Shown here piece after piece: positions 1 to 64,000 of a DNA stretch of 64,000 bases. The stretch is from sequence record NC_047979.1. The stretch is one strand, 5' to 3'. The notes below the pieces were generated by a model. It did no database searches, was not told the origin of the DNA, and saw only the letters and a program-made list of their open reading frames with translations. The number at the start of each line of letters is the position of its first letter. The first letter of the stretch is position 1. The DNA is from Escherichia phage Gostya9. The position numbers and the translations under genes are program-made.

Positions 1-30
1 CCCCCGTTACTATTACTCTGCTAACTATTT

Positions 31-59
31 CACCTTGCAACCATTTTAATTGCAAGGTG
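31..59 (-). other. 10-bp-stem inverted repeat downstream of dmp stop
   Basis: caccttgcaa...ttgcaaggtg seen in sequence; no clear U-run on either strand, so not called a terminator. Confidence 0.35.
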
Positions 60-80
60 AAACAATTTCAACTTTAATTA

Positions 81-812
81 TTACGCGACTTTTAATTTCT
101 CAATATATTGTTGTGGGCTGCAACTATATTCTGCGCGTTCTTCTTCGGTCATACCTTCCCAACATAATTGCAAGCGGTCGGCTAGGAACTGATAATCATT
201 ATCATCTTCAAGAGATTCATCAATAAAGGTTTCGCCGATCAATGTGACGCCTATTGATAGAATATCGTTAACGGCTTGCGCGTCCAGCGTTTTAAATCCA
301 TATGCCGCCGCCGCTGATAATACGCCTTTATGATCATCAATCATCGTGAAATCAGCGTTCGGATATAGCTGTTTGAATAGCTCAAAGTAATGGCTTTTAT
401 AAACAGCGTCTTTACTGTGGTATATCTCGCTAACCTTATCAGCCGAAAAATATTTGTGCAGTGTATCGCGGGAAAATACGCGGATATTGCTATTCCCTCG
501 CCCGCGCAGACCTTGCTTGCGTAGAAAATAATAATCTGATTTGCCCATCAGTCGAGCGGTGCAGATAATGTTTTGCGTGTTGCCGTCATTCATACACTGG
601 CGCATATAGGTAACTAGCGGCAAAAGCGTATCCTGCATTATTAACTCATGTTTGCACGCTTCATTTTTATACTTATTTAAATCTAAATCGCCTTCAATAT
701 CAAAGCAAGGCGCTACACGGTGAGCGGAGTTAATGATCGTGCCGTCCAGGTCCCAAATCATTACGCGGGAAATATGCGGGTAATTGCGGGTAATATTCGT
801 TACTTGATTCAT
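81..812 (-). CDS. dmp: 5'-deoxyribonucleotidase, HAD superfamily (Dmp-like)
   Basis: 243-aa ORF; HAD motif I DLDGT near N-terminus; size and terminal position match the T5 pre-early dmp gene (recalled, not searched). Confidence 0.75.
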   Translation of the reverse strand: MNQVTNITRNYPHISRVMIWDLDGTIINSAHRVAPCFDIEGDLDLNKYKNEACKHELIMQDTLLPLVTYMRQCMNDGNTQNIICTARLMGKSDYYFLRKQGLRGRGNSNIRVFSRDTLHKYFSADKVSEIYHSKDAVYKSHYFELFKQLYPNADFTMIDDHKGVLSAAAAYGFKTLDAQAVNDILSIGVTLIGETFIDESLEDDNDYQFLADRLQLCWEGMTEEERAEYSCSPQQYIEKLKVA

Positions 813-886
813 TTTGTTACGTTCTCCATTAAAGGGATAAAATTAATTTAATCCAGCCCACTGGACGGGCTGGAGTATTTCAGTCA

Positions 887-1303
887 TTAAAATGCCAGAC
901 CATAAGCCAAAGCATCAGCAACAAAACTAATATCCTCGCCTGATACGCTGGAACGAATACCGGCGCATGTAAATACTTTTGCAGTCATTAACTGATCATC
1001 AAGACAAGCGGGACAAGGCGCGACAACTGCGAAAGCTAGGCCAGCTTTTACGGCGTCAATGATAGTCGTCTCTTGTTTCATCATATCAATGTAAACGCCT
1101 TTCGCCTTGATACGGCTTGATAGCTTGCCCGTGGTATATGCGAAAGTAGTGACCTGTAGCGCCTCATTAAACTCCAGCAAATCATCAACAACGTGCCCCG
1201 CCTCGACGTGATACCGCTCACCATTAGAATAAACTAGGACGATTGCAGACTGCGCGCGATCGAATGGGATACGGTTGTAAGTAGTCATTTTTATAAACTC
1301 CAA
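887..1303 (-). CDS. hypothetical pre-early protein
   Basis: 138-aa ORF between A1-like gene and dmp; shares the TTAATTGGAG ribosome-binding context with neighbouring pre-early genes. Confidence 0.5.
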   Translation of the reverse strand: MEFIKMTTYNRIPFDRAQSAIVLVYSNGERYHVEAGHVVDDLLEFNEALQVTTFAYTTGKLSSRIKAKGVYIDMMKQETTIIDAVKAGLAFAVVAPCPACLDDQLMTAKVFTCAGIRSSVSGEDISFVADALAYGLAF

Positions 1304-1358
1304 TTAATTTAATAAACTTTTATAGCGGCGGTATATTTCAACCGCTCGCCTGATTTAT

Positions 1359-3023
1359 TTACGCGAAAAATTTGCCGTTTTTAAAGTCGATTAACGTGCG
1401 CTGCCCGTTCGCATATGTAATTACATGCGTTTGCGTCCAGCTTGATGCGCCCACGTTATAGCCCATGTCGAGGCTGCCCGATACGCCAGCAGTATATACG
1501 CCGCCGTAAATGCTGGCGGTATGGGTATGCCCCGTGTTTAATTTGCCCAACTTTTTAAACTGTTTCGGATTGCCACGACTCCCGTTAATGCCGTTGTGAC
1601 CGTGTACACCACACTCAATGCCTGCAATTTTAAATGATTGATCAGTGGTCAGGAAAATGGCGTTAAATTCACAACCTGCAACCTTACGTAGCGCATAATC
1701 AAGCACGTTGAAAGTATCGTCATTTTCTGCAATAGCTCCATAGATCGCGGCATTCAGGCGGTGATATAGTTCCGCGTTTGCTGGATCGTCTTTAATGTTA
1801 GCATTACGATCATCCAGCCAGCGAGATAGCGCCAGATCGTGGTTTGATTCAACGATGATTGTTTGCGAGAAATCGCGCTCCATTGATTCCAATACGCGGC
1901 CAGTATCAATGAGATCGTCCAGAACTTTATCACGTCCGGCGGCGTATTGTTTCGCTAGGAATACGCCCGATGCGCGGTTATGGTGGTTGCGTGATGTAAA
2001 GTCATGCACATCATGCACAAACTGATATTTTGGCTTGAGAATATCAAGCAAACTATTTTCGCCCGCCCATGACGCTGCGGCGCACGCCTTATCTAATTTT
2101 TCAGCGTGCACGTCGCCATACTGTAAACCTAAAACATGCCCCGATGTTTCATAGCATCCGGCGGGAGTGGCGCAAATATTCAAATCATAAAAAACGCCGG
2201 TTTCATCCATCGTCTCAAGCTGGCGAACAAAAAATGCCCCGTCCTCGTCGAACTCGACAATCAGCGCGCCAAAGTTATGTAACGCTTCGGCTTTTTGTCC
2301 TGCTTTCTGCTGAATGTAGTTTTTTAGCGTTGCCGCTCCCGTTGAGTACATACGGCGCACTACTTCACCTTTGAGCGCTGGGACACTTTCGGCGGTGATT
2401 TTTGCCGCTCCAATTGCCAGACCTTCAAGATCAAGCGCTGTTGCAGTCTCAGCGAATCCAGAAAGCGGATAGTCTGCCGTTGGCAAAACATTAATTTCAG
2501 CCATGAAAGCAAAGCGGCGATTATTTAAAAACACGTTTTTGCTGCAAATATATTTATCAAATACGGAGTCATATTTGATCCCGTCCGCGCCTTCTCCATT
2601 CTGGAATCCTTTTTTGTTATAAATGAACTTGCTAACCAGCAAATCAGCGCCGATAAATTGGGCGTAATGTTCAAGTGAGGCTAAAAAGTTTTTATGCGGG
2701 AACGTGTTGTTCTGGATTGATGTTATAATAAAGCGTTTACCCTGCTTTACTTCCCACTGTTCAACCGTGCTAGAAACAATACCCGCCGCCTCTGGGCGCT
2801 CGTCGTTTTTAATGGCTTTTTCTACTTTCGCCGCCTTTGGTTTCGCTGGTTTATTTGCTTCTAACCAATCACAGATCGCGGTGGAATGTTTTGTTGTATC
2901 GTACACCGCTTTTGATATATCGTCGCAGACTTCCAATCTAGTAGCGCGCAGACGTTTACCGTAAAAATTAAAATCAGCGGCCAGCTTCAGGATAACGGTT
3001 TGTTTTTCTGCGGAAATAACCAT
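1359..3023 (-). CDS. A1: A1-like pre-early protein with C-terminal metallophosphoesterase motifs
   Basis: 554-aa ORF; GVHGHNG and GHTHT phosphoesterase-type motifs near C-terminus; size close to T5 A1 as recalled (~556 aa). Confidence 0.75.
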   Translation of the reverse strand: MVISAEKQTVILKLAADFNFYGKRLRATRLEVCDDISKAVYDTTKHSTAICDWLEANKPAKPKAAKVEKAIKNDERPEAAGIVSSTVEQWEVKQGKRFIITSIQNNTFPHKNFLASLEHYAQFIGADLLVSKFIYNKKGFQNGEGADGIKYDSVFDKYICSKNVFLNNRRFAFMAEINVLPTADYPLSGFAETATALDLEGLAIGAAKITAESVPALKGEVVRRMYSTGAATLKNYIQQKAGQKAEALHNFGALIVEFDEDGAFFVRQLETMDETGVFYDLNICATPAGCYETSGHVLGLQYGDVHAEKLDKACAAASWAGENSLLDILKPKYQFVHDVHDFTSRNHHNRASGVFLAKQYAAGRDKVLDDLIDTGRVLESMERDFSQTIIVESNHDLALSRWLDDRNANIKDDPANAELYHRLNAAIYGAIAENDDTFNVLDYALRKVAGCEFNAIFLTTDQSFKIAGIECGVHGHNGINGSRGNPKQFKKLGKLNTGHTHTASIYGGVYTAGVSGSLDMGYNVGASSWTQTHVITYANGQRTLIDFKNGKFFA

Positions 3024-3120
3024 AATATTAAAACTCCATTAAAGGGATTAAGAACGTTTGTTATTGGCAAATATTGCCAAATATAACGCTGCTTATTAAC
3101 AGCGTTATAATTTGCAATAC

Positions 3121-3366
3121 TTAATTAAGCGGCATCAGGCTAGAACTAACACCACAAACAACGGCGGCAATAAAACAAAATAAGCCTAAACGCTTTGCCA
3201 GCTTTGACTTGCGTTTAAAATAATACGAATCCAGATCATTTTGGAAATATGCAAACAATAATGAGGCCGCCACAATAAATAAGCCTAGAATTAACGATTC
3301 AGTGGGATAAAAGATCATTTTAATAATTCCAGTTAAAGGGAAATTATAGTGGGGAGTATTCCCCAC
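3121..3366 (-). CDS. small membrane protein
   Basis: 81-aa ORF with two hydrophobic segments. Confidence 0.45.
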   Translation of the reverse strand: MGNTPHYNFPLTGIIKMIFYPTESLILGLFIVAASLLFAYFQNDLDSYYFKRKSKLAKRLGLFCFIAAVVCGVSSSLMPLN

Positions 3367-3375
3367 TAATTAAGT

Positions 3376-3792
3376 TTATTCACCTGCTGACTGTTTTACT
3401 TCATCTGCTACGCCTAGTAATTGCGCTACGGCGTCCAGCGTTTCTAATTTTGCGCTTTCCAGGCTTGCCAGATCGTCAGCGTCTTTGATAATGCCGGAAT
3501 CAATGGCGTGTTTTGCAATTACACGCACATAATGCGCCTTGCGGATTGAACTACCGCCGCCAACTTTGCGCGGTTTATCGCTTTTCTGATACGCTTTTGC
3601 GCTGGTCAATTTTGAGCGAACAGACACAGGGGAAGTAGCGCCCACTGTTTTGGCGATCTCTTTCAGGCCGTCGCTGTTGGCGAACTCAAGGCCGTTTTCA
3701 TTGATTAACTGCTGATACATAGAAACGGCTTTTTGGGTATTTTCTTCATTCCATGCAAATTTTGCGGATTTTTCGGTTTTAACGTTAGTCAT
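3376..3792 (-). CDS. putative HTH DNA-binding pre-early protein (possible A2-like)
   Basis: 138-aa ORF; helix-turn-helix-like segment LKEIAKTVGATSPVSVRSKL; conserved RBS context; A2 assignment is a guess. Confidence 0.45.
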   Translation of the reverse strand: MTNVKTEKSAKFAWNEENTQKAVSMYQQLINENGLEFANSDGLKEIAKTVGATSPVSVRSKLTSAKAYQKSDKPRKVGGGSSIRKAHYVRVIAKHAIDSGIIKDADDLASLESAKLETLDAVAQLLGVADEVKQSAGE

Positions 3793-3893
3793 GGTATAAA
3801 CTCCAATTAATTTAATTTAAGGGATAAGATTAACATAATGTTAATCGTTATATTTCCCCGAACTATTGGGGAAATATAAAGTTAACACTAAAC

Positions 3894-4145
3894 TTATGCT
3901 ACAGCTTCCCATTTTTCGTTACGCTGGGCAACCTTTACAACGTCGCCAGATTTAACGCGAACGCTAAAAACGGTTTTTCCGTTGTTGCTACGTTCCGTTT
4001 CTGCATATACTGCATCAATTACATCAAAAGGCATAAGCGCCGCGCCTTTGATGCGTTCGGCTTTTCCGGTTGCCTCGTCCGTTTTAGTAACGAAAGGGAT
4101 GAAAACGGATTGACCAATTTTTGGCGCGGTGATAGCGTTTTTCAT
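3894..4145 (-). CDS. hypothetical protein
   Basis: 83-aa ORF with GGAG RBS context upstream. Confidence 0.45.
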   Translation of the reverse strand: MKNAITAPKIGQSVFIPFVTKTDEATGKAERIKGAALMPFDVIDAVYAETERSNNGKTVFSVRVKSGDVVKVAQRNEKWEAVA

Positions 4146-5200
4146 GGTATAAACTCCAGTTATTTGATGGATTGTTCCGCATTACCTGCTAGAAAAGGGA
4201 TAACAGGTAATGGGTAACGATCCGTTCGCCGTTAAAATCAATTTAAGGAACTCCACACAGGCCGCTATATCCCGTTAGGGGGCGGGACACCTTATGGCAA
4301 GTGCCGGCCGTCAAATTGTACCAAGTTATTGCTCTTGTTGAATCGGGTACATCTTAAAGCCCATCGGCTAGGGTGTCAAATTATTTTTCGTTTTCTTTTA
4401 AATTAGAATTCTCCCAACTGAATTGCATCTCGCAAAATATTTTCCCATCTTTATGATGGTAAGATATTTCGCTCCCGTGGTTAGCACAAAAAGCGATCAC
4501 TGCCTCAGCTTGTTCCACCGTGATATTGTTAGCCGTTTCTTTGATTTTCATATCGTCGATTCCTTATAAGGTTAATAAGTTTGCCGCCGATAGGCTTTAA
4601 GGTGTACCTGATTTTTAAAGAGCGCGCGGCGGTAAACTCCCCGCCGTGTAGTCCGTTGCCGTCCTACGAGATAAATAATAGGGAATACCCAAAAATGGTG
4701 CAACCTTAATTTTGTAAAGAAATGTAAAGAAAGCAAATACTCGCACCGCGTCCGGTGATCGCCCAAGTTTAAAGGAAACGAGCGCGTGGATACCATAAAA
4801 CCGAGCTGATTGGCAAGTAATTTTTTCATTTTTATTTGCCTTGCCCTACTTGACAAATTCTAAAAAGCTCGTGGTGACGATAAACGGGCTGCCCCTTTAT
4901 GATGGGATACCTGAAAAAATTATCGCGTTAGAAAGCGTTTTTGGCCGCTTATTTTCGATTTAACAAATATTTAACAAAAGCAAAAATGAAAAATAGTTTG
5001 AAAAGGCATTGACTTTTAAAAATCAAGACTAAATGAGTTATTTTATAAAATTAATTAATTGACTTTTATTTGTTGTTGTGTAGTAGAAAGATAGCAGACT
5101 AATAATTACTAGAATGATAATCATGCTGGTGGGTTGTAACAGCCTGAACTATTAGCAGACTACTGATCCCGGAAAATATCATTAGCCAACTAACTATTCC

Positions 5201-5340
5201 ATAAGTTATAATAATTATAGAAATAATAACTATAGAAATAATAACTATAGAAATAATAACTATAGAAATAATAACTATAGAAATAATAACTATAGAAATA
5301 ATAACTATAGAAATAATAACTATAGAAATAATCACCGTTA
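5201..5340. repeat. 15-bp tandem repeat (TATAGAAATAATAAC), about 8-9 copies
   Basis: period-15 repetition read directly; produces the artefactual pentapeptide-repeat ORFs 5099..5350 and 5190..5414. Confidence 0.9.
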
Positions 5341-5394
5341 TAATAATCACTATAAGAAACTAATCGGCCTAAGTGAGAACCACTATCATTTAAG

Positions 5395-5486
5395 TTATCC
5401 ACAATGTTATCCACAGCACAAAATGATTTGACACGATAGGCGGCGATATAAGGACTTATCCACAGACTTATCCACAGGTTATCCTA
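5395..5486 (+). promoter_or_regulatory. cluster of four perfect DnaA boxes (TTATCCACA) plus one imperfect
   Basis: TTATCCACA at about 5395, 5407, 5456 and 5468, all same orientation; matches E. coli DnaA box consensus. Confidence 0.7.
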
Positions 5487-5504
5487 CTGTATATTTATAC
5501 AGGG
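5485..5504. promoter_or_regulatory. LexA (SOS) box-like palindrome
   Basis: TACTGTATATTTATACAGGG versus consensus TACTGTATATATATACAGTA; CTGT-N8-ACAG core intact. Confidence 0.6.
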
Positions 5505-5871
5505 TAAAAAGATAGTGTTTACAACTGCAATCAATTTTACGCGGCCTAAATCGCTTTCTAACGGGCTGATCGCTGTAGGGTAATATTAAAGTAAAGCCTC
5601 CAGCCGTTGCCCTGGAGGCTTCGCCGTGGTTTGCTCTTTACTGCACCGCTGCGCGGTTAGCATAAAACTAGGTGTTAGGCAAGAAAATAAAAAGTAAAGT
5701 AAACGTTGCCCCTAGAAAGAAAATAATTTTACCGGTAACATCGAAAGCGGGTAATAATTAACCTAGTGTAAAGTTTTGTAAGGCCAGCCATAATCGGCGG
5801 CCTTTATTGTTATAATGCCCTTACACCGTTTAAGGACGGTTAAAAATTTCCCACTAACTAGGAGAAGAAAA

Positions 5872-6051
5872 ATGGTTATTTTTCGATCTGTTCTGGCCGG
5901 TATCTTGGGCGCTATTCTGACTCTTTTTGCTACCGCTTACGGTATCCAGGATTCTTATTGTGGTTTAGTAAATACTAAACCGATGGTTATTATTGGCGCG
6001 GGTATCGCTGTTTTTTCTTATCTGCTGGGCTGCATGAATAAAGGGGAATAA
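5872..6051 (+). CDS. small membrane protein
   Basis: ATG preceded by AGGAGAAG RBS; 59 aa, two hydrophobic segments; first gene of a 4-gene plus-strand mini-operon. Confidence 0.45.
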   Translation: MVIFRSVLAGILGAILTLFATAYGIQDSYCGLVNTKPMVIIGAGIAVFSYLLGCMNKGE

Positions 6052-6052
6052 A

Positions 6053-6265
6053 ATGATCCGTAACGTTTCCCTTGCTCGTTCCAAAGGTTTTAAGCTGGTG
6101 GATGTAAACACGTTCGAGCGTCCTGATTGTAAAATCGAATATGTAGCGCGGAATAAAAACGCCTTTCGCGTTACAGAAAAGAGATTCGATAAGCGCGGCA
6201 ACATGATAATTGAAACGGTTAAATATTTTGCCACCTTTTACGCGGCCTTTCGTGGGGTACTATGA
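6053..6265 (+). CDS. hypothetical protein
   Basis: 70-aa ORF; start overlaps upstream stop (TAAAATG). Confidence 0.4.
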   Translation: MIRNVSLARSKGFKLVDVNTFERPDCKIEYVARNKNAFRVTEKRFDKRGNMIIETVKYFATFYAAFRGVL

Positions 6266-6369
6266 AGAGCGTTGTTATTGTTATCCTTGCAATGGTTGGC
6301 GGTTTTACTGCCACCTTATTAAAAAATGATCCTCTTTTATTGGGGGTTTTTATGCTTTTATCTGGTTAT
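6262..6369 (+). CDS. small hydrophobic protein (35 aa)
   Basis: ATG overlapping upstream stop; hydrophobic sequence; below the ORF-track size cutoff. Confidence 0.3.
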
Positions 6370-6388
6370 CTGATCGGGAGGTTATAAA

Positions 6389-6733
6389 ATGGTGATTTAT
6401 GAAGGTGATCGCTTTATTGCTGATTGCCGTCCGGCATTGTTAGCAAACTATTTAAATCAGCTTTCGCCAGTATATAAAGGCGTCCTAAATATTTATGAAG
6501 GTGAGGCGCATTATAAGGTCAATGCGGTCGTCGCCCGTGAACTAGCGTTTCAATTTTTGACCTTTGCATCTTGCGGTATTCAGGTCATGGGTGAAGCGTT
6601 AATAGCAGAAAATGAAGATGATTTTATTAATATCTTCCGCAAAATATGCACCGAGCGCCTGATAATGAAAGGGGCGTATATTCAATCAACTGCGGATAGT
6701 ATTGAAACGGCTTTTAGAAAGGGGGCACAATGA
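6389..6733 (+). CDS. hypothetical protein
   Basis: 114-aa ORF preceded by GGGAGG RBS. Confidence 0.45.
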   Translation: MVIYEGDRFIADCRPALLANYLNQLSPVYKGVLNIYEGEAHYKVNAVVARELAFQFLTFASCGIQVMGEALIAENEDDFINIFRKICTERLIMKGAYIQSTADSIETAFRKGAQ

Positions 6734-6859
6734 AGCTATATATTTTCGCGGGTAATGTTGAGGCTGCAAATGATTCCGCTGGTGGCGATAACGTTCGCCA
6801 TTATTGGCAAAATTATATTTACTAGGCGTAATAATCACGGGGCACAACTATCAGGGAGT

Positions 6860-6892
6860 GCCCCTGATTCTCAAATGAGAATGATTCTCATT
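6860..6892. repeat. palindrome AAATGAGAATGATTCTCATTT
   Basis: perfect inverted repeat; related palindromes recur at 7355-7380, 7553-7575 and 7588-7615. Confidence 0.7.
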
Positions 6893-7095
6893 TGACCGCG
6901 CCCGCTATGGTTAGCCTGCTAATGATTAGGGTGTTACGTGTCACCTTGCGTGATCGTTAGCCTGCAAATGATTAGCCTGCAAATGATTTGACCGCGCCCG
7001 CGATGGTTAGCCTGCAAATGATTAGCCTGCAAATGATTAGCCTGCAAATGATTAGGGTGTTATTTGTCGCCTTGTGTGATGGTTAGCGGGCTAAC
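6889..7095. repeat. two copies of a ~75-100-bp direct repeat containing 15-bp subrepeats (GATTAGCCTGCAAAT)
   Basis: TTTGACCGCGCCCGC..GGTTAGCCTGC..AGGGTGTTA unit seen twice with 2-3 tandem 15-mers inside. Confidence 0.8.
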
Positions 7096-7213
7096 TAATT
7101 TTCAAGCCTTCTTCAATTTTGCCCTTGTTTTAGTATCCCCACCAAAATAAAACGCGTTAGAAAGCGATTCAGGGCGTTTTAGGCCTATATTAGAATTATT
7201 CACTGCGTAGGAA

Positions 7214-7233
7214 TACTGTATAAATATACAGTA
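7214..7233. promoter_or_regulatory. LexA (SOS) box-like palindrome
   Basis: TACTGTATAAATATACAGTA, one mismatch to the LexA consensus; exact reverse complement of the 19-bp segment at 5484-5502. Confidence 0.65.
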
Positions 7234-7242
7234 GAATAACCT

Positions 7243-7323
7243 GGGGATAAGTCGGTGGATAACGCTTCAAAATGGCTAGAATTTTGTCAAGGCAAATCGT
7301 GCTGTTGATAAGTCTGTGGATAA
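7243..7323 (-). promoter_or_regulatory. DnaA-box cluster, opposite orientation to the 5395 cluster
   Basis: TGTGGATAA perfect at about 7315; GGTGGATAA and weaker GGGGATAAG / TTGATAAG nearby. Confidence 0.55.
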
Positions 7324-7340
7324 CTTAAATAACAGTGTTT

Positions 7341-7620
7341 CTCACTTCCGTTTTTAAATGCGAATCATTATCATTTGCACTCCACTTCTTGAATAGTTCT
7401 CATTCCACTTCTTGAATAGTTCTCATTCCACTTCTTGAATAGTTCTCATTCCACTTCTTGAATAGTTCTCATTCCACTTCTTGAATAGTTATCATTCCAC
7501 TTTTTAAATGATAATCATTCCACTTCTTAAATGATAATCATTTCACTTTTTAAATGAGAATGATTATCATTCGCATTCCACTTCTTAAATGCGAATCATT
7601 CTCATTCGCATTTAGGCGAG
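7341..7620. repeat. 23-bp tandem repeat array (CCACTTCTTGAATAGTTCTCATT, about 9 units with variants) containing palindromic sub-sites
   Basis: five near-identical units followed by diverged units; embedded palindromes AAATGCGAAT..ATTCGCATTT. Confidence 0.85.
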
Positions 7621-7636
7621 CAGGGCAATTGCCCTG
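7621..7636. repeat. perfect 16-bp palindrome CAGGGCAATTGCCCTG
   Basis: read directly. Confidence 0.7.
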
Positions 7637-7643
7637 CGCTTAT

Positions 7644-8443
7644 GTGCAAATCCGACAATTGCTCCAAGGGTTACGCGTGGGCATGTATGTGCAAATCCGA
7701 CCCATTTTTTGGTAGTGTGCAAATCCGACCCTAAAAATTTATAAATTCGTGAGAGTGACGAATCTGTCTCCCAAAAACTCCAGCAATCACGAACTGCGTT
7801 CGAATCCTGTGGGGTATGTGCAAATCCGACACGGTTTTTCTAGGATTAAGATGTGCGAATCCGATGAAATTTTTGTGACTTCGATGAGAGGGTGTGTGAT
7901 TGTATAGGTTTGAGGAGAAGGTGAGAGAGCGGGAGAAATTTTGGGACTAGAAGGATGTGGGCGCAGGATTGGTGCGGAGCACCTGATTTGCGGGGGTTTT
8001 GGGGGATAGTTGAGGTAATTTGGGGAAATTTGAGATAGGTGCAGAAAAAGTAAAATTTTATTAGCTAAATGGGGCAAAATAGCTTGACGAGTGAAAATTC
8101 TTGTGGCTCTAAAAACTCAGGCAATCACGGGCCTTCGGCCCGAAATAATGCTGCCATTTTCAGGAGATTATATGTTCCTAAAAACTTAGGCGTTTGTGCA
8201 AATCCGACCATAAGTTTCTAGAAACACAATGTACAAAACCGACAGTAATTTCTGGGAATGTGTTTTCAAAAAATGTCTTCTAGAAATAACCGCCCTCCCT
8301 ATAACCGCCCTATATTAACCGCCTATGCTAGAGTTTCTAGGAACAATGAAAACTGCCCTAGAATTTGTGCAAATCCGATGAATATTTCTGTGTGATCTCT
8401 AGAATTTATACTTATCAATTTCCTAGAATATGTGCAAATCCGA
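7644..8443 (+). repeat. dispersed direct repeat family TGTGCAAATCCGA(C/T), at least 8 copies, same orientation
   Basis: copies near 7644, 7688, 7716, 7817, 7853 (variant), 8194, 8365 and 8430; frequently followed by a T-run; one extra copy inside CDS at about 10107. Confidence 0.8.
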
Positions 8444-8495
8444 TGAATATTTTTGTGTGATCTCTAGAATTTATGCTTATCAATTTCCTAGAAAC
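8358..8495. repeat. ~70-bp tandem duplication
   Basis: TGTGCAAATCCGATGAATATTT..TCTCTAGAATTTAT..CAATTTCCTAGAA present twice in tandem with 3 substitutions. Confidence 0.8.
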
Positions 8496-8891
8496 TTAGG
8501 AGTCTGCTAGAAAGTGTTGAGCCATCCTAGCAGATGAGCGGCAACCGGTGTATCATCTTGAACACAGATATTGCCTTTAAATTTTTTATCAGTTATTTTT
8601 AAATATAAGATCCCCCAAGGTTCTCATATAGAGCTTTGCCCCCGCCAGAAGGTCTCGTGATGTTTCTAGTAATCTTTATTAAATTACCTATTGACTTGTC
8701 CTGTCGCTCCGTAACCTACGCTACAAGTCAGTAATTTAAGATTCCTGAACCACCACACCTTCTGTGTGGCAACTCTAAATGGTTAATTCTATTAACTCAT
8801 AGAGTTATGATAACATACATTTAGCTATCTGTCAACGAGAGTTTGTATTATTGTCTCGGTACAGGTATTGTGCACCGAGACTTGCAGAGTA

Positions 8892-9776
8892 TTATAATAA
8901 TTCTTGGTATGCTTTTTGATACGCCTCAGTATCTGTAGGTGTACCTTTTGCTAACGCAATTAGTTCATCCGTTATCTGAATATTCGTATTATAACGTGTG
9001 TGGAACTCGTCAGGGATTTCTAGATATCTATTTATGAACGCTGCAGCAAGCGGTGAAGCTACACCCATTTCTAGAACCCATCCAACATGGTTTTCAAACT
9101 TCAGATAAGGGGAATCAGATGGGGTTGGTGGGGTTACATCAATTTTCTCTGGTTCTTTTTCTGGAAGCAATGGATTACTATATAATGCTTCATCTGGAAG
9201 CACAGATTTACGCTCTTTAAATATATAAGTTTCTAGATCAGATGCCTTAGATCCTGAGTACACAGCAAAAACGCTAGCTTTACCTTGTGATGCCCTAACT
9301 GGTAGATAACTAGTAGGATAGCTTCTTAATGCATCATGGAATGGACTTCCTGAATATTTGTACGTATCTCCATAGAGATCATCAATATTCATTCGTTCAT
9401 CTTCAAAAATGTGAAATGACTTAAATGGTGGAATGGTGAAGTACTCCATCTGTAATCCATAAACTAAGAAACGATGTGCATATGCACTGATTTTTAAGAC
9501 TGTGAATGCTTTTTCACCTTCTTTATGGGCATTGCCCTTTGAAGTAACTGGGTAACGTTTACAAAACATCTCTACTAGACGTTTCTCATTAATATTGAGT
9601 GAGGAATATAAACGTCCATTTAGCCCTATAAGTGCATCGAACATAAATGCTAGTTTATCTTTTTCTTCTTGGGTTAGTCCAGGAAACGGAAGTACTTTAG
9701 CATTAGGAACACTATTATTCTCTTTAGGTTTTGTTTTACCAGCATTTTGTCTTAGTTTATCTTTAAAGTTATACAT
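8892..9776 (-). CDS. hypothetical protein
   Basis: 294-aa ORF; GGGAG RBS upstream; no motif recognised. Confidence 0.55.
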   Translation of the reverse strand: MYNFKDKLRQNAGKTKPKENNSVPNAKVLPFPGLTQEEKDKLAFMFDALIGLNGRLYSSLNINEKRLVEMFCKRYPVTSKGNAHKEGEKAFTVLKISAYAHRFLVYGLQMEYFTIPPFKSFHIFEDERMNIDDLYGDTYKYSGSPFHDALRSYPTSYLPVRASQGKASVFAVYSGSKASDLETYIFKERKSVLPDEALYSNPLLPEKEPEKIDVTPPTPSDSPYLKFENHVGWVLEMGVASPLAAAFINRYLEIPDEFHTRYNTNIQITDELIALAKGTPTDTEAYQKAYQELL

Positions 9777-9793
9777 TATTATCTCCCATTTTT

Positions 9794-9828
9794 AAGGTCT
9801 GGATGACCTTCTTTTTATTTTAGAGCCT
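9794..9828 (+). terminator. rho-independent terminator-like hairpin oriented on plus strand
   Basis: AAGGTC-TGGAT-GACCTT followed by CTTTTTATTTT; a second hairpin GAGCCTC-CGTA-GAGGCTC lies at 9831-9849. Confidence 0.45.
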
Positions 9829-9853
9829 CCGTAGAGGCTCATGTATTAGAGGG

Positions 9854-10450
9854 TTAACTACCTCTCTTATCTTCATTAATAACAGCTCCTAGTGCCCCCA
9901 TAATTGCATCTTCTATACTTCCATGCTTACTAGGATTGCTTAAGTGAATAGTATATGAGTTCCTAGAAACTCCAGAGTCCACAGGCGCTACGCTTTTCAT
10001 ATCAGACTCAAAAGCTTCTTGAGTATGTTTCAATTGTGCAGAAGGTCCATAATCTTCCCCAAACTTATATGACTGTGTACTACTTACCGCACCCCCACAT
10101 GGAACATTGTGCAAATCCGATGGATTATTTAACAGTGCAATGCCACTTCTCGGCCACAGGTCACTAACATGGGTACTAGGACGGTTAACCTCAGTCTTCA
10201 CAAGTTTATAACCAGCATCGATCAGTGCATTAATAAGGTTATCAGCTGGAATGCGAGCCTTGCCGAAAATCTCACGAGCGTTGTTGAGCCTACCTTCAAA
10301 ACCTTTACATGCTCTAATATTAGTGTGTGCAAAGGTTAGCTTCATAGATTTGAATTGTACAGTAGCAGTTAAATCTTTAAAGCTATAATCCCACGTATTC
10401 AGTTCATGATCTGGTACTACTTGAATAGATTGTTGTGCATATAAAGTCAT
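9854..10450 (-). CDS. hypothetical protein
   Basis: 198-aa ORF; contains an internal copy of the TGTGCAAATCCGA motif. Confidence 0.55.
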   Translation of the reverse strand: MTLYAQQSIQVVPDHELNTWDYSFKDLTATVQFKSMKLTFAHTNIRACKGFEGRLNNAREIFGKARIPADNLINALIDAGYKLVKTEVNRPSTHVSDLWPRSGIALLNNPSDLHNVPCGGAVSSTQSYKFGEDYGPSAQLKHTQEAFESDMKSVAPVDSGVSRNSYTIHLSNPSKHGSIEDAIMGALGAVINEDKRGS

Positions 10451-10635
10451 TATTTATTCTCCAGTTTGTCTAACAGCTTATGAGCTGCTAGATTATATTG
10501 TTTAAGCTCACGGTTAAGGCTTTGGTTCTCACATTTTAACTCTAGATTCTCTTTATTAAGAAGATTGCAAATAAATAGAAGTGCTAGTATAACTAGCAGG
10601 GAACCTACAAGCATTAAAAGAAAAAGACTTTCCAT
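10450..10635 (-). CDS. small membrane-anchored coiled-coil protein
   Basis: 61-aa ORF; N-terminal hydrophobic segment then charged helix. Confidence 0.4.
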   Translation of the reverse strand: MESLFLLMLVGSLLVILALLFICNLLNKENLELKCENQSLNRELKQYNLAAHKLLDKLENK

Positions 10636-11075
10636 TATTTTATCCCCAGTCTTAGCTTTGAAAACTTATTATACCAAACTATATGATTATCGTCAATTAC
10701 AAATTTATGATAACATGCTGGTACGGTATAGGTTCCATAATCCGTGACACGCTGCACAACCTTGTGTGCGCACAGTCGACATCCATGCCCTTCTAAATGA
10801 GATCTAGCAGTTTGCCAGTAATAGCCCTCATGGTCTGGACAATAGATCTCGACTTGCTGTTGCATTGTTTTATAATTTACACGCTCATACCCAAAGAAAG
10901 CCCCATGAGCTGCAATGGCTTTCTTGATAAATATAAGGTTTAGTGCTTCTTGCTGGAAGTCGGGATGTAGCTGCTTAATCTTAGTTCTATTAATAGATCC
11001 ATCCGATTTGATGAACCTATTTATTGGAAAGTTGTTAGCTTCCTCGATTAATAATTCATTTACTTTCTCTCTCAT
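10635..11075 (-). CDS. Cys/His-rich hypothetical protein
   Basis: start reassigned to internal Met (MREKVNELL) 2 nt after upstream stop; CPDH..H..CRLCAHK cluster. Confidence 0.45.
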   Translation of the reverse strand: MREKVNELLIEEANNFPINRFIKSDGSINRTKIKQLHPDFQQEALNLIFIKKAIAAHGAFFGYERVNYKTMQQQVEIYCPDHEGYYWQTARSHLEGHGCRLCAHKVVQRVTDYGTYTVPACYHKFVIDDNHIVWYNKFSKLRLGIK

Positions 11076-11076
11076 A

Positions 11077-11280
11077 TTATATACTCTCACAACTAAGGTG
11101 GAAACATTCGTAAGCATCCCCAGTAAACTCTTTACCCTGTAATAAACACTTAGCCTGGTCTTCTGGTACTCCAACATCTAATAATTGTTGTTTACTTGGC
11201 TTTTCAGCAAATACCTTTACAAAATACTCGCCATCCTGATTATACTCATTTATATCTCTAGTAAGGACATATACTTGCAT
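11077..11280 (-). CDS. hypothetical acidic protein
   Basis: 67-aa ORF. Confidence 0.4.
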   Translation of the reverse strand: MQVYVLTRDINEYNQDGEYFVKVFAEKPSKQQLLDVGVPEDQAKCLLQGKEFTGDAYECFHLSCESI

Positions 11281-11300
11281 TTGAAGTTCCTTGAAAACAT

Positions 11301-11330
11301 AAAAGGCCAGAACAATTAAGTCCTGGCCTC
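11301..11330 (-). terminator. rho-independent terminator
   Basis: GGCCAG..CTGGCC stem followed on minus strand by TTTTATGTTTTC. Confidence 0.5.
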
Positions 11331-11336
11331 CTAAAA

Positions 11337-11708
11337 TTAATGAAGTTGTTTACCACTTCTTAACATAGTGGCCGTTTCCATAAGACCTAGCGTAGTATCA
11401 CGCTTATTGATCTGTTTACCAAGTTCATCAGTACGTTTACTGATGTAAGCATTAATAGCCATATTCATAGCTGTAGCGAGATCTTCTTTGGTTATCTCTT
11501 CATCGTCTAAAGCTAGGTTAGCCAAAGAATCAAATGTGCTAGAGAGTCCTATAAGATCTGAGGTTTCTCCAGCCAAAATAGGATTAATATTATCTACTGT
11601 TACTTCTAGCATGGAGTTAACAATATCTTCACCGTCTATTAGACCAAATTCAATATTACTCTCCCACTCCTTCATCTGTTCCAGCAATGGATTTTTCTTT
11701 TCTGTCAT
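11337..11708 (-). CDS. hypothetical acidic protein
   Basis: start moved to Met preceded by AGGAAA RBS (MTEKKNPLL). Confidence 0.45.
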   Translation of the reverse strand: MTEKKNPLLEQMKEWESNIEFGLIDGEDIVNSMLEVTVDNINPILAGETSDLIGLSSTFDSLANLALDDEEITKEDLATAMNMAINAYISKRTDELGKQINKRDTTLGLMETATMLRSGKQLH

Positions 11709-12117
11709 GATAGAGGTTTCCTGTGTCAGTCGGTAAGAAGGATGATTGTGTCTTAGGTGGATGTTGCTTAGCAATCCAGTTAAGAATCAGCACGCGACTA
11801 GGAACAATATCGGTGTTATACCAAAAATCGTGAACCCATTGACGAGCATCTTCAAACTTACCAAATTTATACGCTTTCTTAAACAATTCAAATCCAAAAC
11901 AATCTGGTGTAAAGTCTACTTCGCGATATTGAACTACTTTAGAACCAGTTAGGTCTTGGATCGCTGCATTAATTTCTGTATGTGAGAATTTTGTTTCATG
12001 AAACTTATTAAAGAATCGGTAGTTGAAGCGTCCGTTCGTTTCGACAAACAACTGGATGAAAAGATCGTTAAATTGGTTATCAAACCAGTAATTCTGTAGT
12101 TGTTGTAGTGCTGTCAT
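11656..12117 (-). CDS. hypothetical protein
   Basis: 153-aa ORF; 3' end overlaps next gene by about 50 nt. Confidence 0.45.
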   Translation of the reverse strand: MTALQQLQNYWFDNQFNDLFIQLFVETNGRFNYRFFNKFHETKFSHTEINAAIQDLTGSKVVQYREVDFTPDCFGFELFKKAYKFGKFEDARQWVHDFWYNTDIVPSRVLILNWIAKQHPPKTQSSFLPTDTGNLYHDRKEKSIAGTDEGVGE

Positions 12118-12314
12118 TTACGAACTCCGTTAATTGCCGTGATAATGCCTTCGTACATAAAAGGAAGTAACCCAGAAGTGTAGAATATATTTTCCGTTAT
12201 TCCTAGATGTCGAAAAAGTATATTAAATAATGCTGTTAGAAATACAATCTGAGGAAGTAATACAAAATACTCAGTTACAATCTTTGGTGCTTGGTAAACA
12301 AGACGTTTTATCAT
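12114..12314 (-). CDS. small membrane protein
   Basis: 66-aa hydrophobic ORF. Confidence 0.4.
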   Translation of the reverse strand: MIKRLVYQAPKIVTEYFVLLPQIVFLTALFNILFRHLGITENIFYTSGLLPFMYEGIITAINGVRK

Positions 12315-12413
12315 TGTTTTTAAGTCTCCTTATTACTTTGGCCTGCTCCACAATAATGAAAACTGCAAGCACTAATAGTGCTATTAGCCCCGCAGTAATT
12401 GGTACTAAATCAA

Positions 12414-12758
12414 TCATGGGAGACGCCATACGTAATTAGCTGTCTGTAGAACTTCGGAAACATCATCATGTTGCATCACTACAGACGTTGGAGAGTAACT
12501 ATCCGCCAGTTCTGTACGAACCATCTCACGTTCTTCTCCAGTATCAATATTTTTAACAATCACTTTCATACTAAGAGGTGTTAATGCAGAAAGTGGTTTC
12601 CAAGAATCCTCAAGTTCAATCCCTACCTTTTTCTCGATTAACATGAGAACTTCTAGTGTATCATCTGGAATACTAATATTATTATTTACAAACTGCAACA
12701 GCTCATGCAAAGTATTTAATTCGTTAAAATTAAGTTTCATCTTTAATAATATCCTCAA
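12414..12758 (-). CDS. hypothetical protein
   Basis: 114-aa ORF. Confidence 0.45.
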   Translation of the reverse strand: MRILLKMKLNFNELNTLHELLQFVNNNISIPDDTLEVLMLIEKKVGIELEDSWKPLSALTPLSMKVIVKNIDTGEEREMVRTELADSYSPTSVVMQHDDVSEVLQTANYVWRLP

Positions 12759-12975
12759 TCATATCACAGGACTGTTGCAATTCGTCAGCAATGCGCTTAA
12801 CATCGGTCTTCGTCACTTTACCAATTAACATCACCAGTAACATAGAAAGTATAATAAGTGGTACTGGAATAACAAATAATGCTACCTTAGCTATATTCTT
12901 TGGTGTCCATGTGCGGTACTTGGTAACTAGAACTCCCACCACGACTAGATAAAATGCTAGAATAAACATTATCAT
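12730..12975 (-). CDS. small membrane protein
   Basis: 81-aa ORF with two hydrophobic segments. Confidence 0.4.
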   Translation of the reverse strand: MIMFILAFYLVVVGVLVTKYRTWTPKNIAKVALFVIPVPLIILSMLLVMLIGKVTKTDVKRIADELQQSCDMIEDIIKDET

Positions 12976-13253
12976 TTTTTAATCTCCGTGATTATCTGTG
13001 TACGCATTACTTTAGCAGGTAATTTATTATTCCCAACTATTGCTTCTATACTATTTAATTTTTCTTTAAGAATATCCGAGCGTCTTTGGGCTATTTCAAT
13101 ATCTTGTTCTTGCTCTATTAACCGGTGGTGTAGTCCATCATTAGTAATAAGCATACTTTCCATGTTTTTTCGTGCGTTTACAATCCCAATAACTCCGCCA
13201 ATCGCTACTAGCGTAGTAAGGACCAGTAACCCAATAAGGATTTCTATAATCAT
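12972..13253 (-). CDS. membrane-anchored coiled-coil protein
   Basis: 93-aa ORF; N-terminal TM segment. Confidence 0.4.
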   Translation of the reverse strand: MIIEILIGLLVLTTLVAIGGVIGIVNARKNMESMLITNDGLHHRLIEQEQDIEIAQRRSDILKEKLNSIEAIVGNNKLPAKVMRTQIITEIKK

Positions 13254-13786
13254 TTATTTAATTCCTCTAGAGTAGGTAAGGGTTTTGTAGGATCAAAAGT
13301 TTCTATAATAGCATTAGCTCCATGTAACTCTAACCGAAGCTCATTAGCTCTTTTAATCGCTAATCCTAAATCTAAGTAGTCAAAGAGTCCACCATACACA
13401 GGTTTTTTATTAATATCTTTATTTTGTACTTGCCATTTTTGGGCAGCTTTATGCCAAGAGATCCCTAAATACCCTGAATTACTGTAGCTAGTTCTATTCT
13501 TGTTATTTTCACTAGAAGTGACGTCTCTCAGGTTATCCCATCTATTATCCCATGTAACCCTATTTTTATGGTCAACTTCTTCGGGAATTTTACCCTCCAT
13601 GTACAAAAAGGCCAGTCGGTGAGCTTTATACCTTTCCCTATCGATACCTATGATAATATACCCATCTTTATCTGATGTTCCAGCTACAGAGCCTGCTTTA
13701 GCTCGGCCCCTGCTCACTTTTCTAATAAATTCGCCCGTTTCCGGGCGGTATTCAAATAGCTCTTTTAATCTTTCTTGTGTTAGCAT
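13250..13786 (-). CDS. HNH homing endonuclease (paralog 1 of 3)
   Basis: 178 aa; MLTQERLKEL..GYIIIGIDRERYKAHRLAF..VDHKNR..NRWDNLRDVT..ENN.NRT motif set; paralogous to 22939..23448 and 60885..61418. Confidence 0.75.
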   Translation of the reverse strand: MLTQERLKELFEYRPETGEFIRKVSRGRAKAGSVAGTSDKDGYIIIGIDRERYKAHRLAFLYMEGKIPEEVDHKNRVTWDNRWDNLRDVTSSENNKNRTSYSNSGYLGISWHKAAQKWQVQNKDINKKPVYGGLFDYLDLGLAIKRANELRLELHGANAIIETFDPTKPLPTLEELNK

Positions 13787-14076
13787 CTTTTCTTTAATTG
13801 CTTAACTTCACGCTCAAAGCTAGCTGCTCGGCGTTCTGCCACTGCCTGATGCTCTTTAGCAAAACGTGCTTCTTGTTTTGCGAGGTTGAATGCCATAGCG
13901 TTCTTGTTAAGAGAATCGTACATCTTTTTCATTGCTGGGATGGACATTTTCATCAGTTGCCCCTCAAATCCTTGCATGTCGAGGAGAATTGCTAATACGT
14001 TGGCCATCTCAGTCTTAGTAAGGTTAGAGGCGTCGAAGTCTTTAGTCATGTTTTCCATTAGAATTTCCTCTCTCAT
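13780..14076 (-). CDS. hypothetical protein
   Basis: 98-aa ORF directly downstream of promoter 14091-14119. Confidence 0.5.
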   Translation of the reverse strand: MREEILMENMTKDFDASNLTKTEMANVLAILLDMQGFEGQLMKMSIPAMKKMYDSLNKNAMAFNLAKQEARFAKEHQAVAERRAASFEREVKQLKKRC

Positions 14077-14090
14077 TAATTTATGAACTT

Positions 14091-14119
14091 ATTATACAGA
14101 ATTTTAAGGCTTAAAGCAA
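14091..14119 (-). promoter_or_regulatory. sigma70-type early promoter
   Basis: minus-strand TTGCTT-17-TATAAT (plus-strand attata-17-aagcaa) with conserved AATTTATGAA leader. Confidence 0.65.
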
Positions 14120-14136
14120 CTGAATTTTTTAATTAC

Positions 14137-14565
14137 TTACCAATCGTTAACGAAACCTGAGAACTCAGAAGTTAATACTTGTTCAAATTTCTCTGCAATT
14201 TCAGGATGATCTTTGCAGATCAGCTCAATACAGGCTTCTGGAGTCATTCCTTCATCTTCAGGATCACCATAATACTTGTCCCAAAGATCATCAGGGATGA
14301 TGTGCTCTGCCAAATCTTGGAAATAAACTGCCTGGTAACGTGGGGCTTCTTCAGCAAAGAGTTCTTCGATCTCTTCATCTGCCTCACCTTTGTAATCTGC
14401 CATTAATAAGGCATCAGTTGCGTAACACTCCCAGACCATCAAGCGTTCAGAAATAGGATTAGACTTATCCTGAACGTAAGACTGAAACAGGGTTCGGAAA
14501 GTTGCCTTAACTTGTTCAAACTTATCTGCTGCTGCGAAAACTAGAGCTTTATCAACTTTGTTCAT
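14137..14565 (-). CDS. hypothetical acidic protein
   Basis: 142-aa ORF. Confidence 0.5.
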   Translation of the reverse strand: MNKVDKALVFAAADKFEQVKATFRTLFQSYVQDKSNPISERLMVWECYATDALLMADYKGEADEEIEELFAEEAPRYQAVYFQDLAEHIIPDDLWDKYYGDPEDEGMTPEACIELICKDHPEIAEKFEQVLTSEFSGFVNDW

Positions 14566-14595
14566 TTTTATTCCTTCTCATCAATTTATAAAGTA

Positions 14596-14625
14596 ATTAT
14601 ACAGAAACTTAGGCATTTTAGCAAA
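14596..14625 (-). promoter_or_regulatory. sigma70-type early promoter
   Basis: TTTGCT-18-TATAAT on minus strand. Confidence 0.55.
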
Positions 14626-14732
14626 TAAAACTTTTAATTAAAATGCCTAGTCCTGTACCAACAGCAATACAAATGATTATAAGTATTGCTACTGCTTGTA
14701 TGATTCGTTTAATAATGGCCCCAGCTATACAC

Positions 14733-15254
14733 TTAGACATTTAACATCCAGCTAGTTTTATCATGAGAAGTATACTTACCACTCATGATGTCTTCCAGTC
14801 GTACCGGTGATTTTGCATACTCTACACAAACGTTAATATAGCGAGGGTCTCCCATTAACTCAAAGTGAGTATGCCCATGTAAGTTCTTCTTGCCCCTTAG
14901 CTCTCCCGGATGCACTGGAGCATGGGAAAGCCAGAAGTTTTTATATTTAACTAGTGATTGTATGTTATCTACAATTCCCACTAAGTCTTTGAAAGATAAC
15001 CCTTCTCGTTCTAAGTCGTGGTTCCCCAAAACTAATGTAGTTCTAACATTGCTAAAGAGTTTTTCGAACTTCTCCAAACCATTTCTAGATACAAATGCAT
15101 CTCCTAAAGTATAAAATACTGTACGCTTATCCTTCATGGATGTAATAGTATCCATGATAAATTCATCATGCTCTTCCATAGTAGAGAAGATTGGTCTGAA
15201 TTTAGTAATATTTGCATGTCCTAAATGGAGATCGCTCCAAAAGCAGACTTTCAT
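14733..15254 (-). CDS. calcineurin-like metallophosphoesterase
   Basis: 173 aa; DLHLGH, GDAF, LGNHD and GHTH motifs. Confidence 0.7.
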   Translation of the reverse strand: MKVCFWSDLHLGHANITKFRPIFSTMEEHDEFIMDTITSMKDKRTVFYTLGDAFVSRNGLEKFEKLFSNVRTTLVLGNHDLEREGLSFKDLVGIVDNIQSLVKYKNFWLSHAPVHPGELRGKKNLHGHTHFELMGDPRYINVCVEYAKSPVRLEDIMSGKYTSHDKTSWMLNV

Positions 15255-16129
15255 TAAAGAATCCTCTGTATGCCACAGCTATTATTTTTGTCAGTGGTAA
15301 ATGTTGTGATTTTGCCAGTTTCATCATTAACTTGCGCAACCGTCAACTGCCCGTTGAAGACACCGCCAGTATCTAGGTAAACACGATTCTGGTATAAAAT
15401 AGGGTAAGGTACTCCAGTATGCCCATGAAACACAAAGTCTACCTCATTAACTGGAGGTACTTCTACCATGTATTTTTCTTTAAATCCTGCATAACGCTGG
15501 AAATACGGGTGTTCCTCACTATTTTTGGACAAATGGAAGCCTATTTCTTGTATTACATCTCGATCCCATAAGTATGGTTCAACATGGTATTCAGGATGGT
15601 CATGTGGGTCTTCCTTAGCTGCTTCTACTTGTGCAATAAGGCTATCCCATACTGGGGTTTCTACTTCGTTACCGCATTCTTTGTACGTAAAAGGTACACC
15701 ACCATGAACAACACCATATTTCTTGCCACGATGCAGCACAGTCAGAAATACTGGAAGTTTTTCAGCCATGTCTTCGGCAATATTTTTAATGGTATCTGTA
15801 TCTAGTTCATTCATAGCCCACATACCACCGTTATACATCCAGTTAGTCCAATCTCCTCCAATCATAAACTGGTCGTGGTTTCCACGAACGCTACAGAAAC
15901 GTGGATTATACAAGAATTTGGCTAAAACTTGTAGGTTCTGCGTGCCTCGGTCAATTAAGTCCCCTACACATACAACGCAATCTTTCTTGCCGTTATACCC
16001 AGCTAATTGTAGTGCATCTTCTAGTAAATCGTTGCAACCATGAATATCACCAACAAAGAATAAGTTAACATCATCAGGTACTACTAGTGTTTTATGTACA
16101 TTAAATTCTTTTTTCATAATTATTCCCAA
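15254..16129 (-). CDS. Ser/Thr protein phosphatase (PPP family)
   Basis: 291 aa; GDIHGC, GDLIDRG and GNHD signature motifs. Confidence 0.8.
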   Translation of the reverse strand: MGIIMKKEFNVHKTLVVPDDVNLFFVGDIHGCNDLLEDALQLAGYNGKKDCVVCVGDLIDRGTQNLQVLAKFLYNPRFCSVRGNHDQFMIGGDWTNWMYNGGMWAMNELDTDTIKNIAEDMAEKLPVFLTVLHRGKKYGVVHGGVPFTYKECGNEVETPVWDSLIAQVEAAKEDPHDHPEYHVEPYLWDRDVIQEIGFHLSKNSEEHPYFQRYAGFKEKYMVEVPPVNEVDFVFHGHTGVPYPILYQNRVYLDTGGVFNGQLTVAQVNDETGKITTFTTDKNNSCGIQRIL

Positions 16130-16365
16130 ATAACATTTAAAATAGTTGTACCATAGTTATTAGATAGTTTGAGAGTATAACCCTCTTTATAAATGGCTTT
16201 TATGGCCTCATAACTAATTTCATCACGGTTAAACTGCACATAAGAACCACCAATCTCCACAGAAGAAACTATTCTCTTTTTAACATACTTATATGGTTTC
16301 TTTCTGTTCTTGAGAAGAGCAGCTCTATTAACCCTAGCTAAATGTTTTGCTTGCTCTGCTAACAT
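16120..16365 (-). CDS. hypothetical protein
   Basis: 81-aa ORF. Confidence 0.45.
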   Translation of the reverse strand: MLAEQAKHLARVNRAALLKNRKKPYKYVKKRIVSSVEIGGSYVQFNRDEISYEAIKAIYKEGYTLKLSNNYGTTILNVIWE

Positions 16366-16392
16366 TTAATCCTCCTATCAATCTATACAAAT

Positions 16393-16421
16393 ATTATACC
16401 AAAATTTTTAGCTGAAAGCAA
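16393..16421 (-). promoter_or_regulatory. sigma70-type early promoter
   Basis: TTGCTT-17-TATAAT on minus strand. Confidence 0.65.
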
Positions 16422-16424
16422 GTA

Positions 16425-16456
16425 AAATAAAAGCCTGATCCGCTAAGATCAGGCTT
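16425..16456 (-). terminator. rho-independent terminator
   Basis: AAGCCTGATC..GATCAGGCTT hairpin followed on minus strand by TTTTATTTT. Confidence 0.6.
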
Positions 16457-16462
16457 GCTTTA

Positions 16463-16753
16463 TTAATCTTCTGGATTATCATCCAGGAAATTTTTAATGG
16501 CTTCGTGCATGGTTTCTTTACGAAGCTGACGTCCAATCAAAATATGATTAGCTTCTATTCGACCATTAGGTAAGCGATCCGCCAGAACTACTACAGGTAC
16601 TTGGCGCACACCAAATTTCTGCATTAATTCTGCATTATCAGTCTCTTTATGGACTTCCAAATTATAGTCATTGACTACTTTATCAAATACTGGTTCGAAA
16701 AGTTTACATGGGTTACAGGTGGAACCTTTCAATAGATATACTAATTTACTCAT
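16463..16753 (-). CDS. thioredoxin/glutaredoxin-like redox protein
   Basis: 96 aa; CNPC (CxxC) motif near N-terminus in thioredoxin-fold context. Confidence 0.55.
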   Translation of the reverse strand: MSKLVYLLKGSTCNPCKLFEPVFDKVVNDYNLEVHKETDNAELMQKFGVRQVPVVVLADRLPNGRIEANHILIGRQLRKETMHEAIKNFLDDNPED

Positions 16754-17177
16754 AGTTATTAATGGCCTCTAAGAAGTTTTTCATAGTTTTTACTGTTGCG
16801 GTGCTCAGATCAAGATTTACACCCAAACATTCTGTTAATGCTGCCTGGTAAGGCGCTTTTAATCTGCCTTCTGGGACTTCTACCTTTTTATATTCTTTAT
16901 TTTTGACCTTTTTAATCATAGTCTCTAGTACAAGAAGTGGTAATTTAGCACCTTCAATATCAGTACCCAAAAGTTCAGTTAAAATTTTATTAAGATCAAG
17001 ACGAGTTAACTTTTTGCCCTTAGACATAGATGCACCTACCTTTGTACCAATAGATTTTTCCGCTTTCTTTTCGAGCTTTTTGTACTCAGGAGAGTCATGA
17101 TCACGGAGTGCAATGTTTAGCTCGTAATGTGGTATACGAAAATGTTCCGCCATTTGAGTGTAGAAACGATCAGACAT
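16746..17177 (-). CDS. hypothetical protein
   Basis: 143-aa ORF. Confidence 0.5.
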   Translation of the reverse strand: MSDRFYTQMAEHFRIPHYELNIALRDHDSPEYKKLEKKAEKSIGTKVGASMSKGKKLTRLDLNKILTELLGTDIEGAKLPLLVLETMIKKVKNKEYKKVEVPEGRLKAPYQAALTECLGVNLDLSTATVKTMKNFLEAINNYE

Positions 17178-17210
17178 AATATATACCTCTCTTAACTAAT
17201 TTATGTATAT

Positions 17211-17239
17211 ATTATATAATAACTAGGGCTAAAAGTCAA
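17211..17239 (-). promoter_or_regulatory. sigma70-type early promoter
   Basis: TTGACT-17-TATAAT on minus strand. Confidence 0.6.
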
Positions 17240-17252
17240 CTACTTTTTTATC

Positions 17253-17669
17253 TTAATCTACTGTATGTATACATCTTTTCCTAACTAGATACATAGTTAT
17301 TGGGTAAATTGAGTACATAAGTATCGGGGAGAAAAGAGTGAAATATGCTGTAACTCCCCCAGCTAACATCAAAGGTATTAATGCTAGAGTAAGGGCCATA
17401 AGAATCATACCGAATGAAACAGCCAAAGCTATGGATATAGGATTCTCTAGTTCCACCCATAACCAACAATATTTCGAATCTCTATGGCAATTGCATTTAC
17501 AAACGCCGAATGAACCCATAATTATATACTCTAGTCCGTGAATAACCTTTATTAATAAGCTATTTCGGGTAGTTAATGCAATGATAGTAAAGACTATCAT
17601 TAAAACGAATACTACTAGACTTATTTTCCAGATACCTAGCAGTATCATAATGAATAGTTCTGCAAACAT
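17253..17669 (-). CDS. multi-pass membrane protein
   Basis: 138 aa, several hydrophobic segments. Confidence 0.45.
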   Translation of the reverse strand: MFAELFIMILLGIWKISLVVFVLMIVFTIIALTTRNSLLIKVIHGLEYIIMGSFGVCKCNCHRDSKYCWLWVELENPISIALAVSFGMILMALTLALIPLMLAGGVTAYFTLFSPILMYSIYPITMYLVRKRCIHTVD

Positions 17670-17746
17670 GTCTTTCTCCTATCTTTAAGAAAAATTATTA
17701 AAGCCCCCTTGACTAAAAGCGGGAATATTCCCGCCTAAGTTATTAC

Positions 17747-18160
17747 TTAAACTAGTTCGACATGACCGCCATCATAGGTACCACGTTTTATTTCATCGTG
17801 ATAGTCTCCCGAAGCATTCCAATCAGCACCAAAACGAAGTTTAATGCCTAGTTCTTTACCAGCTTGTTCAAAAGCCTTTTTAATTGCCCAAAATGCTTCT
17901 AAATCATTCCAATCAATTTTGCCATTAATATATGGAGCAAAATCGATAGCATCCCCAGTAATATGTTTGCTTTTACTAGGATCTTTTAGAAATGAAGTAC
18001 CATTAGCAATGTTCTGGGCACTTTGTGCTACTGTACGAATACCTTGCACGATTGTGAAATCGTACGGAGATAATTCTAAAGCCCTACGAGCTACTTTTTG
18101 TAGTTCAGGCTTAACGGTTGCTAATTGTTTTTCGCTATTTTTACCAAATTTAAAACTCAT
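17747..18160 (-). CDS. endolysin, L-alanyl-D-glutamate peptidase type
   Basis: 137 aa; H..D..H zinc-peptidase pattern (KHITGDAIDF ... GGHVEL); same length as T5 endolysin as recalled. Confidence 0.7.
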   Translation of the reverse strand: MSFKFGKNSEKQLATVKPELQKVARRALELSPYDFTIVQGIRTVAQSAQNIANGTSFLKDPSKSKHITGDAIDFAPYINGKIDWNDLEAFWAIKKAFEQAGKELGIKLRFGADWNASGDYHDEIKRGTYDGGHVELV

Positions 18161-18813
18161 ATTGACCTACCTAAAGATCTCTGTTGTGGGGAACAGAGCT
18201 TTGCTAAATATTCCTTGAACTGTTCAGAATCGGCTGTATCTACCGGATTATCTTTCCAAGCAATACCAATGTACCCAGCATAGATATTTTTTAGATTGAA
18301 GTATGGGCAAGTGTATATGTACTTAAAAGTAACGTTTTTAAACGCAGGTATATTTAACCCCATATATTTATTTACTCTTACCCTTAAATCCGATACGTAG
18401 TTAAAGCCCTCTAAATGACGTCTGTATAATTCAGACGTTTTATTTACCGCTTTATCGGCCAAGTCAGCCCTATCTAATTGCGCATTACTTTCCCATGCAA
18501 TAATATTGGAATAATCATTGATAGCATCTGGTTTATACTTGACTACAAAAACAGCATCTGCACCCGTCTGAGAGAAGAGAACCATGCTCTTTTCCCTCGC
18601 CACATTAGGGAAGTTATCTATCCTCTGGGTTTGTAAATCTTGTAAAACTGCAGACGTGGAAAAAGTCTTTAAGAATGACATCACCTCACTAGTATGACTA
18701 ACAAATAAGAAAATAATGACAGCAACTAAGATAGTTAGCAGACGTTTAAGAAGCGATGCTGGGTCTTTCGCTTCTTGGAGCAGTACTGTTAATAATTGTA
18801 AGAACTTTTCCAA
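18157..18813 (-). CDS. putative holin
   Basis: immediately upstream of endolysin; TM segment LTILVAVIIFLFV; TTG start 7 nt after AGAGGAGG RBS gives 218 aa. Confidence 0.55.
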   Translation of the reverse strand: MEKFLQLLTVLLQEAKDPASLLKRLLTILVAVIIFLFVSHTSEVMSFLKTFSTSAVLQDLQTQRIDNFPNVAREKSMVLFSQTGADAVFVVKYKPDAINDYSNIIAWESNAQLDRADLADKAVNKTSELYRRHLEGFNYVSDLRVRVNKYMGLNIPAFKNVTFKYIYTCPYFNLKNIYAGYIGIAWKDNPVDTADSEQFKEYLAKLCSPQQRSLGRSI

Positions 18814-18838
18814 TTTGTAACCTCCTCTAACCAATACC

Positions 18839-18867
18839 ATTATACTAATTTTGGAGGAAAATTACAA
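18839..18867 (-). promoter_or_regulatory. sigma70-type promoter (weaker -35)
   Basis: TTGTAA-17-TATAAT on minus strand. Confidence 0.45.
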
Positions 18868-18927
18868 TGTGTTTTTAAAGATTTTCTTTGGAGCACAAAA
18901 TTATGTCGTTGTCAAGAAGAATTTTAG

Positions 18928-18958
18928 ATAAAAGAAAAGCCAGAGTCGTTAAACCCTG
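18928..18958 (-). terminator. rho-independent terminator
   Basis: AAGCCAG..CTGGCTT stem followed on minus strand by TTCTTTTATC. Confidence 0.5.
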
Positions 18959-18970
18959 GCTTAAAATTAC

Positions 18971-19570
18971 TTACTCTTCGTTGTGTTCCTCGGATTGAGG
19001 TAACTGAGCTTTATTACATTGCTCAGATCGATATTTTGCCAAGATTTCAATACGCTTATGGATTTCCTCGCTATCTAGATAGATGTTTTTGTTGTCTTTT
19101 ACCATCTCGTCGATTTCATCTATTGAGAAGAACGGATAGTAGACATCTAGCATCATATCTTCTACGAACTTGTTATAAGATTCATAGGCTTTCTTGATTT
19201 CTTGACCTTTCTCACAGAACCCGCCAGAGAACGTGTGTCCCATTAGTGTAGCATGTGGATGTACTACCCATCCATGACAAGATAAGAAAATTGTGCAGTA
19301 AGCAGAAGCACTAGGACCAATTAGGTGTCCTATAACTGTTCCACGGCAATTAGCAATTAAGTTAGATAACTGTGCAGCGGTATCAACATAGCCACCAGGG
19401 CCGTTAATCATCAGATTAATTTCGTCGTCCTCATTTGCCTGCATAAGTACCATTGATAAATCACGGTATTCATCCGGCGGACCTAGTTCTTCATCAAAGA
19501 AAAAGGTATACTCGTTAGATTGGCGAATGGAGTGAAACAGGTTAGTCTTTTCTTCTTTTTTATTAGTCAT
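18971..19570 (-). CDS. ClpP-like serine protease
   Basis: 199 aa; INGPGG, GPSAS and VVHPH segments parallel ClpP INSPGG / catalytic Ser / His regions. Confidence 0.55.
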   Translation of the reverse strand: MTNKKEEKTNLFHSIRQSNEYTFFFDEELGPPDEYRDLSMVLMQANEDDEINLMINGPGGYVDTAAQLSNLIANCRGTVIGHLIGPSASAYCTIFLSCHGWVVHPHATLMGHTFSGGFCEKGQEIKKAYESYNKFVEDMMLDVYYPFFSIDEIDEMVKDNKNIYLDSEEIHKRIEILAKYRSEQCNKAQLPQSEEHNEE

Positions 19571-19582
19571 AGCGATCCTTGA

Positions 19583-20335
19583 TTATCCAACTAGTGGTTC
19601 TAGCTCTAAGTCACAGAAGTTATATACTTCTAGTTTAAGGTTATTGATGCCATTGAATTTATTAACTAATTCGTGAGTAATATATTTTGCAGGAATACCA
19701 CTTTCAGATGGATGATCTGATTTAATAGTGAACTTCTGCTCAGCGGGCACTATATTTACTAGTAAAGAATCCATATCTAAATGGTTCGTTTCTCTGAGTA
19801 ACTCTCCCTCATTGGGGAATCTCACATCTGTTATTACGGCGACATCTGGGTCGTCTTTAGCGATGGATTGCTCCAGAATTATGAGCCAAATGCGTTCATG
19901 TACCAGCTGTCTTCCTAGCTCTGTTCCTACGAGCTGTAACATTTTTCTCGGAGAAATAAATAAACTATAAAGTCCGTCTTCTTTATTCTCTGAGATAAGT
20001 TGTTGAGGATTAAGATATTTTTTCTCAAAAATCGGCCAAACGTACGAGAAGTCTTCAAACTTATTGATACCGTACTTAGACCATACGTCTCTAGCTCGCT
20101 CCAATTGAGATTGTGTGATCGTAAACCATTGGTCAATCTCTTTTCCCCTGCGCTCTCCTAGAATCTCTGGAGTTACACCGAGGATTACGGATGCAAGTTC
20201 ATAAACGGGCTTAGCAAAACTATAACGACGGGGTAAACGCGTTGGATACATATCATTACACCAATCGATAATTAATTTTGCAACAGTGTCTTTTCCAGAA
20301 CCAGCCCCGCCATGTAAACCTACTAATACTGACAT
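19583..20335 (-). CDS. dnk: deoxynucleoside monophosphate kinase
   Basis: 250 aa; P-loop GGAGSGKDT at N-terminus; size matches T5 dNMP kinase as recalled. Confidence 0.7.
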   Translation of the reverse strand: MSVLVGLHGGAGSGKDTVAKLIIDWCNDMYPTRLPRRYSFAKPVYELASVILGVTPEILGERRGKEIDQWFTITQSQLERARDVWSKYGINKFEDFSYVWPIFEKKYLNPQQLISENKEDGLYSLFISPRKMLQLVGTELGRQLVHERIWLIILEQSIAKDDPDVAVITDVRFPNEGELLRETNHLDMDSLLVNIVPAEQKFTIKSDHPSESGIPAKYITHELVNKFNGINNLKLEVYNFCDLELEPLVG

Positions 20336-20688
20336 TAATCTTTCCTATTGTTAATTGGTGGATAGTAAACTAAGCAACGTTTTTCTTGTAAATCTTGGCG
20401 GTAGAAGCAAACCATACTAGTCAATCGTGAGATATATGAATATTCTGCCTCCCGGCATTTTGCTAACATATTCCAATCTTTATAAGGTACAACAACTACT
20501 ACGCCATCTTCGCCATTTGTAGCTAATTTCTTTTCAAATTTGAAATCAAAGCTACAAGGTTGAAGCCCTTTAGGCCAGTCCACATGAGCTGTTGGTAGCT
20601 CATGTGATAGCTCTGGTACTACCGTTTCTGCACAGCCTGTGATTGTGATTGCGGCTGCGAGCAGTATTCCACGCTTCCAGAAAGACAT
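20335..20688 (-). CDS. lipoprotein (possible outer-membrane spanin)
   Basis: 117 aa; signal peptide with lipobox ITGC. Confidence 0.5.
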   Translation of the reverse strand: MSFWKRGILLAAAITITGCAETVVPELSHELPTAHVDWPKGLQPCSFDFKFEKKLATNGEDGVVVVVPYKDWNMLAKCREAEYSYISRLTSMVCFYRQDLQEKRCLVYYPPINNRKD

Positions 20689-21062
20689 GCTAATCTCTCC
20701 TCAAATTCTTTACTCTGCTTTTTAGCAATTAATGTAACCAATCCAGGCTTTGCAGCTATAATATCTTGACGACTAAGTGCTTTATCAAGCTGACTAATTT
20801 TCTTGTCTAGATCTGCTTGCGAAACATTATTCATTGTGAAATACTGATTCATTCTAGTCTCACGAAGTTCACTCTCAGCCCTCACATTATTAAGGGAGGT
20901 TTCTAGAGAAGAGATCTTTTTAGTAGCTACTGCAAGATCACCTGATAGAGTCTCAACCTTATTAAGTAAGTGATAAGCACCGAATCCGATGCCTATCGCT
21001 AGACCTGCTCCCAGGATAAACCATTTACCTTGCCATAGAGAACTAATAAAGTTTTTTATCAT
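20619..21062 (-). CDS. membrane-anchored coiled-coil protein (possible inner-membrane spanin)
   Basis: 147 aa; N-terminal TM then long helical region; overlaps downstream lipoprotein gene. Confidence 0.45.
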   Translation of the reverse strand: MIKNFISSLWQGKWFILGAGLAIGIGFGAYHLLNKVETLSGDLAVATKKISSLETSLNNVRAESELRETRMNQYFTMNNVSQADLDKKISQLDKALSRQDIIAAKPGLVTLIAKKQSKEFEERLACLSGSVEYCSQPQSQSQAVQKR

Positions 21063-21739
21063 CTTTTCATATTCCTAAAAGAAGTAACAGTATCAAATCC
21101 ATGTGCTGCTAGGCGGTCTTTATCAGATGTGGTGATAATATCAGGCTCACCAGTACCTAGTACTCCCCAAATATACTGTTCTATAACCTGATGTAAACGG
21201 TATAGGTTAGGTTCCACACTCTGCCACGGTATTCCTGATAGGTGTAGGCGTGGATTAGTTATAACCTTGAAGTATTTATTGTTATCTTTATCATTTGGAA
21301 CTAATGAATCTAGAATCGCTAACGGTACTCTTATCTCAGATAATGCCTCTTTAGCTTTCGGGGTAACTTCCTCTTGCCATGCTAGGATAGACTCTTTTGG
21401 CTTCTCCCTATTTATGTCTAGTAAAGAAAATCCTGCTGACCATCCATTCTCTTCCAGAATTTCTAATGCTTCATCCAGACTGAAGGTTTTTACTTGGGTA
21501 TCCAGTACATCAATGTGGTATAACCAGTAAATCTCTCCAGCTAGGAAGAAAGGCAAAATTTTAAAGTAGCCAATCTTTCCCTCAATACGAGCAATCATAC
21601 GTTCTTGCATGATCATATAGTTGCCATCATCTGGGGCTTTTATTGTTAGCTCTTCAGTTTTACGCTCCCAAACACGATCTGAGTCAAATAAACTGTTCTG
21701 CAAATCATACACATCTGCAAATTTAGAAATGATTCTCAT
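21059..21739 (-). CDS. hypothetical protein
   Basis: 226-aa ORF downstream of promoter 21771-21799. Confidence 0.5.
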   Translation of the reverse strand: MRIISKFADVYDLQNSLFDSDRVWERKTEELTIKAPDDGNYMIMQERMIARIEGKIGYFKILPFFLAGEIYWLYHIDVLDTQVKTFSLDEALEILEENGWSAGFSLLDINREKPKESILAWQEEVTPKAKEALSEIRVPLAILDSLVPNDKDNNKYFKVITNPRLHLSGIPWQSVEPNLYRLHQVIEQYIWGVLGTGEPDIITTSDKDRLAAHGFDTVTSFRNMKR

Positions 21740-21770
21740 ATTTAATCCTCTTGCCTCAATCTATGAATAT

Positions 21771-21799
21771 ATTATACAAAAGTTTAGGCATCTATGCAA
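21771..21799 (-). promoter_or_regulatory. sigma70-type early promoter
   Basis: TTGCAT-17-TATAAT on minus strand. Confidence 0.65.
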
Positions 21800-21817
21800 C
21801 TAAAATTTATCACAAAA

Positions 21818-21850
21818 ATAGCCCAGTCGCAAAAGTGCAAGCTGGGCTTT
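21818..21850 (-). terminator. rho-independent terminator
   Basis: AGCCCAG..CTGGGCT hairpin followed on minus strand by ATTTTTGTG. Confidence 0.55.
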
Positions 21851-21892
21851 GTCATTATTTGCTTTTGCTAGTAAGTTGACTTAGAGTCAATC

Positions 21893-22273
21893 TTATGTAA
21901 TATTAGTTTCTCTAGCTTTGCGTAGTACCCCTGCATTTCTCCATAATTTGATGTTAGTAACTGTTTCTTTATACGGAGCAATAGTAGAACCAATTGGGCC
22001 AGCAATTAATAACCCCAAGAACCCTATAATACGTAGGTAGAATAAACATTCTTTGGCTGTCAGTTTCTCTATTGCCTTTTTCTGTTTTTCATCCTTAAAT
22101 TCACGTTCCTGATCGTCAATACGAAGGTGTTTAATGAACCATTCAGCAGAATATTCATCTAAGTGTCTAAGTATGGCTACTGCATACCCAGCACCAATTA
22201 AAAACCAGGTGGTAATAAGAATTAATACTATAGTCATATCATCTCCAGTTAGGGCTAGCAGCCACCTCACCAC
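21893..22273 (-). CDS. membrane protein
   Basis: 126 aa with hydrophobic segments. Confidence 0.4.
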   Translation of the reverse strand: MVRWLLALTGDDMTIVLILITTWFLIGAGYAVAILRHLDEYSAEWFIKHLRIDDQEREFKDEKQKKAIEKLTAKECLFYLRIIGFLGLLIAGPIGSTIAPYKETVTNIKLWRNAGVLRKARETNIT

Positions 22274-22347
22274 TCACCGCACTAAGGGGCACGACTCCCT
22301 TATCCGTAACAGTTGCAGGTGACGCAACTCGGTCCTACGCGAGTTCT

Positions 22348-22632
22348 TTACTTCCCAAAGTATTTAGCTTTGAGTTGTTTCATCTTGCGGGTTTTACGAT
22401 AGAATCCGTAGAGAGCTACTGGACCTAATAATGTGTCAACTATAATAAACATCACTAGGGCGATCTTGTATCCCTTTTCCGCACCAAAGAAGATTAAGGT
22501 ATCTGGGGAAGTTCGCCACAGATGCTCTAATAATACAGCCTTGTTTTTCGAGAAGAACACATCGTCAACACAGCTGTAAATCGCAACGACTGCACCAATG
22601 ACGAACCAAAGAGCAAATGGAGAGATAATCAT
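22348..22632 (-). CDS. membrane protein
   Basis: 94 aa hydrophobic. Confidence 0.4.
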   Translation of the reverse strand: MIISPFALWFVIGAVVAIYSCVDDVFFSKNKAVLLEHLWRTSPDTLIFFGAEKGYKIALVMFIIVDTLLGPVALYGFYRKTRKMKQLKAKYFGK

Positions 22633-22958
22633 TTCAGATCCTTTTCGTTAATTAGAATATCAGTAAACAGTGGAGTAAATCCTAGAATCATAGGAGGTCC
22701 AAAGGTTTGCATAGCTACCCACAGTTGCATAGTGATCATCCCATCTTTAATCTCTGGATCTTTATACTCTTCGATACGTTTTTTGGCAAAGGCAACTACA
22801 TCTGGAGTGCTACCATTCTTTATAACATGATCATGCCAAAATTGTGTATTCTCACTACGCAGGAATGTTAAGACGTCCTTAGTTGCTGGAATCTGCACTG
22901 TGCTATTGATGTTTAACTTTTTCACGTTCTTCTCTCTGTTATTCTTTAGGAAACCCAT
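22629..22958 (-). CDS. hypothetical protein
   Basis: 109-aa ORF. Confidence 0.45.
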   Translation of the reverse strand: MGFLKNNREKNVKKLNINSTVQIPATKDVLTFLRSENTQFWHDHVIKNGSTPDVVAFAKKRIEEYKDPEIKDGMITMQLWVAMQTFGPPMILGFTPLFTDILINEKDLK

Positions 22959-23448
22959 TAAACTCTTCGATGACTGCTAGAGTTCCGTGCAACTCTAATC
23001 GTAATCCATTAGCTTTGTATACTGCAGATTCTAAGTCTTCATAATCGAATAGACCACCGTAAACTCTAATACCTTCGTTATTATTAGTATAAACTCTCCA
23101 TTTCTGGAGATGAGTATCCCAAGATACTCCTAAGTATCCCGAATTGCTAGTAGCAGTCCTATTTCTATTATTTTCCTGCCTAGAACTATCTCTGAGATTA
23201 CTCCACCTATTATCATCCCTAATTCTATTGATATGATCAACAAATTCAGGAATATACCCTTCCATAAACAAGAAGGCTAATCTATGCGCTAGTTCCCTGT
23301 GTCCATCTCCAACTCTAATCTGAATATATCCATAGTTATTAGGCTTATTATTTATAGGTTTTATTCTACCACTTTTTAGACGTCTAGAAAATAATCCTGT
23401 TTCTGGATCATATATCAGCAGTTCTTTTAACCTTTCTTGTGTAATCAT
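22939..23448 (-). CDS. HNH homing endonuclease (paralog 2 of 3)
   Basis: 169 aa; MITQERLKEL..HRLAF..VDH.NR..NRW.NLRD..ENN.NRT, same architecture as 13250..13786. Confidence 0.75.
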   Translation of the reverse strand: MITQERLKELLIYDPETGLFSRRLKSGRIKPINNKPNNYGYIQIRVGDGHRELAHRLAFLFMEGYIPEFVDHINRIRDDNRWSNLRDSSRQENNRNRTATSNSGYLGVSWDTHLQKWRVYTNNNEGIRVYGGLFDYEDLESAVYKANGLRLELHGTLAVIEEFNGFPKE

Positions 23449-23741
23449 TCTTCCATCTCAATATCACAGTCGTAACGGCAAGTGAAGGAATCTGAATTGT
23501 TCGAACGCTGGGTAGTAATATTACCATTACGGTGAATAGTTACTGCTGGTGTAGAGAAATTTTTGTTAGTGTATACCTCTACTTTACCATTACGTTCTCT
23601 AACATCACGAACTTTACCATATTCGGTAATAATGCCGTTCTGTTGTATCCTAACACTACCATTTTTCATAAAAACTTTGGTAGATGCTAGAGAACCGAAA
23701 CTAACTGCCGAAACCATCAGTGCAATAATAAACTTATTCAT
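23445..23741 (-). CDS. small secreted protein
   Basis: start at Met after GAGGAAG RBS; N-terminal signal-peptide-like segment. Confidence 0.4.
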   Translation of the reverse strand: MNKFIIALMVSAVSFGSLASTKVFMKNGSVRIQQNGIITEYGKVRDVRERNGKVEVYTNKNFSTPAVTIHRNGNITTQRSNNSDSFTCRYDCDIEMEE

Positions 23742-24015
23742 CAGTATCTTCCTCATTACAGTCACGGCATACATCATAATCGTTGAAGGAATGTTCGTGA
23801 GCTTCACACCACCAAGAACAAGAATCACAGAGGAATATTTCGGTTTTCTCAAGTGCTTGGCCTAAAAGATCGTCAGCTTCATCAGCAGTAATCTTCAATC
23901 CACATACATCTGCCACACGTTCTTTAATTAAGCGACCTGCTTCATGGTAAGACATACAGGTTCCAACAACACTATGCTCGACAACGTGAATAGCACAGTC
24001 TAGGCGATTTTTCAT
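23734..24015 (-). CDS. Cys-rich small protein
   Basis: 93 aa with CDSCSWWC..C..CRDC cluster. Confidence 0.45.
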   Translation of the reverse strand: MKNRLDCAIHVVEHSVVGTCMSYHEAGRLIKERVADVCGLKITADEADDLLGQALEKTEIFLCDSCSWWCEAHEHSFNDYDVCRDCNEEDTDE

Positions 24016-24045
24016 TTCAAACCTCTCTCATCAATTTATAAATAT

Positions 24046-24074
24046 ATTATAACAAGAAAAGAGAGGTTTAGCAA
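24046..24074 (-). promoter_or_regulatory. sigma70-type early promoter
   Basis: TTGCTA-17-TATAAT on minus strand. Confidence 0.65.
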
Positions 24075-24091
24075 ATGAATTATTTCAGAAG

Positions 24092-24439
24092 TTAATCATA
24101 TGCCCACCATAACCCACGCTTACGCATGTCATGATCACGATTATAGTCGTAATTTTCTGGATCTTTCATTACGCGGTGGAGTTCTTGACGATTCCCTTGA
24201 CGAACCATTTTATTAGAGTGCCACTTAACATTCTTACTAACAGAATTCCAGCTAAAACCATCCTTTTTCTCATTACGAATGGTTGCTTCTTCCATTTCCT
24301 GTTCTACCTCATCCCAGGATTTAGCATAAGTAACACGAATCCAATAGCCACTTGCTCTGAGGAAAGTATATCCCTGGGTGTAATTAGCTTTAGACTTCCA
24401 CCACTGATCACCAGATTGTTTACGATAAGTACGGCTCAT
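24092..24439 (-). CDS. hypothetical protein
   Basis: 115-aa ORF. Confidence 0.45.
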   Translation of the reverse strand: MSRTYRKQSGDQWWKSKANYTQGYTFLRASGYWIRVTYAKSWDEVEQEMEEATIRNEKKDGFSWNSVSKNVKWHSNKMVRQGNRQELHRVMKDPENYDYNRDHDMRKRGLWWAYD

Positions 24440-24516
24440 ATTACCTCCATTAAGTCTTTTGAATTAACCTAATGTGGATGAATTTTATTATACATAAATT
24501 ATCTACCTGTATACAG

Positions 24517-24552
24517 AAAAACCCCAGACTACTTATTCAATAGCTGGGGTTT
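24517..24552 (-). terminator. rho-independent terminator
   Basis: ACCCCAG..CTGGGGT hairpin followed on minus strand by TTTTTCTG. Confidence 0.55.
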
Positions 24553-24560
24553 GTTATTAA

Positions 24561-24875
24561 TCACAGATCGGGGTACTTATCTTCTAAACAGTCCGAGCTA
24601 ACATATTCTTCGAATCCTACAAAGCCATCAAATTCATCATTTGAAATATCCGTAATCAGTGCTTCCATTTTCCTAATTTCCGAGGTTTTCATGCCTGCTT
24701 TACTATTCTTAAAGTATTTGCGAGGATTCCCACACATCCAACAAGAACAGATACAAGGAGTAGTAGTGATAAGACCTAACCGTTTAGGGCTTTCTTCATG
24801 AGGGAAGACTGTCCAATACTTTTTGCGGTTGTTCTTTACACGTTGCCGGTGATGACGTCTTAATGCTCGATCCAC
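24561..24875 (-). CDS. hypothetical protein
   Basis: 104-aa ORF. Confidence 0.45.
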   Translation of the reverse strand: MDRALRRHHRQRVKNNRKKYWTVFPHEESPKRLGLITTTPCICSCWMCGNPRKYFKNSKAGMKTSEIRKMEALITDISNDEFDGFVGFEEYVSSDCLEDKYPDL

Positions 24876-24956
24876 ACATTTCTCCTAAAACTTGGGAGAT
24901 AAATGGAGTTTGCTCGACTACCTTACGTAGTTCGTAGAAACCGTATCCAAACCCCA

Positions 24957-25325
24957 TTACATCGCCTGAGTAAATGTACGACTAATAACGTCGTTCTGCT
25001 GTTCACGCGTCAGTGCGTTAAAACGTACAGCGTACCCTGAAACACGGATAGTTAATTGAGGGTATTTTTCAGGATGTTTCTGTGCATCCAAAAGCTGATC
25101 ACGACTTAACACATTGACATTTAGGTGCTGACCACCTTCAATTTGAGGGGCGACCTCCACCTTGACTTCACGAAAGGATTCAGAGTCAAAGTGAGGTGTG
25201 ATACCTTCAAGATCTTCAACTAGAACTTTTTGTTTAAGTTCACCATCTTTAGAGTACAGTTGAATAATCTGATTATCATGAACAATATTAATTACTCCAG
25301 ACTTAAGATTTTGATATGCTTTCAT
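24957..25325 (-). CDS. autonomous glycyl-radical cofactor (GrcA/YfiD-like)
   Basis: C-terminal [44 protein letters not shown] closely parallels E. coli GrcA from memory; start set at Met after AGGAGA RBS (about 122 aa). Confidence 0.7.
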
Positions 25326-25510
25326 TAGCTCTCCTGTTTGGTAGTTAGTAGGGGGTTTTGAACCACTGTAGTCGCTCCGTATGAAGGAGGTGCATAACCA
25401 CTCTGCCAACTAACTAGTATGTTTTACTAGACTAAGTAAGTATTCTTTATACTCTTTAGACCAGCTAGCTTTTTAAACTTTCCTGGACGCATAGTCTTAA
25501 TTCCTAGATT

Positions 25511-25587
25511 TGGTACTCCGGGAGGGATTTAAGCCCCCGATCTCTCGGTTATCAGCCGAGTGCTTTAGATCGCTAAGCTACCGAAGT
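25511..25587 (-). tRNA. tRNA, tentative Ile (anticodon GAU); atypical T-loop
   Basis: 7-bp acceptor complementarity, anticodon stem CTCGG/CCGAG with loop CTGATAA, encoded CCA; hand-folded. Confidence 0.4.
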
Positions 25588-25602
25588 ATTAAAATATTTA
25601 CA

Positions 25603-25893
25603 TCACACACTGTCTAAGTAAGAAGTATAATGGAATTTAGTTTCTCCAGTCTTATCTACTTCTACCTCAGTTCGTGGTACTTGATGAACCACACCATGAA
25701 TCATCTTATAGCGAATGCCTTTAGCTGGTTCATGATCTTTTGGAAATACTTGTTTAACCGTTACTACTTTATATCCTTCACGCGGTGTTAACACTACTAC
25801 TTGATCCCCCTCTTTGATTTTCCAAGAGGGTGGGAATTCATAGGTGTATCTTTGGCCACCGGTTTGGAACATAACAGAAAGATAACGTTTCAT
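25603..25893 (-). CDS. hypothetical protein
   Basis: 96-aa ORF downstream of promoter 25924-25952. Confidence 0.45.
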   Translation of the reverse strand: MKRYLSVMFQTGGQRYTYEFPPSWKIKEGDQVVVLTPREGYKVVTVKQVFPKDHEPAKGIRYKMIHGVVHQVPRTEVEVDKTGETKFHYTSYLDSV

Positions 25894-25923
25894 TTGGTTT
25901 CCCTCTCATTAATTTATATAAAT

Positions 25924-25952
25924 ATTATAGCAATAAATAAGAGAGAAAGCAA
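25924..25952 (-). promoter_or_regulatory. sigma70-type early promoter
   Basis: TTGCTT-17-TATAAT on minus strand. Confidence 0.65.
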
Positions 25953-25967
25953 ATGAATTTTTAAACT

Positions 25968-26043
25968 TGGTGCGGGATACGAGAGTCGAACTCGTGTCTA
26001 CTGGTTGGAAGCCGGTTATTCTAGCCGCTGAACTAATCACGCA
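25968..26043 (-). tRNA. tRNA, tentative Gly (UCC)
   Basis: CCA + acceptor + T-arm GTTCGACTC; anticodon loop CTTCCAA; hand-folded. Confidence 0.5.
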
Positions 26044-26053
26044 TTAATTTGGC

Positions 26054-26131
26054 TGGCAGGGGATATTGGATTTGAACCAATGATCTCGACTTCAAATGCC
26101 GTAGCTTTAGGCCAAGCTAAGCTAATCCCCA
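26054..26131 (-). tRNA. tRNA, tentative Gln (UUG)
   Basis: T-arm ATTGG-TTCAAAT-CCAAT; anticodon loop ATTTGAA; unpaired 1-72 as in tRNA-Gln. Confidence 0.5.
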
Positions 26132-26137
26132 ATTGTT

Positions 26138-26231
26138 TGGCAGAAGGTAGTGGATTTGAACCACTGATCAGGATTTCAGAGACCTCGGCCTTAACCGACT
26201 TGGCTCAGGTTCTTCAAGGCGCTTACCTTCA
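26138..26231 (-). tRNA. tRNA-like element with canonical 3' half; 5' boundary and anticodon unresolved
   Basis: CCA, acceptor 3' strand and T-arm GGTTCAAATCC are clear; D-arm GCC-AAGTCGGTTAA-GGC present but acceptor closure is ambiguous; overlaps 3' end of ORF 26168..26377. Confidence 0.3.
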
Positions 26232-26377
26232 TGATCTACTCGAATGACTCCGCATCCTTCGCAAACCACAACTGCACCATAACCTTCTTTGACTTCGGCT
26301 TCTGTAATCAGACCAGATAAGTCACCAGTATCTCTGCCCCACATATCAATGGAGCATTGTTTGCAGAAATCAGCCAT
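26168..26377 (-). CDS. small zinc-ribbon protein (uncertain)
   Basis: 69 aa with CKQC..CEGCG; C-terminal tail overlaps a tRNA-like element. Confidence 0.35.
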   Translation of the reverse strand: MADFCKQCSIDMWGRDTGDLSGLITEAEVKEGYGAVVVCEGCGVIRVDHEGKRLEEPEPSRLRPRSLKS

Positions 26378-26379
26378 AA

Positions 26380-26607
26380 TTAATCCTTATTACAAGTGGT
26401 AGAGAGGATGGTACGATCGGAGATCCAACCGCCAGTGTAAGCACCATTGACTTTATATTCAGTCAAAGTACCGTGACCACGAATAGCGAAAACTGTTAGG
26501 GTTTTCGTGCCCCCATAACCATCTTTAACAGTTACGGTACAATCTAATGATGTGCCGATAGTGCAGCCAGCTAAAGTCAGAGCAGCAATCAATACTAAGT
26601 ATTTCAT
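26380..26607 (-). CDS. small lipoprotein
   Basis: 75 aa; signal peptide with lipobox LAGC. Confidence 0.5.
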   Translation of the reverse strand: MKYLVLIAALTLAGCTIGTSLDCTVTVKDGYGGTKTLTVFAIRGHGTLTEYKVNGAYTGGWISDRTILSTTCNKD

Positions 26608-26630
26608 GTTGTTATCCTTGTTAAGTTAAT

Positions 26631-26703
26631 TGGTGCATCCTCAGGGAATCGAACCCCAATCGTAAAGTTCGTGGCTTTACATTCTTTCCATTGAAATAAG
26701 GAC
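26631..26703 (-). tRNA. tRNA, tentative Arg (ACG)
   Basis: CCA + acceptor GCGTCCT/AGGATGC; anticodon loop CCACGAA; hand-folded. Confidence 0.4.
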
Positions 26704-26711
26704 GCAATATT

Positions 26712-26788
26712 TGGGGTGGCTAGTGGAATTCGAATCCACATAGGCCTGATTCACAATCAGGATCATTAACCAATTATGATATAGCCAC
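26712..26788 (-). tRNA. tRNA-His (GUG)
   Basis: perfect 7-bp acceptor, T-arm GTGGA-TTCGAAT-TCCAC, anticodon stem CCTGA/TCAGG with loop TTGTGAA. Confidence 0.6.
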
Positions 26789-27011
26789 AATTGAAAACTC
26801 GCAGGGTTAGCGAAACCATCCTCAATTAGCATGTCTAGAATACTAATCAAGTTATCTCCTATTGCATGCAGCTCAAGACGAGTACGAATTTTCAATTGTG
26901 GCGGCTCTCCGAAACTCTTCTATTCTAGTCCCAGAAGCTTACTCCCGAACGCATGTCGGGGAAGTCTTTCCAAGCGCACCAAATAGCACCGTTACACTTT
27001 GAGCCATTATT

Positions 27012-27106
27012 TGGAGGTAGGTAAGGGGATCGAACCCTTACACCGTATCACTACGATCAACCGATTTCAAGTCGGAGTCCAGCGCCAGCCGTTGGATTGA
27101 CCTACC
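27012..27106 (-). tRNA. tRNA-Ser (UGA), type II
   Basis: 95 nt; perfect acceptor GGTAGGT; anticodon loop CTTGAAA; long variable arm. Confidence 0.5.
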
Positions 27107-27118
27107 ATATAAATTGTT

Positions 27119-27209
27119 TGGCGGAAGAGGAGAGATTTGAACTCTCAAGCCGTTTTACCAGTCAGCCACTTTCCAAGCGGTTTTCGTCGCCAATTCGATT
27201 TGCTCTTCC
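27119..27209 (-). tRNA. tRNA-Ser (GGA), type II
   Basis: 91 nt; perfect acceptor GGAAGAG; anticodon loop TTGGAAA; long variable arm. Confidence 0.5.
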
Positions 27210-27321
27210 AATCATAAGATGATGCCTCTATCACGCCAGGCAGTTACGCCTCGCTGGGATTCGAACCCATTAAAACAGCTCAACCGAGATAGTAGGTTTA
27301 ATTTACTCTGACCATCAAATT

Positions 27322-27398
27322 TGGTGCGTGACAAGGGATTCGAACCCTCAAAACCCGACTTCTAGGGACGGTATGTATGCCAATTCCATCAATCACGC
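27322..27398 (-). tRNA. tRNA, anticodon unresolved (loop CCUAGAA)
   Basis: CCA + acceptor GCGTGAT/GTCACGC + T-arm AAGGG-TTCGAAT; anticodon stem has one mismatch. Confidence 0.45.
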
Positions 27399-27406
27399 GT
27401 ATTTTG

Positions 27407-27477
27407 TGGAGAAAGAGGGAGTTGAACCCTCGTCTTCTGCGTGCAAAGCAGATGTTCTACCATTAAACTATATCCCC
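27407..27477 (-). tRNA. tRNA-Ala (UGC)
   Basis: anticodon stem TCTGC/GCAGA with loop TTTGCAC; G3-U70 wobble pair present; CCA not encoded. Confidence 0.55.
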
Positions 27478-27714
27478 AAATTCTTTAGTTTACTAAGGCT
27501 ATTAGCTCGGCGTAACTACAGCACCTTCGCTTCGAGCGGAAGGAACCGCGTCATCTCGCAAACCCGATACACTATTCAGTTGCCGCTGAATCTAGTGGAC
27601 TAATCTAGAACTTCTCCCGAGTCGTAGGATCGTGCTTTTTGGCAGCCAGTCCTAGGTCGAGCTAATACCTTAGTGAACTATGATGAGGATTTCTCCCCAT
27701 CAATTTATATAAAT

Positions 27715-27743
27715 ATTATAACAAGAAATTAAGCATCAAGCAA
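27715..27743 (-). promoter_or_regulatory. sigma70-type promoter heading the tRNA / small-RNA unit
   Basis: TTGCTT-17-TATAAT on minus strand; no protein gene downstream before tRNAs. Confidence 0.6.
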
Positions 27744-27761
27744 ATGAGTTTTTCTTGAAAT

Positions 27762-27837
27762 TGGTAGCGGGTTCCAGTACTGCCCTGGACTTACTTAGCT
27801 TATGAGACTAAGAAGAACTCTATGCCTTCCACCCGCA
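27762..27837 (-). tRNA. tRNA, tentative Met/Ile2 (CAU); atypical T-loop
   Basis: CCA + acceptor; anticodon stem CTTAGT/GCTAAG with loop CTCATAA; T-loop GGCAGTA non-canonical. Confidence 0.4.
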
Positions 27838-27843
27838 ATTATT

Positions 27844-27907
27844 TGGTCAGTGCGGCAGGACTCGAACCTGCGACCCGAATCATCCAGGGATCCCACGCTA
27901 CGCACTG
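27844..27907 (-). tRNA. truncated tRNA-like element (64 nt)
   Basis: perfect 7-bp acceptor CAGTGCG/CGCACTG, CCA and canonical T-arm GCAGG-TTCGAGT-CCTGC, but only 29 nt between them. Confidence 0.3.
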
Positions 27908-27915
27908 AAATTTTA

Positions 27916-28263
27916 TTAGTTTAACCGTAAAGTATTATCTACTTCACCATTAATTGTTCGGCATTCCTCTGGGATTGTCGGAGTGGCCTTGTATTCCCAC
28001 CACTCAGCACCATCATATTCCCCACGTTCTAGCCAAGTTCCATCGGCAAACCATACATTACCATAAAGTAATTGTCCACCGTATCCAGAATCATATTCAA
28101 AGTCTAGGTTATTAAGAAAATCCCCAATATCTTCTTCTGTATAACCTAAAGGTAATACCCAAACTTTTTTGTCCCCATAATACCCGAATTCTATTTTAAT
28201 ACACTTAACTTTAGAATTGGTATTTTTTAAGGCGAGTAGCAGCTCTTCTTTAGCATTACGCAT
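27916..28263 (-). CDS. hypothetical protein
   Basis: 115-aa ORF. Confidence 0.45.
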   Translation of the reverse strand: MRNAKEELLLALKNTNSKVKCIKIEFGYYGDKKVWVLPLGYTEEDIGDFLNNLDFEYDSGYGGQLLYGNVWFADGTWLERGEYDGAEWWEYKATPTIPEECRTINGEVDNTLRLN

Positions 28264-28288
28264 AGTATATTCTCATACTGAGTTAATT

Positions 28289-28362
28289 TGGCGCGACCGA
28301 TGGGATTTGAACCCACATTCCCCGTGACAGGGGAGTACCATTACCAAGCCAGCCCCTGTCGC
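28289..28362 (-). tRNA. tRNA-Asp (GUC)
   Basis: anticodon loop CTGTCAC flanked by CTCCC/GGGGA stem; T-arm GGGTTCAAATCCC; CCA encoded. Confidence 0.55.
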
Positions 28363-28371
28363 ATAATTCAT

Positions 28372-28557
28372 TTACTCATATTTGAGTTTTTCAATAGCTG
28401 CATTAAGTTCTTTTAGAGCTTCACGACGTTCTACCTGACCTTGAAGTTCTTCAAGAAGTTCCGCTTTCAGAGTCTCAATAATTTTACCACGAACCTTGAT
28501 ATTATTAATCAGATTATCACGATCAGCTTCTAGTCGAGCAATTGCATGAGTTGTCAT
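28372..28557 (-). CDS. small coiled-coil protein
   Basis: 61-aa ORF. Confidence 0.4.
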   Translation of the reverse strand: MTTHAIARLEADRDNLINNIKVRGKIIETLKAELLEELQGQVERREALKELNAAIEKLKYE

Positions 28558-28584
28558 ATCTATTTCCTCAGTTATTAATGAAAA

Positions 28585-28658
28585 TGGTATCTGTGGCTGA
28601 ATTTGATGTCAGCAATGATAGCTGGTTGGCTACCGGTTTACTTAACTCTACACAGAAT
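28585..28658 (-). tRNA. tRNA, anticodon unresolved
   Basis: CCA + acceptor + T-arm GCTGA..TCAGC; candidate anticodon loop TATCATT. Confidence 0.4.
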
Positions 28659-28659
28659 T

Positions 28660-28740
28660 TGGCGGGCCGTGTAGGATTCGAACCACCAACCCCGAAGGGC
28701 ACGGATTTACAGACCGCTGCAATAGCCATTCTGCCAACGA
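28660..28740 (-). tRNA. tRNA-Tyr (GUA)-like, type II; acceptor closure not confirmed
   Basis: anticodon loop CTGTAAA, variable arm CCC-TTCG-GGG, T-loop TTCGAAT and CCA; no complementary 5' acceptor strand found. Confidence 0.4.
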
Positions 28741-28939
28741 TGTACATTTAAAAGTATTCAAATACTTGTTTAAACACTTTTAAATATGTTTCCAACTTAG
28801 ATAACTATTATATCTAGTTTTAAGGCACTGAGCAAGTCAGATTTTGAAGAATTTGCTCAGTGCTATATTAGTTAGTCGAACTTAGGAGTAACAATTAAAG
28901 AGAATGGGAGTTCGAAAACTTCATCAATTTATACAACTA

Positions 28940-28969
28940 TTATACCAGAAATTTAAAGCAAAAGGCAAG
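28940..28969 (-). promoter_or_regulatory. sigma70-type promoter (weaker -35 TTGCCT)
   Basis: TTGCCT-18-TATAAT on minus strand, upstream of a tRNA pair. Confidence 0.5.
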
Positions 28970-28998
28970 TACATTTTTAAAAATTCTGTTCGGAGGAG

Positions 28999-29205
28999 CT
29001 AAACTCCAGATTCTTCAGCCAAGTCTAGACTAATAAGAGTTATAGCCATAATTGCTGCACCGTGTTCTTTTTCTCCGGTGTTTTTAGCAGAGTCTATAAT
29101 ACCCTTAATCTGTTCGTAATAACTTTTTACTTCTTGTTCAATGCCCGCCTCGGCTATCATGCCTTTAGTCATGAGTCGTTGCATGGTAATTTCACGGTTA
29201 GCCAT
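28999..29205 (-). CDS. hypothetical protein
   Basis: 68-aa ORF; start overlaps stop of an upstream unlisted small ORF. Confidence 0.4.
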   Translation of the reverse strand: MANREITMQRLMTKGMIAEAGIEQEVKSYYEQIKGIIDSAKNTGEKEHGAAIMAITLISLDLAEESGV

Positions 29206-29365
29206 GATGTTTCTCCAGCTTCATTTTTAATAGTTTACAGATGAAATCAACGTCTTCATCCGTGCCTAAGTCTCTATCCCCAAGGGTCGCCTTGAAGTTT
29301 TTCGTTAGTTCCATAAGAATAACTTCCCTAGAACGACGTGTTGGCGGAGGTGGATGTCTATACAT
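29199..29365 (-). CDS. small Pro-rich protein (about 55 aa)
   Basis: ATG after AAGGA RBS; stop overlaps next start (ATGGCTAA); below ORF-track cutoff. Confidence 0.3.
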
Positions 29366-29380
29366 CTTATTTCCTTAATT

Positions 29381-29455
29381 TGGTGGGTCGGAGGAGAATC
29401 TAACTCCTACTCGTTAGCTTATGAGGCCACCGCTTTAACTTTAAGCTACCGACCC
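29381..29455 (-). tRNA. tRNA-Met (CAU) family
   Basis: perfect acceptor GGGTCGG/CCGACCC, T-arm AGGAG-TTAGATT-CTCCT, anticodon loop CTCATAA. Confidence 0.5.
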
Positions 29456-29461
29456 TATGTT

Positions 29462-29550
29462 TGGTGGAAGAAGTGGGAATCGAACCCACAAGGCTATATT
29501 TCAAACCGACAGATTAGCAATCTGCTGCAATACCGTTATGCTATTCTTCC
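29462..29550 (-). tRNA. tRNA-Ser (GCU), type II
   Basis: 89 nt; perfect acceptor GGAAGAA/TTCTTCC; anticodon stem GCAGA/TCTGT with loop TTGCTAA; T-arm GTGGG-TTCGATT-CCCAC. Confidence 0.55.
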
Positions 29551-29565
29551 GAATTTATAAGATAT

Positions 29566-29594
29566 ATTATATTAGAAATTTAGCTTCATAGCAA
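29566..29594 (-). promoter_or_regulatory. sigma70-type promoter driving tRNA-Ser/tRNA-Met
   Basis: TTGCTA-17-TATAAT on minus strand. Confidence 0.6.
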
Positions 29595-30090
29595 GAAAAT
29601 TTTTCAAGTTTTCGGTAGACATCTCATCCACATCTACAGGAGAAACAAACCCATTTAATTGTCTAGCAAATTTTTCACCGGCAGGATCATTATCCCCAAC
29701 AGCTACCAATTTAAAAGGTAGTAATTTCAATTGCTTTAACAACGCTTTTCCGGGGGAAGAACCCAACATTGCTAGGGCAGGATAACCAGCATTATGTAAT
29801 GCTACAGCCTTAAATACAGATTCAGCAATCAATACTACTTTTTCATCCCCACTGAGAGTTTCTAGCCCCCATACACACTGTGCGGTAGAATAAGTAAAAT
29901 ATCTAGCTTCAGAGGGGCACTTACCATGACCTTTTGGAGCAGAAGGATTATAAGTCTGATAGCCTCTCAACATTCCAGAGAAGTCATACAACGGGACTGT
30001 TAGCCATCCTTCCGGACTTAACCAGCAATGATATTTATCTGTATCAAACCCTCTGGATAAGAGATGTTCTGTTAGTTCATCAACAGTCAT
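29572..30090 (-). CDS. hypothetical protein
   Basis: 172-aa ORF. Confidence 0.5.
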   Translation of the reverse strand: MTVDELTEHLLSRGFDTDKYHCWLSPEGWLTVPLYDFSGMLRGYQTYNPSAPKGHGKCPSEARYFTYSTAQCVWGLETLSGDEKVVLIAESVFKAVALHNAGYPALAMLGSSPGKALLKQLKLLPFKLVAVGDNDPAGEKFARQLNGFVSPVDVDEMSTENLKNFLAMKLNF

Positions 30091-30124
30091 ATTAGATTCC
30101 TCTCTCTCTCAAATTTATAAATAT

Positions 30125-30153
30125 ATTATACAGAGAATTTAGCATTCAAGCAA
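30125..30153 (-). promoter_or_regulatory. sigma70-type early promoter
   Basis: TTGCTT-17-TATAAT on minus strand. Confidence 0.65.
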
Positions 30154-30249
30154 TTGAATTTTTAAACTTTTTAGTGGAAAAATCTCAAGGCATTTAATGG
30201 CAGCACGTTGTTGCTGTAATAAGAGTATATGGTTCTAAAGAACCAAATA

Positions 30250-30284
30250 ATAAAGCCCTGCGCTCTCCAGGGAACGCAGGGCTT
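30250..30284 (-). terminator. rho-independent terminator
   Basis: AGCCCTGCG..CGCAGGGCT stem followed on minus strand by TTATTATTTGG; second small hairpin TGGTTC-TAAA-GAACCA adjacent. Confidence 0.55.
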
Positions 30285-30307
30285 ACTTCGAATATTACGT
30301 GTAGGTA

Positions 30308-31258
30308 TTACTTGTTACGCATATCCATAATCATCTGGCCATCGTAACCAGTGCCAACCACAGTCTGAGGTACACCACCTTGATACTTCTGAGCACGAAT
30401 CATTTCAACTTCTAGTTGCTTCCAGCGAATCATCTCAGGAGTAATGGTACGTTGCAGAGCGGCGTTAGCTTCAGCCTCTTTCTTAGCTGCGTACAGTTTA
30501 GCATCTGCATCACGTTCGTTTGCAATAGCTTGGTTGTTACGAGCTTCACGATCTGCTTCTGCTTGTTTAACCTTCTGCTGTGCTTCTTGTTCAACACGAG
30601 CCAACTCAGCTTTCGCAGCATTAACTTGTTCTTCACGAACTTTGGTATTCTGTACCTGTTCCATGATTACAGGCGGCAAAGTAATATCCTGAAGGAACAC
30701 TTGCTTAACTGTGTAACCATAAGGGCGTGCATACTCTTCAACTTCCTGTTGAATTGCAGTTTGTAATTGAGCCTGAATTTTAGCATCAAACAAATCTTGT
30801 GCTTTAGGAACAGACTTGCCGAACTCACGAATAGTGGATAACAGCTTCTCTGTTACGTACTTATCTAGAGCCTGATCCTGAGTACCTGCGTTAATACGGT
30901 TAATCGGTGCCTTAGAACCATCAAACTGCAACATAACAGTCAGATCAACAGTGGATTTAAACTTATCCTGACTAGGAACCTGAAGTTTATCTAATTTTAC
31001 CGCAATGTCTTTTGTACTAAAAGTATCAAAAGATGCAAATGGGTTTACAATATGGAAACCCGGTAATACTGGATTAGGGTCTACTTTACCCAGGAATGTT
31101 TGAGTTTTAACCGTACCATCAGAAACAATAGTATATGAATTAAAAGCTAAAATCAAGCCTGCTAAACCAACTACAGCACCAACTACGATGCGCTTAACAG
31201 CGCGAATGTTCTTTTGTTCGGTGGTCAACGGCTTGTCAGATTTGTTTTTGCTAAACAT
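30308..31258 (-). CDS. SPFH/band-7 (prohibitin-like) membrane protein
   Basis: 316 aa; N-terminal TM, SPFH-like core, Ala/Gln/Glu-rich coiled-coil C-terminus. Confidence 0.6.
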   Translation of the reverse strand: MFSKNKSDKPLTTEQKNIRAVKRIVVGAVVGLAGLILAFNSYTIVSDGTVKTQTFLGKVDPNPVLPGFHIVNPFASFDTFSTKDIAVKLDKLQVPSQDKFKSTVDLTVMLQFDGSKAPINRINAGTQDQALDKYVTEKLLSTIREFGKSVPKAQDLFDAKIQAQLQTAIQQEVEEYARPYGYTVKQVFLQDITLPPVIMEQVQNTKVREEQVNAAKAELARVEQEAQQKVKQAEADREARNNQAIANERDADAKLYAAKKEAEANAALQRTITPEMIRWKQLEVEMIRAQKYQGGVPQTVVGTGYDGQMIMDMRNK

Positions 31259-31294
31259 ATAGTTCCTTTACTTTTGGTTATGATGAATGAAAAT

Positions 31295-31371
31295 TGGTAC
31301 TCCGTAAGGGATTCGAACCCCTAATCAAGAACTTAGAACGATCTTGCCTTATCCAATTTGGCCAACGGAGC
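31295..31371 (-). tRNA. tRNA, anticodon unresolved (possibly Arg UCU)
   Basis: CCA + acceptor GCTCCGT/ACGGAGT + T-arm GGGGTTCGAATCCC + D-arm GCC..GGC; anticodon stem has one mismatch. Confidence 0.5.
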
Positions 31372-31899
31372 ATGAATCTGGGCTTTAATTAGTTCTTCTA
31401 CAAGTGAAGGGTTTAGTTTAAACCATTCTCCTGTGGTGTTGTAGTCTTTAAATGTTCTATGCACTAGGTTCTCTACTGAATAAGCATCTTCACAGAAGAA
31501 CCATCTGAGTATACTGAAGGATTTTTCCGGTGAGAAACAATTTGCTTCTTCTAACCTGCGAGCAGGTTCTATGGACTTACCTACTTTTATAAACTCAGGG
31601 CATTTGGAATCTTGCATTATGTAGACAAAACCTTCCCTAGACCTTAACTTGCTAACCACCGTACAATCACGATATTTTAATAGGTTGATAGCTGCTAGTC
31701 TGAAATATTGTCGCAGTAAACTTTTTTGTTTACTTGGTCTTAGTTTTGAGAATGCTAGTTTATCTTCTATTTTTAGTAAAGCCACTTGATTTACTAAACT
31801 GTAAGTAATTTTGAACCATTCATTACATTTAGGGATCAGCCCTAAATTAATGGCTTTGGTTATTTGTCCTATGTCATAGGAGTTATCTCTCATATACAT
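31333..31899 (-). CDS. T5orf172-domain / GIY-YIG-like protein
   Basis: 188 aa; GFVYIM..FIKVGKS..P..R..E pattern typical of the T5orf172 family as recalled; 3' end overlaps the tRNA, so the exact stop needs checking. Confidence 0.5.
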   Translation of the reverse strand: MYMRDNSYDIGQITKAINLGLIPKCNEWFKITYSLVNQVALLKIEDKLAFSKLRPSKQKSLLRQYFRLAAINLLKYRDCTVVSKLRSREGFVYIMQDSKCPEFIKVGKSIEPARRLEEANCFSPEKSFSILRWFFCEDAYSVENLVHRTFKDYNTTGEWFKLNPSLVEELIKAQIHAPLAKLDKARSF

Positions 31900-32408
31900 A
31901 TTCCTGTGTCGATATTTTTAAGAACTCTCGTAAAAACTCTTAAAAATACAGACGATACCGGGAGAGTCATAAGTCTCACTCATTAAGTATTTCAAGACAA
32001 AATACAGTAACGTCTATTATTTTCCAGTTTAAGTCAAGGTGACTTAGTGGTTATGCCCTGCGGTATACTGGGGACTCGGTTAGGTTAGGGTCATGACTTC
32101 CTACCTTTTTGCTGCTACTCAACAGGAGTTATCGCGAATTACCTGTGCTATTGTGCACCATTAGTGGCATCTCTCATGCCAGCATTTCCCACTTTGTGGA
32201 TAGTTTGAAAAACTACTCCGATATGGAGGGAGAACTTCACTATCCTAGAATACCTTCTAAAGTTCTTCTTTAGCCTGGACATAGTTAAATCGTAATAAAA
32301 CTATTCAGCAGACTGGTTGGTTAGCCTGGAACCAACTACCGCGTGGTTTAGGCAGTGCGCAACTAACCTCGGAAGCTTTTACGTTAAAAGCACCAGTTAT
32401 CCAGTTCT

Positions 32409-32480
32409 TACCGATCGTAGGATTCGAACCTACATCTTCCACCAGTTACGGCTTGATAATACCGTTTATACTAGATCGGC
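32409..32480 (-). tRNA. tRNA, anticodon unresolved
   Basis: acceptor GCCGATC/GATCGGT, T-arm GTAGG-TTCGAAT-CCTAC; CCA not encoded. Confidence 0.45.
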
Positions 32481-32556
32481 AGTGTTACTACATAAGTGAT
32501 TTCCACACCCCACTATTTATAACTTAGAGAAGAATTACTCTCTAATTTATGAATAT

Positions 32557-32585
32557 ATTATACAGAATTTATAAGCATTTAGCAA
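32557..32585 (-). promoter_or_regulatory. sigma70-type promoter upstream of isolated tRNA
   Basis: TTGCTA-17-TATAAT on minus strand. Confidence 0.6.
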
Positions 32586-33036
32586 ATGAATTTTTAGAAA
32601 ACTCGCTAGCAATCAAGGCGGCTGTTTTACCATCATAACGCCCTGGAAATTCTGCCTTAATAGTTTTCATTAAGAGAGCTTTGGTAATGCCTGGGTTTAG
32701 TTTAACTAATTCTGCAAAGTATTTACGAATTTCAGTATCAGATAACTGAGGAGGCAGATACTCCTGCAACCACTTATTTAGAATGTATTCATACTGAGCG
32801 GACTGCAAGCTATAACTATCAAGATCTTGACCATGAAGTTTAGCTTTCATTTGGTTAATGCTTTTTAGTTGAGCTTTGAGATAAGACACAAATTGTTCAG
32901 AAGTGATGAAATCTTTATCAATACGCTGAAGATCCCCGATTATGGTCTGGTAGCTTTTAGCGACTTCTTTATCAGAACCATTAAACTTAGAATCCTGCAA
33001 AGCTCTACGCAAAACAGCTAAAATATTCTCTTCCAT
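32569..33036 (-). CDS. hypothetical protein
   Basis: 155-aa ORF. Confidence 0.45.
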   Translation of the reverse strand: MEENILAVLRRALQDSKFNGSDKEVAKSYQTIIGDLQRIDKDFITSEQFVSYLKAQLKSINQMKAKLHGQDLDSYSLQSAQYEYILNKWLQEYLPPQLSDTEIRKYFAELVKLNPGITKALLMKTIKAEFPGRYDGKTAALIASEFSKNSFAKCL

Positions 33037-33206
33037 TATTTCATCCCCAATGCTTGGTTGAAAGATTGTTCTGTCATAACTGCTGAGACTTTGGCGAAAT
33101 CAAACTTTTTAGGGTTCGTAGTGATCTCAGCAACGTTGGAAGTTTTAACAGTTTTCGTAGTACGAATACCGCGAGTGTTAACACCAATGACGACCAAGTT
33201 TTTCAT
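33036..33206 (-). CDS. small protein (56 aa)
   Basis: ATG after GAGG RBS; stop overlaps next start (TAATG); below ORF-track cutoff. Confidence 0.35.
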   Translation of the reverse strand: MKNLVVIGVNTRGIRTTKTVKTSNVAEITTNPKKFDFAKVSAVMTEQSFNQALGMK

Positions 33207-33237
33207 ATTTCGCTTCCTCTCATTAATTTATGAAAGT

Positions 33238-33266
33238 ATTATACAGAAGTTTAAGTATTTAAGCAA
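33238..33266 (-). promoter_or_regulatory. sigma70-type early promoter
   Basis: TTGCTT-17-TATAAT on minus strand. Confidence 0.65.
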
Positions 33267-33281
33267 ATAAATTTTTAAGTT

Positions 33282-33749
33282 TTAAGTTTTAGTGACAGCA
33301 GGCTTATAAAATGTATGCCCCTTAATCTTAGTTGTTTTCTTAAACTTCTTTGTCCAGTACGGTTTATCTTTACCACTATGGAAGTATAAGGCTCCATGTG
33401 TAGGATCTTGTGGTAAATCAACGTAGTATATCACTCTAGCTAAATTCTTGGCGGTTTGCCAAGCCTCATCGGTTTTATCAACTTTTGGTCTCTTAGATAC
33501 CCAAGAGAACTGGTTAGACTGATATACTACTTTACAGTAGGAATCTGGGAATTTACCGGAGTTTACACGGTTTTTAGTAACATGTGCAATCGCCGTCATT
33601 CCCTTTATGCCCTCACCACGACTTTCGAAATAGATATTTTTAGCAATGCAATCTATTTCTTTTGCATCGTGCGATGCCTGACTACTAAAGCTGAAGGTAA
33701 GGGCAGCTACTAAAAGCAAAGCTGCCTTCATTCTTTTTACTCCTGCCAA
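33282..33749 (-). CDS. secreted cell-wall hydrolase (SleB-like Hydrolase_2 family)
   Basis: 155 aa; signal peptide; AKNIYFESRGE..AIAHVTKNRV..YCKVVYQSNQFSW pattern. Confidence 0.6.
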   Translation of the reverse strand: MAGVKRMKAALLLVAALTFSFSSQASHDAKEIDCIAKNIYFESRGEGIKGMTAIAHVTKNRVNSGKFPDSYCKVVYQSNQFSWVSKRPKVDKTDEAWQTAKNLARVIYYVDLPQDPTHGALYFHSGKDKPYWTKKFKKTTKIKGHTFYKPAVTKT

Positions 33750-34054
33750 TCGTATTCAATACGATTGGGGTTTTCTTTGTATCCCAAGTCAAGCAAATCA
33801 TTACGCATAGTTTGCTTAGCTACGGGATTCGAGGTTACTAGTACCACTTTCTTTGGTCTCTGCCCAAATTCTAAGAGTAAACGAAGAATTTGATAACCTT
33901 CCATACCATCTACAGCCAAATCGTTGTCGAAATAAACAAAATGGCCAGTGGTATCAGTCTTATTCAGAAACTCAACAGCGGCTTCTGGGGTTCGAATGAT
34001 AATGTCCATTCCGTGAAGATTACGCACATCATCAATCAAAATATGAAAAGTCAT
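33737..34054 (-). CDS. hypothetical protein
   Basis: 105-aa ORF. Confidence 0.45.
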   Translation of the reverse strand: MTFHILIDDVRNLHGMDIIIRTPEAAVEFLNKTDTTGHFVYFDNDLAVDGMEGYQILRLLLEFGQRPKKVVLVTSNPVAKQTMRNDLLDLGYKENPNRIEYDWQE

Positions 34055-34083
34055 AATAGCCTCGTTTCACCAATTTAAAATAT

Positions 34084-34112
34084 ATTATACAGAAAACTTA
34101 ATAAATTAGCAA
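34084..34112 (-). promoter_or_regulatory. sigma70-type early promoter
   Basis: TTGCTA-17-TATAAT on minus strand. Confidence 0.65.
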
Positions 34113-34495
34113 ATACATTTTTAAATTGTGAAACTAGTAAACCGATAAACAGCCTAGGGGCGCCACAGGCCATATCTTATGAGCCATGTACCTTTGATCT
34201 AGGGTTTGAATCATCAACGAATACTTTGCATCTTTTAGCTTTAGAAGTTTAGAAGTTTGAGTTCTTTAAACTTTTCAGCTTTCATACTTAAATGTTGATC
34301 TTTGAAGTTGTGTCGGTAATATCAACGACGCTTTGTTTTTACGTGTCAGATTAAATGTCTGATGTAATAAACATAATCTCCAATAGATTATACTTTATAG
34401 TATGGTCAGCGGTCTTATTTAACCTCGTATTTCAACCGCTGCTGCGAGGTAAGATGCTTGGGCTTTCGTCTACCGATTTACTAGCTTTTAAATTA

Positions 34496-35134
34496 TTACT
34501 CTACTTCAATGAAAGTAGAGGCATTGGACTCAGACAGAACAAAGTCAACATTAGTTGCAAAGTCCTGGTATTCTTCGTCGTGCTGCTTGATCAGCTTTTC
34601 CAGCTCCAGCGGATCAATCAAGAATGGGGTATTCTTGAGTTCCAACAGGTTGAGCTGCATTTTAACTTCATCTTCGGAAGTTTTCTTATCGCGGGTAGCC
34701 ATGCTATCCTGCAAACGCTCATATTTAGCATCAAACTGTGCTTTCTGCGTATTAAACTTAACCGTAGCGGCATGGAACTGCTTACGCATATTAGCCAGCA
34801 ACTGAGCTTTAAGTTCCATAGAACGTTTAGCTTCAATTGCTTCTGCAACAGTCATTTTACGAGAACCAATCTCAACGATTGTTTCCGCATTGCTCTTAAT
34901 CAATGCTGCTTTGATACGATCACGTTGGGACAGCATATCTAGTAGGGATTGGAAATCTGTCTTAATACGATTAGACAGATCTTCTACTTCGATTGCGGCA
35001 CCAACTACAACCTGGTTTTTATCCTTACCTTCACCAACAGCGATCAGAAGCTGTTGTTCAGTAGCTTTACGGATTTTAGCTTCCAGAGATTTGATGGTTG
35101 CCAGAGCACGAGTTTTAGAGATACGAGTGGTCAC
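34496..35134 (-). CDS. coiled-coil protein
   Basis: 212-aa ORF; preferred over overlapping plus-strand ORF 34355..34942 because of strand context. Confidence 0.45.
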   Translation of the reverse strand: MTTRISKTRALATIKSLEAKIRKATEQQLLIAVGEGKDKNQVVVGAAIEVEDLSNRIKTDFQSLLDMLSQRDRIKAALIKSNAETIVEIGSRKMTVAEAIEAKRSMELKAQLLANMRKQFHAATVKFNTQKAQFDAKYERLQDSMATRDKKTSEDEVKMQLNLLELKNTPFLIDPLELEKLIKQHDEEYQDFATNVDFVLSESNASTFIEVE

Positions 35135-35186
35135 TGTTTCTTCCTTACATGAAGTTTAAGGTTTGAATTTGTTTAAAGTTGGTCTA

Positions 35187-35369
35187 TTACAGACCCATTG
35201 CCAGTAAGGTACGCAGAACAGTATCTTTACTATTATCAATTTTAGGATTAGCACGATTTAGCAGATCAAAGATTTTCTGGACACCTGATTGACGTTCAGC
35301 CATACGACGGATACCCAGATTACGAGTAGCTTTCTTACCATTTTTACGAACATTTTTAGATACTGGCAT
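35187..35369 (-). CDS. small basic protein
   Basis: 60-aa ORF downstream of promoter 35411-35439. Confidence 0.4.
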   Translation of the reverse strand: MPVSKNVRKNGKKATRNLGIRRMAERQSGVQKIFDLLNRANPKIDNSKDTVLRTLLAMGL

Positions 35370-35410
35370 ATTTGTTTTCCTTTTATTGTTTTCTCAAATT
35401 TATGAAATAT

Positions 35411-35439
35411 ATTATACAGAATTTTGGAGCCGGAAGCAA
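35411..35439 (-). promoter_or_regulatory. sigma70-type early promoter
   Basis: TTGCTT-17-TATAAT on minus strand. Confidence 0.65.
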
Positions 35440-35440
35440 A

Positions 35441-36142
35441 TCAAATTTTCATTTTTTCGATCATAGCTGCAACACAATAGCTCTCAACTAAGGCATCGAA
35501 TGCTGGGTCGTGCTTAACCGGATATATCCCGTAACGAATGGTGTCCATCTTCTCCATTTTAGCTATTGCCCAGCTAATACCTTCGGTCTCTAGAGCCTTA
35601 TAACTGTATCCAGCTTGCATCCAGAGATTACGAAGGGATCGAACATTACCCAAATTCCAGAATTTCCACGGAACTATTTCTTCATTGGTTCCAGCATGGA
35701 AAGTGTTTGCAGAGTAGATAGTCATATCAAACTCTGGGCCATTGCCATAATACAAAGCATTTTCGCCTAGAGCCAATTCCATAATGTTTTTAGCCATAGA
35801 ATAAGCTGCATAGTTAGAGCCGAGCTTATTAGTACAGTGATGTTTACCATCTTGAAAAGCAATCAGCTTTGGATTACGCTCGTTCATAGCTTCCATAATG
35901 TGGAAAGCAGACGGACTATTTTTAGCTTGATCCATCCAGAATGCTAGAGTAGATGCTGTAACTTTGGCACCAGAATTAAGCTGATCCTGCACATCCAAAG
36001 TAACAAACACTAGATCAGGGTCTTTATCAATTCCGTGCATAGCCACAAAAGCGAAAGAAGGCATTACGATATGAGTAGTACCACAATCTCCCGGAGTTCC
36101 TAGAGATTCAATATCTAACATACCAAATGGTTTTACTTTCAT
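35441..36142 (-). CDS. DEDDh-type 3'-5' exonuclease-like protein
   Basis: 233 aa; MLDIESLG (Exo I-like D-x-E) and HDPAFDA (Exo III-like) motifs. Confidence 0.5.
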   Translation of the reverse strand: MKVKPFGMLDIESLGTPGDCGTTHIVMPSFAFVAMHGIDKDPDLVFVTLDVQDQLNSGAKVTASTLAFWMDQAKNSPSAFHIMEAMNERNPKLIAFQDGKHHCTNKLGSNYAAYSMAKNIMELALGENALYYGNGPEFDMTIYSANTFHAGTNEEIVPWKFWNLGNVRSLRNLWMQAGYSYKALETEGISWAIAKMEKMDTIRYGIYPVKHDPAFDALVESYCVAAMIEKMKI

Positions 36143-36170
36143 AACTTATCCTTTATTGTGTAGAAAACTA

Positions 36171-36407
36171 TTAAAGAGCTGTCTCTTTAATAGACTCCCA
36201 CTTCTTGGGGTCTTTAAAACCAGGAAGCATATCTTCACTAACATCCCAGTTTTCTTCCGTAGAAAAGTCTGGCCATTCATTCCAACTATCTTCCAGCTCT
36301 TCATACCAGGTATCCATTACCTCATGACTAGAAAGTCGTGTATAATCTCTAGCGGATTTATGAGTGCTAGCACGGTTAAAATCATTCTTTGCTACAAAAT
36401 TACGCAT
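36171..36407 (-). CDS. small acidic protein
   Basis: 78-aa ORF. Confidence 0.4.
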   Translation of the reverse strand: MRNFVAKNDFNRASTHKSARDYTRLSSHEVMDTWYEELEDSWNEWPDFSTEENWDVSEDMLPGFKDPKKWESIKETAL

Positions 36408-36420
36408 AGTTTCTCCAAAA

Positions 36421-36442
36421 ATATGAGGGGCTTTCGCCCCTC
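36421..36442 (-). terminator. rho-independent terminator
   Basis: GAGGGGC-TTTC-GCCCCTC hairpin followed on minus strand by ATATTTTTGG. Confidence 0.55.
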
Positions 36443-36449
36443 TTATCTA

Positions 36450-36965
36450 TTACTTCGCTTTACGTTTACGAGCTGGTTTAGCGGATTTACGAGCAGAATC
36501 ACCCGTAAATTTAATACCCACACCATAGCATAGAGCACGAACGTTATCTTTGCTATATTCTACGCCGAAGATATTTGGCTTAACAGAACCAAACTGGCCA
36601 CGAGTATCACGCAGTACATCTGCCGTTGGTTTACGCTTCTGGTTAACTGCTTTCTCATAGTCTTTCATGGCCATGCCATTACGAGGGAACAACTCAGCTC
36701 CAGCATTGAAACTCAGTGTTACTGGAACAGATTTGTGACCGTAACCCTGTACATAGGTTACGAGGCGGACTACAGAACGAGTAGCATTCTTAGCCTTCGG
36801 CTTTTGACGAATCGGAGCCGGACGATTCAGTGCCTGTGCAGCTTGAGCATCAGTAGGATGCTTGCGCAGGTGGCGTTCCAGACGAGCTTTGCGGTTAGCC
36901 TCAGTCTGTGGGAAAGTTTTAACTGCCGGAGCTGCTTGAGTTTTTGCGTTTTTCTGCTTAGCCAT
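36450..36965 (-). CDS. basic hypothetical protein
   Basis: 171-aa ORF, Lys/Arg-rich. Confidence 0.5.
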   Translation of the reverse strand: MAKQKNAKTQAAPAVKTFPQTEANRKARLERHLRKHPTDAQAAQALNRPAPIRQKPKAKNATRSVVRLVTYVQGYGHKSVPVTLSFNAGAELFPRNGMAMKDYEKAVNQKRKPTADVLRDTRGQFGSVKPNIFGVEYSKDNVRALCYGVGIKFTGDSARKSAKPARKRKAK

Positions 36966-37003
36966 TATTTGTTTTCCTTTTTGTTTATCAATTTATGAAG
37001 TAT

Positions 37004-37032
37004 ATTATACGAGAATTTGAAGCGTTTAGCAA
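37004..37032 (-). promoter_or_regulatory. sigma70-type early promoter
   Basis: TTGCTA-17-TATAAT on minus strand. Confidence 0.65.
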
Positions 37033-37048
37033 ATGAATTTTTTAAAAA

Positions 37049-37327
37049 TTATCTGCCAACCATCTTAGCTTGTTCGGCATCTGAGACATATTGATACGCT
37101 CCTTTATTATACGCTGGAGCAGTACACATTTTCTTACGCTCAATCTCTTCTTGAGCTTTTCTTTCGCGTTCAGCTAATTCTTCATCCAGATAAACTAAAC
37201 GTTGTTCTGGAGGAGGTGGAAGACGTGTTTCTGGCTCCCCAATATTAGCCTTTCTTATTTGACGAGGTGATTGTACACGTTTTCTCAACGGTTTAAATCC
37301 TAATGAATTTGAGTTATAAATTCGCAT
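37049..37327 (-). CDS. hypothetical protein
   Basis: 92-aa ORF. Confidence 0.45.
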   Translation of the reverse strand: MRIYNSNSLGFKPLRKRVQSPRQIRKANIGEPETRLPPPPEQRLVYLDEELAERERKAQEEIERKKMCTAPAYNKGAYQYVSDAEQAKMVGR

Positions 37328-37354
37328 AAAGCCCTCCTCACTTTCAATACGAAT

Positions 37355-37383
37355 ATTATACTAAATTAGAGGGCTTTAAGCAA
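37355..37383 (-). promoter_or_regulatory. sigma70-type early promoter flanked by 9-bp inverted repeat
   Basis: TTGCTT-17-TATAAT; AAAGCCCTC / GAGGGCTTT flank the element. Confidence 0.6.
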
Positions 37384-37403
37384 CTGAATTTTTAAATTAT
37401 TTA

Positions 37404-37880
37404 TTACATCTCCGCAAGTTCTTGCTCAGTAATAACTGTGTTACACAGTGCATCTACAGCTTCATTACCACTAATACCAGAATGTCCTTTAACCTTAATA
37501 AAGGTAGGATTAGTATTATGAAAGTTGATATACTGCTGTGTTAATTTAAATGCTTCCTGCCACAGCTCTAGGTTAAGAGGAACTTCACCATCTGCTTTCT
37601 TCCAGCCTTTCCTTTGCCAAGAGAACATCCAGCTTTCCATGCCATTTTTGCAATAAGCAGAGTCAGTATAGATAACACTTGGTCTATTATCCTTTTTAAC
37701 GGACCAACGTAGAGCTTCTACAATAGCCGTGAGTTCCATCTCATTATTTGTAGTTTTAGGATTATAACCAGATTTAGAGCCTAAACGATCGTCATTATCA
37801 TCATAGACAATAAAACCCCAAGCACCCGGGCCAGGGTTGGACTTACAAGCACCATCTGTGTAAATGTGGAAAACCGACAT
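37404..37880 (-). CDS. rnhA: ribonuclease HI
   Basis: 158 aa; YTDGAC..NPGPG..NNEMEL..YTDS..GHSG..NE.VD motifs of RNase H. Confidence 0.8.
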   Translation of the reverse strand: MSVFHIYTDGACKSNPGPGAWGFIVYDDNDDRLGSKSGYNPKTTNNEMELTAIVEALRWSVKKDNRPSVIYTDSAYCKNGMESWMFSWQRKGWKKADGEVPLNLELWQEAFKLTQQYINFHNTNPTFIKVKGHSGISGNEAVDALCNTVITEQELAEM

Positions 37881-37882
37881 TA

Positions 37883-38392
37883 TTATTCCCCTTCGTAGGT
37901 ATCTTCAGGCCAATGTGATGGTTCACTATCTGCTGGTTTATACATTCTAGGTAGTGCTAATAGTGAGAGAAAAGCTGGCTCACTAAAGTAGTGAGTATAT
38001 TCTTTAAACTCTGAGAACCACTCAGTTACCTCTTGAATATCCTCTTCACAAGGTGAGAGAGTTTCTATGGAACAGGTTGCACCCCTCTTAGGTTTGGTTT
38101 TATAATAGTCATCTAGTACTCTTTGAACCTTCTGTGCTGTTTCCTCAGCAGTTAAAGATTCATCACACTCTATACTATCTATCTCCTCTGCTAGATAGTC
38201 CGGCCATTCCTCTCCCTGACCTACTCCATCATAACGAATGACTGGCTGGCAGTCCTCATCACTATTTAGTGCATGTAGTTCCATATAATGGAACGTTTGG
38301 GCTATTACATCTAGCAGCAACTTTAGTTGCTCTTTTGAGGCTGTCCCTTCTTTGTACTTAATATAGGCATTAGCTACTTTTGGATTAATCAT
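37883..38392 (-). CDS. hypothetical acidic protein
   Basis: 169-aa ORF. Confidence 0.45.
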   Translation of the reverse strand: MINPKVANAYIKYKEGTASKEQLKLLLDVIAQTFHYMELHALNSDEDCQPVIRYDGVGQGEEWPDYLAEEIDSIECDESLTAEETAQKVQRVLDDYYKTKPKRGATCSIETLSPCEEDIQEVTEWFSEFKEYTHYFSEPAFLSLLALPRMYKPADSEPSHWPEDTYEGE

Positions 38393-38426
38393 ATTCGTAT
38401 TTATCCTTTGTTTATTAATTGAGTAT

Positions 38427-38455
38427 ATTATATTTAAATTTCACTAAATAAGCAA
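38427..38455 (-). promoter_or_regulatory. sigma70-type early promoter
   Basis: TTGCTT-17-TATAAT on minus strand. Confidence 0.65.
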
Positions 38456-38493
38456 ATGAAATTTAAGTATAATAGCCCCGAAGGCTATTTAAA

Positions 38494-39267
38494 TTATACA
38501 AACTCATACGCCGGGAACTTAGGTGAACGAACTCTATTACCTATAGTCGCTGTGGAACACCCCAATGCTCTAGCTGCTGCACTCATACTAACGTATTCCA
38601 CACCATCCACACGTACTGCCTTAAAGTGAGTAGGAATGGGTGTCTTTCCCTCTCTAATACTTTCTTGGTACTGCTTAGAAGCCTGAGACATCTTGCTCAG
38701 AGCCTCTTCAGTGTGCTTCTTCCCATAAAAGGAGTTATTCTCACCTGTTCGATCCCTACAACTATTACAGTACTCCCCATTAGTGTTATTAAGGGCTAGT
38801 AGGGAACCACAATCAATACATGTTTTTGAGCGAGTAGATACTCCTCCCTTCCAGTTATAGTTTAGCTCGCCTGGTCTACTCCACCGGGCTTTTCTTTCTT
38901 CTTTAGATAAGGACGCTATATGCTTTCTAACACTCTCACTAATTCTCTTAATAATCTCCTCTCTTCGAGGATTATTTGTGAGATTATCCCCGCCACCGTA
39001 GCTACCTATGTTGAACTCTGCTCCCAGCTCCTTAGCCCACTCTTCTTCTAGTAAGAACTGCTGATCTACTTCTTCAGTAGTATCTAAGATGTCAAATACA
39101 AAGTCTTGCTTTCCGGTTTTATCATAAGCTCTCTGTAGAAAAGCGTTATGGTGGTTCCCCTTACTTAGTGAGTAAAAATGTTTACGCTTTCTAGCCTCAA
39201 TATCCTTAGTCGATCCAACGTACTGTCTTCCCGTAGATAGCTGAGTTATACTATAGATGTAAATCAT
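38494..39267 (-). CDS. GIY-YIG homing endonuclease with NUMOD-like repeats and C-terminal HTH
   Basis: 257 aa; N-terminal IYIYSITQLSTGRQYVGST..R..H (GIY-YIG), repeated N..GG..NSFYGKKHTEE modules, C-terminal HTH; start overlaps thyA stop. Confidence 0.7.
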   Translation of the reverse strand: MIYIYSITQLSTGRQYVGSTKDIEARKRKHFYSLSKGNHHNAFLQRAYDKTGKQDFVFDILDTTEEVDQQFLLEEEWAKELGAEFNIGSYGGGDNLTNNPRREEIIKRISESVRKHIASLSKEERKARWSRPGELNYNWKGGVSTRSKTCIDCGSLLALNNTNGEYCNSCRDRTGENNSFYGKKHTEEALSKMSQASKQYQESIREGKTPIPTHFKAVRVDGVEYVSMSAAARALGCSTATIGNRVRSPKFPAYEFV

Positions 39268-40097
39268 GCTGCCATTTTACCAGTTAATTTAGGGTGATGT
39301 TTATATTCTTCCAGGATAAAGTCTTTGGGTGTTAGGGCCAGAAGATCTTCTAAGGAAGAGAAGTTTGGCAGTACTAGTCTAGGTAGCTCCAGGGGTTCTC
39401 TAGTTACTTGCTCCTTTACTTGGTCTAGGTGATTTAAGTAAATATGAGTGTCCACAAGATGTCCTGTTACTGACCCAGGTTTCTTTCCTGTGAGTGCAGC
39501 TAAAATATGACAGAGTAAGGCATAGCTAGCTATATTAAATGGTAATCCTAGAAATACATCACAACTAACCTGGTACCATGTTAAGTGTAGGTGTCCATCT
39601 CTTTGGTTTACAGAGAACATTACGTGGCAGGGAGAAAGCACAACGTCGTCAAGTTTTGCAGGATTCCATGCTGAGACTACCATTTTTCTATTATGAAAAA
39701 TATCGGATTTGATATCCTCGATTAGTTTCATAATCTGGTCTGTACCGAAGAAGTCTCTCCAGTTTTTCCCATAAATATATCCCAGATAACCTTCAGTGTA
39801 GCCTTTTTCGACCCCTTGTTTTTCATAATTAGGATGCCAGATAGTACGCTTCTCTCCTCTAGTCCCATGAGTATACTCTTCTAGATCATACAAGTTAGTA
39901 GATCCTGAGAGGAACCACAACAACTCCCCTACCACGGATTTCCACGCTAGTGCTTTTGTTGTTACTGCTGGAAACCCTTTAGTAAGGTCAAAAGAGACAA
40001 TATTATTTAGGGAAGAGATAGTACCTACACCTGTCCGGTCAGACACGTGGGTTCCCTCAGATAAAACTTTATTAATTAAATCAATATACTGTTTCAT
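39264..40097 (-). CDS. thyA: thymidylate synthase
   Basis: 277 aa; catalytic region SPCHVMFSV..LTWYQVSCD..LGLPFNIASYALL conserved. Confidence 0.9.
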   Translation of the reverse strand: MKQYIDLINKVLSEGTHVSDRTGVGTISSLNNIVSFDLTKGFPAVTTKALAWKSVVGELLWFLSGSTNLYDLEEYTHGTRGEKRTIWHPNYEKQGVEKGYTEGYLGYIYGKNWRDFFGTDQIMKLIEDIKSDIFHNRKMVVSAWNPAKLDDVVLSPCHVMFSVNQRDGHLHLTWYQVSCDVFLGLPFNIASYALLCHILAALTGKKPGSVTGHLVDTHIYLNHLDQVKEQVTREPLELPRLVLPNFSSLEDLLALTPKDFILEEYKHHPKLTGKMAA

Positions 40098-40630
40098 TAA
40101 TAAGTAACCAATTCCTGTACAAATCGCAGGCTGTTATCACTGTTTGCGCCAACTGCATAGACTAATCTAGTGGATTCATAGTTATAATCCAGTATCATAC
40201 TATCTAGGTATGTATCTGCCTCTAGCTTCTGTTCGCTAAAGATTGTAGATACAAAAGCACTTTCTATATGCCCATGTTGGTACATTTCTAGAAGAAGATT
40301 AGCTCCGCCTAGAACTACTGTTTGCTGATCTTTTAGAAAAGTAGGTAATGTATCACCTATCATTGATATGGGAGTGTAAATATCATGTGTAATATCGTCT
40401 GGCAGTGGACGATCAGCACGAATAAATAGGTCAGAAGTTCCAATCATACGTTCCCTAACGGCGTATGGAAGAGCTAAATAAGTACCTGCCCCAATAATAA
40501 TATTATCAGGATTTAGTACATCTAATTGTGAATAAAAAGCATCTAGTTCTTCTTTAAAAGAACCCCAGGGAAGCTTACCTCGGAGGCCGAACTCCCCATT
40601 CGGCCCAACTGCATACATTGCACTAATCAT
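40097..40630 (-). CDS. dihydrofolate reductase
   Basis: 177 aa; N-terminal MISAMYAVGPNGEFG..LPW DHFR signature; start overlaps nrdB stop. Confidence 0.8.
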   Translation of the reverse strand: MISAMYAVGPNGEFGLRGKLPWGSFKEELDAFYSQLDVLNPDNIIIGAGTYLALPYAVRERMIGTSDLFIRADRPLPDDITHDIYTPISMIGDTLPTFLKDQQTVVLGGANLLLEMYQHGHIESAFVSTIFSEQKLEADTYLDSMILDYNYESTRLVYAVGANSDNSLRFVQELVTY

Positions 40631-41772
40631 AGGAAATCTCCAAATTCATTGCCCAGATCTTTTAGAGTATCAGTAGAAGTCTCAGTTACCTGACCTACAC
40701 GATAGGCTGCACCAATCTGGATTTCTTGTGGAGCAGGCTGTAGAGAAGTAGTATCCAACCAGTTCATGATCCACGGAATAGGGTTTTTAGTGATTACTGG
40801 TAAGTGACTAGGCCATTCTACGCCAATGTGCATAAACGCGTTACGTCCCACAAAGTACAGGTACTCTTCTAGCAGTTCTGCATTCAGACCAATCAGACTG
40901 CGACCTTTGAAAATGAAATGACCCCATTCAATTTCAGTTTTCAGAGTTTTCAGGAGCTGTGCTGGTGCTTTAGCCACTGCCTCATCTACCAGATCTTTGT
41001 CAAACTGCTGGAACATAATCTGGATGATTGTTTTAGACATCTGGGTGTGCAGAGCTTCATCTTTAGCGATCAATTGCAGATTTTTAGCGATACCTTGCAG
41101 AATATCGTTCTCTGCTAACGCAAAGGTGCACGCAAAGGATGCGTAGAATTGCATTGCTTCCAGACCGTAGATTGCAAAATAAGCATCTAACAGTTTAGCC
41201 TGAGTTTCACGCTTAACTTCAGGGAACTCAGTTTCTGGGTACGTATTGTCACCACGATGATCACGTACTGCGATGAAATACTGACCTAACTGGTACAGTT
41301 CATCGAACAGCTCAACAGAATCTGCGATACGTGCAAATGCTTCTTGGTTTTTAGTTACAGAATCAATAAATTCTGCCGGATCAGTCAGCACATTACGAAT
41401 AATGTTACTATAAGCACGGCTATGCAGGTCTTCAAAGTAGCTCCACTGCTTGAGCATACCTTCTAGTTCTGGACGGCTTACCAGCGGCATAATAGCTGCT
41501 TCAGGCGCTCGACTGATAAAGGAATCAGTTTGAGTCTGCCATGCTAAGTTCAGGAGTGTGATTTCCTGAATTTCACGTGGGAGATTGGGCCATTGTTTCT
41601 TATCGGCTTCTAAACTGATTTCTGTCTCAGTCCAAAATTGCGAGCGTTGCAGAAGTGCCAGACGCTCTAATTCTGGGTGTGCTACGCGTACATAATCTGC
41701 GATACCTAGAGAATCGCCCAGGAAAAGATCAGCGTTAGTATGATCCCAATTCAGGTTTAGTAAAGTAGTCAT
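40627..41772 (-). CDS. nrdB: ribonucleotide reductase class Ia beta subunit
   Basis: 381 aa; di-iron/tyrosyl-radical family architecture with conserved E..H and FY regions. Confidence 0.85.
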   Translation of the reverse strand: MTTLLNLNWDHTNADLFLGDSLGIADYVRVAHPELERLALLQRSQFWTETEISLEADKKQWPNLPREIQEITLLNLAWQTQTDSFISRAPEAAIMPLVSRPELEGMLKQWSYFEDLHSRAYSNIIRNVLTDPAEFIDSVTKNQEAFARIADSVELFDELYQLGQYFIAVRDHRGDNTYPETEFPEVKRETQAKLLDAYFAIYGLEAMQFYASFACTFALAENDILQGIAKNLQLIAKDEALHTQMSKTIIQIMFQQFDKDLVDEAVAKAPAQLLKTLKTEIEWGHFIFKGRSLIGLNAELLEEYLYFVGRNAFMHIGVEWPSHLPVITKNPIPWIMNWLDTTSLQPAPQEIQIGAAYRVGQVTETSTDTLKDLGNEFGDFL

Positions 41773-41803
41773 TGATTTTCCTCTTTCTCACTATTTCAGG
41801 AAT

Positions 41804-41832
41804 ATTATAGCAAATCAGATAGCGATTAGCAA
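41804..41832 (-). promoter_or_regulatory. sigma70-type promoter for nrdB
   Basis: TTGCTA-17-TATAAT on minus strand. Confidence 0.65.
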
Positions 41833-41848
41833 GTAAAATTTCAAAGAA

Positions 41849-41877
41849 AAAGGAGACCCGAAGATCTCCTTATTTTT
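41849..41877 (-). terminator. rho-independent terminator after nrdA
   Basis: GGAGA..TTCG..TCTCC hairpin followed on minus strand by TTTTT. Confidence 0.5.
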
Positions 41878-41878
41878 A

Positions 41879-44209
41879 TTAGATAGTACAACCACCAGAA
41901 GCACAGCCCGCTGCTTCTTCACCAGCCCCACCACCATTTGCAGTGTTGAAGTTAGCATAATACCAAGTCTTCCAACCATATTTAACAGCAGTCATGAAAT
42001 CACGAACTACTACTGGGCCAGGAATAATTTCATTCTCAAACTTGGTGTAGTCATAGTACATATTCGTACTGATAGACTGACTGAAGAATTTCTGCATAGT
42101 TGCTACCCATTTGATCCATTCAATACGATCCACATCATAAGCCAGTTTATAGCTCATGAGAGTATCCCAATCAGTTGCACCTGGAGCGATTGCAATTACT
42201 TTATTCACTGCACTACCCTTGATAGATACAATCTTACGAGGTGGTTCAATAGAGTTAGTAACCCCCAACAGAACGGAAGAACTTTCTCCAGGCATCTGCG
42301 CAGTCAGAACAGAGTTACGCATACCGTATTTCAGAATATCTGCACGCAGAGATTCCCAATCCATTTCTAGACCTACGGATACCAGCTCATCAACAGTTTT
42401 CTTATACGTGTCGATTACCAGTGTTCCTTTAGATGGTTTAGTACGATTAAACCATTCACACGCACCTTGCTCTTTGGCTAGACGTACAGAGGCTTTATGC
42501 AGGAAGTAAGACAGTTTTTCAGCTTCACGATGAATCCAGTTACGTGCTTCAACGCCTTCATAAGCCAAACCTTCCGCCGCCATTGCACCTGCTGCGTTCA
42601 TCAGACCAATACCAACGTTACGACGTTTCTTAGCTGTATATTCCATAGTTGGGAACGGGTAATCCTGAATTTCAATGATGGTATCAACGAATTTCAGAAG
42701 AATATAGCAAGTTTTTTCCCACTCAGCCAGAGATTCCATGCGTCCAAGTACAACACCACCTAAGTTACACAGAGATACTTCCCCAATATCCTCCGGCTTC
42801 ATTTGATCAAGTTGTTCTTTTGTTTTATACAGCTCTGTAATGTGGTGGAATGGGCGTGTAGGCTGAGTAATTTCAAGGCATAAGTTACTCATACGGATCG
42901 GATCAAGGAAGTTACCGTGACGATTAGATTCCCCGATGTGGTGCGCATACATACGTCCTGTTTCCATTCGGATACGTAGCCAAGTATCTAGGATTTCTTT
43001 TGCAGAGACTTTAGGAGCTGCTGGAACTGTTTTTCCTTCGTGGTCGATCTTTGTAAGAGATGCCACACGTTTCTCCGCTGCCGCATAGATTTCTTCAAAT
43101 TTAGCCTCGTCATCACTATAAAACGCTTCATGAACTTCTGGAGCATAGAAGTATGACATTAGCGTAATATCTTCATTTTTCAGATAACGTTTTAACAAAA
43201 GATTATTAAAGTTCAGAGAATAATCCATCTTATCGATTTTATTCTCGTCTGTAGCACGTTGTTGCTTAACCTGCATCAACTGAATGATTTCAGGGTCAAA
43301 GTAAGGATAGGATACAGTAGCAGAACCACCACGAGTTTGCTGAGTATTAGCCTTTACTGATCGGTCAATGTGTCGATAATATGGCAGTTTTCCGGAATGC
43401 GGGAATGCCCCGTTTCGCACCGGATCAGCAATTGATCGGCTTTCAAGATGATACCCGATTCCCGCTCTGGCTGCAACCATTTTGAAGACGATGTGTTCGG
43501 CTGTGTCGATTGAATCCAATGTGTCAGTGGAATCAACGAGGCAACAACTAGCAAATCCACGGTCACTAGAGCGCAAGCCAACCAATGGCGGCGTAGGAAC
43601 GTTGATCTTGTGGAGTGACATTGCATTGTAGAGATCGATTGCATCTAGAATTGTCCAGTTAGGTTGAGATAGCATCGCCATTGCCATGCCCATATAGGCA
43701 AACTGCGGGGTTTCGTAAATTTCGCCAGTTGCGATATTACGACGGGAATACTTATCAAAGAATTGTTTCAGTCCTCCACTAGTGAAAAGACGGTCGCGAT
43801 CATGGTCGATAACCTGATTCAGAGCCTCAAACTGCTCATCGGTAATCCATGCACTCATGTCTTCCCATGCACCTACACTAACCATATGATCGTGGAAGAA
43901 GCGTAGAGAAGGCGGTTCGAAGGAATCATAAAGGCGTTTACGCATCTGCGCAAGACGTAATTCCTTTGCTGGCACGTCGTATGCTGGGTTATCTTTGATA
44001 AGACTTTCAGCAGCTTTAATTAACGCATCCATCAGAGTATCGGAATCTACAACCCCTTTAGGTAGAGTTTTTTGAGCAGCCATAGTAATGGCTGACCAAC
44101 TTACATCAACTGTTTTGCAACCATACTCTGCCCAACCATTGAGTTTTTCAGGAGCAAAGTCTTCTACAGTACCGTCACGTTTAATTACTTTTTCAATGCG
44201 ATGGCTCAT
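41879..44209 (-). CDS. nrdA: ribonucleotide reductase class Ia alpha subunit
   Basis: start set at Met preceded by AAAGGA RBS (777 aa); N-terminal ATP-cone (MSHRIEKVIKRDG), C-terminal Cys pair. Confidence 0.85.
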   Translation of the reverse strand: MSHRIEKVIKRDGTVEDFAPEKLNGWAEYGCKTVDVSWSAITMAAQKTLPKGVVDSDTLMDALIKAAESLIKDNPAYDVPAKELRLAQMRKRLYDSFEPPSLRFFHDHMVSVGAWEDMSAWITDEQFEALNQVIDHDRDRLFTSGGLKQFFDKYSRRNIATGEIYETPQFAYMGMAMAMLSQPNWTILDAIDLYNAMSLHKINVPTPPLVGLRSSDRGFASCCLVDSTDTLDSIDTAEHIVFKMVAARAGIGYHLESRSIADPVRNGAFPHSGKLPYYRHIDRSVKANTQQTRGGSATVSYPYFDPEIIQLMQVKQQRATDENKIDKMDYSLNFNNLLLKRYLKNEDITLMSYFYAPEVHEAFYSDDEAKFEEIYAAAEKRVASLTKIDHEGKTVPAAPKVSAKEILDTWLRIRMETGRMYAHHIGESNRHGNFLDPIRMSNLCLEITQPTRPFHHITELYKTKEQLDQMKPEDIGEVSLCNLGGVVLGRMESLAEWEKTCYILLKFVDTIIEIQDYPFPTMEYTAKKRRNVGIGLMNAAGAMAAEGLAYEGVEARNWIHREAEKLSYFLHKASVRLAKEQGACEWFNRTKPSKGTLVIDTYKKTVDELVSVGLEMDWESLRADILKYGMRNSVLTAQMPGESSSVLLGVTNSIEPPRKIVSIKGSAVNKVIAIAPGATDWDTLMSYKLAYDVDRIEWIKWVATMQKFFSQSISTNMYYDYTKFENEIIPGPVVVRDFMTAVKYGWKTWYYANFNTANGGGAGEEAAGCASGGCTI

Positions 44210-44289
44210 TTGGTTTTCCTTTTTATGGTTATCAGAATTTAGGAAATAGTTTACTTTATTCTCAGTCATTTGGCAAATAAAATTTTCTG

Positions 44290-44324
44290 ATAGAAAAGGC
44301 CCGGGTATTTTCATACCCAGGCCT
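44290..44324 (-). terminator. rho-independent terminator
   Basis: AGGCCCGGGTAT..ATACCCAGGCCT hairpin followed on minus strand by TTTTCT. Confidence 0.55.
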
Positions 44325-44353
44325 TCTGTGTTGTCAGTCTAGTTTTTGGCCAC

Positions 44354-44551
44354 TTAAGTTCTCAGCAGAATATCTATTGAGGTACTTAGTTCATTATAAT
44401 TGAAGGGCCGATTTGGATTTGAGGTTACAATTTTCCACGCTAGGGTAGTCTTAGGACTATCTTCCCCTTCCTTACGTGTAATCATATTAGCAGCGCTCAA
44501 TGAGGTATGATGAATTTTAGTTTTTCGGCGTAGATGTACAACGTTTCCCAT
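44354..44551 (-). CDS. small hypothetical protein
   Basis: start moved to Met just downstream of phoH stop (65 aa). Confidence 0.4.
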   Translation of the reverse strand: MGNVVHLRRKTKIHHTSLSAANMITRKEGEDSPKTTLAWKIVTSNPNRPFNYNELSTSIDILLRT

Positions 44552-44552
44552 A

Positions 44553-45314
44553 CTACACCTTCCCCATGTCTTTAAAAATATCGTAGAATGCTTTAGACTC
44601 AGCAGAACGAACGTTATCAATCAATTCGATCATTGAGAATGGGGCATTTTCATACTTCTCATAAACTTCCATAAGAAGTGCTAGACCTGAGTCACCTTTA
44701 ATGTCTTTTTGGGCTATATCTCCACAGATAATTAAACGGCAGTCTTGTCCTACACGAGTTAGGAGACAAACCATTGCCTCAACGGAAATATTCTGAGCTT
44801 CATCGACAATTACATAGGAGTTGTTGAAAGTTCTGCCACGAGCATGTTCTATAGCCAAAAATTTAATTTTCTGACGTTCGACATATCCCTTATAGGCGTG
44901 ATCACCGATGGCCCATTTCATACCATCAGCTATTGGCTCCAACCAAGGCTCTAGCTTTTCTGCTAGATCACCAGGAAGCATACCAAGAGACTTACCTAGA
45001 GGTTCATTAGGACGGACGAGAATCACTTGCTCAATATCTGAGTGAGTGTCTACGAGTTCCTGAGCTGCAAGAACGGACGGGATAAAGGTTTTACCAGTAC
45101 CTGGCTCACCGATACCCACAGTCACTGTGTTGTTCTTGATCATATTGATATATGATTTTTGCTCGCGGTTTTTACCTACTAGGGATTTAGCAACTGGGTT
45201 GACGTAATCATTAGAAAAATCAGCCTGAATTACGTTACTCTCATATTTGTTGCCACGCTTTCTTGAACCATTGCGGTTCTCTCTTTTTTGACGTGCTTTT
45301 CCCATAAATAACAC
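44553..45314 (-). CDS. phoH: PhoH-like ATPase
   Basis: 253 aa; Walker A GEPGTGKTF; PhoH-family architecture. Confidence 0.8.
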   Translation of the reverse strand: MLFMGKARQKRENRNGSRKRGNKYESNVIQADFSNDYVNPVAKSLVGKNREQKSYINMIKNNTVTVGIGEPGTGKTFIPSVLAAQELVDTHSDIEQVILVRPNEPLGKSLGMLPGDLAEKLEPWLEPIADGMKWAIGDHAYKGYVERQKIKFLAIEHARGRTFNNSYVIVDEAQNISVEAMVCLLTRVGQDCRLIICGDIAQKDIKGDSGLALLMEVYEKYENAPFSMIELIDNVRSAESKAFYDIFKDMGKV

Positions 45315-45381
45315 TCCTATAGTGTACTTCGCTTCTAACAGAGGATCAACAAAAAGATCTTGTTTATCAACTTACAAATAT

Positions 45382-45410
45382 ATTATACCAGTATATATAG
45401 TAAAAAGCAA
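45382..45410 (-). promoter_or_regulatory. sigma70-type promoter for phoH
   Basis: TTGCTT-17-TATAAT on minus strand. Confidence 0.65.
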
Positions 45411-45547
45411 CTACAATTTTAAATAAGCCTATGATATTGCATTTAAATAAAAAATTTGCTTGCTTATAAAGGTAGAAATATGATACTAGATAATCATTTA
45501 TTTATACGCGAAATATTACAGTATTAGATGGCGAAAGAAAAATTTAA

Positions 45548-45576
45548 TTGACATAGTGGGTAATATTTAGTATAAT
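45548..45576 (+). promoter_or_regulatory. sigma70 promoter for nrdD (divergent from phoH promoter)
   Basis: TTGACA-17-TATAAT on plus strand; a second candidate TTGCTT-17-TATGAT near 45455. Confidence 0.6.
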
Positions 45577-45709
45577 AAGTGTAAAAATTCTGAGGAGAAA
45601 ACTAACCCACAGTAACTACTGTAAAGAGTAGAACTGTCAGTACAGAAGTTTTAACGGGGTATAGAGGTCCTCGGTACTGTAGCTACAAAATTTATAGAGG
45701 AAATAATTA

Positions 45710-47536
45710 ATGACAGAGAATGAATTAATTGAGAATTGCAAAGGTCTGCTCACTCTAACTGCGGATAAAGACTTACAACATAATAATGCTAATAAGCCTA
45801 GTGAGATGTTCCATACTCAAAGAGACTTATTGGCCGGAGAAATCAACAAGTATTTAGTATCGCAGGAATTACCCAAACATCTATTAGACGCCCATAATCT
45901 AGGTAAGATACACATTCATGATATGGATTACAGAGCGCAGGGGTACACTAACTGTTGCTTAGTAGACCTTGGTGGCATGCTGAAGAATGGTACTAAAATT
46001 GGTAATGCAAATATTGAAACTCCTAAATCCATAACTACTGCATGTGCAATCACTGCCCAGATTATTGCACAAGTATCTGGTGCTCAGTATGGTGGCACCT
46101 CTATTGATCGTATCGACGAGGTTCTAGCCCCGTATGTCAGAAAGTCTTACAATAAACATCTGGGTCGTGGTCTACGTTGGCTCAAGGATGAAAGAAAAGC
46201 TGCCGTGTACGCTACTGAGCTTACTGAAAAAGAGTGTTATGATGCATTCCAAGCTCTAGAGTATGAAACTAATTCATTATTTAACTCTAACGGGCAGACT
46301 CCTTTTGTTACGCTTGGCTTTGGGCTAGGACAGGGGTGGGAGGAAAGGATGATTCAGAAAGCCATCCTCCAAAATCGTATTAAAGGTTTAGGTGCTGCTG
46401 AGTCAACCCCTATCTTCCCTAAACTAGTATTCTCAGTTAAAGAAGGATTAAATAAAAATCCAGGGGATCCTAACTACGATATAAAACAGCTAGCACTTGA
46501 GTGTTCTGCTACTCGTATGTATCCAGACTATTTAAGTTACGAGAAAGTTGTAGCTGTTACTGGTGATTTTAAAGCCCCTATGGGTTGTCGTAGTTTTTTA
46601 TCTGCTATCCCCTCTGGAGAAATTGCAGGGCGTAATAATTTAGGTGTAGTGTCTATCAATCTACCTATGGTTGCTGCTGAGGCAGATGGAGTTTTTGAAG
46701 ATTTCTGGGATATTCTAGACAAATATGTGGATGAGGCTTTTGAAGCGCATGACTTCTTCTTAAACAGACTGAAGAAAGTTAAGGCTAAACAAGCCCCTAT
46801 TCTTTATATGCACGGCGGTTTTGGTGTACGTTTAGATGGGGAAGAATATGTATGGCCTATTTTTGAAGGTAGATCTTCTGTATCTCTTGGGTACATTGGG
46901 GTCTATGAGATGTGTCAAATAATGTTTAGTTTACCACAGACTCATAGGGACTGTATTGAGTTTACAGAGGAAGTTCTCACTCACCTAAAAAATCGTTGCG
47001 AAGTTAAAGCTAACGAGACTAATCTTGGGTTTAGCTTGTATGCAACTCCTAGTGAGTCTCTATGTAATCGCTTTAATAAACTACTGGAACGTAGATTCCC
47101 AGAGTATTCTTGGCTAACAGATAAAGGCTATCTCACTAATAGTCACCATTTGGACGTAAGAGAGAAGGTAGCTCCGGATACTAAATTTGAGTATGAAGCT
47201 CATTTCACCAAAATAGCTAATGGTGGTAATATATCGTTTGTGGAACTACCACAAATGAAAAAGTTCCATAAAGCTCTTGAATACGTAGTAGATAAGGGAT
47301 TAGAATGTAGCCATTATATTGGTGTTAATATACCAATTGATGAGTGCTTCAACTGTGGGTATATGGGTGAATCTGTTGCCTCTGAACGTGGGTTTGTATG
47401 TCCGAGTTGTGGATCTGAAGAAATAGAGGTTACACGTAGGGTTTGTGGGTACCTGGGATCCCCGGGCAGTAGGCCTTTCAATTCTGGGAAACAAAAAGAA
47501 GTGCTTGGTAGAGTAAAACACTTAAATCTTAAGTAA
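45710..47536 (+). CDS. nrdD: anaerobic ribonucleoside-triphosphate reductase (class III)
   Basis: 608 aa; C-terminal zinc ribbon CxxC..CxxC and glycyl-radical motif RVCGY. Confidence 0.85.
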   Translation: MTENELIENCKGLLTLTADKDLQHNNANKPSEMFHTQRDLLAGEINKYLVSQELPKHLLDAHNLGKIHIHDMDYRAQGYTNCCLVDLGGMLKNGTKIGNANIETPKSITTACAITAQIIAQVSGAQYGGTSIDRIDEVLAPYVRKSYNKHLGRGLRWLKDERKAAVYATELTEKECYDAFQALEYETNSLFNSNGQTPFVTLGFGLGQGWEERMIQKAILQNRIKGLGAAESTPIFPKLVFSVKEGLNKNPGDPNYDIKQLALECSATRMYPDYLSYEKVVAVTGDFKAPMGCRSFLSAIPSGEIAGRNNLGVVSINLPMVAAEADGVFEDFWDILDKYVDEAFEAHDFFLNRLKKVKAKQAPILYMHGGFGVRLDGEEYVWPIFEGRSSVSLGYIGVYEMCQIMFSLPQTHRDCIEFTEEVLTHLKNRCEVKANETNLGFSLYATPSESLCNRFNKLLERRFPEYSWLTDKGYLTNSHHLDVREKVAPDTKFEYEAHFTKIANGGNISFVELPQMKKFHKALEYVVDKGLECSHYIGVNIPIDECFNCGYMGESVASERGFVCPSCGSEEIEVTRRVCGYLGSPGSRPFNSGKQKEVLGRVKHLNLK

Positions 47537-47543
47537 GCTAATC

Positions 47544-47576
47544 AGCCAGGTTGCTAGTCGACCTGGCTTTTATTTT
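47544..47576 (+). terminator. rho-independent terminator after nrdD
   Basis: GCCAGGT..ACCTGGC hairpin followed by TTTTATTTT. Confidence 0.6.
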
Positions 47577-47578
47577 AT

Positions 47579-47607
47579 TTGCTTTCAGCTAAAAATATAT
47601 GTATAAT
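47579..47607 (+). promoter_or_regulatory. sigma70 promoter
   Basis: TTGCTT-17-TATAAT followed by conserved leader and GAGGAGG RBS. Confidence 0.65.
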
Positions 47608-47636
47608 AGATTTATAAATTTGAGGAGGTAGGAATT

Positions 47637-48017
47637 ATGGCTTTAAAACCGTATATAGTGGAGTCTACGTGTGGTGGTTTCCACCTGGGTGTGGATGATA
47701 TTGCTGAGGCTGTCTTTGCTGCCACAGGTGATTACTCTCATATAGAGGGTGCTGGATACCCCACCGTTATTGGTGATTGGGTGGAAACAAATCTAGATGT
47801 ATCGCCTTATAACCCGTATTGCTTGTTTGATGAAGACAGAGATGAAGTAAAATGTAATCTTGAATTTGTGTATAATAGAGTGTTAAAAGTATACCAACGT
47901 AGTCCCGAGGGATACGAAGATATTACTTGGAGTATTAAACAGTATCTTAAAGATGTATACTCTAGTTTTTCTGACGAAGGCCTAGAAACAGTTGCAGTGG
48001 AGTTTAATAATGACTAA
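47637..48017 (+). CDS. hypothetical protein
   Basis: 126-aa ORF with strong RBS. Confidence 0.5.
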   Translation: MALKPYIVESTCGGFHLGVDDIAEAVFAATGDYSHIEGAGYPTVIGDWVETNLDVSPYNPYCLFDEDRDEVKCNLEFVYNRVLKVYQRSPEGYEDITWSIKQYLKDVYSSFSDEGLETVAVEFNND

Positions 48018-48243
48018 GAATGTGAAACACCTTAAATATCGTTTAATCTATAACGGACGTATGGAAACTGAAGAGCTAGCTCAATTAGCTATTAACTCTA
48101 ATGAGGTTATGGTGCGTGCGCTAGCAATTGAAAAGTTGCGGGCTTCTTATGAAAGTCGTATTATGGAACTAGAGGAGAAACTTTATGGACTTCTCGAAGC
48201 CGAAGCTAGAAGCAATTCAGAGGACAGGCCTACTAAGCAATAG
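48010..48243 (+). CDS. hypothetical protein
   Basis: internal ATG after GTGGAG RBS; overlaps upstream stop. Confidence 0.4.
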   Translation: MTKNVKHLKYRLIYNGRMETEELAQLAINSNEVMVRALAIEKLRASYESRIMELEEKLYGLLEAEARSNSEDRPTKQ

Positions 48244-48311
48244 AAGGTATGTATATAGGGAGTAATTTTACCTCAAAACATTATTGAAGGATTTAAGAGA
48301 GGGATTGTACA

Positions 48312-49139
48312 GTGCGTAGATTAATTATTATTAGCGGTGCAGGTTTGAGTGTTGAAAGTGGTGTACGAGCCTTCCGTACTGATACTGCTAGTGGTAAAGC
48401 ATTGTGGGATGATTATGATCTAGAAGAAGTATGTAATATTCATGCCTTTCGTGGTAATTTTTATCATAAAACTCATATGTTTTACAACAAGCGTCGTGAA
48501 GAGTTAGAAACTGTTGAACCCAATCTTGCACACTTGCGTATTGGTGAATGGCATAAGAAATACCAGGGTCAAGTAGTAAACTTGACTACCAACGTTGATG
48601 ACCTTATTGAGCGTGCTGGCGTTCCACATAGTGACATTCTGCACATTCATGGGTATTTAAAAGAGGTTGTTGTAGCTGATAGCTACAATAGTAGCAATAA
48701 ACGAGTTATTGATGTTGGGTATAGCTCTATTGACCCAGAGGATTATAAATGGGTTAAACCTAATGTAGTCTTCTTTGGTGAGCATGCTCCAGCGTACGCA
48801 GAAATGTACAATATTTTTGATGGTATTACCAGTCAAGATATGATTATTGTGGTTGGTTGCTCTAACCAAGTAATTAACTTCTACTGGGAATTATTCCCTG
48901 TTCTTAACCGTACTGCTGCGAAACTTATGGTGGTTAACTACTACGATATTACCCTCGCGGCAGAACCAGGCTATCAAGGTATGACTCGTAGTGAGATGTA
49001 CCAACTGGAAGAACGGGGTATTCCTTACTGGGGTAAAGGTGCGGTAGATGCTTTCAGTGACCCTGATTTTATTGCTCGTGTGGAAGCCCATTTAGAGGGT
49101 AGACCTTATATGCCGGGGAACAAATATGTCCATAGTTAA
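48312..49139 (+). CDS. Sir2-family NAD-dependent deacetylase / ADP-ribosyltransferase-like protein
   Basis: 275 aa; N-terminal GAGLSVESGVRAFR matches the sirtuin GAGIS.ESGIP.FR NAD-binding motif. Confidence 0.65.
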   Translation: MRRLIIISGAGLSVESGVRAFRTDTASGKALWDDYDLEEVCNIHAFRGNFYHKTHMFYNKRREELETVEPNLAHLRIGEWHKKYQGQVVNLTTNVDDLIERAGVPHSDILHIHGYLKEVVVADSYNSSNKRVIDVGYSSIDPEDYKWVKPNVVFFGEHAPAYAEMYNIFDGITSQDMIIVVGCSNQVINFYWELFPVLNRTAAKLMVVNYYDITLAAEPGYQGMTRSEMYQLEERGIPYWGKGAVDAFSDPDFIARVEAHLEGRPYMPGNKYVHS

Positions 49140-49308
49140 ATCTGTATGTACACATCCCGATGATATATTTGTATGGGCGGATGGTAGTTGGTGTTATCGA
49201 TGTGAGCTATGGGAAATGGACTATAAATCCGATGACTATGGTGTCATATATGTTGATACGGTTGAGTATGATACGTTCTTAGAAAGGAACAAAAATGGAA
49301 ATAAGTAA
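49126..49308 (+). CDS. small Cys-rich protein
   Basis: 60 aa with C..C..CYRC pattern. Confidence 0.4.
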   Translation: MSIVKSVCTHPDDIFVWADGSWCYRCELWEMDYKSDDYGVIYVDTVEYDTFLERNKNGNK

Positions 49309-49681
49309 TACTCCAATTATTTTTCTAGACATTGATGGGGTGCTTAATTCGAGCATCTCCCATCACCATGCACCTGATGATGAAAAGGTTTTCTTTGGAA
49401 GTGACTGGGTTTTTAAACCGCTTCTCAAGGTTTTTCAGGACTTTATTCGTCCTTCTCCAATAATGATTGTTGGGGTATCCTCATGGTTCTCTGTCAGGAA
49501 TGAGATGGAGAACGTTCAGATTATGACCGGATTAGGTCTTATCGATCGTTTTCTTGGTATAACGGGTTTTACTGGTGGTGGGCTATCTAGAGGTAATTCT
49601 GTTCTTCACTTCGTTGAAAAGCATAAGCTCAAACATTGGTGCTATGATGTATCAGTATCCAACGGTTATAGTCAACGGTAG
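49295..49681 (+). CDS. HAD-like phosphatase
   Basis: 128 aa; HAD motif I FLDIDGVLN at N-terminus. Confidence 0.5.
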   Translation: MEISNTPIIFLDIDGVLNSSISHHHAPDDEKVFFGSDWVFKPLLKVFQDFIRPSPIMIVGVSSWFSVRNEMENVQIMTGLGLIDRFLGITGFTGGGLSRGNSVLHFVEKHKLKHWCYDVSVSNGYSQR

Positions 49682-49783
49682 AACTGGAATAAATCTTCAA
49701 GATTTAAGAGCTGTTAGCTATATGCTAGAATTTAGTCCAGATCTTGAAATGTGTAAAGCTCTACAACAATTTAAGGTGTAAAT

Positions 49784-50212
49784 ATGTTCAATAATGTATT
49801 CTCTAAAGAAGCTAACCCAATATTGGTTAATTTTTGGCGTACTCTTCCAGCCAACCTGTACAATGAGGCTATTAATGCTCTGAAAATATGGTGTGAGAAT
49901 AATGAAATCTCCTTTGCTTTTAAGGATGAGATTGAAGAAGCTCCCTGTATTGGTTTAATTGTGCAGGTAGAGGATGGCTTTGAAGAGATTGTCGGCTGGA
50001 AAGAGTTGGATGAAATGGGATTGGTTTTTGCATTAAACTATAAGCTGTTTATGCCTAATAAACACCGTATTGTTGTTAATTATAAAACCAGTGAATCTCC
50101 TGGTTTTCAAGTTAATGAACATTACGGTTGGTCTTACTCACCGGAAGAAGTAAATGATGGTATCCAAAGACTTCGTCGTTTTGGTTATCAAATTCCGGGT
50201 TTAACTGCCTAA
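49784..50212 (+). CDS. hypothetical protein, tandem paralog A
   Basis: 142 aa; shares EE.PC.G..L..MGL..AL...LF.P and C-terminal GY.IPGL with 50222..50614. Confidence 0.5.
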   Translation: MFNNVFSKEANPILVNFWRTLPANLYNEAINALKIWCENNEISFAFKDEIEEAPCIGLIVQVEDGFEEIVGWKELDEMGLVFALNYKLFMPNKHRIVVNYKTSESPGFQVNEHYGWSYSPEEVNDGIQRLRRFGYQIPGLTA

Positions 50213-50221
50213 GGGGGCACA

Positions 50222-50614
50222 ATGGAACAAGTATATTGGCGTCAGATTGATCCTAGTTTGGTGAAGAGTGCGGAGAAGCTGCTACAACGTTGGTTGGGGG
50301 TAAGACAAGCCTCCTTCACTTTTCCGGAGCAGCAAATAGACGATCCCTGTGTTGGTGTTTTCCTATCAGGCTACGCTAGGGAAGTGGAATTGGATTGGAA
50401 TGAATTGTCTGCTATGGGTTTAATTGTTGCACTAGATTTCTCTTTGTTCCATCCAAGTGGTTTGGCAATATGTCGTGTGCCTGATGACGGTTGTTCGCCC
50501 CATCTTTTACAGGTGGAAGATAATATTTGGGAGTACCCTCCAGATATTCTCAAAGAAGCTAAAGAACAATTAAATCGTGTTGGGATTTATGTTCCAGGCC
50601 TGAATGATGAATGA
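50222..50614 (+). CDS. hypothetical protein, tandem paralog B
   Basis: 130 aa; paralog of 49784..50212. Confidence 0.5.
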   Translation: MEQVYWRQIDPSLVKSAEKLLQRWLGVRQASFTFPEQQIDDPCVGVFLSGYAREVELDWNELSAMGLIVALDFSLFHPSGLAICRVPDDGCSPHLLQVEDNIWEYPPDILKEAKEQLNRVGIYVPGLNDE

Positions 50615-50635
50615 TTTTTATTAGCTGAACTCTGA

Positions 50636-50663
50636 TTACCGAGTCATTTTGGCTCGGTTTTCT
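50636..50663 (+). terminator. rho-independent terminator
   Basis: ACCGAG..CTCGGT hairpin followed by TTTTCTC. Confidence 0.55.
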
Positions 50664-50705
50664 CTATGCTCAAAGACACTGGTAGCAGCATCCGGAAAAT
50701 TTTAC

Positions 50706-50734
50706 TTGCATGATGCCCAAAATCTTGATATAAT
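50706..50734 (+). promoter_or_regulatory. sigma70 promoter
   Basis: TTGCAT-17-TATAAT; followed by about 600 nt without a convincing ORF. Confidence 0.65.
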
Positions 50735-51331
50735 ATTTATATTGAATTGAGAGACATTAGTAAAAATTGATTTTGCTAATTTTTCTTAGTGAAGCTGACA
50801 AGGGATTTACGGCGAGAGGAATCGATGACCCGTAAATAGCTGCATAAGGTACGTTGCTAGAGCTTTACGAAAAAGTTTTTTCTTGTTTACAATCCGCGAT
50901 ACGGAACAGTTAGGCTGCCCCATTAAGGGTTGTTTTAACTGTTACGTGTTAGTTTTTAAACAACTAATTAATAGAATACTTAGCGATCTGCGTCCCATAG
51001 GAACCCTGGTAAGGCCTCGAAGCAACCTAGTATGAGGTGGTTGTGAAGTGAGATGGGAGGAGTGAAAAACTACCGAGACGTGATTCTGTAAGTTATATTG
51101 CATCTAGTATGAGCTAGTATATGAAGCATTAGGTGAGCAAATCTGGCTTAGCGGCCATCCTCAAGGATTTGTGCGGTATAATGAGGCAGCAGCGCAGCGT
51201 GAAAGTGGAAGTTGCCACCCCACTTCAGTATTTGCAATTAATTTGTTGAGAAATTGACAGTAACAGTTGTTCTATTCTTTCTGAATAGTCCTAAAGAAAA
51301 CTTATTTCATTTCCAACACAGGAGTATTGTT
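50735..51331 (+). ncRNA. candidate structured non-coding RNA / long leader (function unknown)
   Basis: promoter-proximal; only tiny ORFs; multiple hairpins (ATTTACGG..CCGTAAAT, ACAGTTA..TAACTGT, CCC-ATTAA-GGG); higher GC than flanks. Confidence 0.35.
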
Positions 51332-54121
51332 GTGTTTTCAATCCTACAAGGTCATGCAGGATTTCATCGCGATTTAGCCACGGGCAATTGGCGAGAAGTT
51401 AAAGCAGAAGATTATCTTTTTGCTAAAAGATTTTCCTCAAAGCATCCTGAAGGTAAACCAGCTTCAATGCCCTTCAAGTTTGATGTAATTGACGAAGTTG
51501 ATCCTCAAACCCTAGTAGAAATGCTCCCTCTTATGAGACGTTTAACGTCTGACCCTCATATCGTTGCGGTACGAGGTCGATGTCTTGCACCTAAAAATAA
51601 TGTGCGGCGTAAGAAGGGCAACTTTAATGTATCTAATCCTAGTAATATTATTGCTATGGACGTGGATGGTATTGTAGATACAGGTGGTTGTAACAAGTTT
51701 GATCTTGTTGGCATGGCTCGACATATTATTAGGATGTTAAATAGTATTAGTGAGGATATGTTTCCTCTTGATGCAGGGTTTATTGCTCATGCATCGTCTT
51801 CGGCTGGGCTAAAACCAGGTATCCGAATGCACTTAATACTAGAATCTAATGTTAAAGTAACTCAGGGTCAAATCAAGTTCTTATTTACATCTATCAACGA
51901 AAGTAGTAGACAAAAGTATGGCTTTGATATTGCCGACTTAGCTTATTACTCTTCCGTACAGCTCCATTATTTTGCAGATCCTCTATTTATTGATGGTATA
52001 GTTGATCCGTTTAAAGCGGAGGGTGCTTCACGTCTGGTATTTGTTAAGGGTTCTAAAGTAAATTTACCTAATAATCTAGTTGACTATGAAACAACTAGAG
52101 GAGAGTTTAAAGAGGAATTCTACTCTTTACTCGATCAAATTAAAGGTAAAAAAGCTGCCTCTGATAAAGTAGAGGAAACTATCAGTGAGCTAGAAGAGGC
52201 TGATGATGGGGTATACTTACGTATTATTCCAAAGCTATATCACCGAGCGTTAGAGGATGGGGTAGATTTTGGTTGGCTAGAAAAAGAAATCCGCCCAGCT
52301 TTATCAGAATATATTGCAACTAAAGATAATAGCCGTAATATTCAAGACTACTTTAACAACGGTCGAAAACAGGCTCTGAAAGCATTTGTTAATAATTCTA
52401 AACGTGATATACCCGATGTTTTAAAAGGTATTCCGCTTAAAAAGCTAGAAACTAATTCACTAGAGACCGACAACTTCTTGAAATTAAATACTGTACCACC
52501 AGAAGGCTATATGACTTTTGTAAAAGCAAGTCTAGGTACAGGTAAAACCACGGCGGTTGTGCGTTGGCTGGATTCAGGAGTTATTAAAGGTAATTTCTTA
52601 GCAGTTACCAACACTAGAGCACTGGTATCTTCAAATGCTAAGAAATTTAGTGCAGGACAATACGATAAGTCTGTAGATATGCTTAATTTTAAGCGTGGTG
52701 CTATTGACCGTATGTCCACAACCATTCACTCTTTGCATAAGTTTAAGAGTTTTATTGGTCAAATTGATGCAATCTTTATAGATGAATGTGATGCAGTAAT
52801 GAATGACCTATTATTCGCCCCGGTTGTTAAGCAACGTCGTGAGTGTATTCAGGTTCTTCGTGATATTCTTGCAACTGCAAAAATCATTATACTATCCGAT
52901 GGTGATATTAGTGCCGAGACGATTGAAGCATATGGTTCTTTGATTGAGTTCGATAAACCAGTTGCATTCTATAATCATCACCGTAAGATGCTGTCAAAAG
53001 CTCATGCTTATGAGTTCCCTGATGAGTCCAGTATTTGGGTTGCACTTCAGACTTCTCTAGAGATGGGTGAGAAATCTATTCTAGTATCTGATTGTGGCCC
53101 TGATGAGCTGAATGAGAAGGGTATGGCACTACGTCGTAATACTGGTGCATTAGTTAAAGAAATCCATTCAAACTCCACTTCAGATGTGGATATTCGACGT
53201 ATTCTGGATTATACAACTAATGAGCTAATTGATCAACAAATTGATTGCTTATTATGTAGTCCATCCGTAACGAGTGGTGTTGACTTTAACTATTTCGATA
53301 ATGTATTTGTTATTACTAGAACCAGTAATCAGGCGCCAAACATGCGTTTTCAAGCAATCAGGCGCGACCGTGGTGCTCAGAATATCTATTATTTTATTGA
53401 TAAATCCACTAGTGGATTCTCTGCGGGTTCTGAACAATATAATATCGATGAAGGTTGGCTGGAGTTAGCACAGCAATTATATGCACGTCGCAGGGAGCTG
53501 GAGTCTAGGAACTATACTAGTACTTTACGTTATTACTTGCTTGATCAGGGTGCAACTATTGATATTTTCAGTGAAAGCTGGGGAACTATTGAAGGTGCTG
53601 GTAAAGAATACACAGAAGAGCGAATCAAAGCTATTCTACATTCAACTCCTGATTATTGTGCTCCACGTCATGCGGATGCGTATGAGGCTAAACTACTTAT
53701 TGTTCGCTATTATCATCTTGAGTCTATTAAAGATGTAACAGTTGAGCATGTTGAACAATATATCAAAGATAAGCCGAATGATCGAGCTGCATTCTTCCAT
53801 AAGATGCACGAGATGTTCTGGGAAGATATTAAGAAGTGTTCAAATGTGACCATTAAACCATTCATAGAAGCTCTGAAAGGTAAGAAGAAAGATTTCTTCC
53901 TTAAAACAGGTCAGAGTGCTAACCCAAAATATGCTAGAATGTATCTTGGTATGATGGGTATTGGTAAAGATATGAACACGGAGAATATCGTAGACTGGTA
54001 TAGAACCTACTGCAAAATCGAATGTATGCCAATTCCTTTCAAATTCATGACAGAAGAAGAGAAAGCTATGGCAGAAGAAGCAATGTCAGAGCTAGGTGCT
54101 AGAAATGACAGTGAAGAATAA
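51332..54121 (+). CDS. superfamily helicase-like protein (putative replication-origin-binding protein)
   Basis: GTG start 8 nt after AGGAG RBS (929 aa); Walker A GTGKTT and Walker B IFIDECD. Confidence 0.6.
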   Translation: MFSILQGHAGFHRDLATGNWREVKAEDYLFAKRFSSKHPEGKPASMPFKFDVIDEVDPQTLVEMLPLMRRLTSDPHIVAVRGRCLAPKNNVRRKKGNFNVSNPSNIIAMDVDGIVDTGGCNKFDLVGMARHIIRMLNSISEDMFPLDAGFIAHASSSAGLKPGIRMHLILESNVKVTQGQIKFLFTSINESSRQKYGFDIADLAYYSSVQLHYFADPLFIDGIVDPFKAEGASRLVFVKGSKVNLPNNLVDYETTRGEFKEEFYSLLDQIKGKKAASDKVEETISELEEADDGVYLRIIPKLYHRALEDGVDFGWLEKEIRPALSEYIATKDNSRNIQDYFNNGRKQALKAFVNNSKRDIPDVLKGIPLKKLETNSLETDNFLKLNTVPPEGYMTFVKASLGTGKTTAVVRWLDSGVIKGNFLAVTNTRALVSSNAKKFSAGQYDKSVDMLNFKRGAIDRMSTTIHSLHKFKSFIGQIDAIFIDECDAVMNDLLFAPVVKQRRECIQVLRDILATAKIIILSDGDISAETIEAYGSLIEFDKPVAFYNHHRKMLSKAHAYEFPDESSIWVALQTSLEMGEKSILVSDCGPDELNEKGMALRRNTGALVKEIHSNSTSDVDIRRILDYTTNELIDQQIDCLLCSPSVTSGVDFNYFDNVFVITRTSNQAPNMRFQAIRRDRGAQNIYYFIDKSTSGFSAGSEQYNIDEGWLELAQQLYARRRELESRNYTSTLRYYLLDQGATIDIFSESWGTIEGAGKEYTEERIKAILHSTPDYCAPRHADAYEAKLLIVRYYHLESIKDVTVEHVEQYIKDKPNDRAAFFHKMHEMFWEDIKKCSNVTIKPFIEALKGKKKDFFLKTGQSANPKYARMYLGMMGIGKDMNTENIVDWYRTYCKIECMPIPFKFMTEEEKAMAEEAMSELGARNDSEE

Positions 54122-54338
54122 AAAATGGGAAACAAGGAAGTTTCCAGTAAAAGAACGTAAAGTTCCCATTTATGATACTTCGGAGAAGCTATGTAGGGTG
54201 GTACCGCACAGATTAGCTGGCATCCCTAACATATCCGAGTGGCTACTTAAACAACGGAGGACTAGCGTATCCCTTCGCATAGGGTTTGAGTTAGATAAAG
54301 TATATGCTGAACTTTCTTCTTTGCTCAAAGAATCATAA
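54096..54338 (+). CDS. small hypothetical protein
   Basis: 80-aa ORF overlapping upstream gene end. Confidence 0.35.
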   Translation: MLEMTVKNKKWETRKFPVKERKVPIYDTSEKLCRVVPHRLAGIPNISEWLLKQRRTSVSLRIGFELDKVYAELSSLLKES

Positions 54339-54348
54339 AAAATTTATT

Positions 54349-54377
54349 TGCATAGTTCAAAAAATTTCTGTATAATA
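54349..54377 (+). promoter_or_regulatory. sigma70 promoter
   Basis: TTGCAT-17-TATAAT with AT-rich upstream element and conserved leader. Confidence 0.7.
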
Positions 54378-54407
54378 GATTCATAAATTTGAGAGAGGAG
54401 TTTAAAT

Positions 54408-55112
54408 ATGGCTGGTTCTCGCAGAAAGAAACATATCCATGAAATCCCGGATGAAGTCTTTAAAAAGGTTATAGAGCATCTGGAGAACGGCGGTACTAAG
54501 AAAGCAGCATGTGAAATGCTCGGCGTATCATCCAACCCAACTATGGAAAGGATGATAGAAGAGTGGCAAGATCGCCAAATTCAAGTTGCCGAGATGAAGA
54601 AAAAGAAACGTGGTACACTCATTGAAGGCATCGAGTTAGCTAACGTTATTGAACAGTATTTATCTGGTGATTCTTTTGAAGAGATTGCCGATCGTAATTA
54701 CCGCTCTGTAGCAATGGTTAAATCTGTTCTGGAACGATATGGTGCTCTACTTCGTTTGAACGATATTGTAGATCCATTGAATCCACCAATTATTCCTGAC
54801 GATGCTGTAGCAGAAGAATTTGAGGTAGGTGAGCTTGTTTGGGTTCCTGGATACCAGTGTATCGGTGAAATCAAAAAAGCAATGGATAATCCTGTTGGTT
54901 GTTACCGTGTATGGCTTCTATCAGAAGGCAAACAACAGAACGTTCATTATATGAATTACGAGCTGGCTTCTGTTAAACATCTGGAAAAGCTAGGGGTTGA
55001 CGTAAAATCTCTGGGGTATAAATGGTCTCGGGAAGAAGTTATCACACTGATTAACGAAGCTGTTAAGGCCGCCCTGAAACTTGATAAAGAAAAAGGAAAA
55101 CGCCGTGAGTAA
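54408..55112 (+). CDS. putative DNA-binding protein
   Basis: 234-aa ORF with strong RBS; N-terminal HTH-like segment. Confidence 0.45.
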   Translation: MAGSRRKKHIHEIPDEVFKKVIEHLENGGTKKAACEMLGVSSNPTMERMIEEWQDRQIQVAEMKKKKRGTLIEGIELANVIEQYLSGDSFEEIADRNYRSVAMVKSVLERYGALLRLNDIVDPLNPPIIPDDAVAEEFEVGELVWVPGYQCIGEIKKAMDNPVGCYRVWLLSEGKQQNVHYMNYELASVKHLEKLGVDVKSLGYKWSREEVITLINEAVKAALKLDKEKGKRRE

Positions 55113-55356
55113 ACTAACTGATTTACTTAAAGATGGGGAAGTAAAAACACTATATCGTAGAAGCTGGGGTAACGATAATAACGGCTTAGTGTTACTAACT
55201 TTAGATGCTGACTCGGATGTAGCTACTCAACATACCTGGGTAGCGGGCAACTATCCATATAGCGAGGTTGTTTCATTAACAGTATGCGAAGCTGTTGCAG
55301 ACGATTGGGAGATTGCCAGCATTGATGATATGCTCGCTGTTGGCCTAGTGGAGTAA
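55081..55356 (+). CDS. hypothetical protein
   Basis: 91-aa ORF. Confidence 0.4.
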   Translation: MIKKKENAVSKLTDLLKDGEVKTLYRRSWGNDNNGLVLLTLDADSDVATQHTWVAGNYPYSEVVSLTVCEAVADDWEIASIDDMLAVGLVE

Positions 55357-55373
55357 CTACTTAAAAATTTCAG

Positions 55374-55402
55374 TTGCTTAATCCTACAATTCTTGATATA
55401 AT
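55374..55402 (+). promoter_or_regulatory. sigma70 promoter
   Basis: TTGCTT-17-TATAAT. Confidence 0.65.
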
Positions 55403-55459
55403 ATTCTCATAGTTTGAAAGAACTATTCTGTTTAATTCTTAATTAAGGAAATATAAAAT

Positions 55460-55870
55460 ATGACTACTCCAACTCAGTGGACTGATGAACTGTTTGAAAA
55501 AATGTCTTCCGAATACGTTGCTCGTATGGAGCAATTCCCAGAGGATGAACGTCCGAGTGTTAGCATGGAAATTGTTAGTGAAATTGCCCAGGAAAATGGT
55601 GTAACTCCGAACGGTTTTCGTATGAAGCTGACTAAAGCAGGTTTGTATATCAAGAAAGCTGCTGGCTCCGCTTCTAAATCTAGTGCATCTACTGGAGAAA
55701 AAGCTTCCGGTGGTTCTCGTACCTCCAAAGCCCAGGCCCATGCGGATCTTCGTTCAGCATTCTCTGATGCTGGCTTAGCACCAGATTTTCTGGATGATGC
55801 AATTATCGACAAACTGACTGGTAAAGCGGCTGCTCATCTGGCTGAAGCAATCCGAGCTATCACTAAGTAA
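55460..55870 (+). CDS. hypothetical protein
   Basis: 136-aa ORF with Ser/Ala-rich linker. Confidence 0.45.
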   Translation: MTTPTQWTDELFEKMSSEYVARMEQFPEDERPSVSMEIVSEIAQENGVTPNGFRMKLTKAGLYIKKAAGSASKSSASTGEKASGGSRTSKAQAHADLRSAFSDAGLAPDFLDDAIIDKLTGKAAAHLAEAIRAITK

Positions 55871-55884
55871 TAGGGAGATTATAC

Positions 55885-56172
55885 ATGAATAAACAAGAAA
55901 TTATCTCCGCATGTGAAGCCCATAATGAGTTCTACCTTCATTATGAGAAACTACGCCAAAAGGGTACTACATACCTTCAGGGTACTATGGATTTTTCTGA
56001 TAAGTACCTAAGTAAACGTTTTGCTCAGGAGCGTATCCGTCAACCAAAAGATGACGAAATTCTAGTGTTTAGTCGCACTAATGACAGCTTCCGTTTCATT
56101 CCTGTTGCGAAAGTTCGTCGCATTACGAGCCTTCAGTCAGAGTTAGATCGTGCTTCTCCAGTAGGCCGATAA
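55885..56172 (+). CDS. hypothetical protein
   Basis: 95-aa ORF with RBS. Confidence 0.45.
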   Translation: MNKQEIISACEAHNEFYLHYEKLRQKGTTYLQGTMDFSDKYLSKRFAQERIRQPKDDEILVFSRTNDSFRFIPVAKVRRITSLQSELDRASPVGR

Positions 56173-56223
56173 GATAGCAATTAAGCCCCTATATGGGGCT
56201 TTTTGTGTATTTGAGAAACGTAA

Positions 56224-56532
56224 ATGAGCGATCAGGTAAACCAAAACTATGAAGGACACGTTGATGATCAGTCAATCCTTCTATGGGAAAAAGAAGGGGA
56301 ACAAATAAGATTGACAGTATCTGAATTTCGTGGGAATCTATACATGGGAATTAGGTATTGGCTCCAGGATATTACTGGAGAATGGTTTCCAACGAAATCC
56401 GGCTTCTCTTTTCCGTACACTCTAGAAACTACTTCGCAGCTATTCTATGCTTTTACGCAAATCCTTAGTGAATCTGAGGTTCTTGCCGAAGTACAGAAAC
56501 GAGCTGAAGAACTCAAAGCCAAGAATGCCTAG
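56224..56532 (+). CDS. hypothetical protein
   Basis: 102-aa ORF. Confidence 0.45.
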   Translation: MSDQVNQNYEGHVDDQSILLWEKEGEQIRLTVSEFRGNLYMGIRYWLQDITGEWFPTKSGFSFPYTLETTSQLFYAFTQILSESEVLAEVQKRAEELKAKNA

Positions 56533-56548
56533 TTCTTGGCTTTTTCTT
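56519..56548 (+). terminator. rho-independent terminator
   Basis: GCCAAGAA..TTCTTGGC hairpin followed by TTTTTC. Confidence 0.6.
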
Positions 56549-56559
56549 TATAAATGTAT

Positions 56560-56588
56560 TTGCTTTCAACTCAGTTTTGTTATATAAT
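56560..56588 (+). promoter_or_regulatory. sigma70 promoter for ligase A
   Basis: TTGCTT-17-TATAAT. Confidence 0.65.
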
Positions 56589-56619
56589 ATTTATATAAAT
56601 TAATGAGAGATATAAATAA

Positions 56620-57591
56620 ATGACTAATGTAAAAGAATTTATTAAACGCTGTCAAGAAGCATATTATCAGGGCATGTCTTTAATCTCTGATGAGGAGTAT
56701 GATCGCCTGGTAAAACGCTTCCCGTTAGAGGAAGAGATCGGGCCTAAGGGTGATATTCCACACCTATATCGTATGTATTCTTTACAGAAAGTTTATTATA
56801 ATCGTGGAGATAAACCCCCATTTGACCCGTTAGGTCAAGTAGAAACTGATAAGTTAGATGGTTGTGCGATTTCCCTGCTATATATTAACGGTGAATTTGT
56901 TCAAGCACTAACTCGTGGTAATGGTATTCTGGGAAATGATGTCACAAGCAACGTAAGATTGCTGAACATCCCTAAAAAGATTTCCCAAAAAGTACCTACT
57001 CAAATCACTGGTGAAGTTCTAATTACAAAAGAAGTAGAAAATAAACGTAACTTTGCCTCTGGTGCTATTAACCTCAAAGATAGTGATGATTTCATGCAAC
57101 GTATCGGGGAAGGTGGTTTAATCTTCGTTGCATACGGTATCCAGTGTTCTGCTGAATCTGTAGGTATTACAGAAGCGTATTTAAAAGATATGCTTTGGCT
57201 AGAGAATGAGAACTTCTTAACAGTTGTTAATGTGCGTTCCTTCTTTAAATGGATTCCGACGGACGGTAAAGTTGTTCGTATTAATGACAATAACAAATTC
57301 TTCCGTGAAGGTTGGACTAATAAATTTCCTCGTGGGGCATTCGCTATTAAAGAGGATGAAGAAGGCGAGATTACAACTCTTACTAAAGTTGAATGGCAGG
57401 TAGGGGCTTCTGGTAAAGTAACTCCAGTCGGTTATTTTGAACCAGTAATTATTGATGATGCTACAATTGTTAAAGCGACTCTTAATAATGTTGATTATAT
57501 TAACTCTCTCGATCTAGAGATCGGTTGCCAGATTCGAGTGATTCGTGCTGGTGGTGTAATCCCGTGCATAGTAGAGCGAGTTTATGATTAA
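56620..57591 (+). CDS. NAD-dependent DNA ligase, N-terminal (adenylation/OB) part
   Basis: 323 aa; adenylation motif KLDG (ETDKLDGCAIS) with flanking LigA-type sequence; ends before the Zn-finger/HhH/BRCT region. Confidence 0.75.
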   Translation: MTNVKEFIKRCQEAYYQGMSLISDEEYDRLVKRFPLEEEIGPKGDIPHLYRMYSLQKVYYNRGDKPPFDPLGQVETDKLDGCAISLLYINGEFVQALTRGNGILGNDVTSNVRLLNIPKKISQKVPTQITGEVLITKEVENKRNFASGAINLKDSDDFMQRIGEGGLIFVAYGIQCSAESVGITEAYLKDMLWLENENFLTVVNVRSFFKWIPTDGKVVRINDNNKFFREGWTNKFPRGAFAIKEDEEGEITTLTKVEWQVGASGKVTPVGYFEPVIIDDATIVKATLNNVDYINSLDLEIGCQIRVIRAGGVIPCIVERVYD

Positions 57592-57639
57592 TACATAACC
57601 CTTTGCTACCCCTCTACCATATCGGAATTATAAAGTGGT

Positions 57640-57668
57640 TATTGACATTTTCGCCGCTTAGGTATATA
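57640..57668 (+). promoter_or_regulatory. sigma70 promoter in the ligA-ligB spacer
   Basis: TTGACA-17-TATACT. Confidence 0.5.
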
Positions 57669-57734
57669 CTATTATCATTCAGTTGAGGGATAGAAAGTTA
57701 TGGCGAGGGTAAGCAAAGTTAGTTAAAATTGTAG

Positions 57735-57763
57735 TTGCTAAATGCTTAAATACTTGCTATAAT
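57735..57763 (+). promoter_or_regulatory. sigma70 promoter for ligase B
   Basis: TTGCTA-17-TATAAT. Confidence 0.65.
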
Positions 57764-57790
57764 ATTTATATAAATTGATAAGGAAGAAAT

Positions 57791-58573
57791 TTGATGAAAA
57801 TCGAAATTCCAACACAATGTCCCTCTTGTGGTTCTAAGCTAGATCTTGTCAACGGACAATTATTCTGTCGTAATAAGTCCAACTGTCCAGCGCAATCAAG
57901 TAAGTTAATTGAGAACTTCTGTACAAAAATGAAGTTAAAGGGCTTTGGCCCGAAAACTATTGAGAAGCTGGAGCTGACGAAGATTTCAGAACTATTTTAC
58001 CTAACCGAAGAAGATTTGGTTAGAGCCGTGGGTAGCAAGGTTGCCGCTAAGTTAATTAGCGAATTAAATACTAAAGTTCGCGGAGACATTGACTTTGGTT
58101 CAGTTCTCGGTTCTTTAGGAATCCCTCTAATTGGAGAGGTTGCAGCAAAGAAATTATCCCAAAATTGCACTAGCTTCCACGATGTGAAGGCTGACGGCAG
58201 GGCTGGAGAAAACTATAAAGCCTGGCTAAATTCCCCACAAGGCAAGGATGTTATCGAATTACCGTGGAAATTCACAACCGGTATTAAAGGTGCTAAAGCT
58301 GAGGTCAGCATTACTGATGGTCTAGTAGCCCAACCAAATGGAATCACGGTGTGTATTACCGGATCTTTGCAAGATTTTGCAAATAGAACGGATGCAACAA
58401 ACTATCTAGAAGGTCTAGGGTATACTGTTAAAAAATCAGTTACCAAAGACGTTAAATACCTCATCTGTGAGGATGAATCTAAGCGTTCTTCCTCATCTTA
58501 TAAGAAAGCCGAAACGAATGGGATAGAAATCCTGTCGATTAAAGAACTATTGGAGAAAAATAATAATGTCTAA
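57791..58573 (+). CDS. NAD-dependent DNA ligase, C-terminal (Zn-finger/HhH/BRCT) part
   Basis: 260 aa; N-terminal CPSCGS..C..C zinc finger then helix-hairpin-helix-like and BRCT-like regions. Confidence 0.7.
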   Translation: MMKIEIPTQCPSCGSKLDLVNGQLFCRNKSNCPAQSSKLIENFCTKMKLKGFGPKTIEKLELTKISELFYLTEEDLVRAVGSKVAAKLISELNTKVRGDIDFGSVLGSLGIPLIGEVAAKKLSQNCTSFHDVKADGRAGENYKAWLNSPQGKDVIELPWKFTTGIKGAKAEVSITDGLVAQPNGITVCITGSLQDFANRTDATNYLEGLGYTVKKSVTKDVKYLICEDESKRSSSSYKKAETNGIEILSIKELLEKNNNV

Positions 58574-59333
58574 ACTGAACTGGAACGTAGAAGGTGTAAC
58601 CGAGTCTCTGAAAGCAAAAGCCACTGCTCTGGGTGTTGCTGTAATCTCTCAAGAACAAGTAGCTGCTATCGCTGCTGAACTGGCTGCTGAAACTGGCAAA
58701 GACGTTACCGCTCGCTCTGTTGGCTCTAAGCTGCGTAAAGAAGGTTTCGAAGTACAGAAAGCTAACGAAGTACAGAAATCCCCGTGGACTCCTGAGCAGG
58801 AAGCTGAACTGGTTGATTTCCTGAACTCTCATGCTGGTCAGTATACTTATGCTGAAATCGCTGCTGCTGTAGCTGGTGGTCAATTTGGTGCTAAGCAGGT
58901 ACAGGGTAAGATCCTGAGTCTGGAAATGACCGCTTCTGTTAAACCAACTGAAAAAGCTGCTGCTGTTCGTTCCTTCACTCCTGATGAAGAAACTGATTTT
59001 GTTAATCAGGTTGTTGCTGGTGCTACTATTGAAGCTATTGCTGCTCACTTCGGTCGTAATATCAAGCAGATCCGTGGTAAAGCTCTGAGTCTGCTTCGTG
59101 AAGGTCGTATCGCTGCTATGCCGGTACAGGAAACTTCAAGTGCTAAAACTCGTGAAGATCTGCTAGAAGGTCTGGATCTGGCTAACATGACTGTTGCTGA
59201 GATCGCTGAGAAAACTGGTAAGTCTGAGCGCGGTGTTAAATCTATGCTGTCTCGTCGTGGTCTGGTTGCTAAGGACTATGATGGTGCCGCTAAGCGTGCT
59301 AAACTGGATGCAAAAGCTGCGGCTGCTGAATAA
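58566..59333 (+). CDS. protein with three tandem HTH-like repeats, GC-rich codon usage
   Basis: 255 aa; repeated T..E.A...G...R.V..KL...G modules; strong CTG/GCT codon bias unlike neighbours. Confidence 0.5.
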   Translation: MSKLNWNVEGVTESLKAKATALGVAVISQEQVAAIAAELAAETGKDVTARSVGSKLRKEGFEVQKANEVQKSPWTPEQEAELVDFLNSHAGQYTYAEIAAAVAGGQFGAKQVQGKILSLEMTASVKPTEKAAAVRSFTPDEETDFVNQVVAGATIEAIAAHFGRNIKQIRGKALSLLREGRIAAMPVQETSSAKTREDLLEGLDLANMTVAEIAEKTGKSERGVKSMLSRRGLVAKDYDGAAKRAKLDAKAAAAE

Positions 59334-59351
59334 TCTGGTAAATTAAACCTA

Positions 59352-59386
59352 AGGGGTGGGGGCTATGCCTCTACCCCTTTTTGCAT
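59352..59386 (+). terminator. terminator-like hairpin
   Basis: AGGGGTG..CACCCCT-like stem followed by TTTTT; lies inside the ORF-track N-terminus of the next gene. Confidence 0.45.
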
Positions 59387-59415
59387 TTAGAAGGCACGAA
59401 AGCGTGCAAAGGAGA

Positions 59416-60888
59416 ATGACCTTGTTTAACGTGCAAGCTGTAGTGTTGAAGATGCTTCTAGCTTCCGAACAGAAGCAAATAGCATTGGAAACATTCTCAA
59501 AACTGCATAAAGATCATTTTAATGACGCTTTCTCCTCAATTTACCAAGCCGTCCAGAATTATTATAAAAAATATAACACAATGCCGTCCATTGACGCACT
59601 GATGCTTGAGGCTAATAGGAACGCCCGCCTTTCTCAAGCTCTAGTCGTTTTAGCTAACACTCAAATTCCAGAAGTTAGCATGGAACAGGCACTTGAAGTC
59701 CTAGAGGCCGAGTATACACAGGATTTATTCCTGAAGCTTCTAGAAACAGACGTGCTTCAAGATTTAACAATGCTGGATCAGGGAGAAATTCTTAACCGAG
59801 TTGCCTCCCTTCACTTAAAATTAGAAGAGAAAGTAACGAATACTGGAAAAGTATTCAACGCAGATAACATGCGTATTTTCCAGAGAGAAGAAGATACCAA
59901 ACTGAACTTAATCGCTCTTGGTATTTGTAATGAGTTCGACGCTCAAATTGGTTTAGCTCGCACAGAAACGTTACTGCTTGGTGGTTGGCGTGGTACTGGT
60001 AAATCCATTATCTGTTCAAACATACAGGTTCAGCAATATTTGAATGGAGATATTGCTCCATACTTCTCAATTGAGATGAAAGAACATGAAGTATTTAGAC
60101 GTAATCTAGCTATGTTAGCTGGTGTATCAGCACTAGCAATGCGTAATAATACTCTAGAAGGTGCAGCTCTGTTGAGATTAGCCAGAACTAGAGCTAGGAT
60201 GTTTAACGGTGGTGAAGAGCTTTTCGATAACTTCGTTAAACAGTACACAATGGCTAAGATGAGTGATTTCTACGATATGGAAAGTAAGCTAATAGAAGGA
60301 TATGAGCTACATACTCCTATGATTATTGTTTATGATCCTGAGCTGTCTATTACAACAGTTGACGTAGAATTAAATAAATTAGTTGCTAGATATGGGGATA
60401 AAGTTACAGTAGCTTTACTAGACTATATTAACCAAACCCGACTTCCAGACTCTAAAACCATTGATATGTATGACTGGAAAGAACAGATGGTTGTTAGCTC
60501 GTCTTTCAAATCTATCTGCCAGAAACATAACGTGGCTGGTGTAGCTCCTTACCAGATCGATCAAGATGGTAGAACACGTATGTCGAAGGGGATTCTTGAT
60601 TCCGCAGACATGGCTGCTAATCTTAATGCTGCAAAAGCTGATAATGGTCAAGGTGCTATTATGTTTGACTTCGTTAAGACTCGGTCTTCTGATAGCGTGA
60701 AGTTTATGCCTAAAATGAACTGGGAAACCCTGCGGATGGATAACACTACCAACCTAGCAATGGAAGATATATCTCAAATGGAAGCTGAGTTCGTTATCCC
60801 TATTGAGAAGGATAAGCCGACTCAATCTAAACGTGCTAAGAAAGACAAAGCTGAAAATTCAACAGGTGAACAGGCCAGCGATATATGA
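59416..60888 (+). CDS. DnaB-like replicative helicase
   Basis: ATG after AAGGAG RBS (490 aa); RecA-fold Walker A GWRGTGKS. Confidence 0.65.
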   Translation: MTLFNVQAVVLKMLLASEQKQIALETFSKLHKDHFNDAFSSIYQAVQNYYKKYNTMPSIDALMLEANRNARLSQALVVLANTQIPEVSMEQALEVLEAEYTQDLFLKLLETDVLQDLTMLDQGEILNRVASLHLKLEEKVTNTGKVFNADNMRIFQREEDTKLNLIALGICNEFDAQIGLARTETLLLGGWRGTGKSIICSNIQVQQYLNGDIAPYFSIEMKEHEVFRRNLAMLAGVSALAMRNNTLEGAALLRLARTRARMFNGGEELFDNFVKQYTMAKMSDFYDMESKLIEGYELHTPMIIVYDPELSITTVDVELNKLVARYGDKVTVALLDYINQTRLPDSKTIDMYDWKEQMVVSSSFKSICQKHNVAGVAPYQIDQDGRTRMSKGILDSADMAANLNAAKADNGQGAIMFDFVKTRSSDSVKFMPKMNWETLRMDNTTNLAMEDISQMEAEFVIPIEKDKPTQSKRAKKDKAENSTGEQASDI

Positions 60889-61418
60889 TAACACAGGAAA
60901 GGCTAAAAGAGTTATTTGATTACTCCCCAGTTTCTGGGGAGTTTACTAGAAAAGTATCTAGAGGTAATCAGAAAGCTGGTAGTATAATAACCAGAAAAGA
61001 CTCTAACGGTTATATAATTATTGGTATAGATGGCAAGGATTACAAAGCCCATCGGATGGCTTTTCTATTTATGGAAAATACATTGCCGGAAAAAGTAGAC
61101 CATGTAAACAGAATACCTTTTGATAATAGGTGGTGTAATCTAAGAGACGCCACAGCTCAGGAAAATAGTAGAAATAAAACCGCATGTAGTAAGTCTGGAT
61201 ATTTGGGAGTTGCTTGGGATATCGAAAAACAAAGATGGAGAGTTCAAGTAAGAGACTCTAATAGCACTCTTAAAAATGGTGGCAGATTTAAGTATGAAGA
61301 GCTAGAGCTAGCTGTAAATTCAGCAAATATATTAAGGACTAAGTTACATGGAGAACGTGCTGTTATAGAAATTTTTGATACATCTAATTATCCTTCACTG
61401 GAGGAGTTAAATTCATGA
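60885..61418 (+). CDS. HNH homing endonuclease (paralog 3 of 3)
   Basis: 177 aa; MITQERLKELFDY..GYIIIGIDGKDYKAHRMAF..VDHVNR..NRWCNLRDAT..ENSRNKT; overlaps both neighbours. Confidence 0.75.
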   Translation: MITQERLKELFDYSPVSGEFTRKVSRGNQKAGSIITRKDSNGYIIIGIDGKDYKAHRMAFLFMENTLPEKVDHVNRIPFDNRWCNLRDATAQENSRNKTACSKSGYLGVAWDIEKQRWRVQVRDSNSTLKNGGRFKYEELELAVNSANILRTKLHGERAVIEIFDTSNYPSLEELNS

Positions 61419-62305
61419 GTCGAATAACAGAATTACTTGATCTTAAGGGAATTGAGTATAAAGATACTGGTGGAGATATTTTAATCTGTTGTCTAAATCC
61501 AGATCATGATGATAAACACCCAAGTTTGCGTATTGACCCTGAAACAGGTATTATGCACTGCTTGAGTTGTGGCTTCGGTAAAGGTATACCGAGCATTTAC
61601 CATTATTTTAATGAGACTCAGTACCGACAGTCCCCAAGACTATCCCAAGTACGTAAAAAGATTTCAGAGATTAGAAATGGATCTACAAATCTTGCAATCC
61701 CAGAATCTGCTTTTCTTTTTGAAGGTGATTTCCGAGGTATCAGTTCTAAGACCTTAAAGAAATATTTTGCTTTCCAACACCAAGAGGACTGGGAGGGCAG
61801 AATTGTATTCCCAATCACAGATGCTGTTGGACGCAATATCCTATTTTTGGGTCGTTCTATAAACAGTTCTGCCCCTCCTAAATACTTAGTAAAACCAAAA
61901 CAAGTTTCACCACCAATTTTCCCTGTACGATATAATACTCCAGTTCTTATTCTAGTTGAAGGCATCTTTGATATGCTGAAGCTAGAGGATAATGGTATAG
62001 ACTATGCTTCCTGCTGTTTTGGTACACATCAGTTTACTTCCGATAACATTGCAGATAAGTTCAGTCCTTATATTATTGCCGGTGTAAAAGTTGTTGTTAT
62101 CTTACTAGATAATGATGCTTCTGGTAATAAAGCTGCCCAGTCTCTAGCGAAGTTAATTCGTACAAAAACGCGTTTAACACCTGTAGTTGCTAACTTTCTT
62201 CTGCCTGAAGGTAAAGACCCTGGTGACTTAAATAAAGAAGAAGTCGATACGTTAGCAAAACGTATTGAAATTTTAGTTGCTGAATCGCTTAAAGATTTGG
62301 TATAA
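61415..62305 (+). CDS. DNA primase (zinc-binding + TOPRIM)
   Basis: 296 aa; zinc motif CCLNPDHDDKHPS..CLSCGFGKG; TOPRIM-like acidic patch EGIFD..LLDNDASG. Confidence 0.7.
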   Translation: MSRITELLDLKGIEYKDTGGDILICCLNPDHDDKHPSLRIDPETGIMHCLSCGFGKGIPSIYHYFNETQYRQSPRLSQVRKKISEIRNGSTNLAIPESAFLFEGDFRGISSKTLKKYFAFQHQEDWEGRIVFPITDAVGRNILFLGRSINSSAPPKYLVKPKQVSPPIFPVRYNTPVLILVEGIFDMLKLEDNGIDYASCCFGTHQFTSDNIADKFSPYIIAGVKVVVILLDNDASGNKAAQSLAKLIRTKTRLTPVVANFLLPEGKDPGDLNKEEVDTLAKRIEILVAESLKDLV

Positions 62306-62367
62306 TATATTGGTAAGTTAGAGAAGAAACACTGAAGTTATACTTACTTACCAAGAGGAGATTAAAT

Positions 62368-64000
62368 TTGAAAATTGCAGTAGTTGATAAAGCTCTAAAC
62401 AACACTCGTTATGATAAACATTTCCAGCTATACGGCGAGGAAGTTGATGTATTCCATATGTGTAACGAGAAGTTATCCGGTCGTTTGCTCAAAAAGCATA
62501 TTACTATCGGGACCCCGGAAAACCCATTTGACCCGAATGATTATGATTTTGTTATACTGGTAGGTGCCGAACCTTTCCTGTACTTTGCGGGTAAGAAAGG
62601 TATTGGTGATTATACTGGTAAACGTGTAGAGTATAATGGATATGCTAACTGGATTGCTAGTATCAGCCCAGCCCAGTTACACTTTAAACCTGAAATGAAA
62701 CCAGTTTTTGATGCAACAGTAGAGAGTATCCACGATATTATCAATGGTCGTGAGAAGATTGCAAAAGCTGGTGATTACCGTCCTATTACTGACCCTGATG
62801 AGGCAGAAGAATATATCAAGATGGTGTATAATATGGTTATCGGACCTGTCGCATTCGACTCCGAAACCTCAGCACTATACTGTCGAGATGGTTATCTGCT
62901 TGGTGTTTCTATTTCTCACCAAGAGTATCAGGGTGTATATATCGATTCTGATTGTCTCACAGAGGTTGCAGTATATTATCTCCAGAAAATTCTGGATAGT
63001 GAAAACCACATTATTGTTTTTCACAACTTGAAGTTTGATATGCACTTTTATAAGTACCATCTGGGACTTACTTTTGATAAAGCACATAAAGAACGCAGGC
63101 TCCATGATACCATGTTGCAGCACTATGTTCTAGATGAACGTCGTGGTACTCATGGCTTGAAATCTCTAGCAATGAAGTATACCGATATGGGTGACTATGA
63201 CTTCGAACTAGATAAGTTCAAAGATGATTACTGCAAAGCACATAAAATCAAGAAAGAAGATTTCACCTATGATCTGATTCCGTTTGATATTATGTGGCCA
63301 TATGCATGTCTTACTCACGATTCCCAAGTTCGGATGGCTTCAGGGAATTGGAAGACTATTGGGGAACTTGTTCGCACCAAATCTACAGAAGCTGTAGTAT
63401 CATTCAACGAGTCAACTGGGCAATTTGAGAACAAACCGATTACTGGATGGTATAAAAATGAACATAAATCCAAGCAATGGAAGAAGTTAATAGTTAAATC
63501 TCAGCAAAGAAACTCTAAGGGTACTATTAATGGGCCAGTATTTACACCAGATCATAGGGTATTAACTCAGAATGGATACATAGAAGTCCAAGATATTATT
63601 CCAGGACAGGATAAAATCCTAACTGAAGAACTTGCTTTACCATCTGATAGTAAGCAAGTATTAATGGCATCCCTATTTGGGGATGGTGCTCTGGTATCTA
63701 GAAATAATTGGGGCGCGGGTCTACAACTGACACAGTCAGAAGCGCATAAAGAGTATCTAGATTTTAAGGCAGCCTCTCAAGTAGAAACACCAACTCTTAG
63801 TTCCTCTACAAAAGGAGATAAAAAAGCATATACGTATAGTTTCCCCTATACCTCGGAGTATTCTGACTTATTCTCTACCTTAGAGGTACGAGATAATACT
63901 ACAAAATATAAGTTAAAAATTACTAAGAAAAATCTAGAAGGGTTAGATGAAAAAGCACTAGCTATTTGGTATCAAGATGATGGTAACCTGCCACAAGGAA
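62368..64000 (+). CDS. DNA polymerase (family A), N-terminal part, interrupted by an intein; partial
   Basis: TTG start after AAGAGGAG RBS; Exo I FDSETSALY and Exo II HNLKFDMHFY present; reading frame continues into the intein at 63307. Confidence 0.8.
   Translation, partial: MKIAVVDKALNNTRYDKHFQLYGEEVDVFHMCNEKLSGRLLKKHITIGTPENPFDPNDYDFVILVGAEPFLYFAGKKGIGDYTGKRVEYNGYANWIASISPAQLHFKPEMKPVFDATVESIHDIINGREKIAKAGDYRPITDPDEAEEYIKMVYNMVIGPVAFDSETSALYCRDGYLLGVSISHQEYQGVYIDSDCLTEVAVYYLQKILDSENHIIVFHNLKFDMHFYKYHLGLTFDKAHKERRLHDTMLQHYVLDERRGTHGLKSLAMKYTDMGDYDFELDKFKDDYCKAHKIKKEDFTYDLIPFDIMWPYACLTHDSQVRMASGNWKTIGELVRTKSTEAVVSFNESTGQFENKPITGWYKNEHKSKQWKKLIVKSQQRNSKGTINGPVFTPDHRVLTQNGYIEVQDIIPGQDKILTEELALPSDSKQVLMASLFGDGALVSRNNWGAGLQLTQSEAHKEYLDFKAASQVETPTLSSSTKGDKKAYTYSFPYTSEYSDLFSTLEVRDNTTKYKLKITKKNLEGLDEKALAIWYQDDGNLPQG
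63307..64000 (+). mobile_element. intein with LAGLIDADG homing-endonuclease domain inside DNA polymerase (partial, N-terminal part)
   Basis: begins with Cys after extein ..IMWPYA; Block A CLTHDSQV, Block B TPDHRVLT; endonuclease motifs LMASLFGDGAL and LAIWYQDDGNL. Confidence 0.7.

Follow-up and report, generated by a model that had tools for sequence, protein, structure and literature searches.

Organization of the ligase locus

The window analyzed here, 64,000 nt of Escherichia phage Gostya9 (NC_047979.1), contains two neighboring plus-strand genes, ligA and ligB, whose products match the catalytic and the DNA-binding parts of NAD+-dependent DNA ligases and which are separated by a short spacer carrying two promoter sequences. 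The features of the region, in window coordinates, are as follows.

56224–56532, PC4-like gene (PC4 domain in the ORF), upstream of ligA
56515–56543, plus strand, terminator-like hairpin with a T-run (consensus scan), closing the upstream PC4-like gene
56540–56614, plus strand, ligA promoter, placed by position from the promoter annotated in T5 (T5 record 65284–65358)
56620–57591, plus strand, ligA, 323 aa, catalytic subunit made up of domain Ia, nucleotidyltransferase domain and OB fold
57592–57641, no strand, variable spacer segment immediately 3′ of the ligA stop; a cargo slot in some relatives, empty here
57642–57670, plus strand, core of promoter P-K28b, TTGACA-17-TATACT (scan 11/12; "promoter P-K 28b" in the T5 annotation)
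57735–57763, plus strand, core of promoter P-K28a, TTGCTA-17-TATAAT with an extended −10 TG (scan 10/12; "promoter P-K 28a" in the T5 annotation)
57780–57786, plus strand, Shine-Dalgarno-like AAGGAAG for ligB, read from the sequence and a conserved purine-rich block in alignments
57791, plus strand, alternative TTG start of ligB, giving 260 aa
57794–58573, plus strand, ligB, 259 aa, DNA-binding subunit comprising a Cys4 zinc finger, HhH repeats and a BRCT domain
58566–59333, plus strand, D5 gene (DNA-binding early protein; ORF list and T5 annotation), overlapping the ligB stop by 8 nt
59351–59379, terminator-like hairpin after D5 (consensus scan)

LigA carries the catalytic modules. It matches the Pfam nucleotidyltransferase domain (PF01653, DNA_ligase_aden; E = 2.2e-23; 83.5 bits, cut-off 27) and the OB fold (PF03120, DNA_ligase_OB; E = 4e-22; 78.3 bits, cut-off 32.9), the latter aligning with E. 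coli LigA residues 284–390. Motif I reads K78-L-D80-G81 (KxDG), and K78, D80, and G81 are invariant among the aligned relatives, as is the motif V lysine. The NMN-binding motif of domain Ia (YY...SDxEYD) is present as AYYQGMSLISDEEYDRL at LigA 14–30, with Y15, Y16, S23, E25, Y27, and D28 invariant across seven genera. In motif IV, position 220 is Arg; Lys occurs there in several aligned single-chain phage ligases, so that kinetics may differ from those of E. coli LigA. The nucleotidyltransferase domain is also ~70 aa shorter than in the E. coli enzyme.

LigB supplies the remaining modules. Its N-terminal Cys4 zinc finger (CxxC...C...C; C9, C12, C25, and C31) has all four cysteines invariant in relatives, and these align with the zinc-finger region of E. 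coli LigA, from residue 402. The BRCT domain spans residues 182–254 (PF00533; E = 1.6e-8; 35.1 bits, cut-off 21.3). The HhH repeats are placed by alignment of LigB 3–122 with E. coli LigA 402–529 (E = 5e-10); the Pfam HHH_2 match taken by itself falls under its cut-off (24.4 versus 27 bits). LigB 3–251 also aligns with Thermus LigA 400–653 (E = 1.3e-10). AlphaFold2 prediction from the LigB sequence alone reached a pLDDT of 34.7, too low for use. An earlier reading made from the letters without database searches (hereafter the sequence-only reading) had begun the second ORF at 57791. A TTG start there is possible, but ATG at 57794 is the likelier one, because it lies 9 nt after AAGGA and because orthologues start with MKI(E/Q)IP.

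The locus is very probably a phage T5-type two-subunit NAD+-dependent DNA ligase. The window belongs to Tequintavirus: its ligase region is 96.9% identical to T5 DNA in a collinear, gap-free alignment (T5 record positions minus 8744 give window positions), LigA and LigB are 99.4% and 98.1% identical to their T5 counterparts at the amino acid level, and the order PC4-like gene, ligA, ligB, D5, DnaB-like helicase is that of T5. The ligase region is 97.9% identical to the DNA of DT571/2, and the T5 and DT571/2 records both annotate ligA/ligB. In addition, LigA and LigB match chains A and B of PDB 9hu3 (E = 1e-103 and 1.3e-79, respectively), and the presence of both chains in the same PDB entries (9hu3/9i5i) suggests a complex of the LigA–LigB type. 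The sequence-only reading had proposed an NAD-dependent ligase encoded by two ORFs, with which the Pfam domains and the alignments to LigA structures agree, and its suggestion that T5 itself has a split ligase is borne out by T5 record AY543070, which annotates ligA as T5.116 and ligB as T5.117. The split ligase of T5 has been known since 2005 (Wang et al. 2005, Virology 332:45, as cited in PMC1684257), and ligase A and B subunits are named in PMC3632103 and PMC4319617. The two-gene ligase is real and conserved, yet already described and ordinary for the T5 lineage.

Promoters and constraint in the spacer

Promoters of the locus coincide with those annotated in T5. Upstream of ligA, the −10 and initial transcribed region (TATAATATTTATATAAATT, 56583–56601) exactly matches a 19-nt motif that occurs 15 times in the window versus 0.15 expected; a simple hexamer scan missed this promoter because its −35 is weak. 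The gap between ligA and ligB measures 199 nt if ligB starts at the TTG and 202 nt if it starts at the ATG. Stops interrupt all six of its frames, and no ORF of at least 30 aa fits wholly inside it. Both promoter-like elements that the sequence-only reading had seen in this spacer were found again in place and correspond to T5 P-K28b and P-K28a, whose annotated features cover window 57622–57696 and 57715–57789. Counting consensus promoter matches gives no excess over chance in the region (5 versus 7.7 expected from shuffles). The weight of the two spacer promoters comes from their being the best matches and on the coding strand, from their identity in sequence and position to T5-annotated promoters, and from hexamers that are invariant or largely kept in the otherwise diverged spacers of other genera. 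P-K28b is identical to T5, with its hexamers conserved in Klebsiella, Pectobacterium, and Providencia phages, while TTGC..N17..TATAAT of P-K28a is kept in 6/7 genus-level representatives (the −10 is TATACT in L038). The names P-K28b and P-K28a reportedly come from promoter work in Bujard's laboratory in the 1980s.

Across 28 Tequintavirus sequences, 9/50 spacer columns vary in the part directly after ligA (57592–57641), compared with 2/29 in the P-K28b core and 0/29 in the P-K28a core, and from a point slightly upstream of P-K28b to the end of P-K28a the spacer matches T5 exactly. Overall, 8.4% of spacer columns vary, a level of constraint similar to that of second codon positions. The P-K28b leader (57677–57800) folds into a hairpin (z = −3.8), but RNAalifold found no conserved base pair across seven genus-level representatives, and we dropped a candidate RNA element there. 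Rather than debris, the spacer is a conserved regulatory module that contains the predicted early promoters P-K28b and P-K28a.

Conservation of the split and alternative explanations

The break between the two genes is a fixed feature of the clade. Each of the 68 loci whose LigB shows at least 34% identity carries the split in the one linker between OB fold and zinc finger, with gaps of ~70–1375 bp, in keeping with the earlier guess that the arrangement is lineage-typical (68/68 T5-clade loci examined). The split arrangement was found in >430 independently sequenced T5-like genomes and also occurs in Vibrio, Providencia, Pectobacterium, and Klebsiella phages and in metagenomic relatives. When 20 split and 10 fused ligases are aligned across the junction, the break falls within this linker with no residues lost or added relative to single-chain LigA. 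Alignment to single-chain LigA and to the T5 subunits, a check that the sequence-only reading had called for, places the end of LigA near E. coli residue 393 and the beginning of LigB near residue 400. Among the 28 Tequintavirus sequences, third codon positions vary in 67% (ligA) and 40% (ligB) of columns, versus 9–19% for first and second positions.

These observations bear on three ways in which the locus might be something other than two working genes. That the ligase is truly one ORF, with the gap an artefact of a sequencing or assembly frameshift, was raised as a general possibility by the sequence-only reading and has nothing further in its favor; we consider its probability negligible, since such an error shifts the frame by 1–2 nt, whereas the gap is ~200 nt of conserved non-coding DNA with stops in six frames, shared by the >430 genomes and all 68 clade loci, the junction loses no residues against fused LigA, and a two-chain homologue is in the PDB. 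Phage DNA-metabolism genes frequently carry group I introns or inteins, and translational bypass is found in T4 gene 60, which gives some general appeal to the notion that the spacer is such an element and that a single polypeptide is restored. This too is extremely improbable here. A search for intron and intein remnants, likewise proposed earlier, returned none: Rfam has no match in the spacer (a scan of 56400–58800 that allowed E values up to 1 produced just two chance eukaryotic matches, both outside it), no RNA structure is conserved across genera, 200 nt would not accommodate a group I or II intron, and the alignment of split and fused ligases reveals neither intein blocks nor extra residues at either junction end. 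Moreover, ligB is equipped with separate promoters, a Shine-Dalgarno sequence, and an ATG of its own, and the PDB entry consists of two separate chains.

The pair could also be decaying pseudogenes in a phage that depends on host LigA. E. coli has its own LigA, which is essential, and the shortening of the phage nucleotidyltransferase domain by ~70 aa might be taken as a sign of decay. Against this stand the strong purifying selection evident from the codon positions, the invariance of catalytic and zinc-binding residues down to 45% identity, and the retention of the split in phages of four other host genera and in metagenomic relatives, and we judge decay very unlikely.

Cargo at the ligase junction and the origin of the split

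The slot after ligA has received diverse genes in relatives, including a GIY-YIG endonuclease in Salmonella phage SP3 (L036) and, elsewhere, NADAR, DprA-like, and radical-SAM genes; insertion points were mapped in SP3 and in L071 versus L070. In SP3, a 218-aa GIY-YIG gene lies directly 3′ of ligA. Its right flank is 99% identical to the window from 57609 on, beside a ligA end (the last ~190 nt) of just 76.7% identity. The GIY-YIG insertion is present in 2 distinct phages among ~436 T5-like records, so that in Tequintavirus it appears to be a late arrival in an already split gene. Two lineages outside the T5 clade have nuclease genes between ligase halves cut at the same linker, namely an HNH_3 gene packed into the gap in L089 and a NUMOD3 plus TnsA-like nuclease gene in L072, and a single origin of all three splits (T5 clade, L072, and L089) was recovered in 0/100 neighbor-joining (NJ) bootstraps. 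Several small gap ORFs of Vibrio phages had no Pfam match. A 10-residue match between the window and the C terminus of the SP3 GIY-YIG protein was set aside, as the SP3 ORF merely runs into the shared flank.

One possible but doubtful reading of this pattern is that the spacer is the scar of a lost homing-endonuclease gene or other mobile cargo that split a single-chain ligase, the promoters having come or evolved later. The juxtaposition of a diverged ligA end and a near-identical right flank in SP3 resembles co-conversion, nuclease genes occupy gaps at the same linker in L089 and L072, where the bootstraps give no support to a shared origin with the T5-clade split, and the pattern matches the known nrdA–mobE "genes in pieces" (Friedrich et al. 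2007, as cited in PMC3326045). On the other side, tblastn detected no remnant of an endonuclease or of any other gap ORF of the relatives in the window spacer, the GIY-YIG gene is confined to those two phages, and the gaps of the most distant split relatives are only ~70–90 nt and free of cargo. Free-standing endonuclease genes also settle in many intergenic gaps, and occupancy may follow a split rather than cause it. The suggestion in the sequence-only reading of a relic of an excised mobile element therefore fares differently at two levels: within the spacer it finds nothing (no Rfam intron match, no gap-ORF remnant, no extra junction residues), but as a guess about distant origin it is reasonable, given endonuclease genes at this slot in relatives and in two unrelated lineages.

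We tentatively sketch a broader scenario, more speculative than the identification of the ligase itself, in which the linker between OB fold and zinc finger is a recurrent breaking point and homing-endonuclease landing pad. It would have undergone at least two to three independent fissions (T5 clade, L072, and L089), each time with a nuclease gene inside the gap or close to it. Such an event would have given rise to the T5-clade split, with the endonuclease since purged, the gap now a promoter module for ligB and D5, and the slot after ligA still able to take up cargo (GIY-YIG, NADAR, DprA-like, and radical-SAM genes). Repeated endonuclease and other cargo at the same junction in independent lineages may merit a short comparative note; the literature searched yielded no paper on recurrent junction cargo in ligases.

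Proposed working of the two-subunit ligase

In the arrangement we favor, a two-subunit ligase expressed from two genes, LigA would be the catalytic core, with domain Ia binding the NMN part of NAD+ and the nucleotidyltransferase domain, followed by the OB fold, being adenylylated on Lys78 of the KLDG motif. LigB would be the DNA-clamping half, contributing the Cys4 zinc finger, HhH repeats, and BRCT domain. The two proteins, made separately, are predicted to assemble on nicked DNA as a heterodimer, and the assembled enzyme would seal nicks and Okazaki fragments during phage replication. Scanning found no terminator-like hairpin directly after ligA (57580–57680 has no unusual structure, z = 0.13), and since no terminator intervenes, transcription from the ligA promoter probably reads through into ligB. 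The spacer promoters would add transcripts for ligB and the overlapping D5, which, given its 8-nt overlap with the ligB stop, is likely co-transcribed with ligB from them. Transcription of ligB and D5 may thus exceed that of ligA.

The locus is the textbook T5 arrangement and confirms the window as a Tequintavirus early-gene region. More broadly, the T5-type ligase is a natural experiment in which the catalytic and DNA-clamping halves of LigA can act as separate proteins, which is relevant to ligase engineering and to the fission tolerance of modular enzymes.

Comparison with known systems

The closest known system is T5 itself, in which ligA and ligB (T5.116 and T5.117, AY543070) have the same order, break point, and spacer with both promoters, and from which the ligase region of the window differs by point differences only. 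The best DNA matches, DT571/2 and SP15, differ in having an extra small ORF upstream of ligA that is missing from the window and T5; these extra ORFs had no Pfam match. PDB 9HU3/9I5I comprises chain A, "DNA ligase (NAD+)" (339 aa), and chain B, "DNA ligase subunit B" (248 aa), whose aligned residues are those of LigA and LigB of Providencia phage vB_PreS_PR1 (PR1). These structures share the two-subunit architecture and break point of the window ligase, although they represent another genus (Priunavirus) and are ~54–55% identical to it.

Single-chain LigA proteins (E. coli 2OWO and Thermus filiformis 1DGS/1V9P) have six modules that recur in the window ligase in unchanged order (Ia, nucleotidyltransferase, OB, zinc finger, HhH, BRCT) and share the motif I KxDG and the Cys4 finger. 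The window ligase differs from these cellular enzymes in distributing the modules over two polypeptides rather than one, in its nucleotidyltransferase region, shorter by the ~70 aa noted above, and in having Arg for Lys in motif IV.

A parallel from another enzyme is nrdA of Aeromonas phage Aeh1, which is split by mobE (Friedrich et al. 2007 PNAS; PMC3045599; as cited in PMC3326045). In both cases an essential enzyme of DNA metabolism has been divided at a domain boundary and both resulting genes are expressed, and in the relatives SP3, L072, and L089 the likeness extends to an endonuclease gene occupying the ligase gap. In contrast to Aeh1, the gap in the window holds promoters only, and the ligase split is not a recent event but an old one, fixed throughout an entire phage family.

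The split ligase of Gostya9 is the known T5 pair

The NAD-dependent DNA ligase of this window is the ligA/ligB pair already known from T5, with its annotated P-K28b and P-K28a promoters. The main interpretation of the sequence-only reading, a ligase divided between two ORFs with two promoter-like elements in the spacer, is supported, and all four features are present:

56620–57591 (+), ligA ORF, 323 aa; NAD-ligase adenylation domain (PF01653, E 2.2e-23) and LigA OB fold (PF03120, E 4e-22)
57642–57670 (+), P-K28b site, TTGACA-17-TATACT (consensus scan)
57735–57763 (+), P-K28a site, TTGCTA-17-TATAAT with TG before the −10 (consensus scan)
57791 (TTG) or 57794 (ATG)–58573 (+), ligB ORF, 260 or 259 aa; zinc finger, HhH match and BRCT (PF00533, E 1.6e-8)

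ligB more likely starts at ATG 57794, since this codon lies 9 nt 3′ of AAGGA and orthologues start MKI(E/Q)IP; the LigB N-terminus reads CPSCG...C.....C. Across 7 genus-level representatives, down to 45% identity, K78, D80 and G81 of motif I, the domain Ia motif, the motif V lysine K244 and the four zinc-finger cysteines are invariant. Motif IV is DGKVVR, and its Arg220 (about 57277–57279) is invariant across the T5 clade, whereas several aligned single-chain phage ligases carry Lys at this position.

Over 2.4 kb, the ligase region has 97.9% identity to Escherichia phage DT571/2 and 96.9% to T5. It matches 515 phage records, and the matches listed are T5-like phages. LigA and LigB share 99.4% and 98.1% protein identity with T5, and the spacer has T5's sequence from just 5′ of P-K28b onward. 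As the earlier reading had supposed, T5 is split too: AY543070 annotates ligA as T5.116, ligB as T5.117, "subunit B", a promoter 5′ of ligA, and "promoter P-K 28b" and "promoter P-K 28a" inside the ligA–ligB gap. The two-gene T5 ligase has been in the literature since 2005 (Wang et al., cited in PMC1684257); PMC1684257 also shows that self-adenylylation persists in LigN truncated after the OB fold, and A and B subunits are listed in PMC3632103 and PMC4319617. PDB entries 9hu3 and 9i5i pair a chain A, "DNA ligase (NAD(+))", with a chain B, "DNA ligase subunit B", which match the window's LigA at E 1e-103 and LigB at E 1.3e-79; the aligned residues of chain B are those of LigB from Providencia phage vB_PreS_PR1 (PR1).

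Upstream of ligA lies a gene for a PC4-like ssDNA-binding protein (56224–56532; PF02229, E 8.5e-9). Between these two genes the window's closest relatives, DT571/2 and SP15, have an extra small ORF (66 or 90 aa) that the window and T5 lack (window 56533–56619 vs. L002 719–919 and L003 719–991, the loci of those two phages), and a Pfam search of these ORFs gave no match.

The split is old and falls in an interdomain linker

We located both halves by tblastn in 79 IMG/VR loci, picked via LigB alignment, and 9 GenBank loci. The split is lineage-typical, as had been suspected: ligA and ligB are separate ORFs in 68/68 loci where LigB identity reaches 34% and upstream DNA is available (a few genomes are present twice). 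These loci have gaps of ~70 to 1375 nt and span phages of Escherichia, Salmonella, Klebsiella, Pectobacterium, Providencia and Vibrio as well as uncultured relatives, and the 15 loci with a single-chain ligase all fall at ≤29% identity. Split T5-type ligases form one clade in 100/100 bootstraps of a neighbor-joining (NJ) tree, so the split is older than the diversification of the family.

Alignment to solved LigA structures places the LigA C-terminus at about E. coli LigA residue 393 and LigB residue 3 at residue 402. In an alignment of 20 split phage ligases with 10 single-chain ones, the cut lies in the linker that joins the last residues of the OB fold, GG(V/I)IPxIV, to the zinc finger, IPxxCPxCG, with no residues lost or gained.

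These data bear on several explanations for two ORFs. A sequencing-error frameshift, raised in the sequence-only reading, is ruled out by a 199–202-nt gap with stops in 6/6 frames and by a family-wide split; from the sequence comparisons, neither a sequencing artefact nor recent pseudogenisation can be the source. Intron or intein remnants, which that reading proposed to seek in the spacer, were not seen: no Rfam family matched the spacer, and the junction has no added residues. Taken together, the data contradict a frameshift artefact, an intron, an intein, a bypass and a pseudogene alike.

The spacer is conserved as a promoter module

Consensus promoter matches in the region are no more numerous than expected by chance, so the weight of the two sites comes from comparative evidence rather than match count.

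Alignment columns that vary across 28 distinct Tequintavirus-level sequences
Third codon positions, ligA / ligB: 67% / 40%
Second codon positions, ligA / ligB: 12% / 9%
Whole spacer: 17/202 (8.4%)
First 50 nt 3′ of the ligA stop: 9/50
P-K28b core: 2/29
Between P-K28b and P-K28a: 3/64
P-K28a core: 0/29

Judged by such comparisons, the spacer is functional. In other genera it has diverged, yet both hexamer pairs and the extended −10 TG are largely retained. A 19-nt string of P-K28a, TATAATATTTATATAAATT, spanning the −10 and the initial transcribed bases, has a second copy 5′ of ligA and, at ≤3 mismatches, 15 matches in the window vs. 0.15 expected (for example 16380–16398 (−), 25911–25929 (−), 27702–27720 (−), 47602–47620 (+), 56583–56601 (+) and 57758–57776 (+)). 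The set is consistent with a family of T5 early promoters. Matches lie on the − strand at ~16–33 kb and on the + strand from ~47 kb, the sole exception being a + match at 5207, a pattern that looks like a mark of divergent transcription blocks.

The predicted P-K28b leader (57677–57800, +) forms a long hairpin in which 57697–57707 pairs with the P-K28a −10 region (−26.1 kcal/mol, z = −3.8, 0/200 shuffles); no consensus RNA structure for this leader was found across genera. It also contains an SD-like GAGGGA and, 9 nt downstream of it, a mini-ORF of 8 codons (57685–57726, +; ATG 57700 to TAA 57726, MARVSKVS). A 9-codon mini-ORF occupies the matching place in PR1, and none occurs in Klebsiella and Pectobacterium phages; the mini-ORF is probably due to chance.

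We found no terminator-like hairpin 3′ of ligA. D5, the next gene, has a start codon that overlaps the stop of ligB; from there, the first terminator-like hairpin is at 59351–59379. The ligA promoter would yield a transcript of ligA, ligB and D5, and P-K28b and P-K28a would add ligB and D5 transcripts, so that the spacer promoters may serve D5 no less than ligB. Residues 204–230 of D5 (58566–59333) weakly match sigma-70 region 4/HTH (PF08281, E 5.2e-7).

Relatives carry cargo between the ligase halves

Cargo in relatives sits directly 3′ of the ligA stop and 5′ of the conserved promoter module; two loci outside the T5 clade also have genes between the halves:

Salmonella phage SP3 (L036), 4184–4840 (MG387042): 218-aa GIY-YIG endonuclease gene directly after ligA, its start overlapping the ligA stop
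L071, 4153–4809: NADAR-domain gene (E 1.8e-31), absent from its close relative L070
Vibrio phage gaps (L042, L043, L065): DprA-like 186-aa gene and small ORFs
L048, 564–1568: radical-SAM gene
L089 (IMG/VR contig, outside the clade): split ligase at 3483–5774, an HNH_3 gene packed between its halves
L072 (618-kb IMG/VR contig, outside the clade): split ligase at 2976–5774, a NUMOD3 plus TnsA-like nuclease gene packed between its halves

The position of a NADAR (NAD/ADP-ribose-associated) gene beside an NAD-dependent ligase may not be coincidence. The GIY-YIG gap gene occurs in only 2 distinct phages (SP3 and one other) of ~436 T5-like records. Its insertion point in SP3 corresponds to about 57592–57608 of the window; against the window, identity is only 76.7% over the final ~190 nt of ligA but 99% over the right flank, the promoter module, from 57609 onward. 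This flank pattern looks like a signature of homing or co-conversion.

The spacer had also been read as a possible relic of a mobile element. No trace of one was found in the window's spacer, but an endonuclease origin is plausible, if unproven, for the T5 split in view of the nuclease cargo of relatives: nuclease genes lie between the halves at the matching linker, including in L089 and L072, which are split there like the T5 clade and retain catalytic motifs. Against such an origin, the most distant split relatives have minimal gaps without cargo, and the GIY-YIG insertion of Tequintavirus is clearly a secondary event. A common origin of the T5-clade, L072 and L089 splits is recovered in 0/100 NJ bootstraps. 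What is new here is only mildly so and lies outside the window: recurrent endonuclease-associated fission and a cargo slot at one ligase junction. The nuclease-bearing split loci of relatives resemble the "genes in pieces" of nrdA-mobE.

Follow-up and report, generated by a model that had tools for sequence, protein, structure and literature searches.

Codon usage and predicted module architecture of the D5 gene in Escherichia phage Gostya9

The D5 locus and its transcription unit

The window analyzed in this study is the whole 64,000-nucleotide stretch of Escherichia phage Gostya9 DNA (NC_047979.1). One of its open reading frames, whose exact limits had already been given by a first-pass annotation made from the sequence alone, lies between the genes for NAD-ligase subunit B and a DnaB-like helicase, and thus falls within the early replication module as judged from the window ORFs and from the annotations of phages T5 and AG74. 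The features surrounding this frame are as follows.

57642-57670, plus strand: sigma-70 promoter-like site found by scanning, TTGACA-17-TATACT (11/12), equivalent to the T5 early promoter P-K 28b
57735-57763, plus strand: sigma-70 promoter-like site found by scanning, TTGCTA-17-TATAAT with an extended -10 TG, equivalent to T5 P-K 28a
57794-58573, plus strand: ligB, encoding NAD-dependent DNA ligase subunit B, located upstream of D5, with a stop that overlaps the D5 start by 8 nt
58566-59333, plus strand: D5 coding sequence, ATG to TAA, 255 amino acids, 27.0 kDa, pI 6.8
59351-59389, plus strand: intrinsic-terminator-like hairpin of 13 bp (8 G-C) followed by a T-rich tail, directly 3' of the D5 stop

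The product is identical to the D5 protein of phage T5 (T5.118, YP_006946.1) at 252 of 255 amino acids and is equal to it in length. The T5 gene occupies the same slot, between ligB and the D6 helicase gene, and its flanking promoters match as well. The only substitutions relative to T5 D5 are A25D, S88A, and A206V, none of which is substantive. Comparison with the T5 proteins encoded between ligase and helicase, which had been proposed as a check, therefore leads directly to D5. Furthermore, PHROG 323 (‘transcriptional regulator, D5-like’) matches the protein over its full length (residues 1-253, E=1.7e-71), and NCBIfam contains no model for the D5 family. A 6.5-kb segment around the gene shares 96-97% identity with T5 and related phages and has matches in 526 phage records. 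The T5 annotation describes D5 as a DNA-binding protein that is needed for DNA replication and late transcription and that has a role in the shutoff of expression, which agrees with the earlier guess of a DNA-binding replication or late-transcription factor. Knowledge of the D5 gene goes back to the 1970s, so the frame represents an already known gene.

Both promoters, P-K 28b and P-K 28a, are placed between ligA and ligB in the T5 annotation. The hairpin that follows D5, placed at 59351-59379, has a folding energy of -25.7 kcal/mol (z = -2.9), and the D5 gene of Vibrio phage AG74 is likewise trailed by a comparable hairpin and a run of T residues. Judging from these sequence elements, D5 appears to close a short transcription unit that runs from two strong early promoters through ligB and D5 to a putative hairpin terminator. 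Partial termination at this hairpin would leave D5 mRNA more plentiful than the mRNA of the helicase downstream.

Helix-turn-helix modules of D5

The structure of D5 was modeled with AlphaFold2 on an alignment of 35 sequences (pLDDT 91.6, pTM 0.48). The individual domains in this model are confident, and with such a pTM the mutual orientation of the modules is uncertain and should be regarded as undefined. The model contains four three-helix HTH modules, called M1 to M4 here, followed by a C-terminal helix.

58581-58745, plus strand: M1, residues about 6-60, tri-helical HTH with helices 11-22, 29-43, and 49-58, a divergent copy of M2/M3
58785-58925, plus strand: M2, residues about 74-120, Myb/homeodomain-like tri-helical HTH with helices 76-88, 95-101, and 109-118
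58974-59105, plus strand: M3, residues about 137-180, a duplicate of M2 with helices 139-150, 155-162, and 166-178
59172-59264, plus strand: M4, residues about 203-233, sigma-70 region 4-type HTH with a short turn at 205-207 and helices 210-217 and 221-231
59274-59330, plus strand: conserved C-terminal segment DYDGAAKRAKLDAK..., with a helix at 240-254 and invariant D237 and G240

The relationship between M2 and M3 is clear from a profile comparison (hhalign, 96%, E=3e-9 over 45 columns), and the duplication can still be seen in the DNA, where 30-nt segments are 73% identical. With a profile built from M2 and M3, an in-register match to M1 is obtained in 10 of the 35 family members (i-E<0.01). 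The best of these matches reaches 2e-5 and 15.5 bits, whereas reversed sequences score no more than 3.9 bits. M4 gives no match to the M2/M3 profile, but it does pass the Pfam gathering score for Sigma70_r4_2 (PF08281; 29.7 versus 25.7 bits), with a match that joins residues 204-230 of D5 to profile positions 23-49 of 54 only. As modeled, D5 thus has a 3+1 arrangement in which three homologous Myb/GcrA-like repeats are combined with one HTH resembling sigma-70 region 4. The first-pass annotation had counted three HTH-like repeats, which comes close but leaves out one of the four modules. The C-terminal segment may contribute to self-association or to the binding of a partner.

Conserved columns of the D5 family concentrate in helix 3 of every module, the helix that serves for recognition in tri-helical HTH domains. 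In M1, the invariant or near-invariant positions of this helix are R50, S51, G53, K55, L56, and R57 (invariant: R50, K55, L56, and R57). The corresponding positions in M2 are K110, Q111, Q113, G114, K115, L117, and S118, of which Q113, G114, K115, and L117 are invariant, and those in M3 are R170, G171, K172, L174, S175, and L176, with G171 and K172 invariant. For M4, the invariant residues are G223, L228, and R231, with R230 and G232 close to invariant.

Similarity to Myb/SANT domains is found only at the level of fold and profile. Full-length D5 scores 18.0 bits against Pfam Myb_DNA-binding (PF00249), which is below the gathering score of 24.4, and single modules reach an E value of about 1e-3 at best against the same model. 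The module profile nevertheless matches Myb repeats of SNAPc4, c-Myb, and Timeless (E=2e-5 to 8e-4). Sequence searches identified no solved structure for D5, and the best match of the full-length profile was a designed homeodomain (E=0.01). The best structural match was the GcrA DNA-binding domain (PDB 5yiu), which covers one 47-residue HTH of D5. Among viral structure models, the whole architecture was recovered only in D5 orthologues (TM 0.66); the other hits align with one or two HTH units at a TM of about 0.2.

A role for these modules in DNA binding is supported by recent work on a bacterial defense system. According to a July 2026 preprint, the type IX retron Kva2 is set off by T5 D5, which also remodels the msDNA complex of the retron in vitro (PMC13405049). 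AlphaFold3 modeling in the same study predicts that D5 binds the msDNA stem-loop through an HTH, and the escape phage carried the D5 mutations G53D, W74*, V149I, and G232D (PMC13405049). When placed on our D5 alignment, G53D and G232D fall on conserved helix-3 glycines of M1 and M4, respectively. The msDNA remodeling and these helix-3 glycine escape mutations together support the D5 HTH as a DNA binder (PMC13405049). Mass photometry in the absence of DNA indicated a D5 monomer of about 26 kDa (PMC13405049). A ‘DNA-binding protein’ reported to trigger DRT4 (PMC12783706) is ORF55 rather than D5 and is not relevant here.

Codon usage and abundance

Codon adaptation index (CAI) weights were derived from 30 E. 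coli K-12 genes for ribosomal proteins, EF-Tu, EF-G, and rpoA, and these weights correlate at 0.977 with the Sharp & Li table. Comparisons within the window used the 76 called ORFs of at least 80 amino acids, which are D5 and 75 others. A genome-scale set of 110 genes was created by adding 34 annotated genes from the remainder of the T5 genome to the window ORFs.

The CAI of D5 is 0.774, versus a mean of 0.359 (sd 0.098, maximum 0.614) for the 75 other window ORFs. It is also the highest of all 110 genes (z = 4.2; others 0.358 ± 0.100), so that D5 lies outside the genome-wide distribution of codon statistics. The proteins that follow are the major head protein pb8 (0.711), the D11 SSB (0.673), and the DNA-binding protein D3 (0.614), and all the rest are at or below 0.55. 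The reference E. coli ribosomal-protein and EF genes range from 0.55 to 0.84 and cryptic gsp genes from 0.24 to 0.39, which places D5 within the range of the E. coli ribosomal-protein genes. Likewise, the effective number of codons (ENC) of D5 is 31.1, compared to a minimum of 33.3 among the other window ORFs. When codons for the D5 amino acid sequence were redrawn from the synonymous usage of the window, the observed CAI stood 14.7 standard deviations (z = 14.7) above expectation. The codon usage that had been called strikingly different from that of the neighboring genes is therefore extreme, both by rank and given the amino acid sequence, and the suggested comparison with highly expressed host genes bears this out.

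The bias is carried by a small number of strong preferences. CTG accounts for 89% of Leu codons in D5 (16% in other window genes), GCT for 89% of Ala codons (40%), GGT for 89% of Gly codons (45%), and CGT for 83% of Arg codons (41%). Further synonymous choices are ATC (80%), ACT (80%), and TCT (62%), and the codons AGA, AGG, GGA, GGG, ATA, and TTA are entirely absent from the coding sequence. The preferred codons are those of E. coli ribosomal-protein genes. D5 also makes little use of the A-ending codons that pair with the window-encoded U34 tRNAs (GGA, CAA, CTA, GCA, and AGA), which account for 2.4% of its codons and 8.8% of those elsewhere. Relative to T5, pS is 0.073 for D5, a value not clearly below the 0.083 of ligB and the 0.090 of hegJ, and over this short divergence no added constraint on the silent sites of D5 can be seen.

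The first-pass annotation had described these choices as GC-rich codons, which proved to be a misreading. At 0.309, the GC3 of D5 is ordinary (0.337 ± 0.066 in others), and the third-position T content of 0.484 is the maximum in the window. D5 does have a G+C content of 47.1%, versus 39.3% for the window, but the excess resides in codon positions 1 and 2 (GC1 0.66, GC2 0.445). It arises because the protein is rich in Ala, Gly, Val, and Glu: 17.6% of its residues are Ala, and residues with GNN codons amount to 47%, versus 33% in other genes. The synonymous bias of D5 is thus directed at the translationally optimal, mostly T-ending codons of E. coli instead of at G+C.

The genes with the highest CAI values have in common a demand for protein in bulk (capsid, SSB, and DNA-binding proteins), which favors high expression as the basis of the bias. 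D5 is indeed very abundant in T5 and BF23 lysates (PMC10644984), and this finding, together with the CAI signature, agrees with the earlier suggestion of a highly expressed gene. Spectral counts from a phiR2-01 preparation likewise placed D5 among its major proteins (PMC8624392).

Alternative explanations, proposed role, and known systems

We consider the most probable reading, to which we assign a probability of roughly 0.85, to be that the ORF at 58566-59333 of this T5-like phage (Tequintavirus) encodes D5, an early and very abundant dsDNA-binding protein that the phage needs for replication, for switching late genes on, and for switching early genes off. In work by Rice et al. in 1979 and by Fujimura & Roop in 1983, D5 was reportedly a protein of about 29 kDa that binds dsDNA cooperatively and, on duplex templates, modulates T5 DNA polymerase.

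As an alternative, D5 would be a late-transcription factor with sequence specificity, resembling either a sigma factor or a GcrA-like adaptor, and would direct host RNA polymerase to late promoters without any general coating of DNA. This idea draws on the Sigma70_r4_2 score of M4, on the structural match to GcrA, a protein that works with sigma-70, and on the genetics in the T5 annotation, by which late transcription depends on D5. It would also address the T5 early-to-late switch, which is unexplained and in which both classes have promoters of the sigma-70 type (PMC7472727). However, Pfam detected no sigma region 2 in D5 and only a sub-threshold Sigma70_r3 (20.8 versus 25.3 bits), and the NCBIfam sigma-70 family model TIGR02937 scored 15.2 against a cut-off of 42.9. 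Since sigma regions 2 and 3 are missing and the family score is sub-threshold, we rejected D5 as a sigma factor. As to the adaptor version, neither Pfam (E up to 10) nor PDB sequence searches returned a GcrA family match, and the structural likeness is confined to a single HTH. Moreover, an abundance in lysates like that of major structural proteins (PMC10644984), combined with the top CAI, exceeds what regulation would require, and DNA replication also needs D5. The historic T5 proteins associated with RNA polymerase, as listed in PMC7472727, have masses of 60, 11, 90, and 15 kDa, rather than about 27-29 kDa. A specific-factor role may account for part of D5 function, but we regard it as improbable that this is the main role.

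Far less probable is the recent horizontal acquisition of D5 from a GC-richer donor, in which case its codon usage would be the signature of that donor. The elevated G+C content and a codon table unlike that of every neighbor are what such an origin would produce, and recent acquisition had been offered as an option by the first-pass annotation. GC3, however, is the best reporter of donor composition and is ordinary in D5, the GC excess of positions 1 and 2 comes from the amino acid composition, and the preferred codons are the E. coli ribosomal-protein set. Furthermore, tblastn identified D5 in 901 phage records with Escherichia, Salmonella, Klebsiella, Proteus, Vibrio, Aeromonas, and Pectobacterium hosts. 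Vibrio phage AG74, which belongs to another subfamily (Ermolyevavirinae), has a D5 that is 48% identical and retains the gene order ligB-D5-helicase-primase-polymerase. Among 34 AG74 genes, D5 has the strongest bias (ENC 31.1), ahead of the SSB (35.8) and a D3-like protein (36.0), but it favors CTA for Leu and CAA for Gln, whereas Gostya9 D5 favors CTG and CAG. Because a donor signature would be common to both lineages and the preferred codons differ between them, ongoing selection appears to re-tune the bias in each lineage. We therefore rejected horizontal transfer based on the ordinary GC3, the family-wide distribution, the synteny, and the lineage-specific codon choice.

The following feature on the opposite strand bears on the weakest explanation, in which the bias is a by-product of an antisense gene, of RNA structure, or of an Ala-rich composition.

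58539-59048, minus strand: antisense ORF of 169 amino acids in the codon-aligned frame

Although this long ORF exists and the amino acid composition of D5 is very skewed, the by-product explanation is scarcely credible, since the bias persists after conditioning on the amino acid sequence, the antisense translation is of low complexity (rich in Ser, Phe, and Asn), and unrelated abundant proteins (capsid, SSB, and D3) carry the same bias. The antisense frame is open because D5 avoids TTA, CTA, and TCA (2 observed versus 13.6 expected, both 3' of position 59048), and we rejected it as a real gene on these grounds.

How an abundant dsDNA-binding protein might serve both replication and the transcriptional switch can be sketched from the module map. 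Based on the structural model, helix 3 of all four modules would engage the duplex, such that one monomer would span a stretch of DNA with little sequence preference. Many copies of D5 would then coat the replicating phage DNA. This coating would alter the choice of promoters by host RNA polymerase, turning early genes off and late genes on, and it would also change the working of the T5 replisome. D5 would be needed in stoichiometric amounts for some 500 genome copies per cell, and selection for fast and cheap translation of such a protein would account for the codon bias. Low-specificity binding in proportion to the DNA pool would fit the dual phenotype in replication and late transcription as well as the abundance of the protein. 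One property of D5 that is unusual for a bulk DNA coat is its nearly neutral charge, with K+R equal to D+E at 34 and a pI of 6.8. The monomeric state of DNA-free D5 in mass photometry (PMC13405049) also counts against the coating proposal.

Taken to its full extent, this proposal would make D5 a phage ‘chromatin’ protein. Its three Myb/GcrA-like HTHs and one sigma-region-4-like HTH would form a beads-on-a-string array that coats replicating T5 DNA stoichiometrically, and its occupancy alone would switch host sigma-70 RNA polymerase away from early promoters and onto late ones. The abundance of D5 could then be the pattern that is sensed by DNA-based sensors such as type IX retrons. We advance this extended version tentatively, at somewhat under even odds.

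The codon finding is real but ordinary, because selection on the translation of a bulk protein is a textbook explanation, and the abundance of D5 accounts for the signal without opening a new question. We consider the map of 3+1 HTH modules to be modestly new, along with the CAI/ENC ranking that recurs in the Vibrio relative. We found no published description of the 3+1 architecture or of the helix-3 invariants, and the retron preprint mentions only ‘a helix-turn-helix motif’ (PMC13405049). Codon adaptation alone flags the bulk proteins D5, capsid, SSB, and D3 in a T5-like phage, and the repetition of the ranking in AG74 makes it a cheap flag for abundant proteins in unannotated phage genomes. 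The domain map could guide mutagenesis aimed at the unsolved T5 early-to-late switch, and it could also guide work on the triggering of retron defense by D5.

Comparisons with known systems place D5 apart from each of its nearest likenesses. Myb repeats, as found in c-Myb R1R2R3, SNAPc4, and Timeless, have a regular tryptophan triad, whereas D5 keeps the first aromatic residue only. Unlike Myb repeats, the D5 modules are separated by long linkers and are followed by a fourth, different HTH. The comparison with GcrA is limited to its isolated 49-residue DNA-binding domain, whereas D5 has four modules. The p6 protein of phage phi29 resembles D5 in function only: as described in two sources (PMC10899789, PMC3100819), it is early, very abundant, dsDNA-binding, and needed for replication and for a transcriptional switch. 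The two proteins are unrelated in sequence and fold, given that D5 is built from HTH modules. The likeness also stops short of the multimeric wrapping of DNA, which has been demonstrated for phi29 p6.

Codon-adapted genes and phage tRNAs

Codon adaptation (CAI, calculated against 30 E. coli K-12 ribosomal-protein, EF-Tu, EF-G and rpoA genes) is elevated in the following genes besides D5, the T5-like DNA-binding protein gene.

3376-3792 (-), 138-aa protein of the pre-early region, PHROG 1725 "DNA binding protein"
36450-36965 (-), 171-aa protein with no assigned function, PHROG 4516
55460-55870 (+), early protein D3, PHROG 1725 "DNA binding protein"

Because the 138-aa pre-early protein and D3 (CAI 0.530 and 0.614, respectively) belong to the same PHROG, the former is identified as a D3 paralogue. 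Mutations in D3 were also carried by phages escaping retron-Kva2, a type IX retron triggered by T5 D5 (PMC13405049). The PHROG 4516 protein ranks third in the window (CAI 0.601, z = 6.8) and, by the reasoning applied to D5, may be an abundant product, making it a candidate for characterisation.

25339-32481 (-), twelve phage tRNA genes (ARAGORN)

Five of the twelve tRNAs carry U34 anticodons (Gly-TCC, Gln-TTG, Leu-TAG, Ala-TGC and Arg-TCT) that read A-ending codons, and the codons read by these five tRNAs make up 8.8% of codons in ordinary phage genes but only 2.4% in D5. Among the twelve is a tRNA-Ser whose anticodon, ACT, is unusual.

An antisense ORF within D5

58539-59048 (-), 169-aa ORF in the codon-aligned frame

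This ORF, whose translation is of low complexity and rich in Ser, Phe and Asn, was rejected as a real gene and is a by-product of codon avoidance, since D5 contains only 2 TTA, CTA or TCA codons where 13.6 are expected.

Gene arrangement around D5

The start of the downstream DnaB-like helicase gene D6 is probably misplaced in the T5 annotation (window 59351-59431), where the annotated ATG corresponds to 59365, within the terminator-like hairpin following D5. The N-terminus of the helicase of Vibrio phage AG74, a distant relative, (M-I-N-V-Q-A-V-V-L-K) pairs with window residues L-F-N-V-Q-A-V-V-L-K, and this alignment points to a start either at TTG 59422, preceded by AGGAG at a distance of 7 nt, or at ATG 59416.

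56620-58573 (+), NAD-dependent ligase in two genes, ligA and ligB (compared with AG74, 17200-19996)
60885-61418 (+), HNH homing-endonuclease gene (hegJ in T5) between the helicase and primase genes

Since the helicase and primase genes directly adjoin in AG74, the hegJ-type gene is, judged by gene order, a lineage-specific insertion. The gap between ligA and ligB holds two promoters. The AG74 ligase halves are separated by two additional genes, one of them DprA-like.

Follow-up and report, generated by a model that had tools for sequence, protein, structure and literature searches.

The stretch of DNA analysed here, hereafter the window, comprises 64,000 nucleotides from Escherichia phage Gostya9 (NC_047979.1), a T5-like phage (Tequintavirus) whose backbone is closest to those of DT57C and DT571/2. 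The window ends within a family-A DNA polymerase gene that starts with a TTG codon at 62368, as does the annotated polymerase gene of phage smaug, and is preceded by a Shine-Dalgarno-like sequence. The uninterrupted polymerase frame claimed in an initial annotation of this DNA is indeed present: it runs from the TTG to base 64000, the window end, without a stop codon, and reads ...DLIPFDIMWPYA/CLTHDSQVRMASG... TPDHRVLT ... LFGDGAL ... IWYQDDGNL. The first 313 codons (the N-extein) share 98.3% nucleotide identity with the T5 polymerase gene, are identical to T5 in the alignment as far as A313, and encode the T5-specific N-terminal region together with most of the 3'-5' exonuclease domain, ending with W-P-Y-A in Exo III. 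On these 313 amino acids the exonuclease profile PF01612 (DNA_pol_A_exo1) scores 114.5 bits over residues 137-313, covering only profile positions 1-154 of 173, and PF00476 (DNA_pol_A) is present in the C-extein of the homologues, a part beyond the window end. Judged by these matches, the host protein is a T5-type family-A DNA polymerase with 3'-5' exonuclease. Elsewhere in the window the phage has an additional HNH gene between helicase and primase, and a free-standing endonuclease gene lies at 60885-61418, 2 kb upstream.

At 63307 begins an insert that is absent from T5, of which the window covers the first 231 codons (694 bases). Intein blocks A and B and two LAGLIDADG motifs, all read in the initial annotation, lie at the positions given in Table 1, and both motifs carry an acidic residue (D126 and D225) ahead of the final Gly. 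A search with intein profiles, one of the checks that the annotation had proposed, gave matches above the curated cutoffs on the window sequence itself: over the 231 amino acids from 63307, TIGR01445 (intein_Nterm) scores 30.6 bits (E 4.9e-07; cutoff 24.5 bits) and PF03161 (LAGLIDADG_2) scores 37.3 bits (E 3.3e-09; cutoff 25 bits). The window stops 5 residues past motif 2, and the remainder of the endonuclease domain (about residues 232-300) is intact in the homologues. No further inteins were found in the window, either by the family HMM described below or by Pfam in the large open reading frames.

Table 1. Features of the polymerase gene and of its putative intein, in window coordinates
Feature	Position	Strand	Basis or detail
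Shine-Dalgarno-like AAGAGGAG	62353..62360	+	7 nt 5' of the polymerase TTG; sequence reading
N-extein, DNA polymerase residues 1-313	62368..63306	+	Open frame; T5 alignment; PF01612
N-terminal splice junction, GCA (Ala313, -1) / TGT (intein Cys1, first nucleophile)	63304..63309	+	-1 codon 63304-63306, Cys1 codon 63307-63309; MZ501103 annotated start, family alignment
Intein N-terminal splicing (HINT) half	63307..63654	+	TIGR01445, family alignment, profile matches
Block A, CLTHDSQV	63307-63330	+	Sequence reading
Block B, TPDH (T80-P-D-H83)	63544-63555	+	Sequence reading; T80 and H83 invariant in family
I-SceI-type LAGLIDADG homing endonuclease domain, cut by window end	63655..64000	+	PF03161, profile matches
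LAGLIDADG motif 1, LMASLFGDG	63661-63687	+	Asp126 codon 63682-63684
LAGLIDADG motif 2, LAIWYQDDG	63958-63984	+	Asp225 codon 63979-63981

Splice junctions and the empty insertion site

The C-terminal junction of the window's own intein lies past base 64000 and was read only in four homologues, the full-length carriers SelmaRatti, smaug, Kenya-K44 and Kenya-K36, whose inserts are 96-97% identical in DNA to that of the window. In all four the insert is 359 amino acids long and ends ...DNHNFVTKVGVVHN, followed by Cys, K-D-T-D-A-T and the remaining polymerase. The C-terminal splice junction that the initial annotation expected downstream, HN followed by Ser, Thr or Cys and then polymerase sequence, is therefore found in these carriers as VGVVHN/C-KDTDAT (4/4), with the polymerase frame unbroken and the 359-codon intein intact. 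A divergent polymerase, P0001, has the same site and the same junction around an intein that is 43% identical. For the intein studied here, TIGR01443 (intein_Cterm) reaches 13.2 bits, under its cutoff of 15.6, and PF14890 reaches 23.5 bits, under its cutoff of 35.8, which five scanned relatives pass, so that the C-terminal end is called from its motifs, from the family alignment and from comparison with empty sites. The intein was already known, as GenBank record MZ501103 (phage SelmaRatti) independently annotates it with identical boundaries.

The insertion falls in Exo III, whose Y-x-x-x-D motif in T5 is Y312-A313-A314-K315-D316, with the insert between A313 and residue 314. T5 itself reads WPYA-AKDTDAT, gapless over the site, and so has no intein, as the initial annotation had suspected, and all 36 intein-free sites in IMG/VR likewise close gaplessly at the insertion point. 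Comparison with intein-free polymerases thus finds the segment missing from T5 and from the 36 further sites, and the insert is not native polymerase sequence. When the insert is removed in silico, the coverage of the Pfam exonuclease profile rises from positions 1-154 to positions 1-172 of 173, with a score of 134.5 bits (137.2 bits for T5).

The initial annotation had also placed a YA/C junction in Exo III. Its position stands, but the residue after the intein is not the native one: in the intein-free T5-like polymerases (n=36) the +1 position is Ala in 34, Ser in two and Cys in none, whereas it is Cys in the four full-length carriers (codon TGT, 4/4) and in P0001. Given this difference, each invasion must co-convert that codon. 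The intein would thereby supply its own downstream nucleophile, and the spliced polymerase would be expected to retain an Ala314-to-Cys scar in Exo III (Y-A-C-K-D). On the other side of the insert, the third base of the -1 codon is A in 5/5 carriers and T in the 4/4 intein-free relatives compared. An empty site with Cys at +1, the footprint that loss of the intein would leave, was sought with 0 matches, the positive control returning 36 sites. GCA at -1 was rejected as another such footprint, since the two empty sites that have it differ from the two with Ser at +1, and a long co-conversion tract common to the carriers was rejected likewise, since only position -1 segregates with the intein.

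Family profile, distribution and movement

A family alignment and profile were built from 12 intein family members. C1, T80, H83, D126, D224 and N359 are invariant in this alignment, Cys1 thus included, and D225, N347, H348 and H358 are nearly so; in the endonuclease motifs, G125-D126-G127 and A219...G226 are invariant or close to it. Profile positions 1-104 resemble the solved mini-inteins Spl DnaX, NrdJ-1, Mtu RecA and Ssp DnaB (E 1e-16 to 1e-11), and by sequence profile the outer parts match solved HINT domains in two stretches, which points to a HINT fold. For positions 107-306 the matches are I-SceI and an intron endonuclease related to it (E 1e-22 to 1e-24), with the second Asp of the window's motif 2 aligned to the second Asp of the I-SceI MDDG motif, the catalytic D145. 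These structural matches required the family profile; the full intein, searched as a single sequence against PDB chains, gave none. A search of a large protein database returned only two relatives, the near-identical carriers not being among them, and IMG/VR holds no close copy of the intein, the best being 31% identical.

Among 442 records of T5-like phages the intein is present in six and absent in 436, and the carriers belong to two annotated genera, Tequintavirus and Epseptimavirus. Backbones with identical neighbouring proteins (exact matches of D5 and HNH) have an intein-free polymerase of 855 amino acids. When smaug is compared with the other carriers, identity is 97-98% in the intein and 86-90% in the exteins (Fisher p 3e-20 to 8e-25), with a step in identity at both intein boundaries. 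An intein about 97% identical between genera, within flanks 87-90% identical, indicates that the intein moved horizontally between the two genera. Among the Tequintavirus carriers the intein of the window is no more conserved than the N-extein (p 0.09-0.9), and the mobility signal therefore resides in the between-genus comparison.

Predicted splicing and homing, and alternative readings

The insert is very probably a canonical class-1 intein, situated in Exo III of a T5-type family-A polymerase and 359 amino acids long in full-length homologues, in which an in-frame, two-motif LAGLIDADG homing endonuclease of the I-SceI type divides the HINT splicing domain in two. Following established intein chemistry, the polymerase would be made as a precursor of about 1214 amino acids in which an N-S acyl shift takes place at Cys1, a branched intermediate forms when the +1 Cys attacks the thioester, Asn359 cyclises with the assistance of His358 and releases the intein, and an S-N shift ligates ...WPYA to CKDTDAT..., by which the exonuclease domain would be restored. 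The spliced polymerase would be expected to contain the peptide ...IMWPYACKDTDATIR..., and the C-terminal DNA junction of the window phage is predicted to read ...GTTCACAAC/TGTAAAGATAC. As known from homing biology, where related phages infect the same cell the endonuclease of the released intein would cut the partner's intein-free polymerase allele at ...TGGCCNTAYGCT/GCNAAAGAYAC..., the candidate cleavage target in the T5 polymerase gene being ...TGGCCATATGCT/GCGAAAGATACGG..., and repair off the intein-bearing allele would copy the intein along with the junction codons GCA ... TGT. A literature search found no published test of splicing or endonuclease activity for this intein. That the scar or the timing of splicing alters proofreading, or makes maturation of the polymerase conditional, for example on the redox state, is a long shot; if true, the role of the intein would go beyond that of a neutral parasite.

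A genuine splicing intein whose endonuclease is dead, persisting by vertical descent and ordinary phage recombination at a late stage of the homing cycle, is a possible, if rather unlikely, reading of the same data. The intein is rare, as its six occurrences show; its copies are 2-4% apart, with non-synonymous and synonymous codon changes in roughly equal number; within Tequintavirus it is no better conserved than the N-extein; and in SelmaRatti the motif-2 Asp225 is replaced by Ala, so that in some copies the endonuclease may be disabled. However, D126 and D225 are both retained in the window, in smaug and in the two Kenya phages, every endonuclease domain among the full-length carriers is complete and free of stops, and motif 2 is nearly invariant even among relatives just 23-31% identical. 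The sharp between-genus step at both boundaries, moreover, demands a precise transfer, and the sole flank base common to all carriers is that at position -1. Another proposal, in which the polymerase or its intein has decayed or been truncated past base 64000 in the window phage and is now a pseudogene, draws on the location of the last 128 intein codons and the whole C-extein beyond the window. It is very improbable: in the T5 record the polymerase is annotated as the replicative enzyme of the phage, the full-length carriers are intact (4/4), and the 231 intein codons in the window contain neither stop nor frameshift and keep all conserved residues.

Two further readings dispense with protein splicing. 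The continuity of the frame, and the fact that splicing is predicted here from sequence, would fit a lineage-specific insertion domain of the polymerase, retained in the mature enzyme and never spliced. Yet such a domain would break the catalytic Y-x-x-x-D motif of Exo III; Cys1, the TxxH of block B, the terminal HN and the +1 Cys are all present and invariant or nearly invariant across distant relatives in unrelated host proteins, the outer parts of the segment resemble solved inteins, and 436 of the 442 related polymerase records lack it, which together make this reading extremely improbable. The other reading is that the insert is in frame with the polymerase merely by chance, being either a group I intron or the gene of a free-standing homing endonuclease. 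Free-standing endonuclease genes are abundant in T5-like phages, the one at 60885-61418 being an example, but stop codons and start signals are missing from both boundaries of the insert, the endonuclease lies between HINT splicing blocks, and the boundaries fall exactly between codons, so that this origin is next to inconceivable. A group I intron was also sought directly, and Rfam gave no match at the insert.

The chief value of the probable intein analysed here lies in annotation. In most carriers the 1214-aa product is named simply 'DNA polymerase', and where the intein goes unrecognised, gene callers and domain tools report a broken exonuclease domain. The window adds one more allele, in another T5-like backbone, of a rare intein that has passed between Tequintavirus and Epseptimavirus. 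Being easily grown and crossed, T5 and related phages could offer a convenient system for measuring intein homing in lytic phages and for gauging how costly a non-native +1 residue is within a catalytic motif. Current views of inteins and of T5 replication are unchanged.

Comparison with known systems

The closest known system is the polymerase intein of SelmaRatti (Bas34; MZ501103) from the BASEL collection (PMC8594841), which interrupts the same gene at the same point (corresponding to 63307 in the window) and shares the junction codons, GCA/TGT...AAC/TGT. Its length is 359 amino acids, and over the 694 intein bases of the window its DNA is 95.8% identical. The two differ in that the window has another backbone, nearer to DT57C and DT571/2 and with the extra HNH gene between helicase and primase, and keeps the motif-2 Asp that SelmaRatti has lost (D225A). 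The SelmaRatti intein is known solely as a database annotation, the accompanying paper referring to inteins nowhere but in the methods and in S5 Table, where they are counted (PMC8594841), and the literature searched contained no description of an intein in a T5-type phage polymerase. Other polymerases of replication or repair also carry inteins in their conserved motifs: Novikova et al. (2016; PMC4760082) list DNA polymerase I among intein hosts, and one of the PolB insertion points lies within the 3'-5' exonuclease domain. These archaeal family-B and bacterial DNA polymerase I inteins differ from the present one in polymerase family or in organism, and PI-PkoII, the only PolB-named intein among the profile matches, is a weak match in the HINT part (E 3.8e-05).

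In its splicing domain the family resembles the class-1 HINT inteins Mtu RecA (PI-MtuI), Ssp DnaB, Spl DnaX and NrdJ-1, both in the N-terminal and in the C-terminal profile stretches (E 1e-16 to 1e-11) and in the class-1 traits of Cys1, TxxH in block B, and HN at the end of the intein with Cys or Ser as the next residue. The solved inteins reside in other host proteins at other insertion sites, and those matched are short chains of 137-168 residues, several of them named mini-inteins. In its central 200 residues the family aligns end to end with I-SceI, and it also resembles related intron-encoded monomeric LAGLIDADG endonucleases (PDB 1R7M, 3OOR, 6X1J); both LAGLIDADG motifs align, including the acidic residue ahead of each Gly. 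I-SceI, however, is a free protein from a mitochondrial group I intron, whereas the domain in the window is in frame inside a protein-splicing domain, and its target would have to differ from that of I-SceI, being here presumably the coding sequence of the polymerase Exo III motif. The same combination of Intein_splicing and LAGLIDADG_2 domains occurs in phage inteins of other host proteins (IMG/VR loci L004-L041 and P0002), which are 23-31% identical over the whole intein, share the same block residues and have a nearly identical LAIWYQDDG motif 2, but these interrupt UDG, RNA ligase, RecA, a UvrD-like helicase, adenylosuccinate synthetase and PhoH rather than a polymerase.

An intein in the exonuclease domain of the DNA polymerase

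The final 1.6 kb of the window is a single open frame, running without a stop from TTG 62368 to base 64000. Its first 313 codons, the N-extein (the polymerase part before the intein), share 98.3% DNA identity with the T5 polymerase gene and the phage is a Tequintavirus with DT57C and DT571/2 as its closest relatives; the alignments to both end at query 23300 (window 63299), a few bases short of the junction. From 63307 the frame reads CLTHDSQVRMASG..., then TPDHRVLT, LMASLFGDGAL and LAIWYQDDGNL, i.e., the polymerase runs into intein block A, TPDHRVLT and two LAGLIDADG motifs exactly as the initial annotation had described. The 231 in-window residues of the insert score 30.6 bits against TIGR01445 (intein N-terminal splicing region; curated cutoff 24.5) and 37.3 bits against PF03161 (LAGLIDADG_2; curated cutoff 25), and since both curated thresholds are passed, the observation is confirmed and chance resemblance excluded. 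No intron and no other RNA family was found in an Rfam scan of the region.

Features of the polymerase region
Feature	Coordinates	Strand	Remarks
DnaB-like helicase ORF	59356-60888	+	mechanical ORF start GTG 59356, 510 aa
HNH_3 endonuclease gene, free-standing	60885-61418	+	177 aa (PF13392); between DnaB-like helicase and primase
AAGAGGAG	62353-62360		ahead of polymerase TTG 62368
N-extein, T5-type family-A DNA polymerase N-terminal part	62368-63306		codons 1-313

The intein-free T5 polymerase aligns across the site with nothing between the flanks (...DIMWPYA-AKDTDATIRLH...), and the segment is therefore an insertion. It lies, as the initial annotation had placed it, in the Exo III Y-x-x-x-D motif of the exonuclease domain (T5: Y312-A313-A314-K315-D316), between residues 313 and 314. 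The window N-extein alone matches only positions 1-154 of 173 of the Pfam profile DNA_pol_A_exo1 (PF01612; 114.5 bits); an in-silico spliced product, composed of the window N-extein and the C-extein (the part after the intein) of homologues, matches positions 1-172 (134.5 bits), as does T5 polymerase (137.2 bits). Joining the exteins in silico thus restores the exonuclease domain.

The same 694 bases occur at 95.8-97.1% identity in six phage records (Salmonella phage smaug, in two records, Kenya-K44, Kenya-K36, Kenya-K42 and Escherichia phage SelmaRatti). The insert of the four full-length carriers, SelmaRatti, smaug, Kenya-K44 and Kenya-K36, is exactly 1077 nt (359 aa), stop-free, and ends in ...SWCIDVKDNHNFVTKVGVVHN, followed by Cys-Lys-Asp-Thr-Asp-Ala-Thr and the remaining polymerase; the anticipated C-terminal splice junction, which falls past the window end, is present in all four. 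The same junction (...VGVVHN/CRDTDAT) is found in a truncated metagenomic protein, P0001, with a 43% identical intein and a more divergent polymerase. The first reading of the insert as an intein is correct.

The +1 codon is TGT (Cys) in 4/4 full-length carriers, with Cys in P0001 too, and the residue at 36 intein-free IMG/VR sites is Ala in 34, Ser in two and Cys in none (T5 codon: GCG). The intein therefore carries its own downstream nucleophile along, and the predicted spliced enzyme would have Ala314Cys within Exo III. The two Ser sites (AGT; PYA/SKDTDATLRIF) belong to the T5-like contigs L047 and L066, in which a natural nucleophile thus occupies the carriers' Cys position in a divergent lineage. 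By analogy with established class-1 intein chemistry, splicing would proceed through an N-S acyl shift at Cys1, trans-thioesterification moving the acyl group to the +1 Cys, His358-assisted cyclisation of Asn359, which would free the intein, and formation of the extein-extein peptide bond via an S-N shift.

The intein family and its endonuclease

A family alignment combined the carriers with nine distant relatives (22-31% identical), eight on viral contigs and one in a protein database. Every member begins with Cys and ends with Asn, the next residue being Ser or Cys; this Asn is preceded by His in all except contig L021 (...VEN). Invariant positions are C1 (block A), T80 and H83 (block B), G125-D126-G127 (LAGLIDADG motif 1), A219-I220-W221, D224 and G226 (motif 2) and N359 (block G); Y222, Q223 and D225 (motif 2), N347 and H348 (block F) and H358 (block G) are conserved in at least 90%. 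Against solved structures the family profile splits cleanly, positions 1-104 and 328-367 matching HINT splicing domains (Spl DnaX, NrdJ-1, Mtu RecA, Ssp DnaB; E 1e-16 to 1e-11) and positions 107-306 I-SceI-type monomeric LAGLIDADG endonucleases (E 1e-22 to 1e-24). The relatives (IMG/VR contigs L004-L041 and protein P0002; 23-31% identical) share a nearly identical LAIWYQDDG motif and form one intein/LAGLIDADG_2 lineage dispersed over many phage host proteins. Their hosts are phage UDG, RNA ligase, RecA, UvrD-like helicase, adenylosuccinate synthetase and PhoH.

The acidic residues D126 and D225 are both retained in the window. Residue 225 aligns with the second Asp of the I-SceI MDDG, the catalytic D145. 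The SelmaRatti intein (L001 5001-6077) carries D225A in motif 2 (IWYQDAG), against Asp in 11/11 other aligned members; the window copy therefore looks competent and that of SelmaRatti may be inactive. In homing, an active endonuclease would cut the empty allele during co-infection, with repair from the intein-bearing copy.

Distribution and evidence of transfer between genera

Of the phage records, 442 contain the N-extein DNA but only 6 the intein, the carriers being annotated to two genera, Tequintavirus and Epseptimavirus. In phages whose D5 or HNH protein is identical to that of the window, the polymerase is 855 aa long and lacks the intein.

Nucleotide identity between carriers (Fisher p, intein vs exteins; for window vs smaug, intein vs N-extein only)
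Pair	Primase	N-extein	Intein	C-extein	Fisher p
SelmaRatti vs smaug	91.8%	88.0%	97.5%	89.6%	3.3e-20
smaug vs Kenya-K44	91.6%	86.9%	97.7%	89.3%	2e-23
smaug vs Kenya-K36	89.8%	86.5%	97.7%	88.8%	8e-25
window vs smaug	89.6%	87.5%	97.1% (first 694 nt)		4.4e-13

Sliding-window identity jumps at the N-terminal edge of the intein and drops at its C-terminal edge, and carrier flanks track their own lineage up to the junction. Over the final 240 N-extein bases, the sole position segregating with the intein is -1 (A in 5/5 carriers, T in 4/4 compared intein-free relatives). Within Tequintavirus the window intein is no more conserved than its N-extein, so the transfer signal, which is clear, comes from the comparison between genera.

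Neighbouring genes and prior record

The HNH_3 gene overlaps its neighbour by 4 bases at each end and sits where T5 has hegJ. It is missing from DT57C, DT571/2, SelmaRatti, smaug and Kenya-K44/K36, and is therefore a further variable mobile element in addition to the intein, which lies 2 kb downstream of it; a Logan contig (L083) encodes an identical HNH_3 protein and a polymerase without the intein. As annotated DnaB-like helicase homologues are 507 aa long, the helicase probably starts not at the GTG but at the ATG three codons further on. Downstream of the Kenya-K44 polymerase (L078 8193-10561), the annotation divides a D10-type helicase into 8193-8531 and 9539-10561; between these parts lies a 238-aa ORF without Pfam match, where identity to the other phages falls to ~57%. 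This is probably another mobile insertion.

In the SelmaRatti record of the BASEL collection (GenBank MZ501103), the polymerase is annotated as an 'intein-containing DNA polymerase precursor'; the mat_peptide feature for its intein is 1077 nt long and starts exactly at the equivalent of window 63307. According to the BASEL paper, inteins were identified precisely through comparative genomics, and it gives three for SelmaRatti (PMC8594841). Inteins have also been recorded for bacterial DNA polymerase I and within the exonuclease domain of a polymerase (PMC4760082). The finding is therefore already known, as database annotation, and the window contributes one further allele in a different backbone. 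The family to which the polymerase intein belongs is ordinary for phage inteins and shows the classic architecture that surveys describe.
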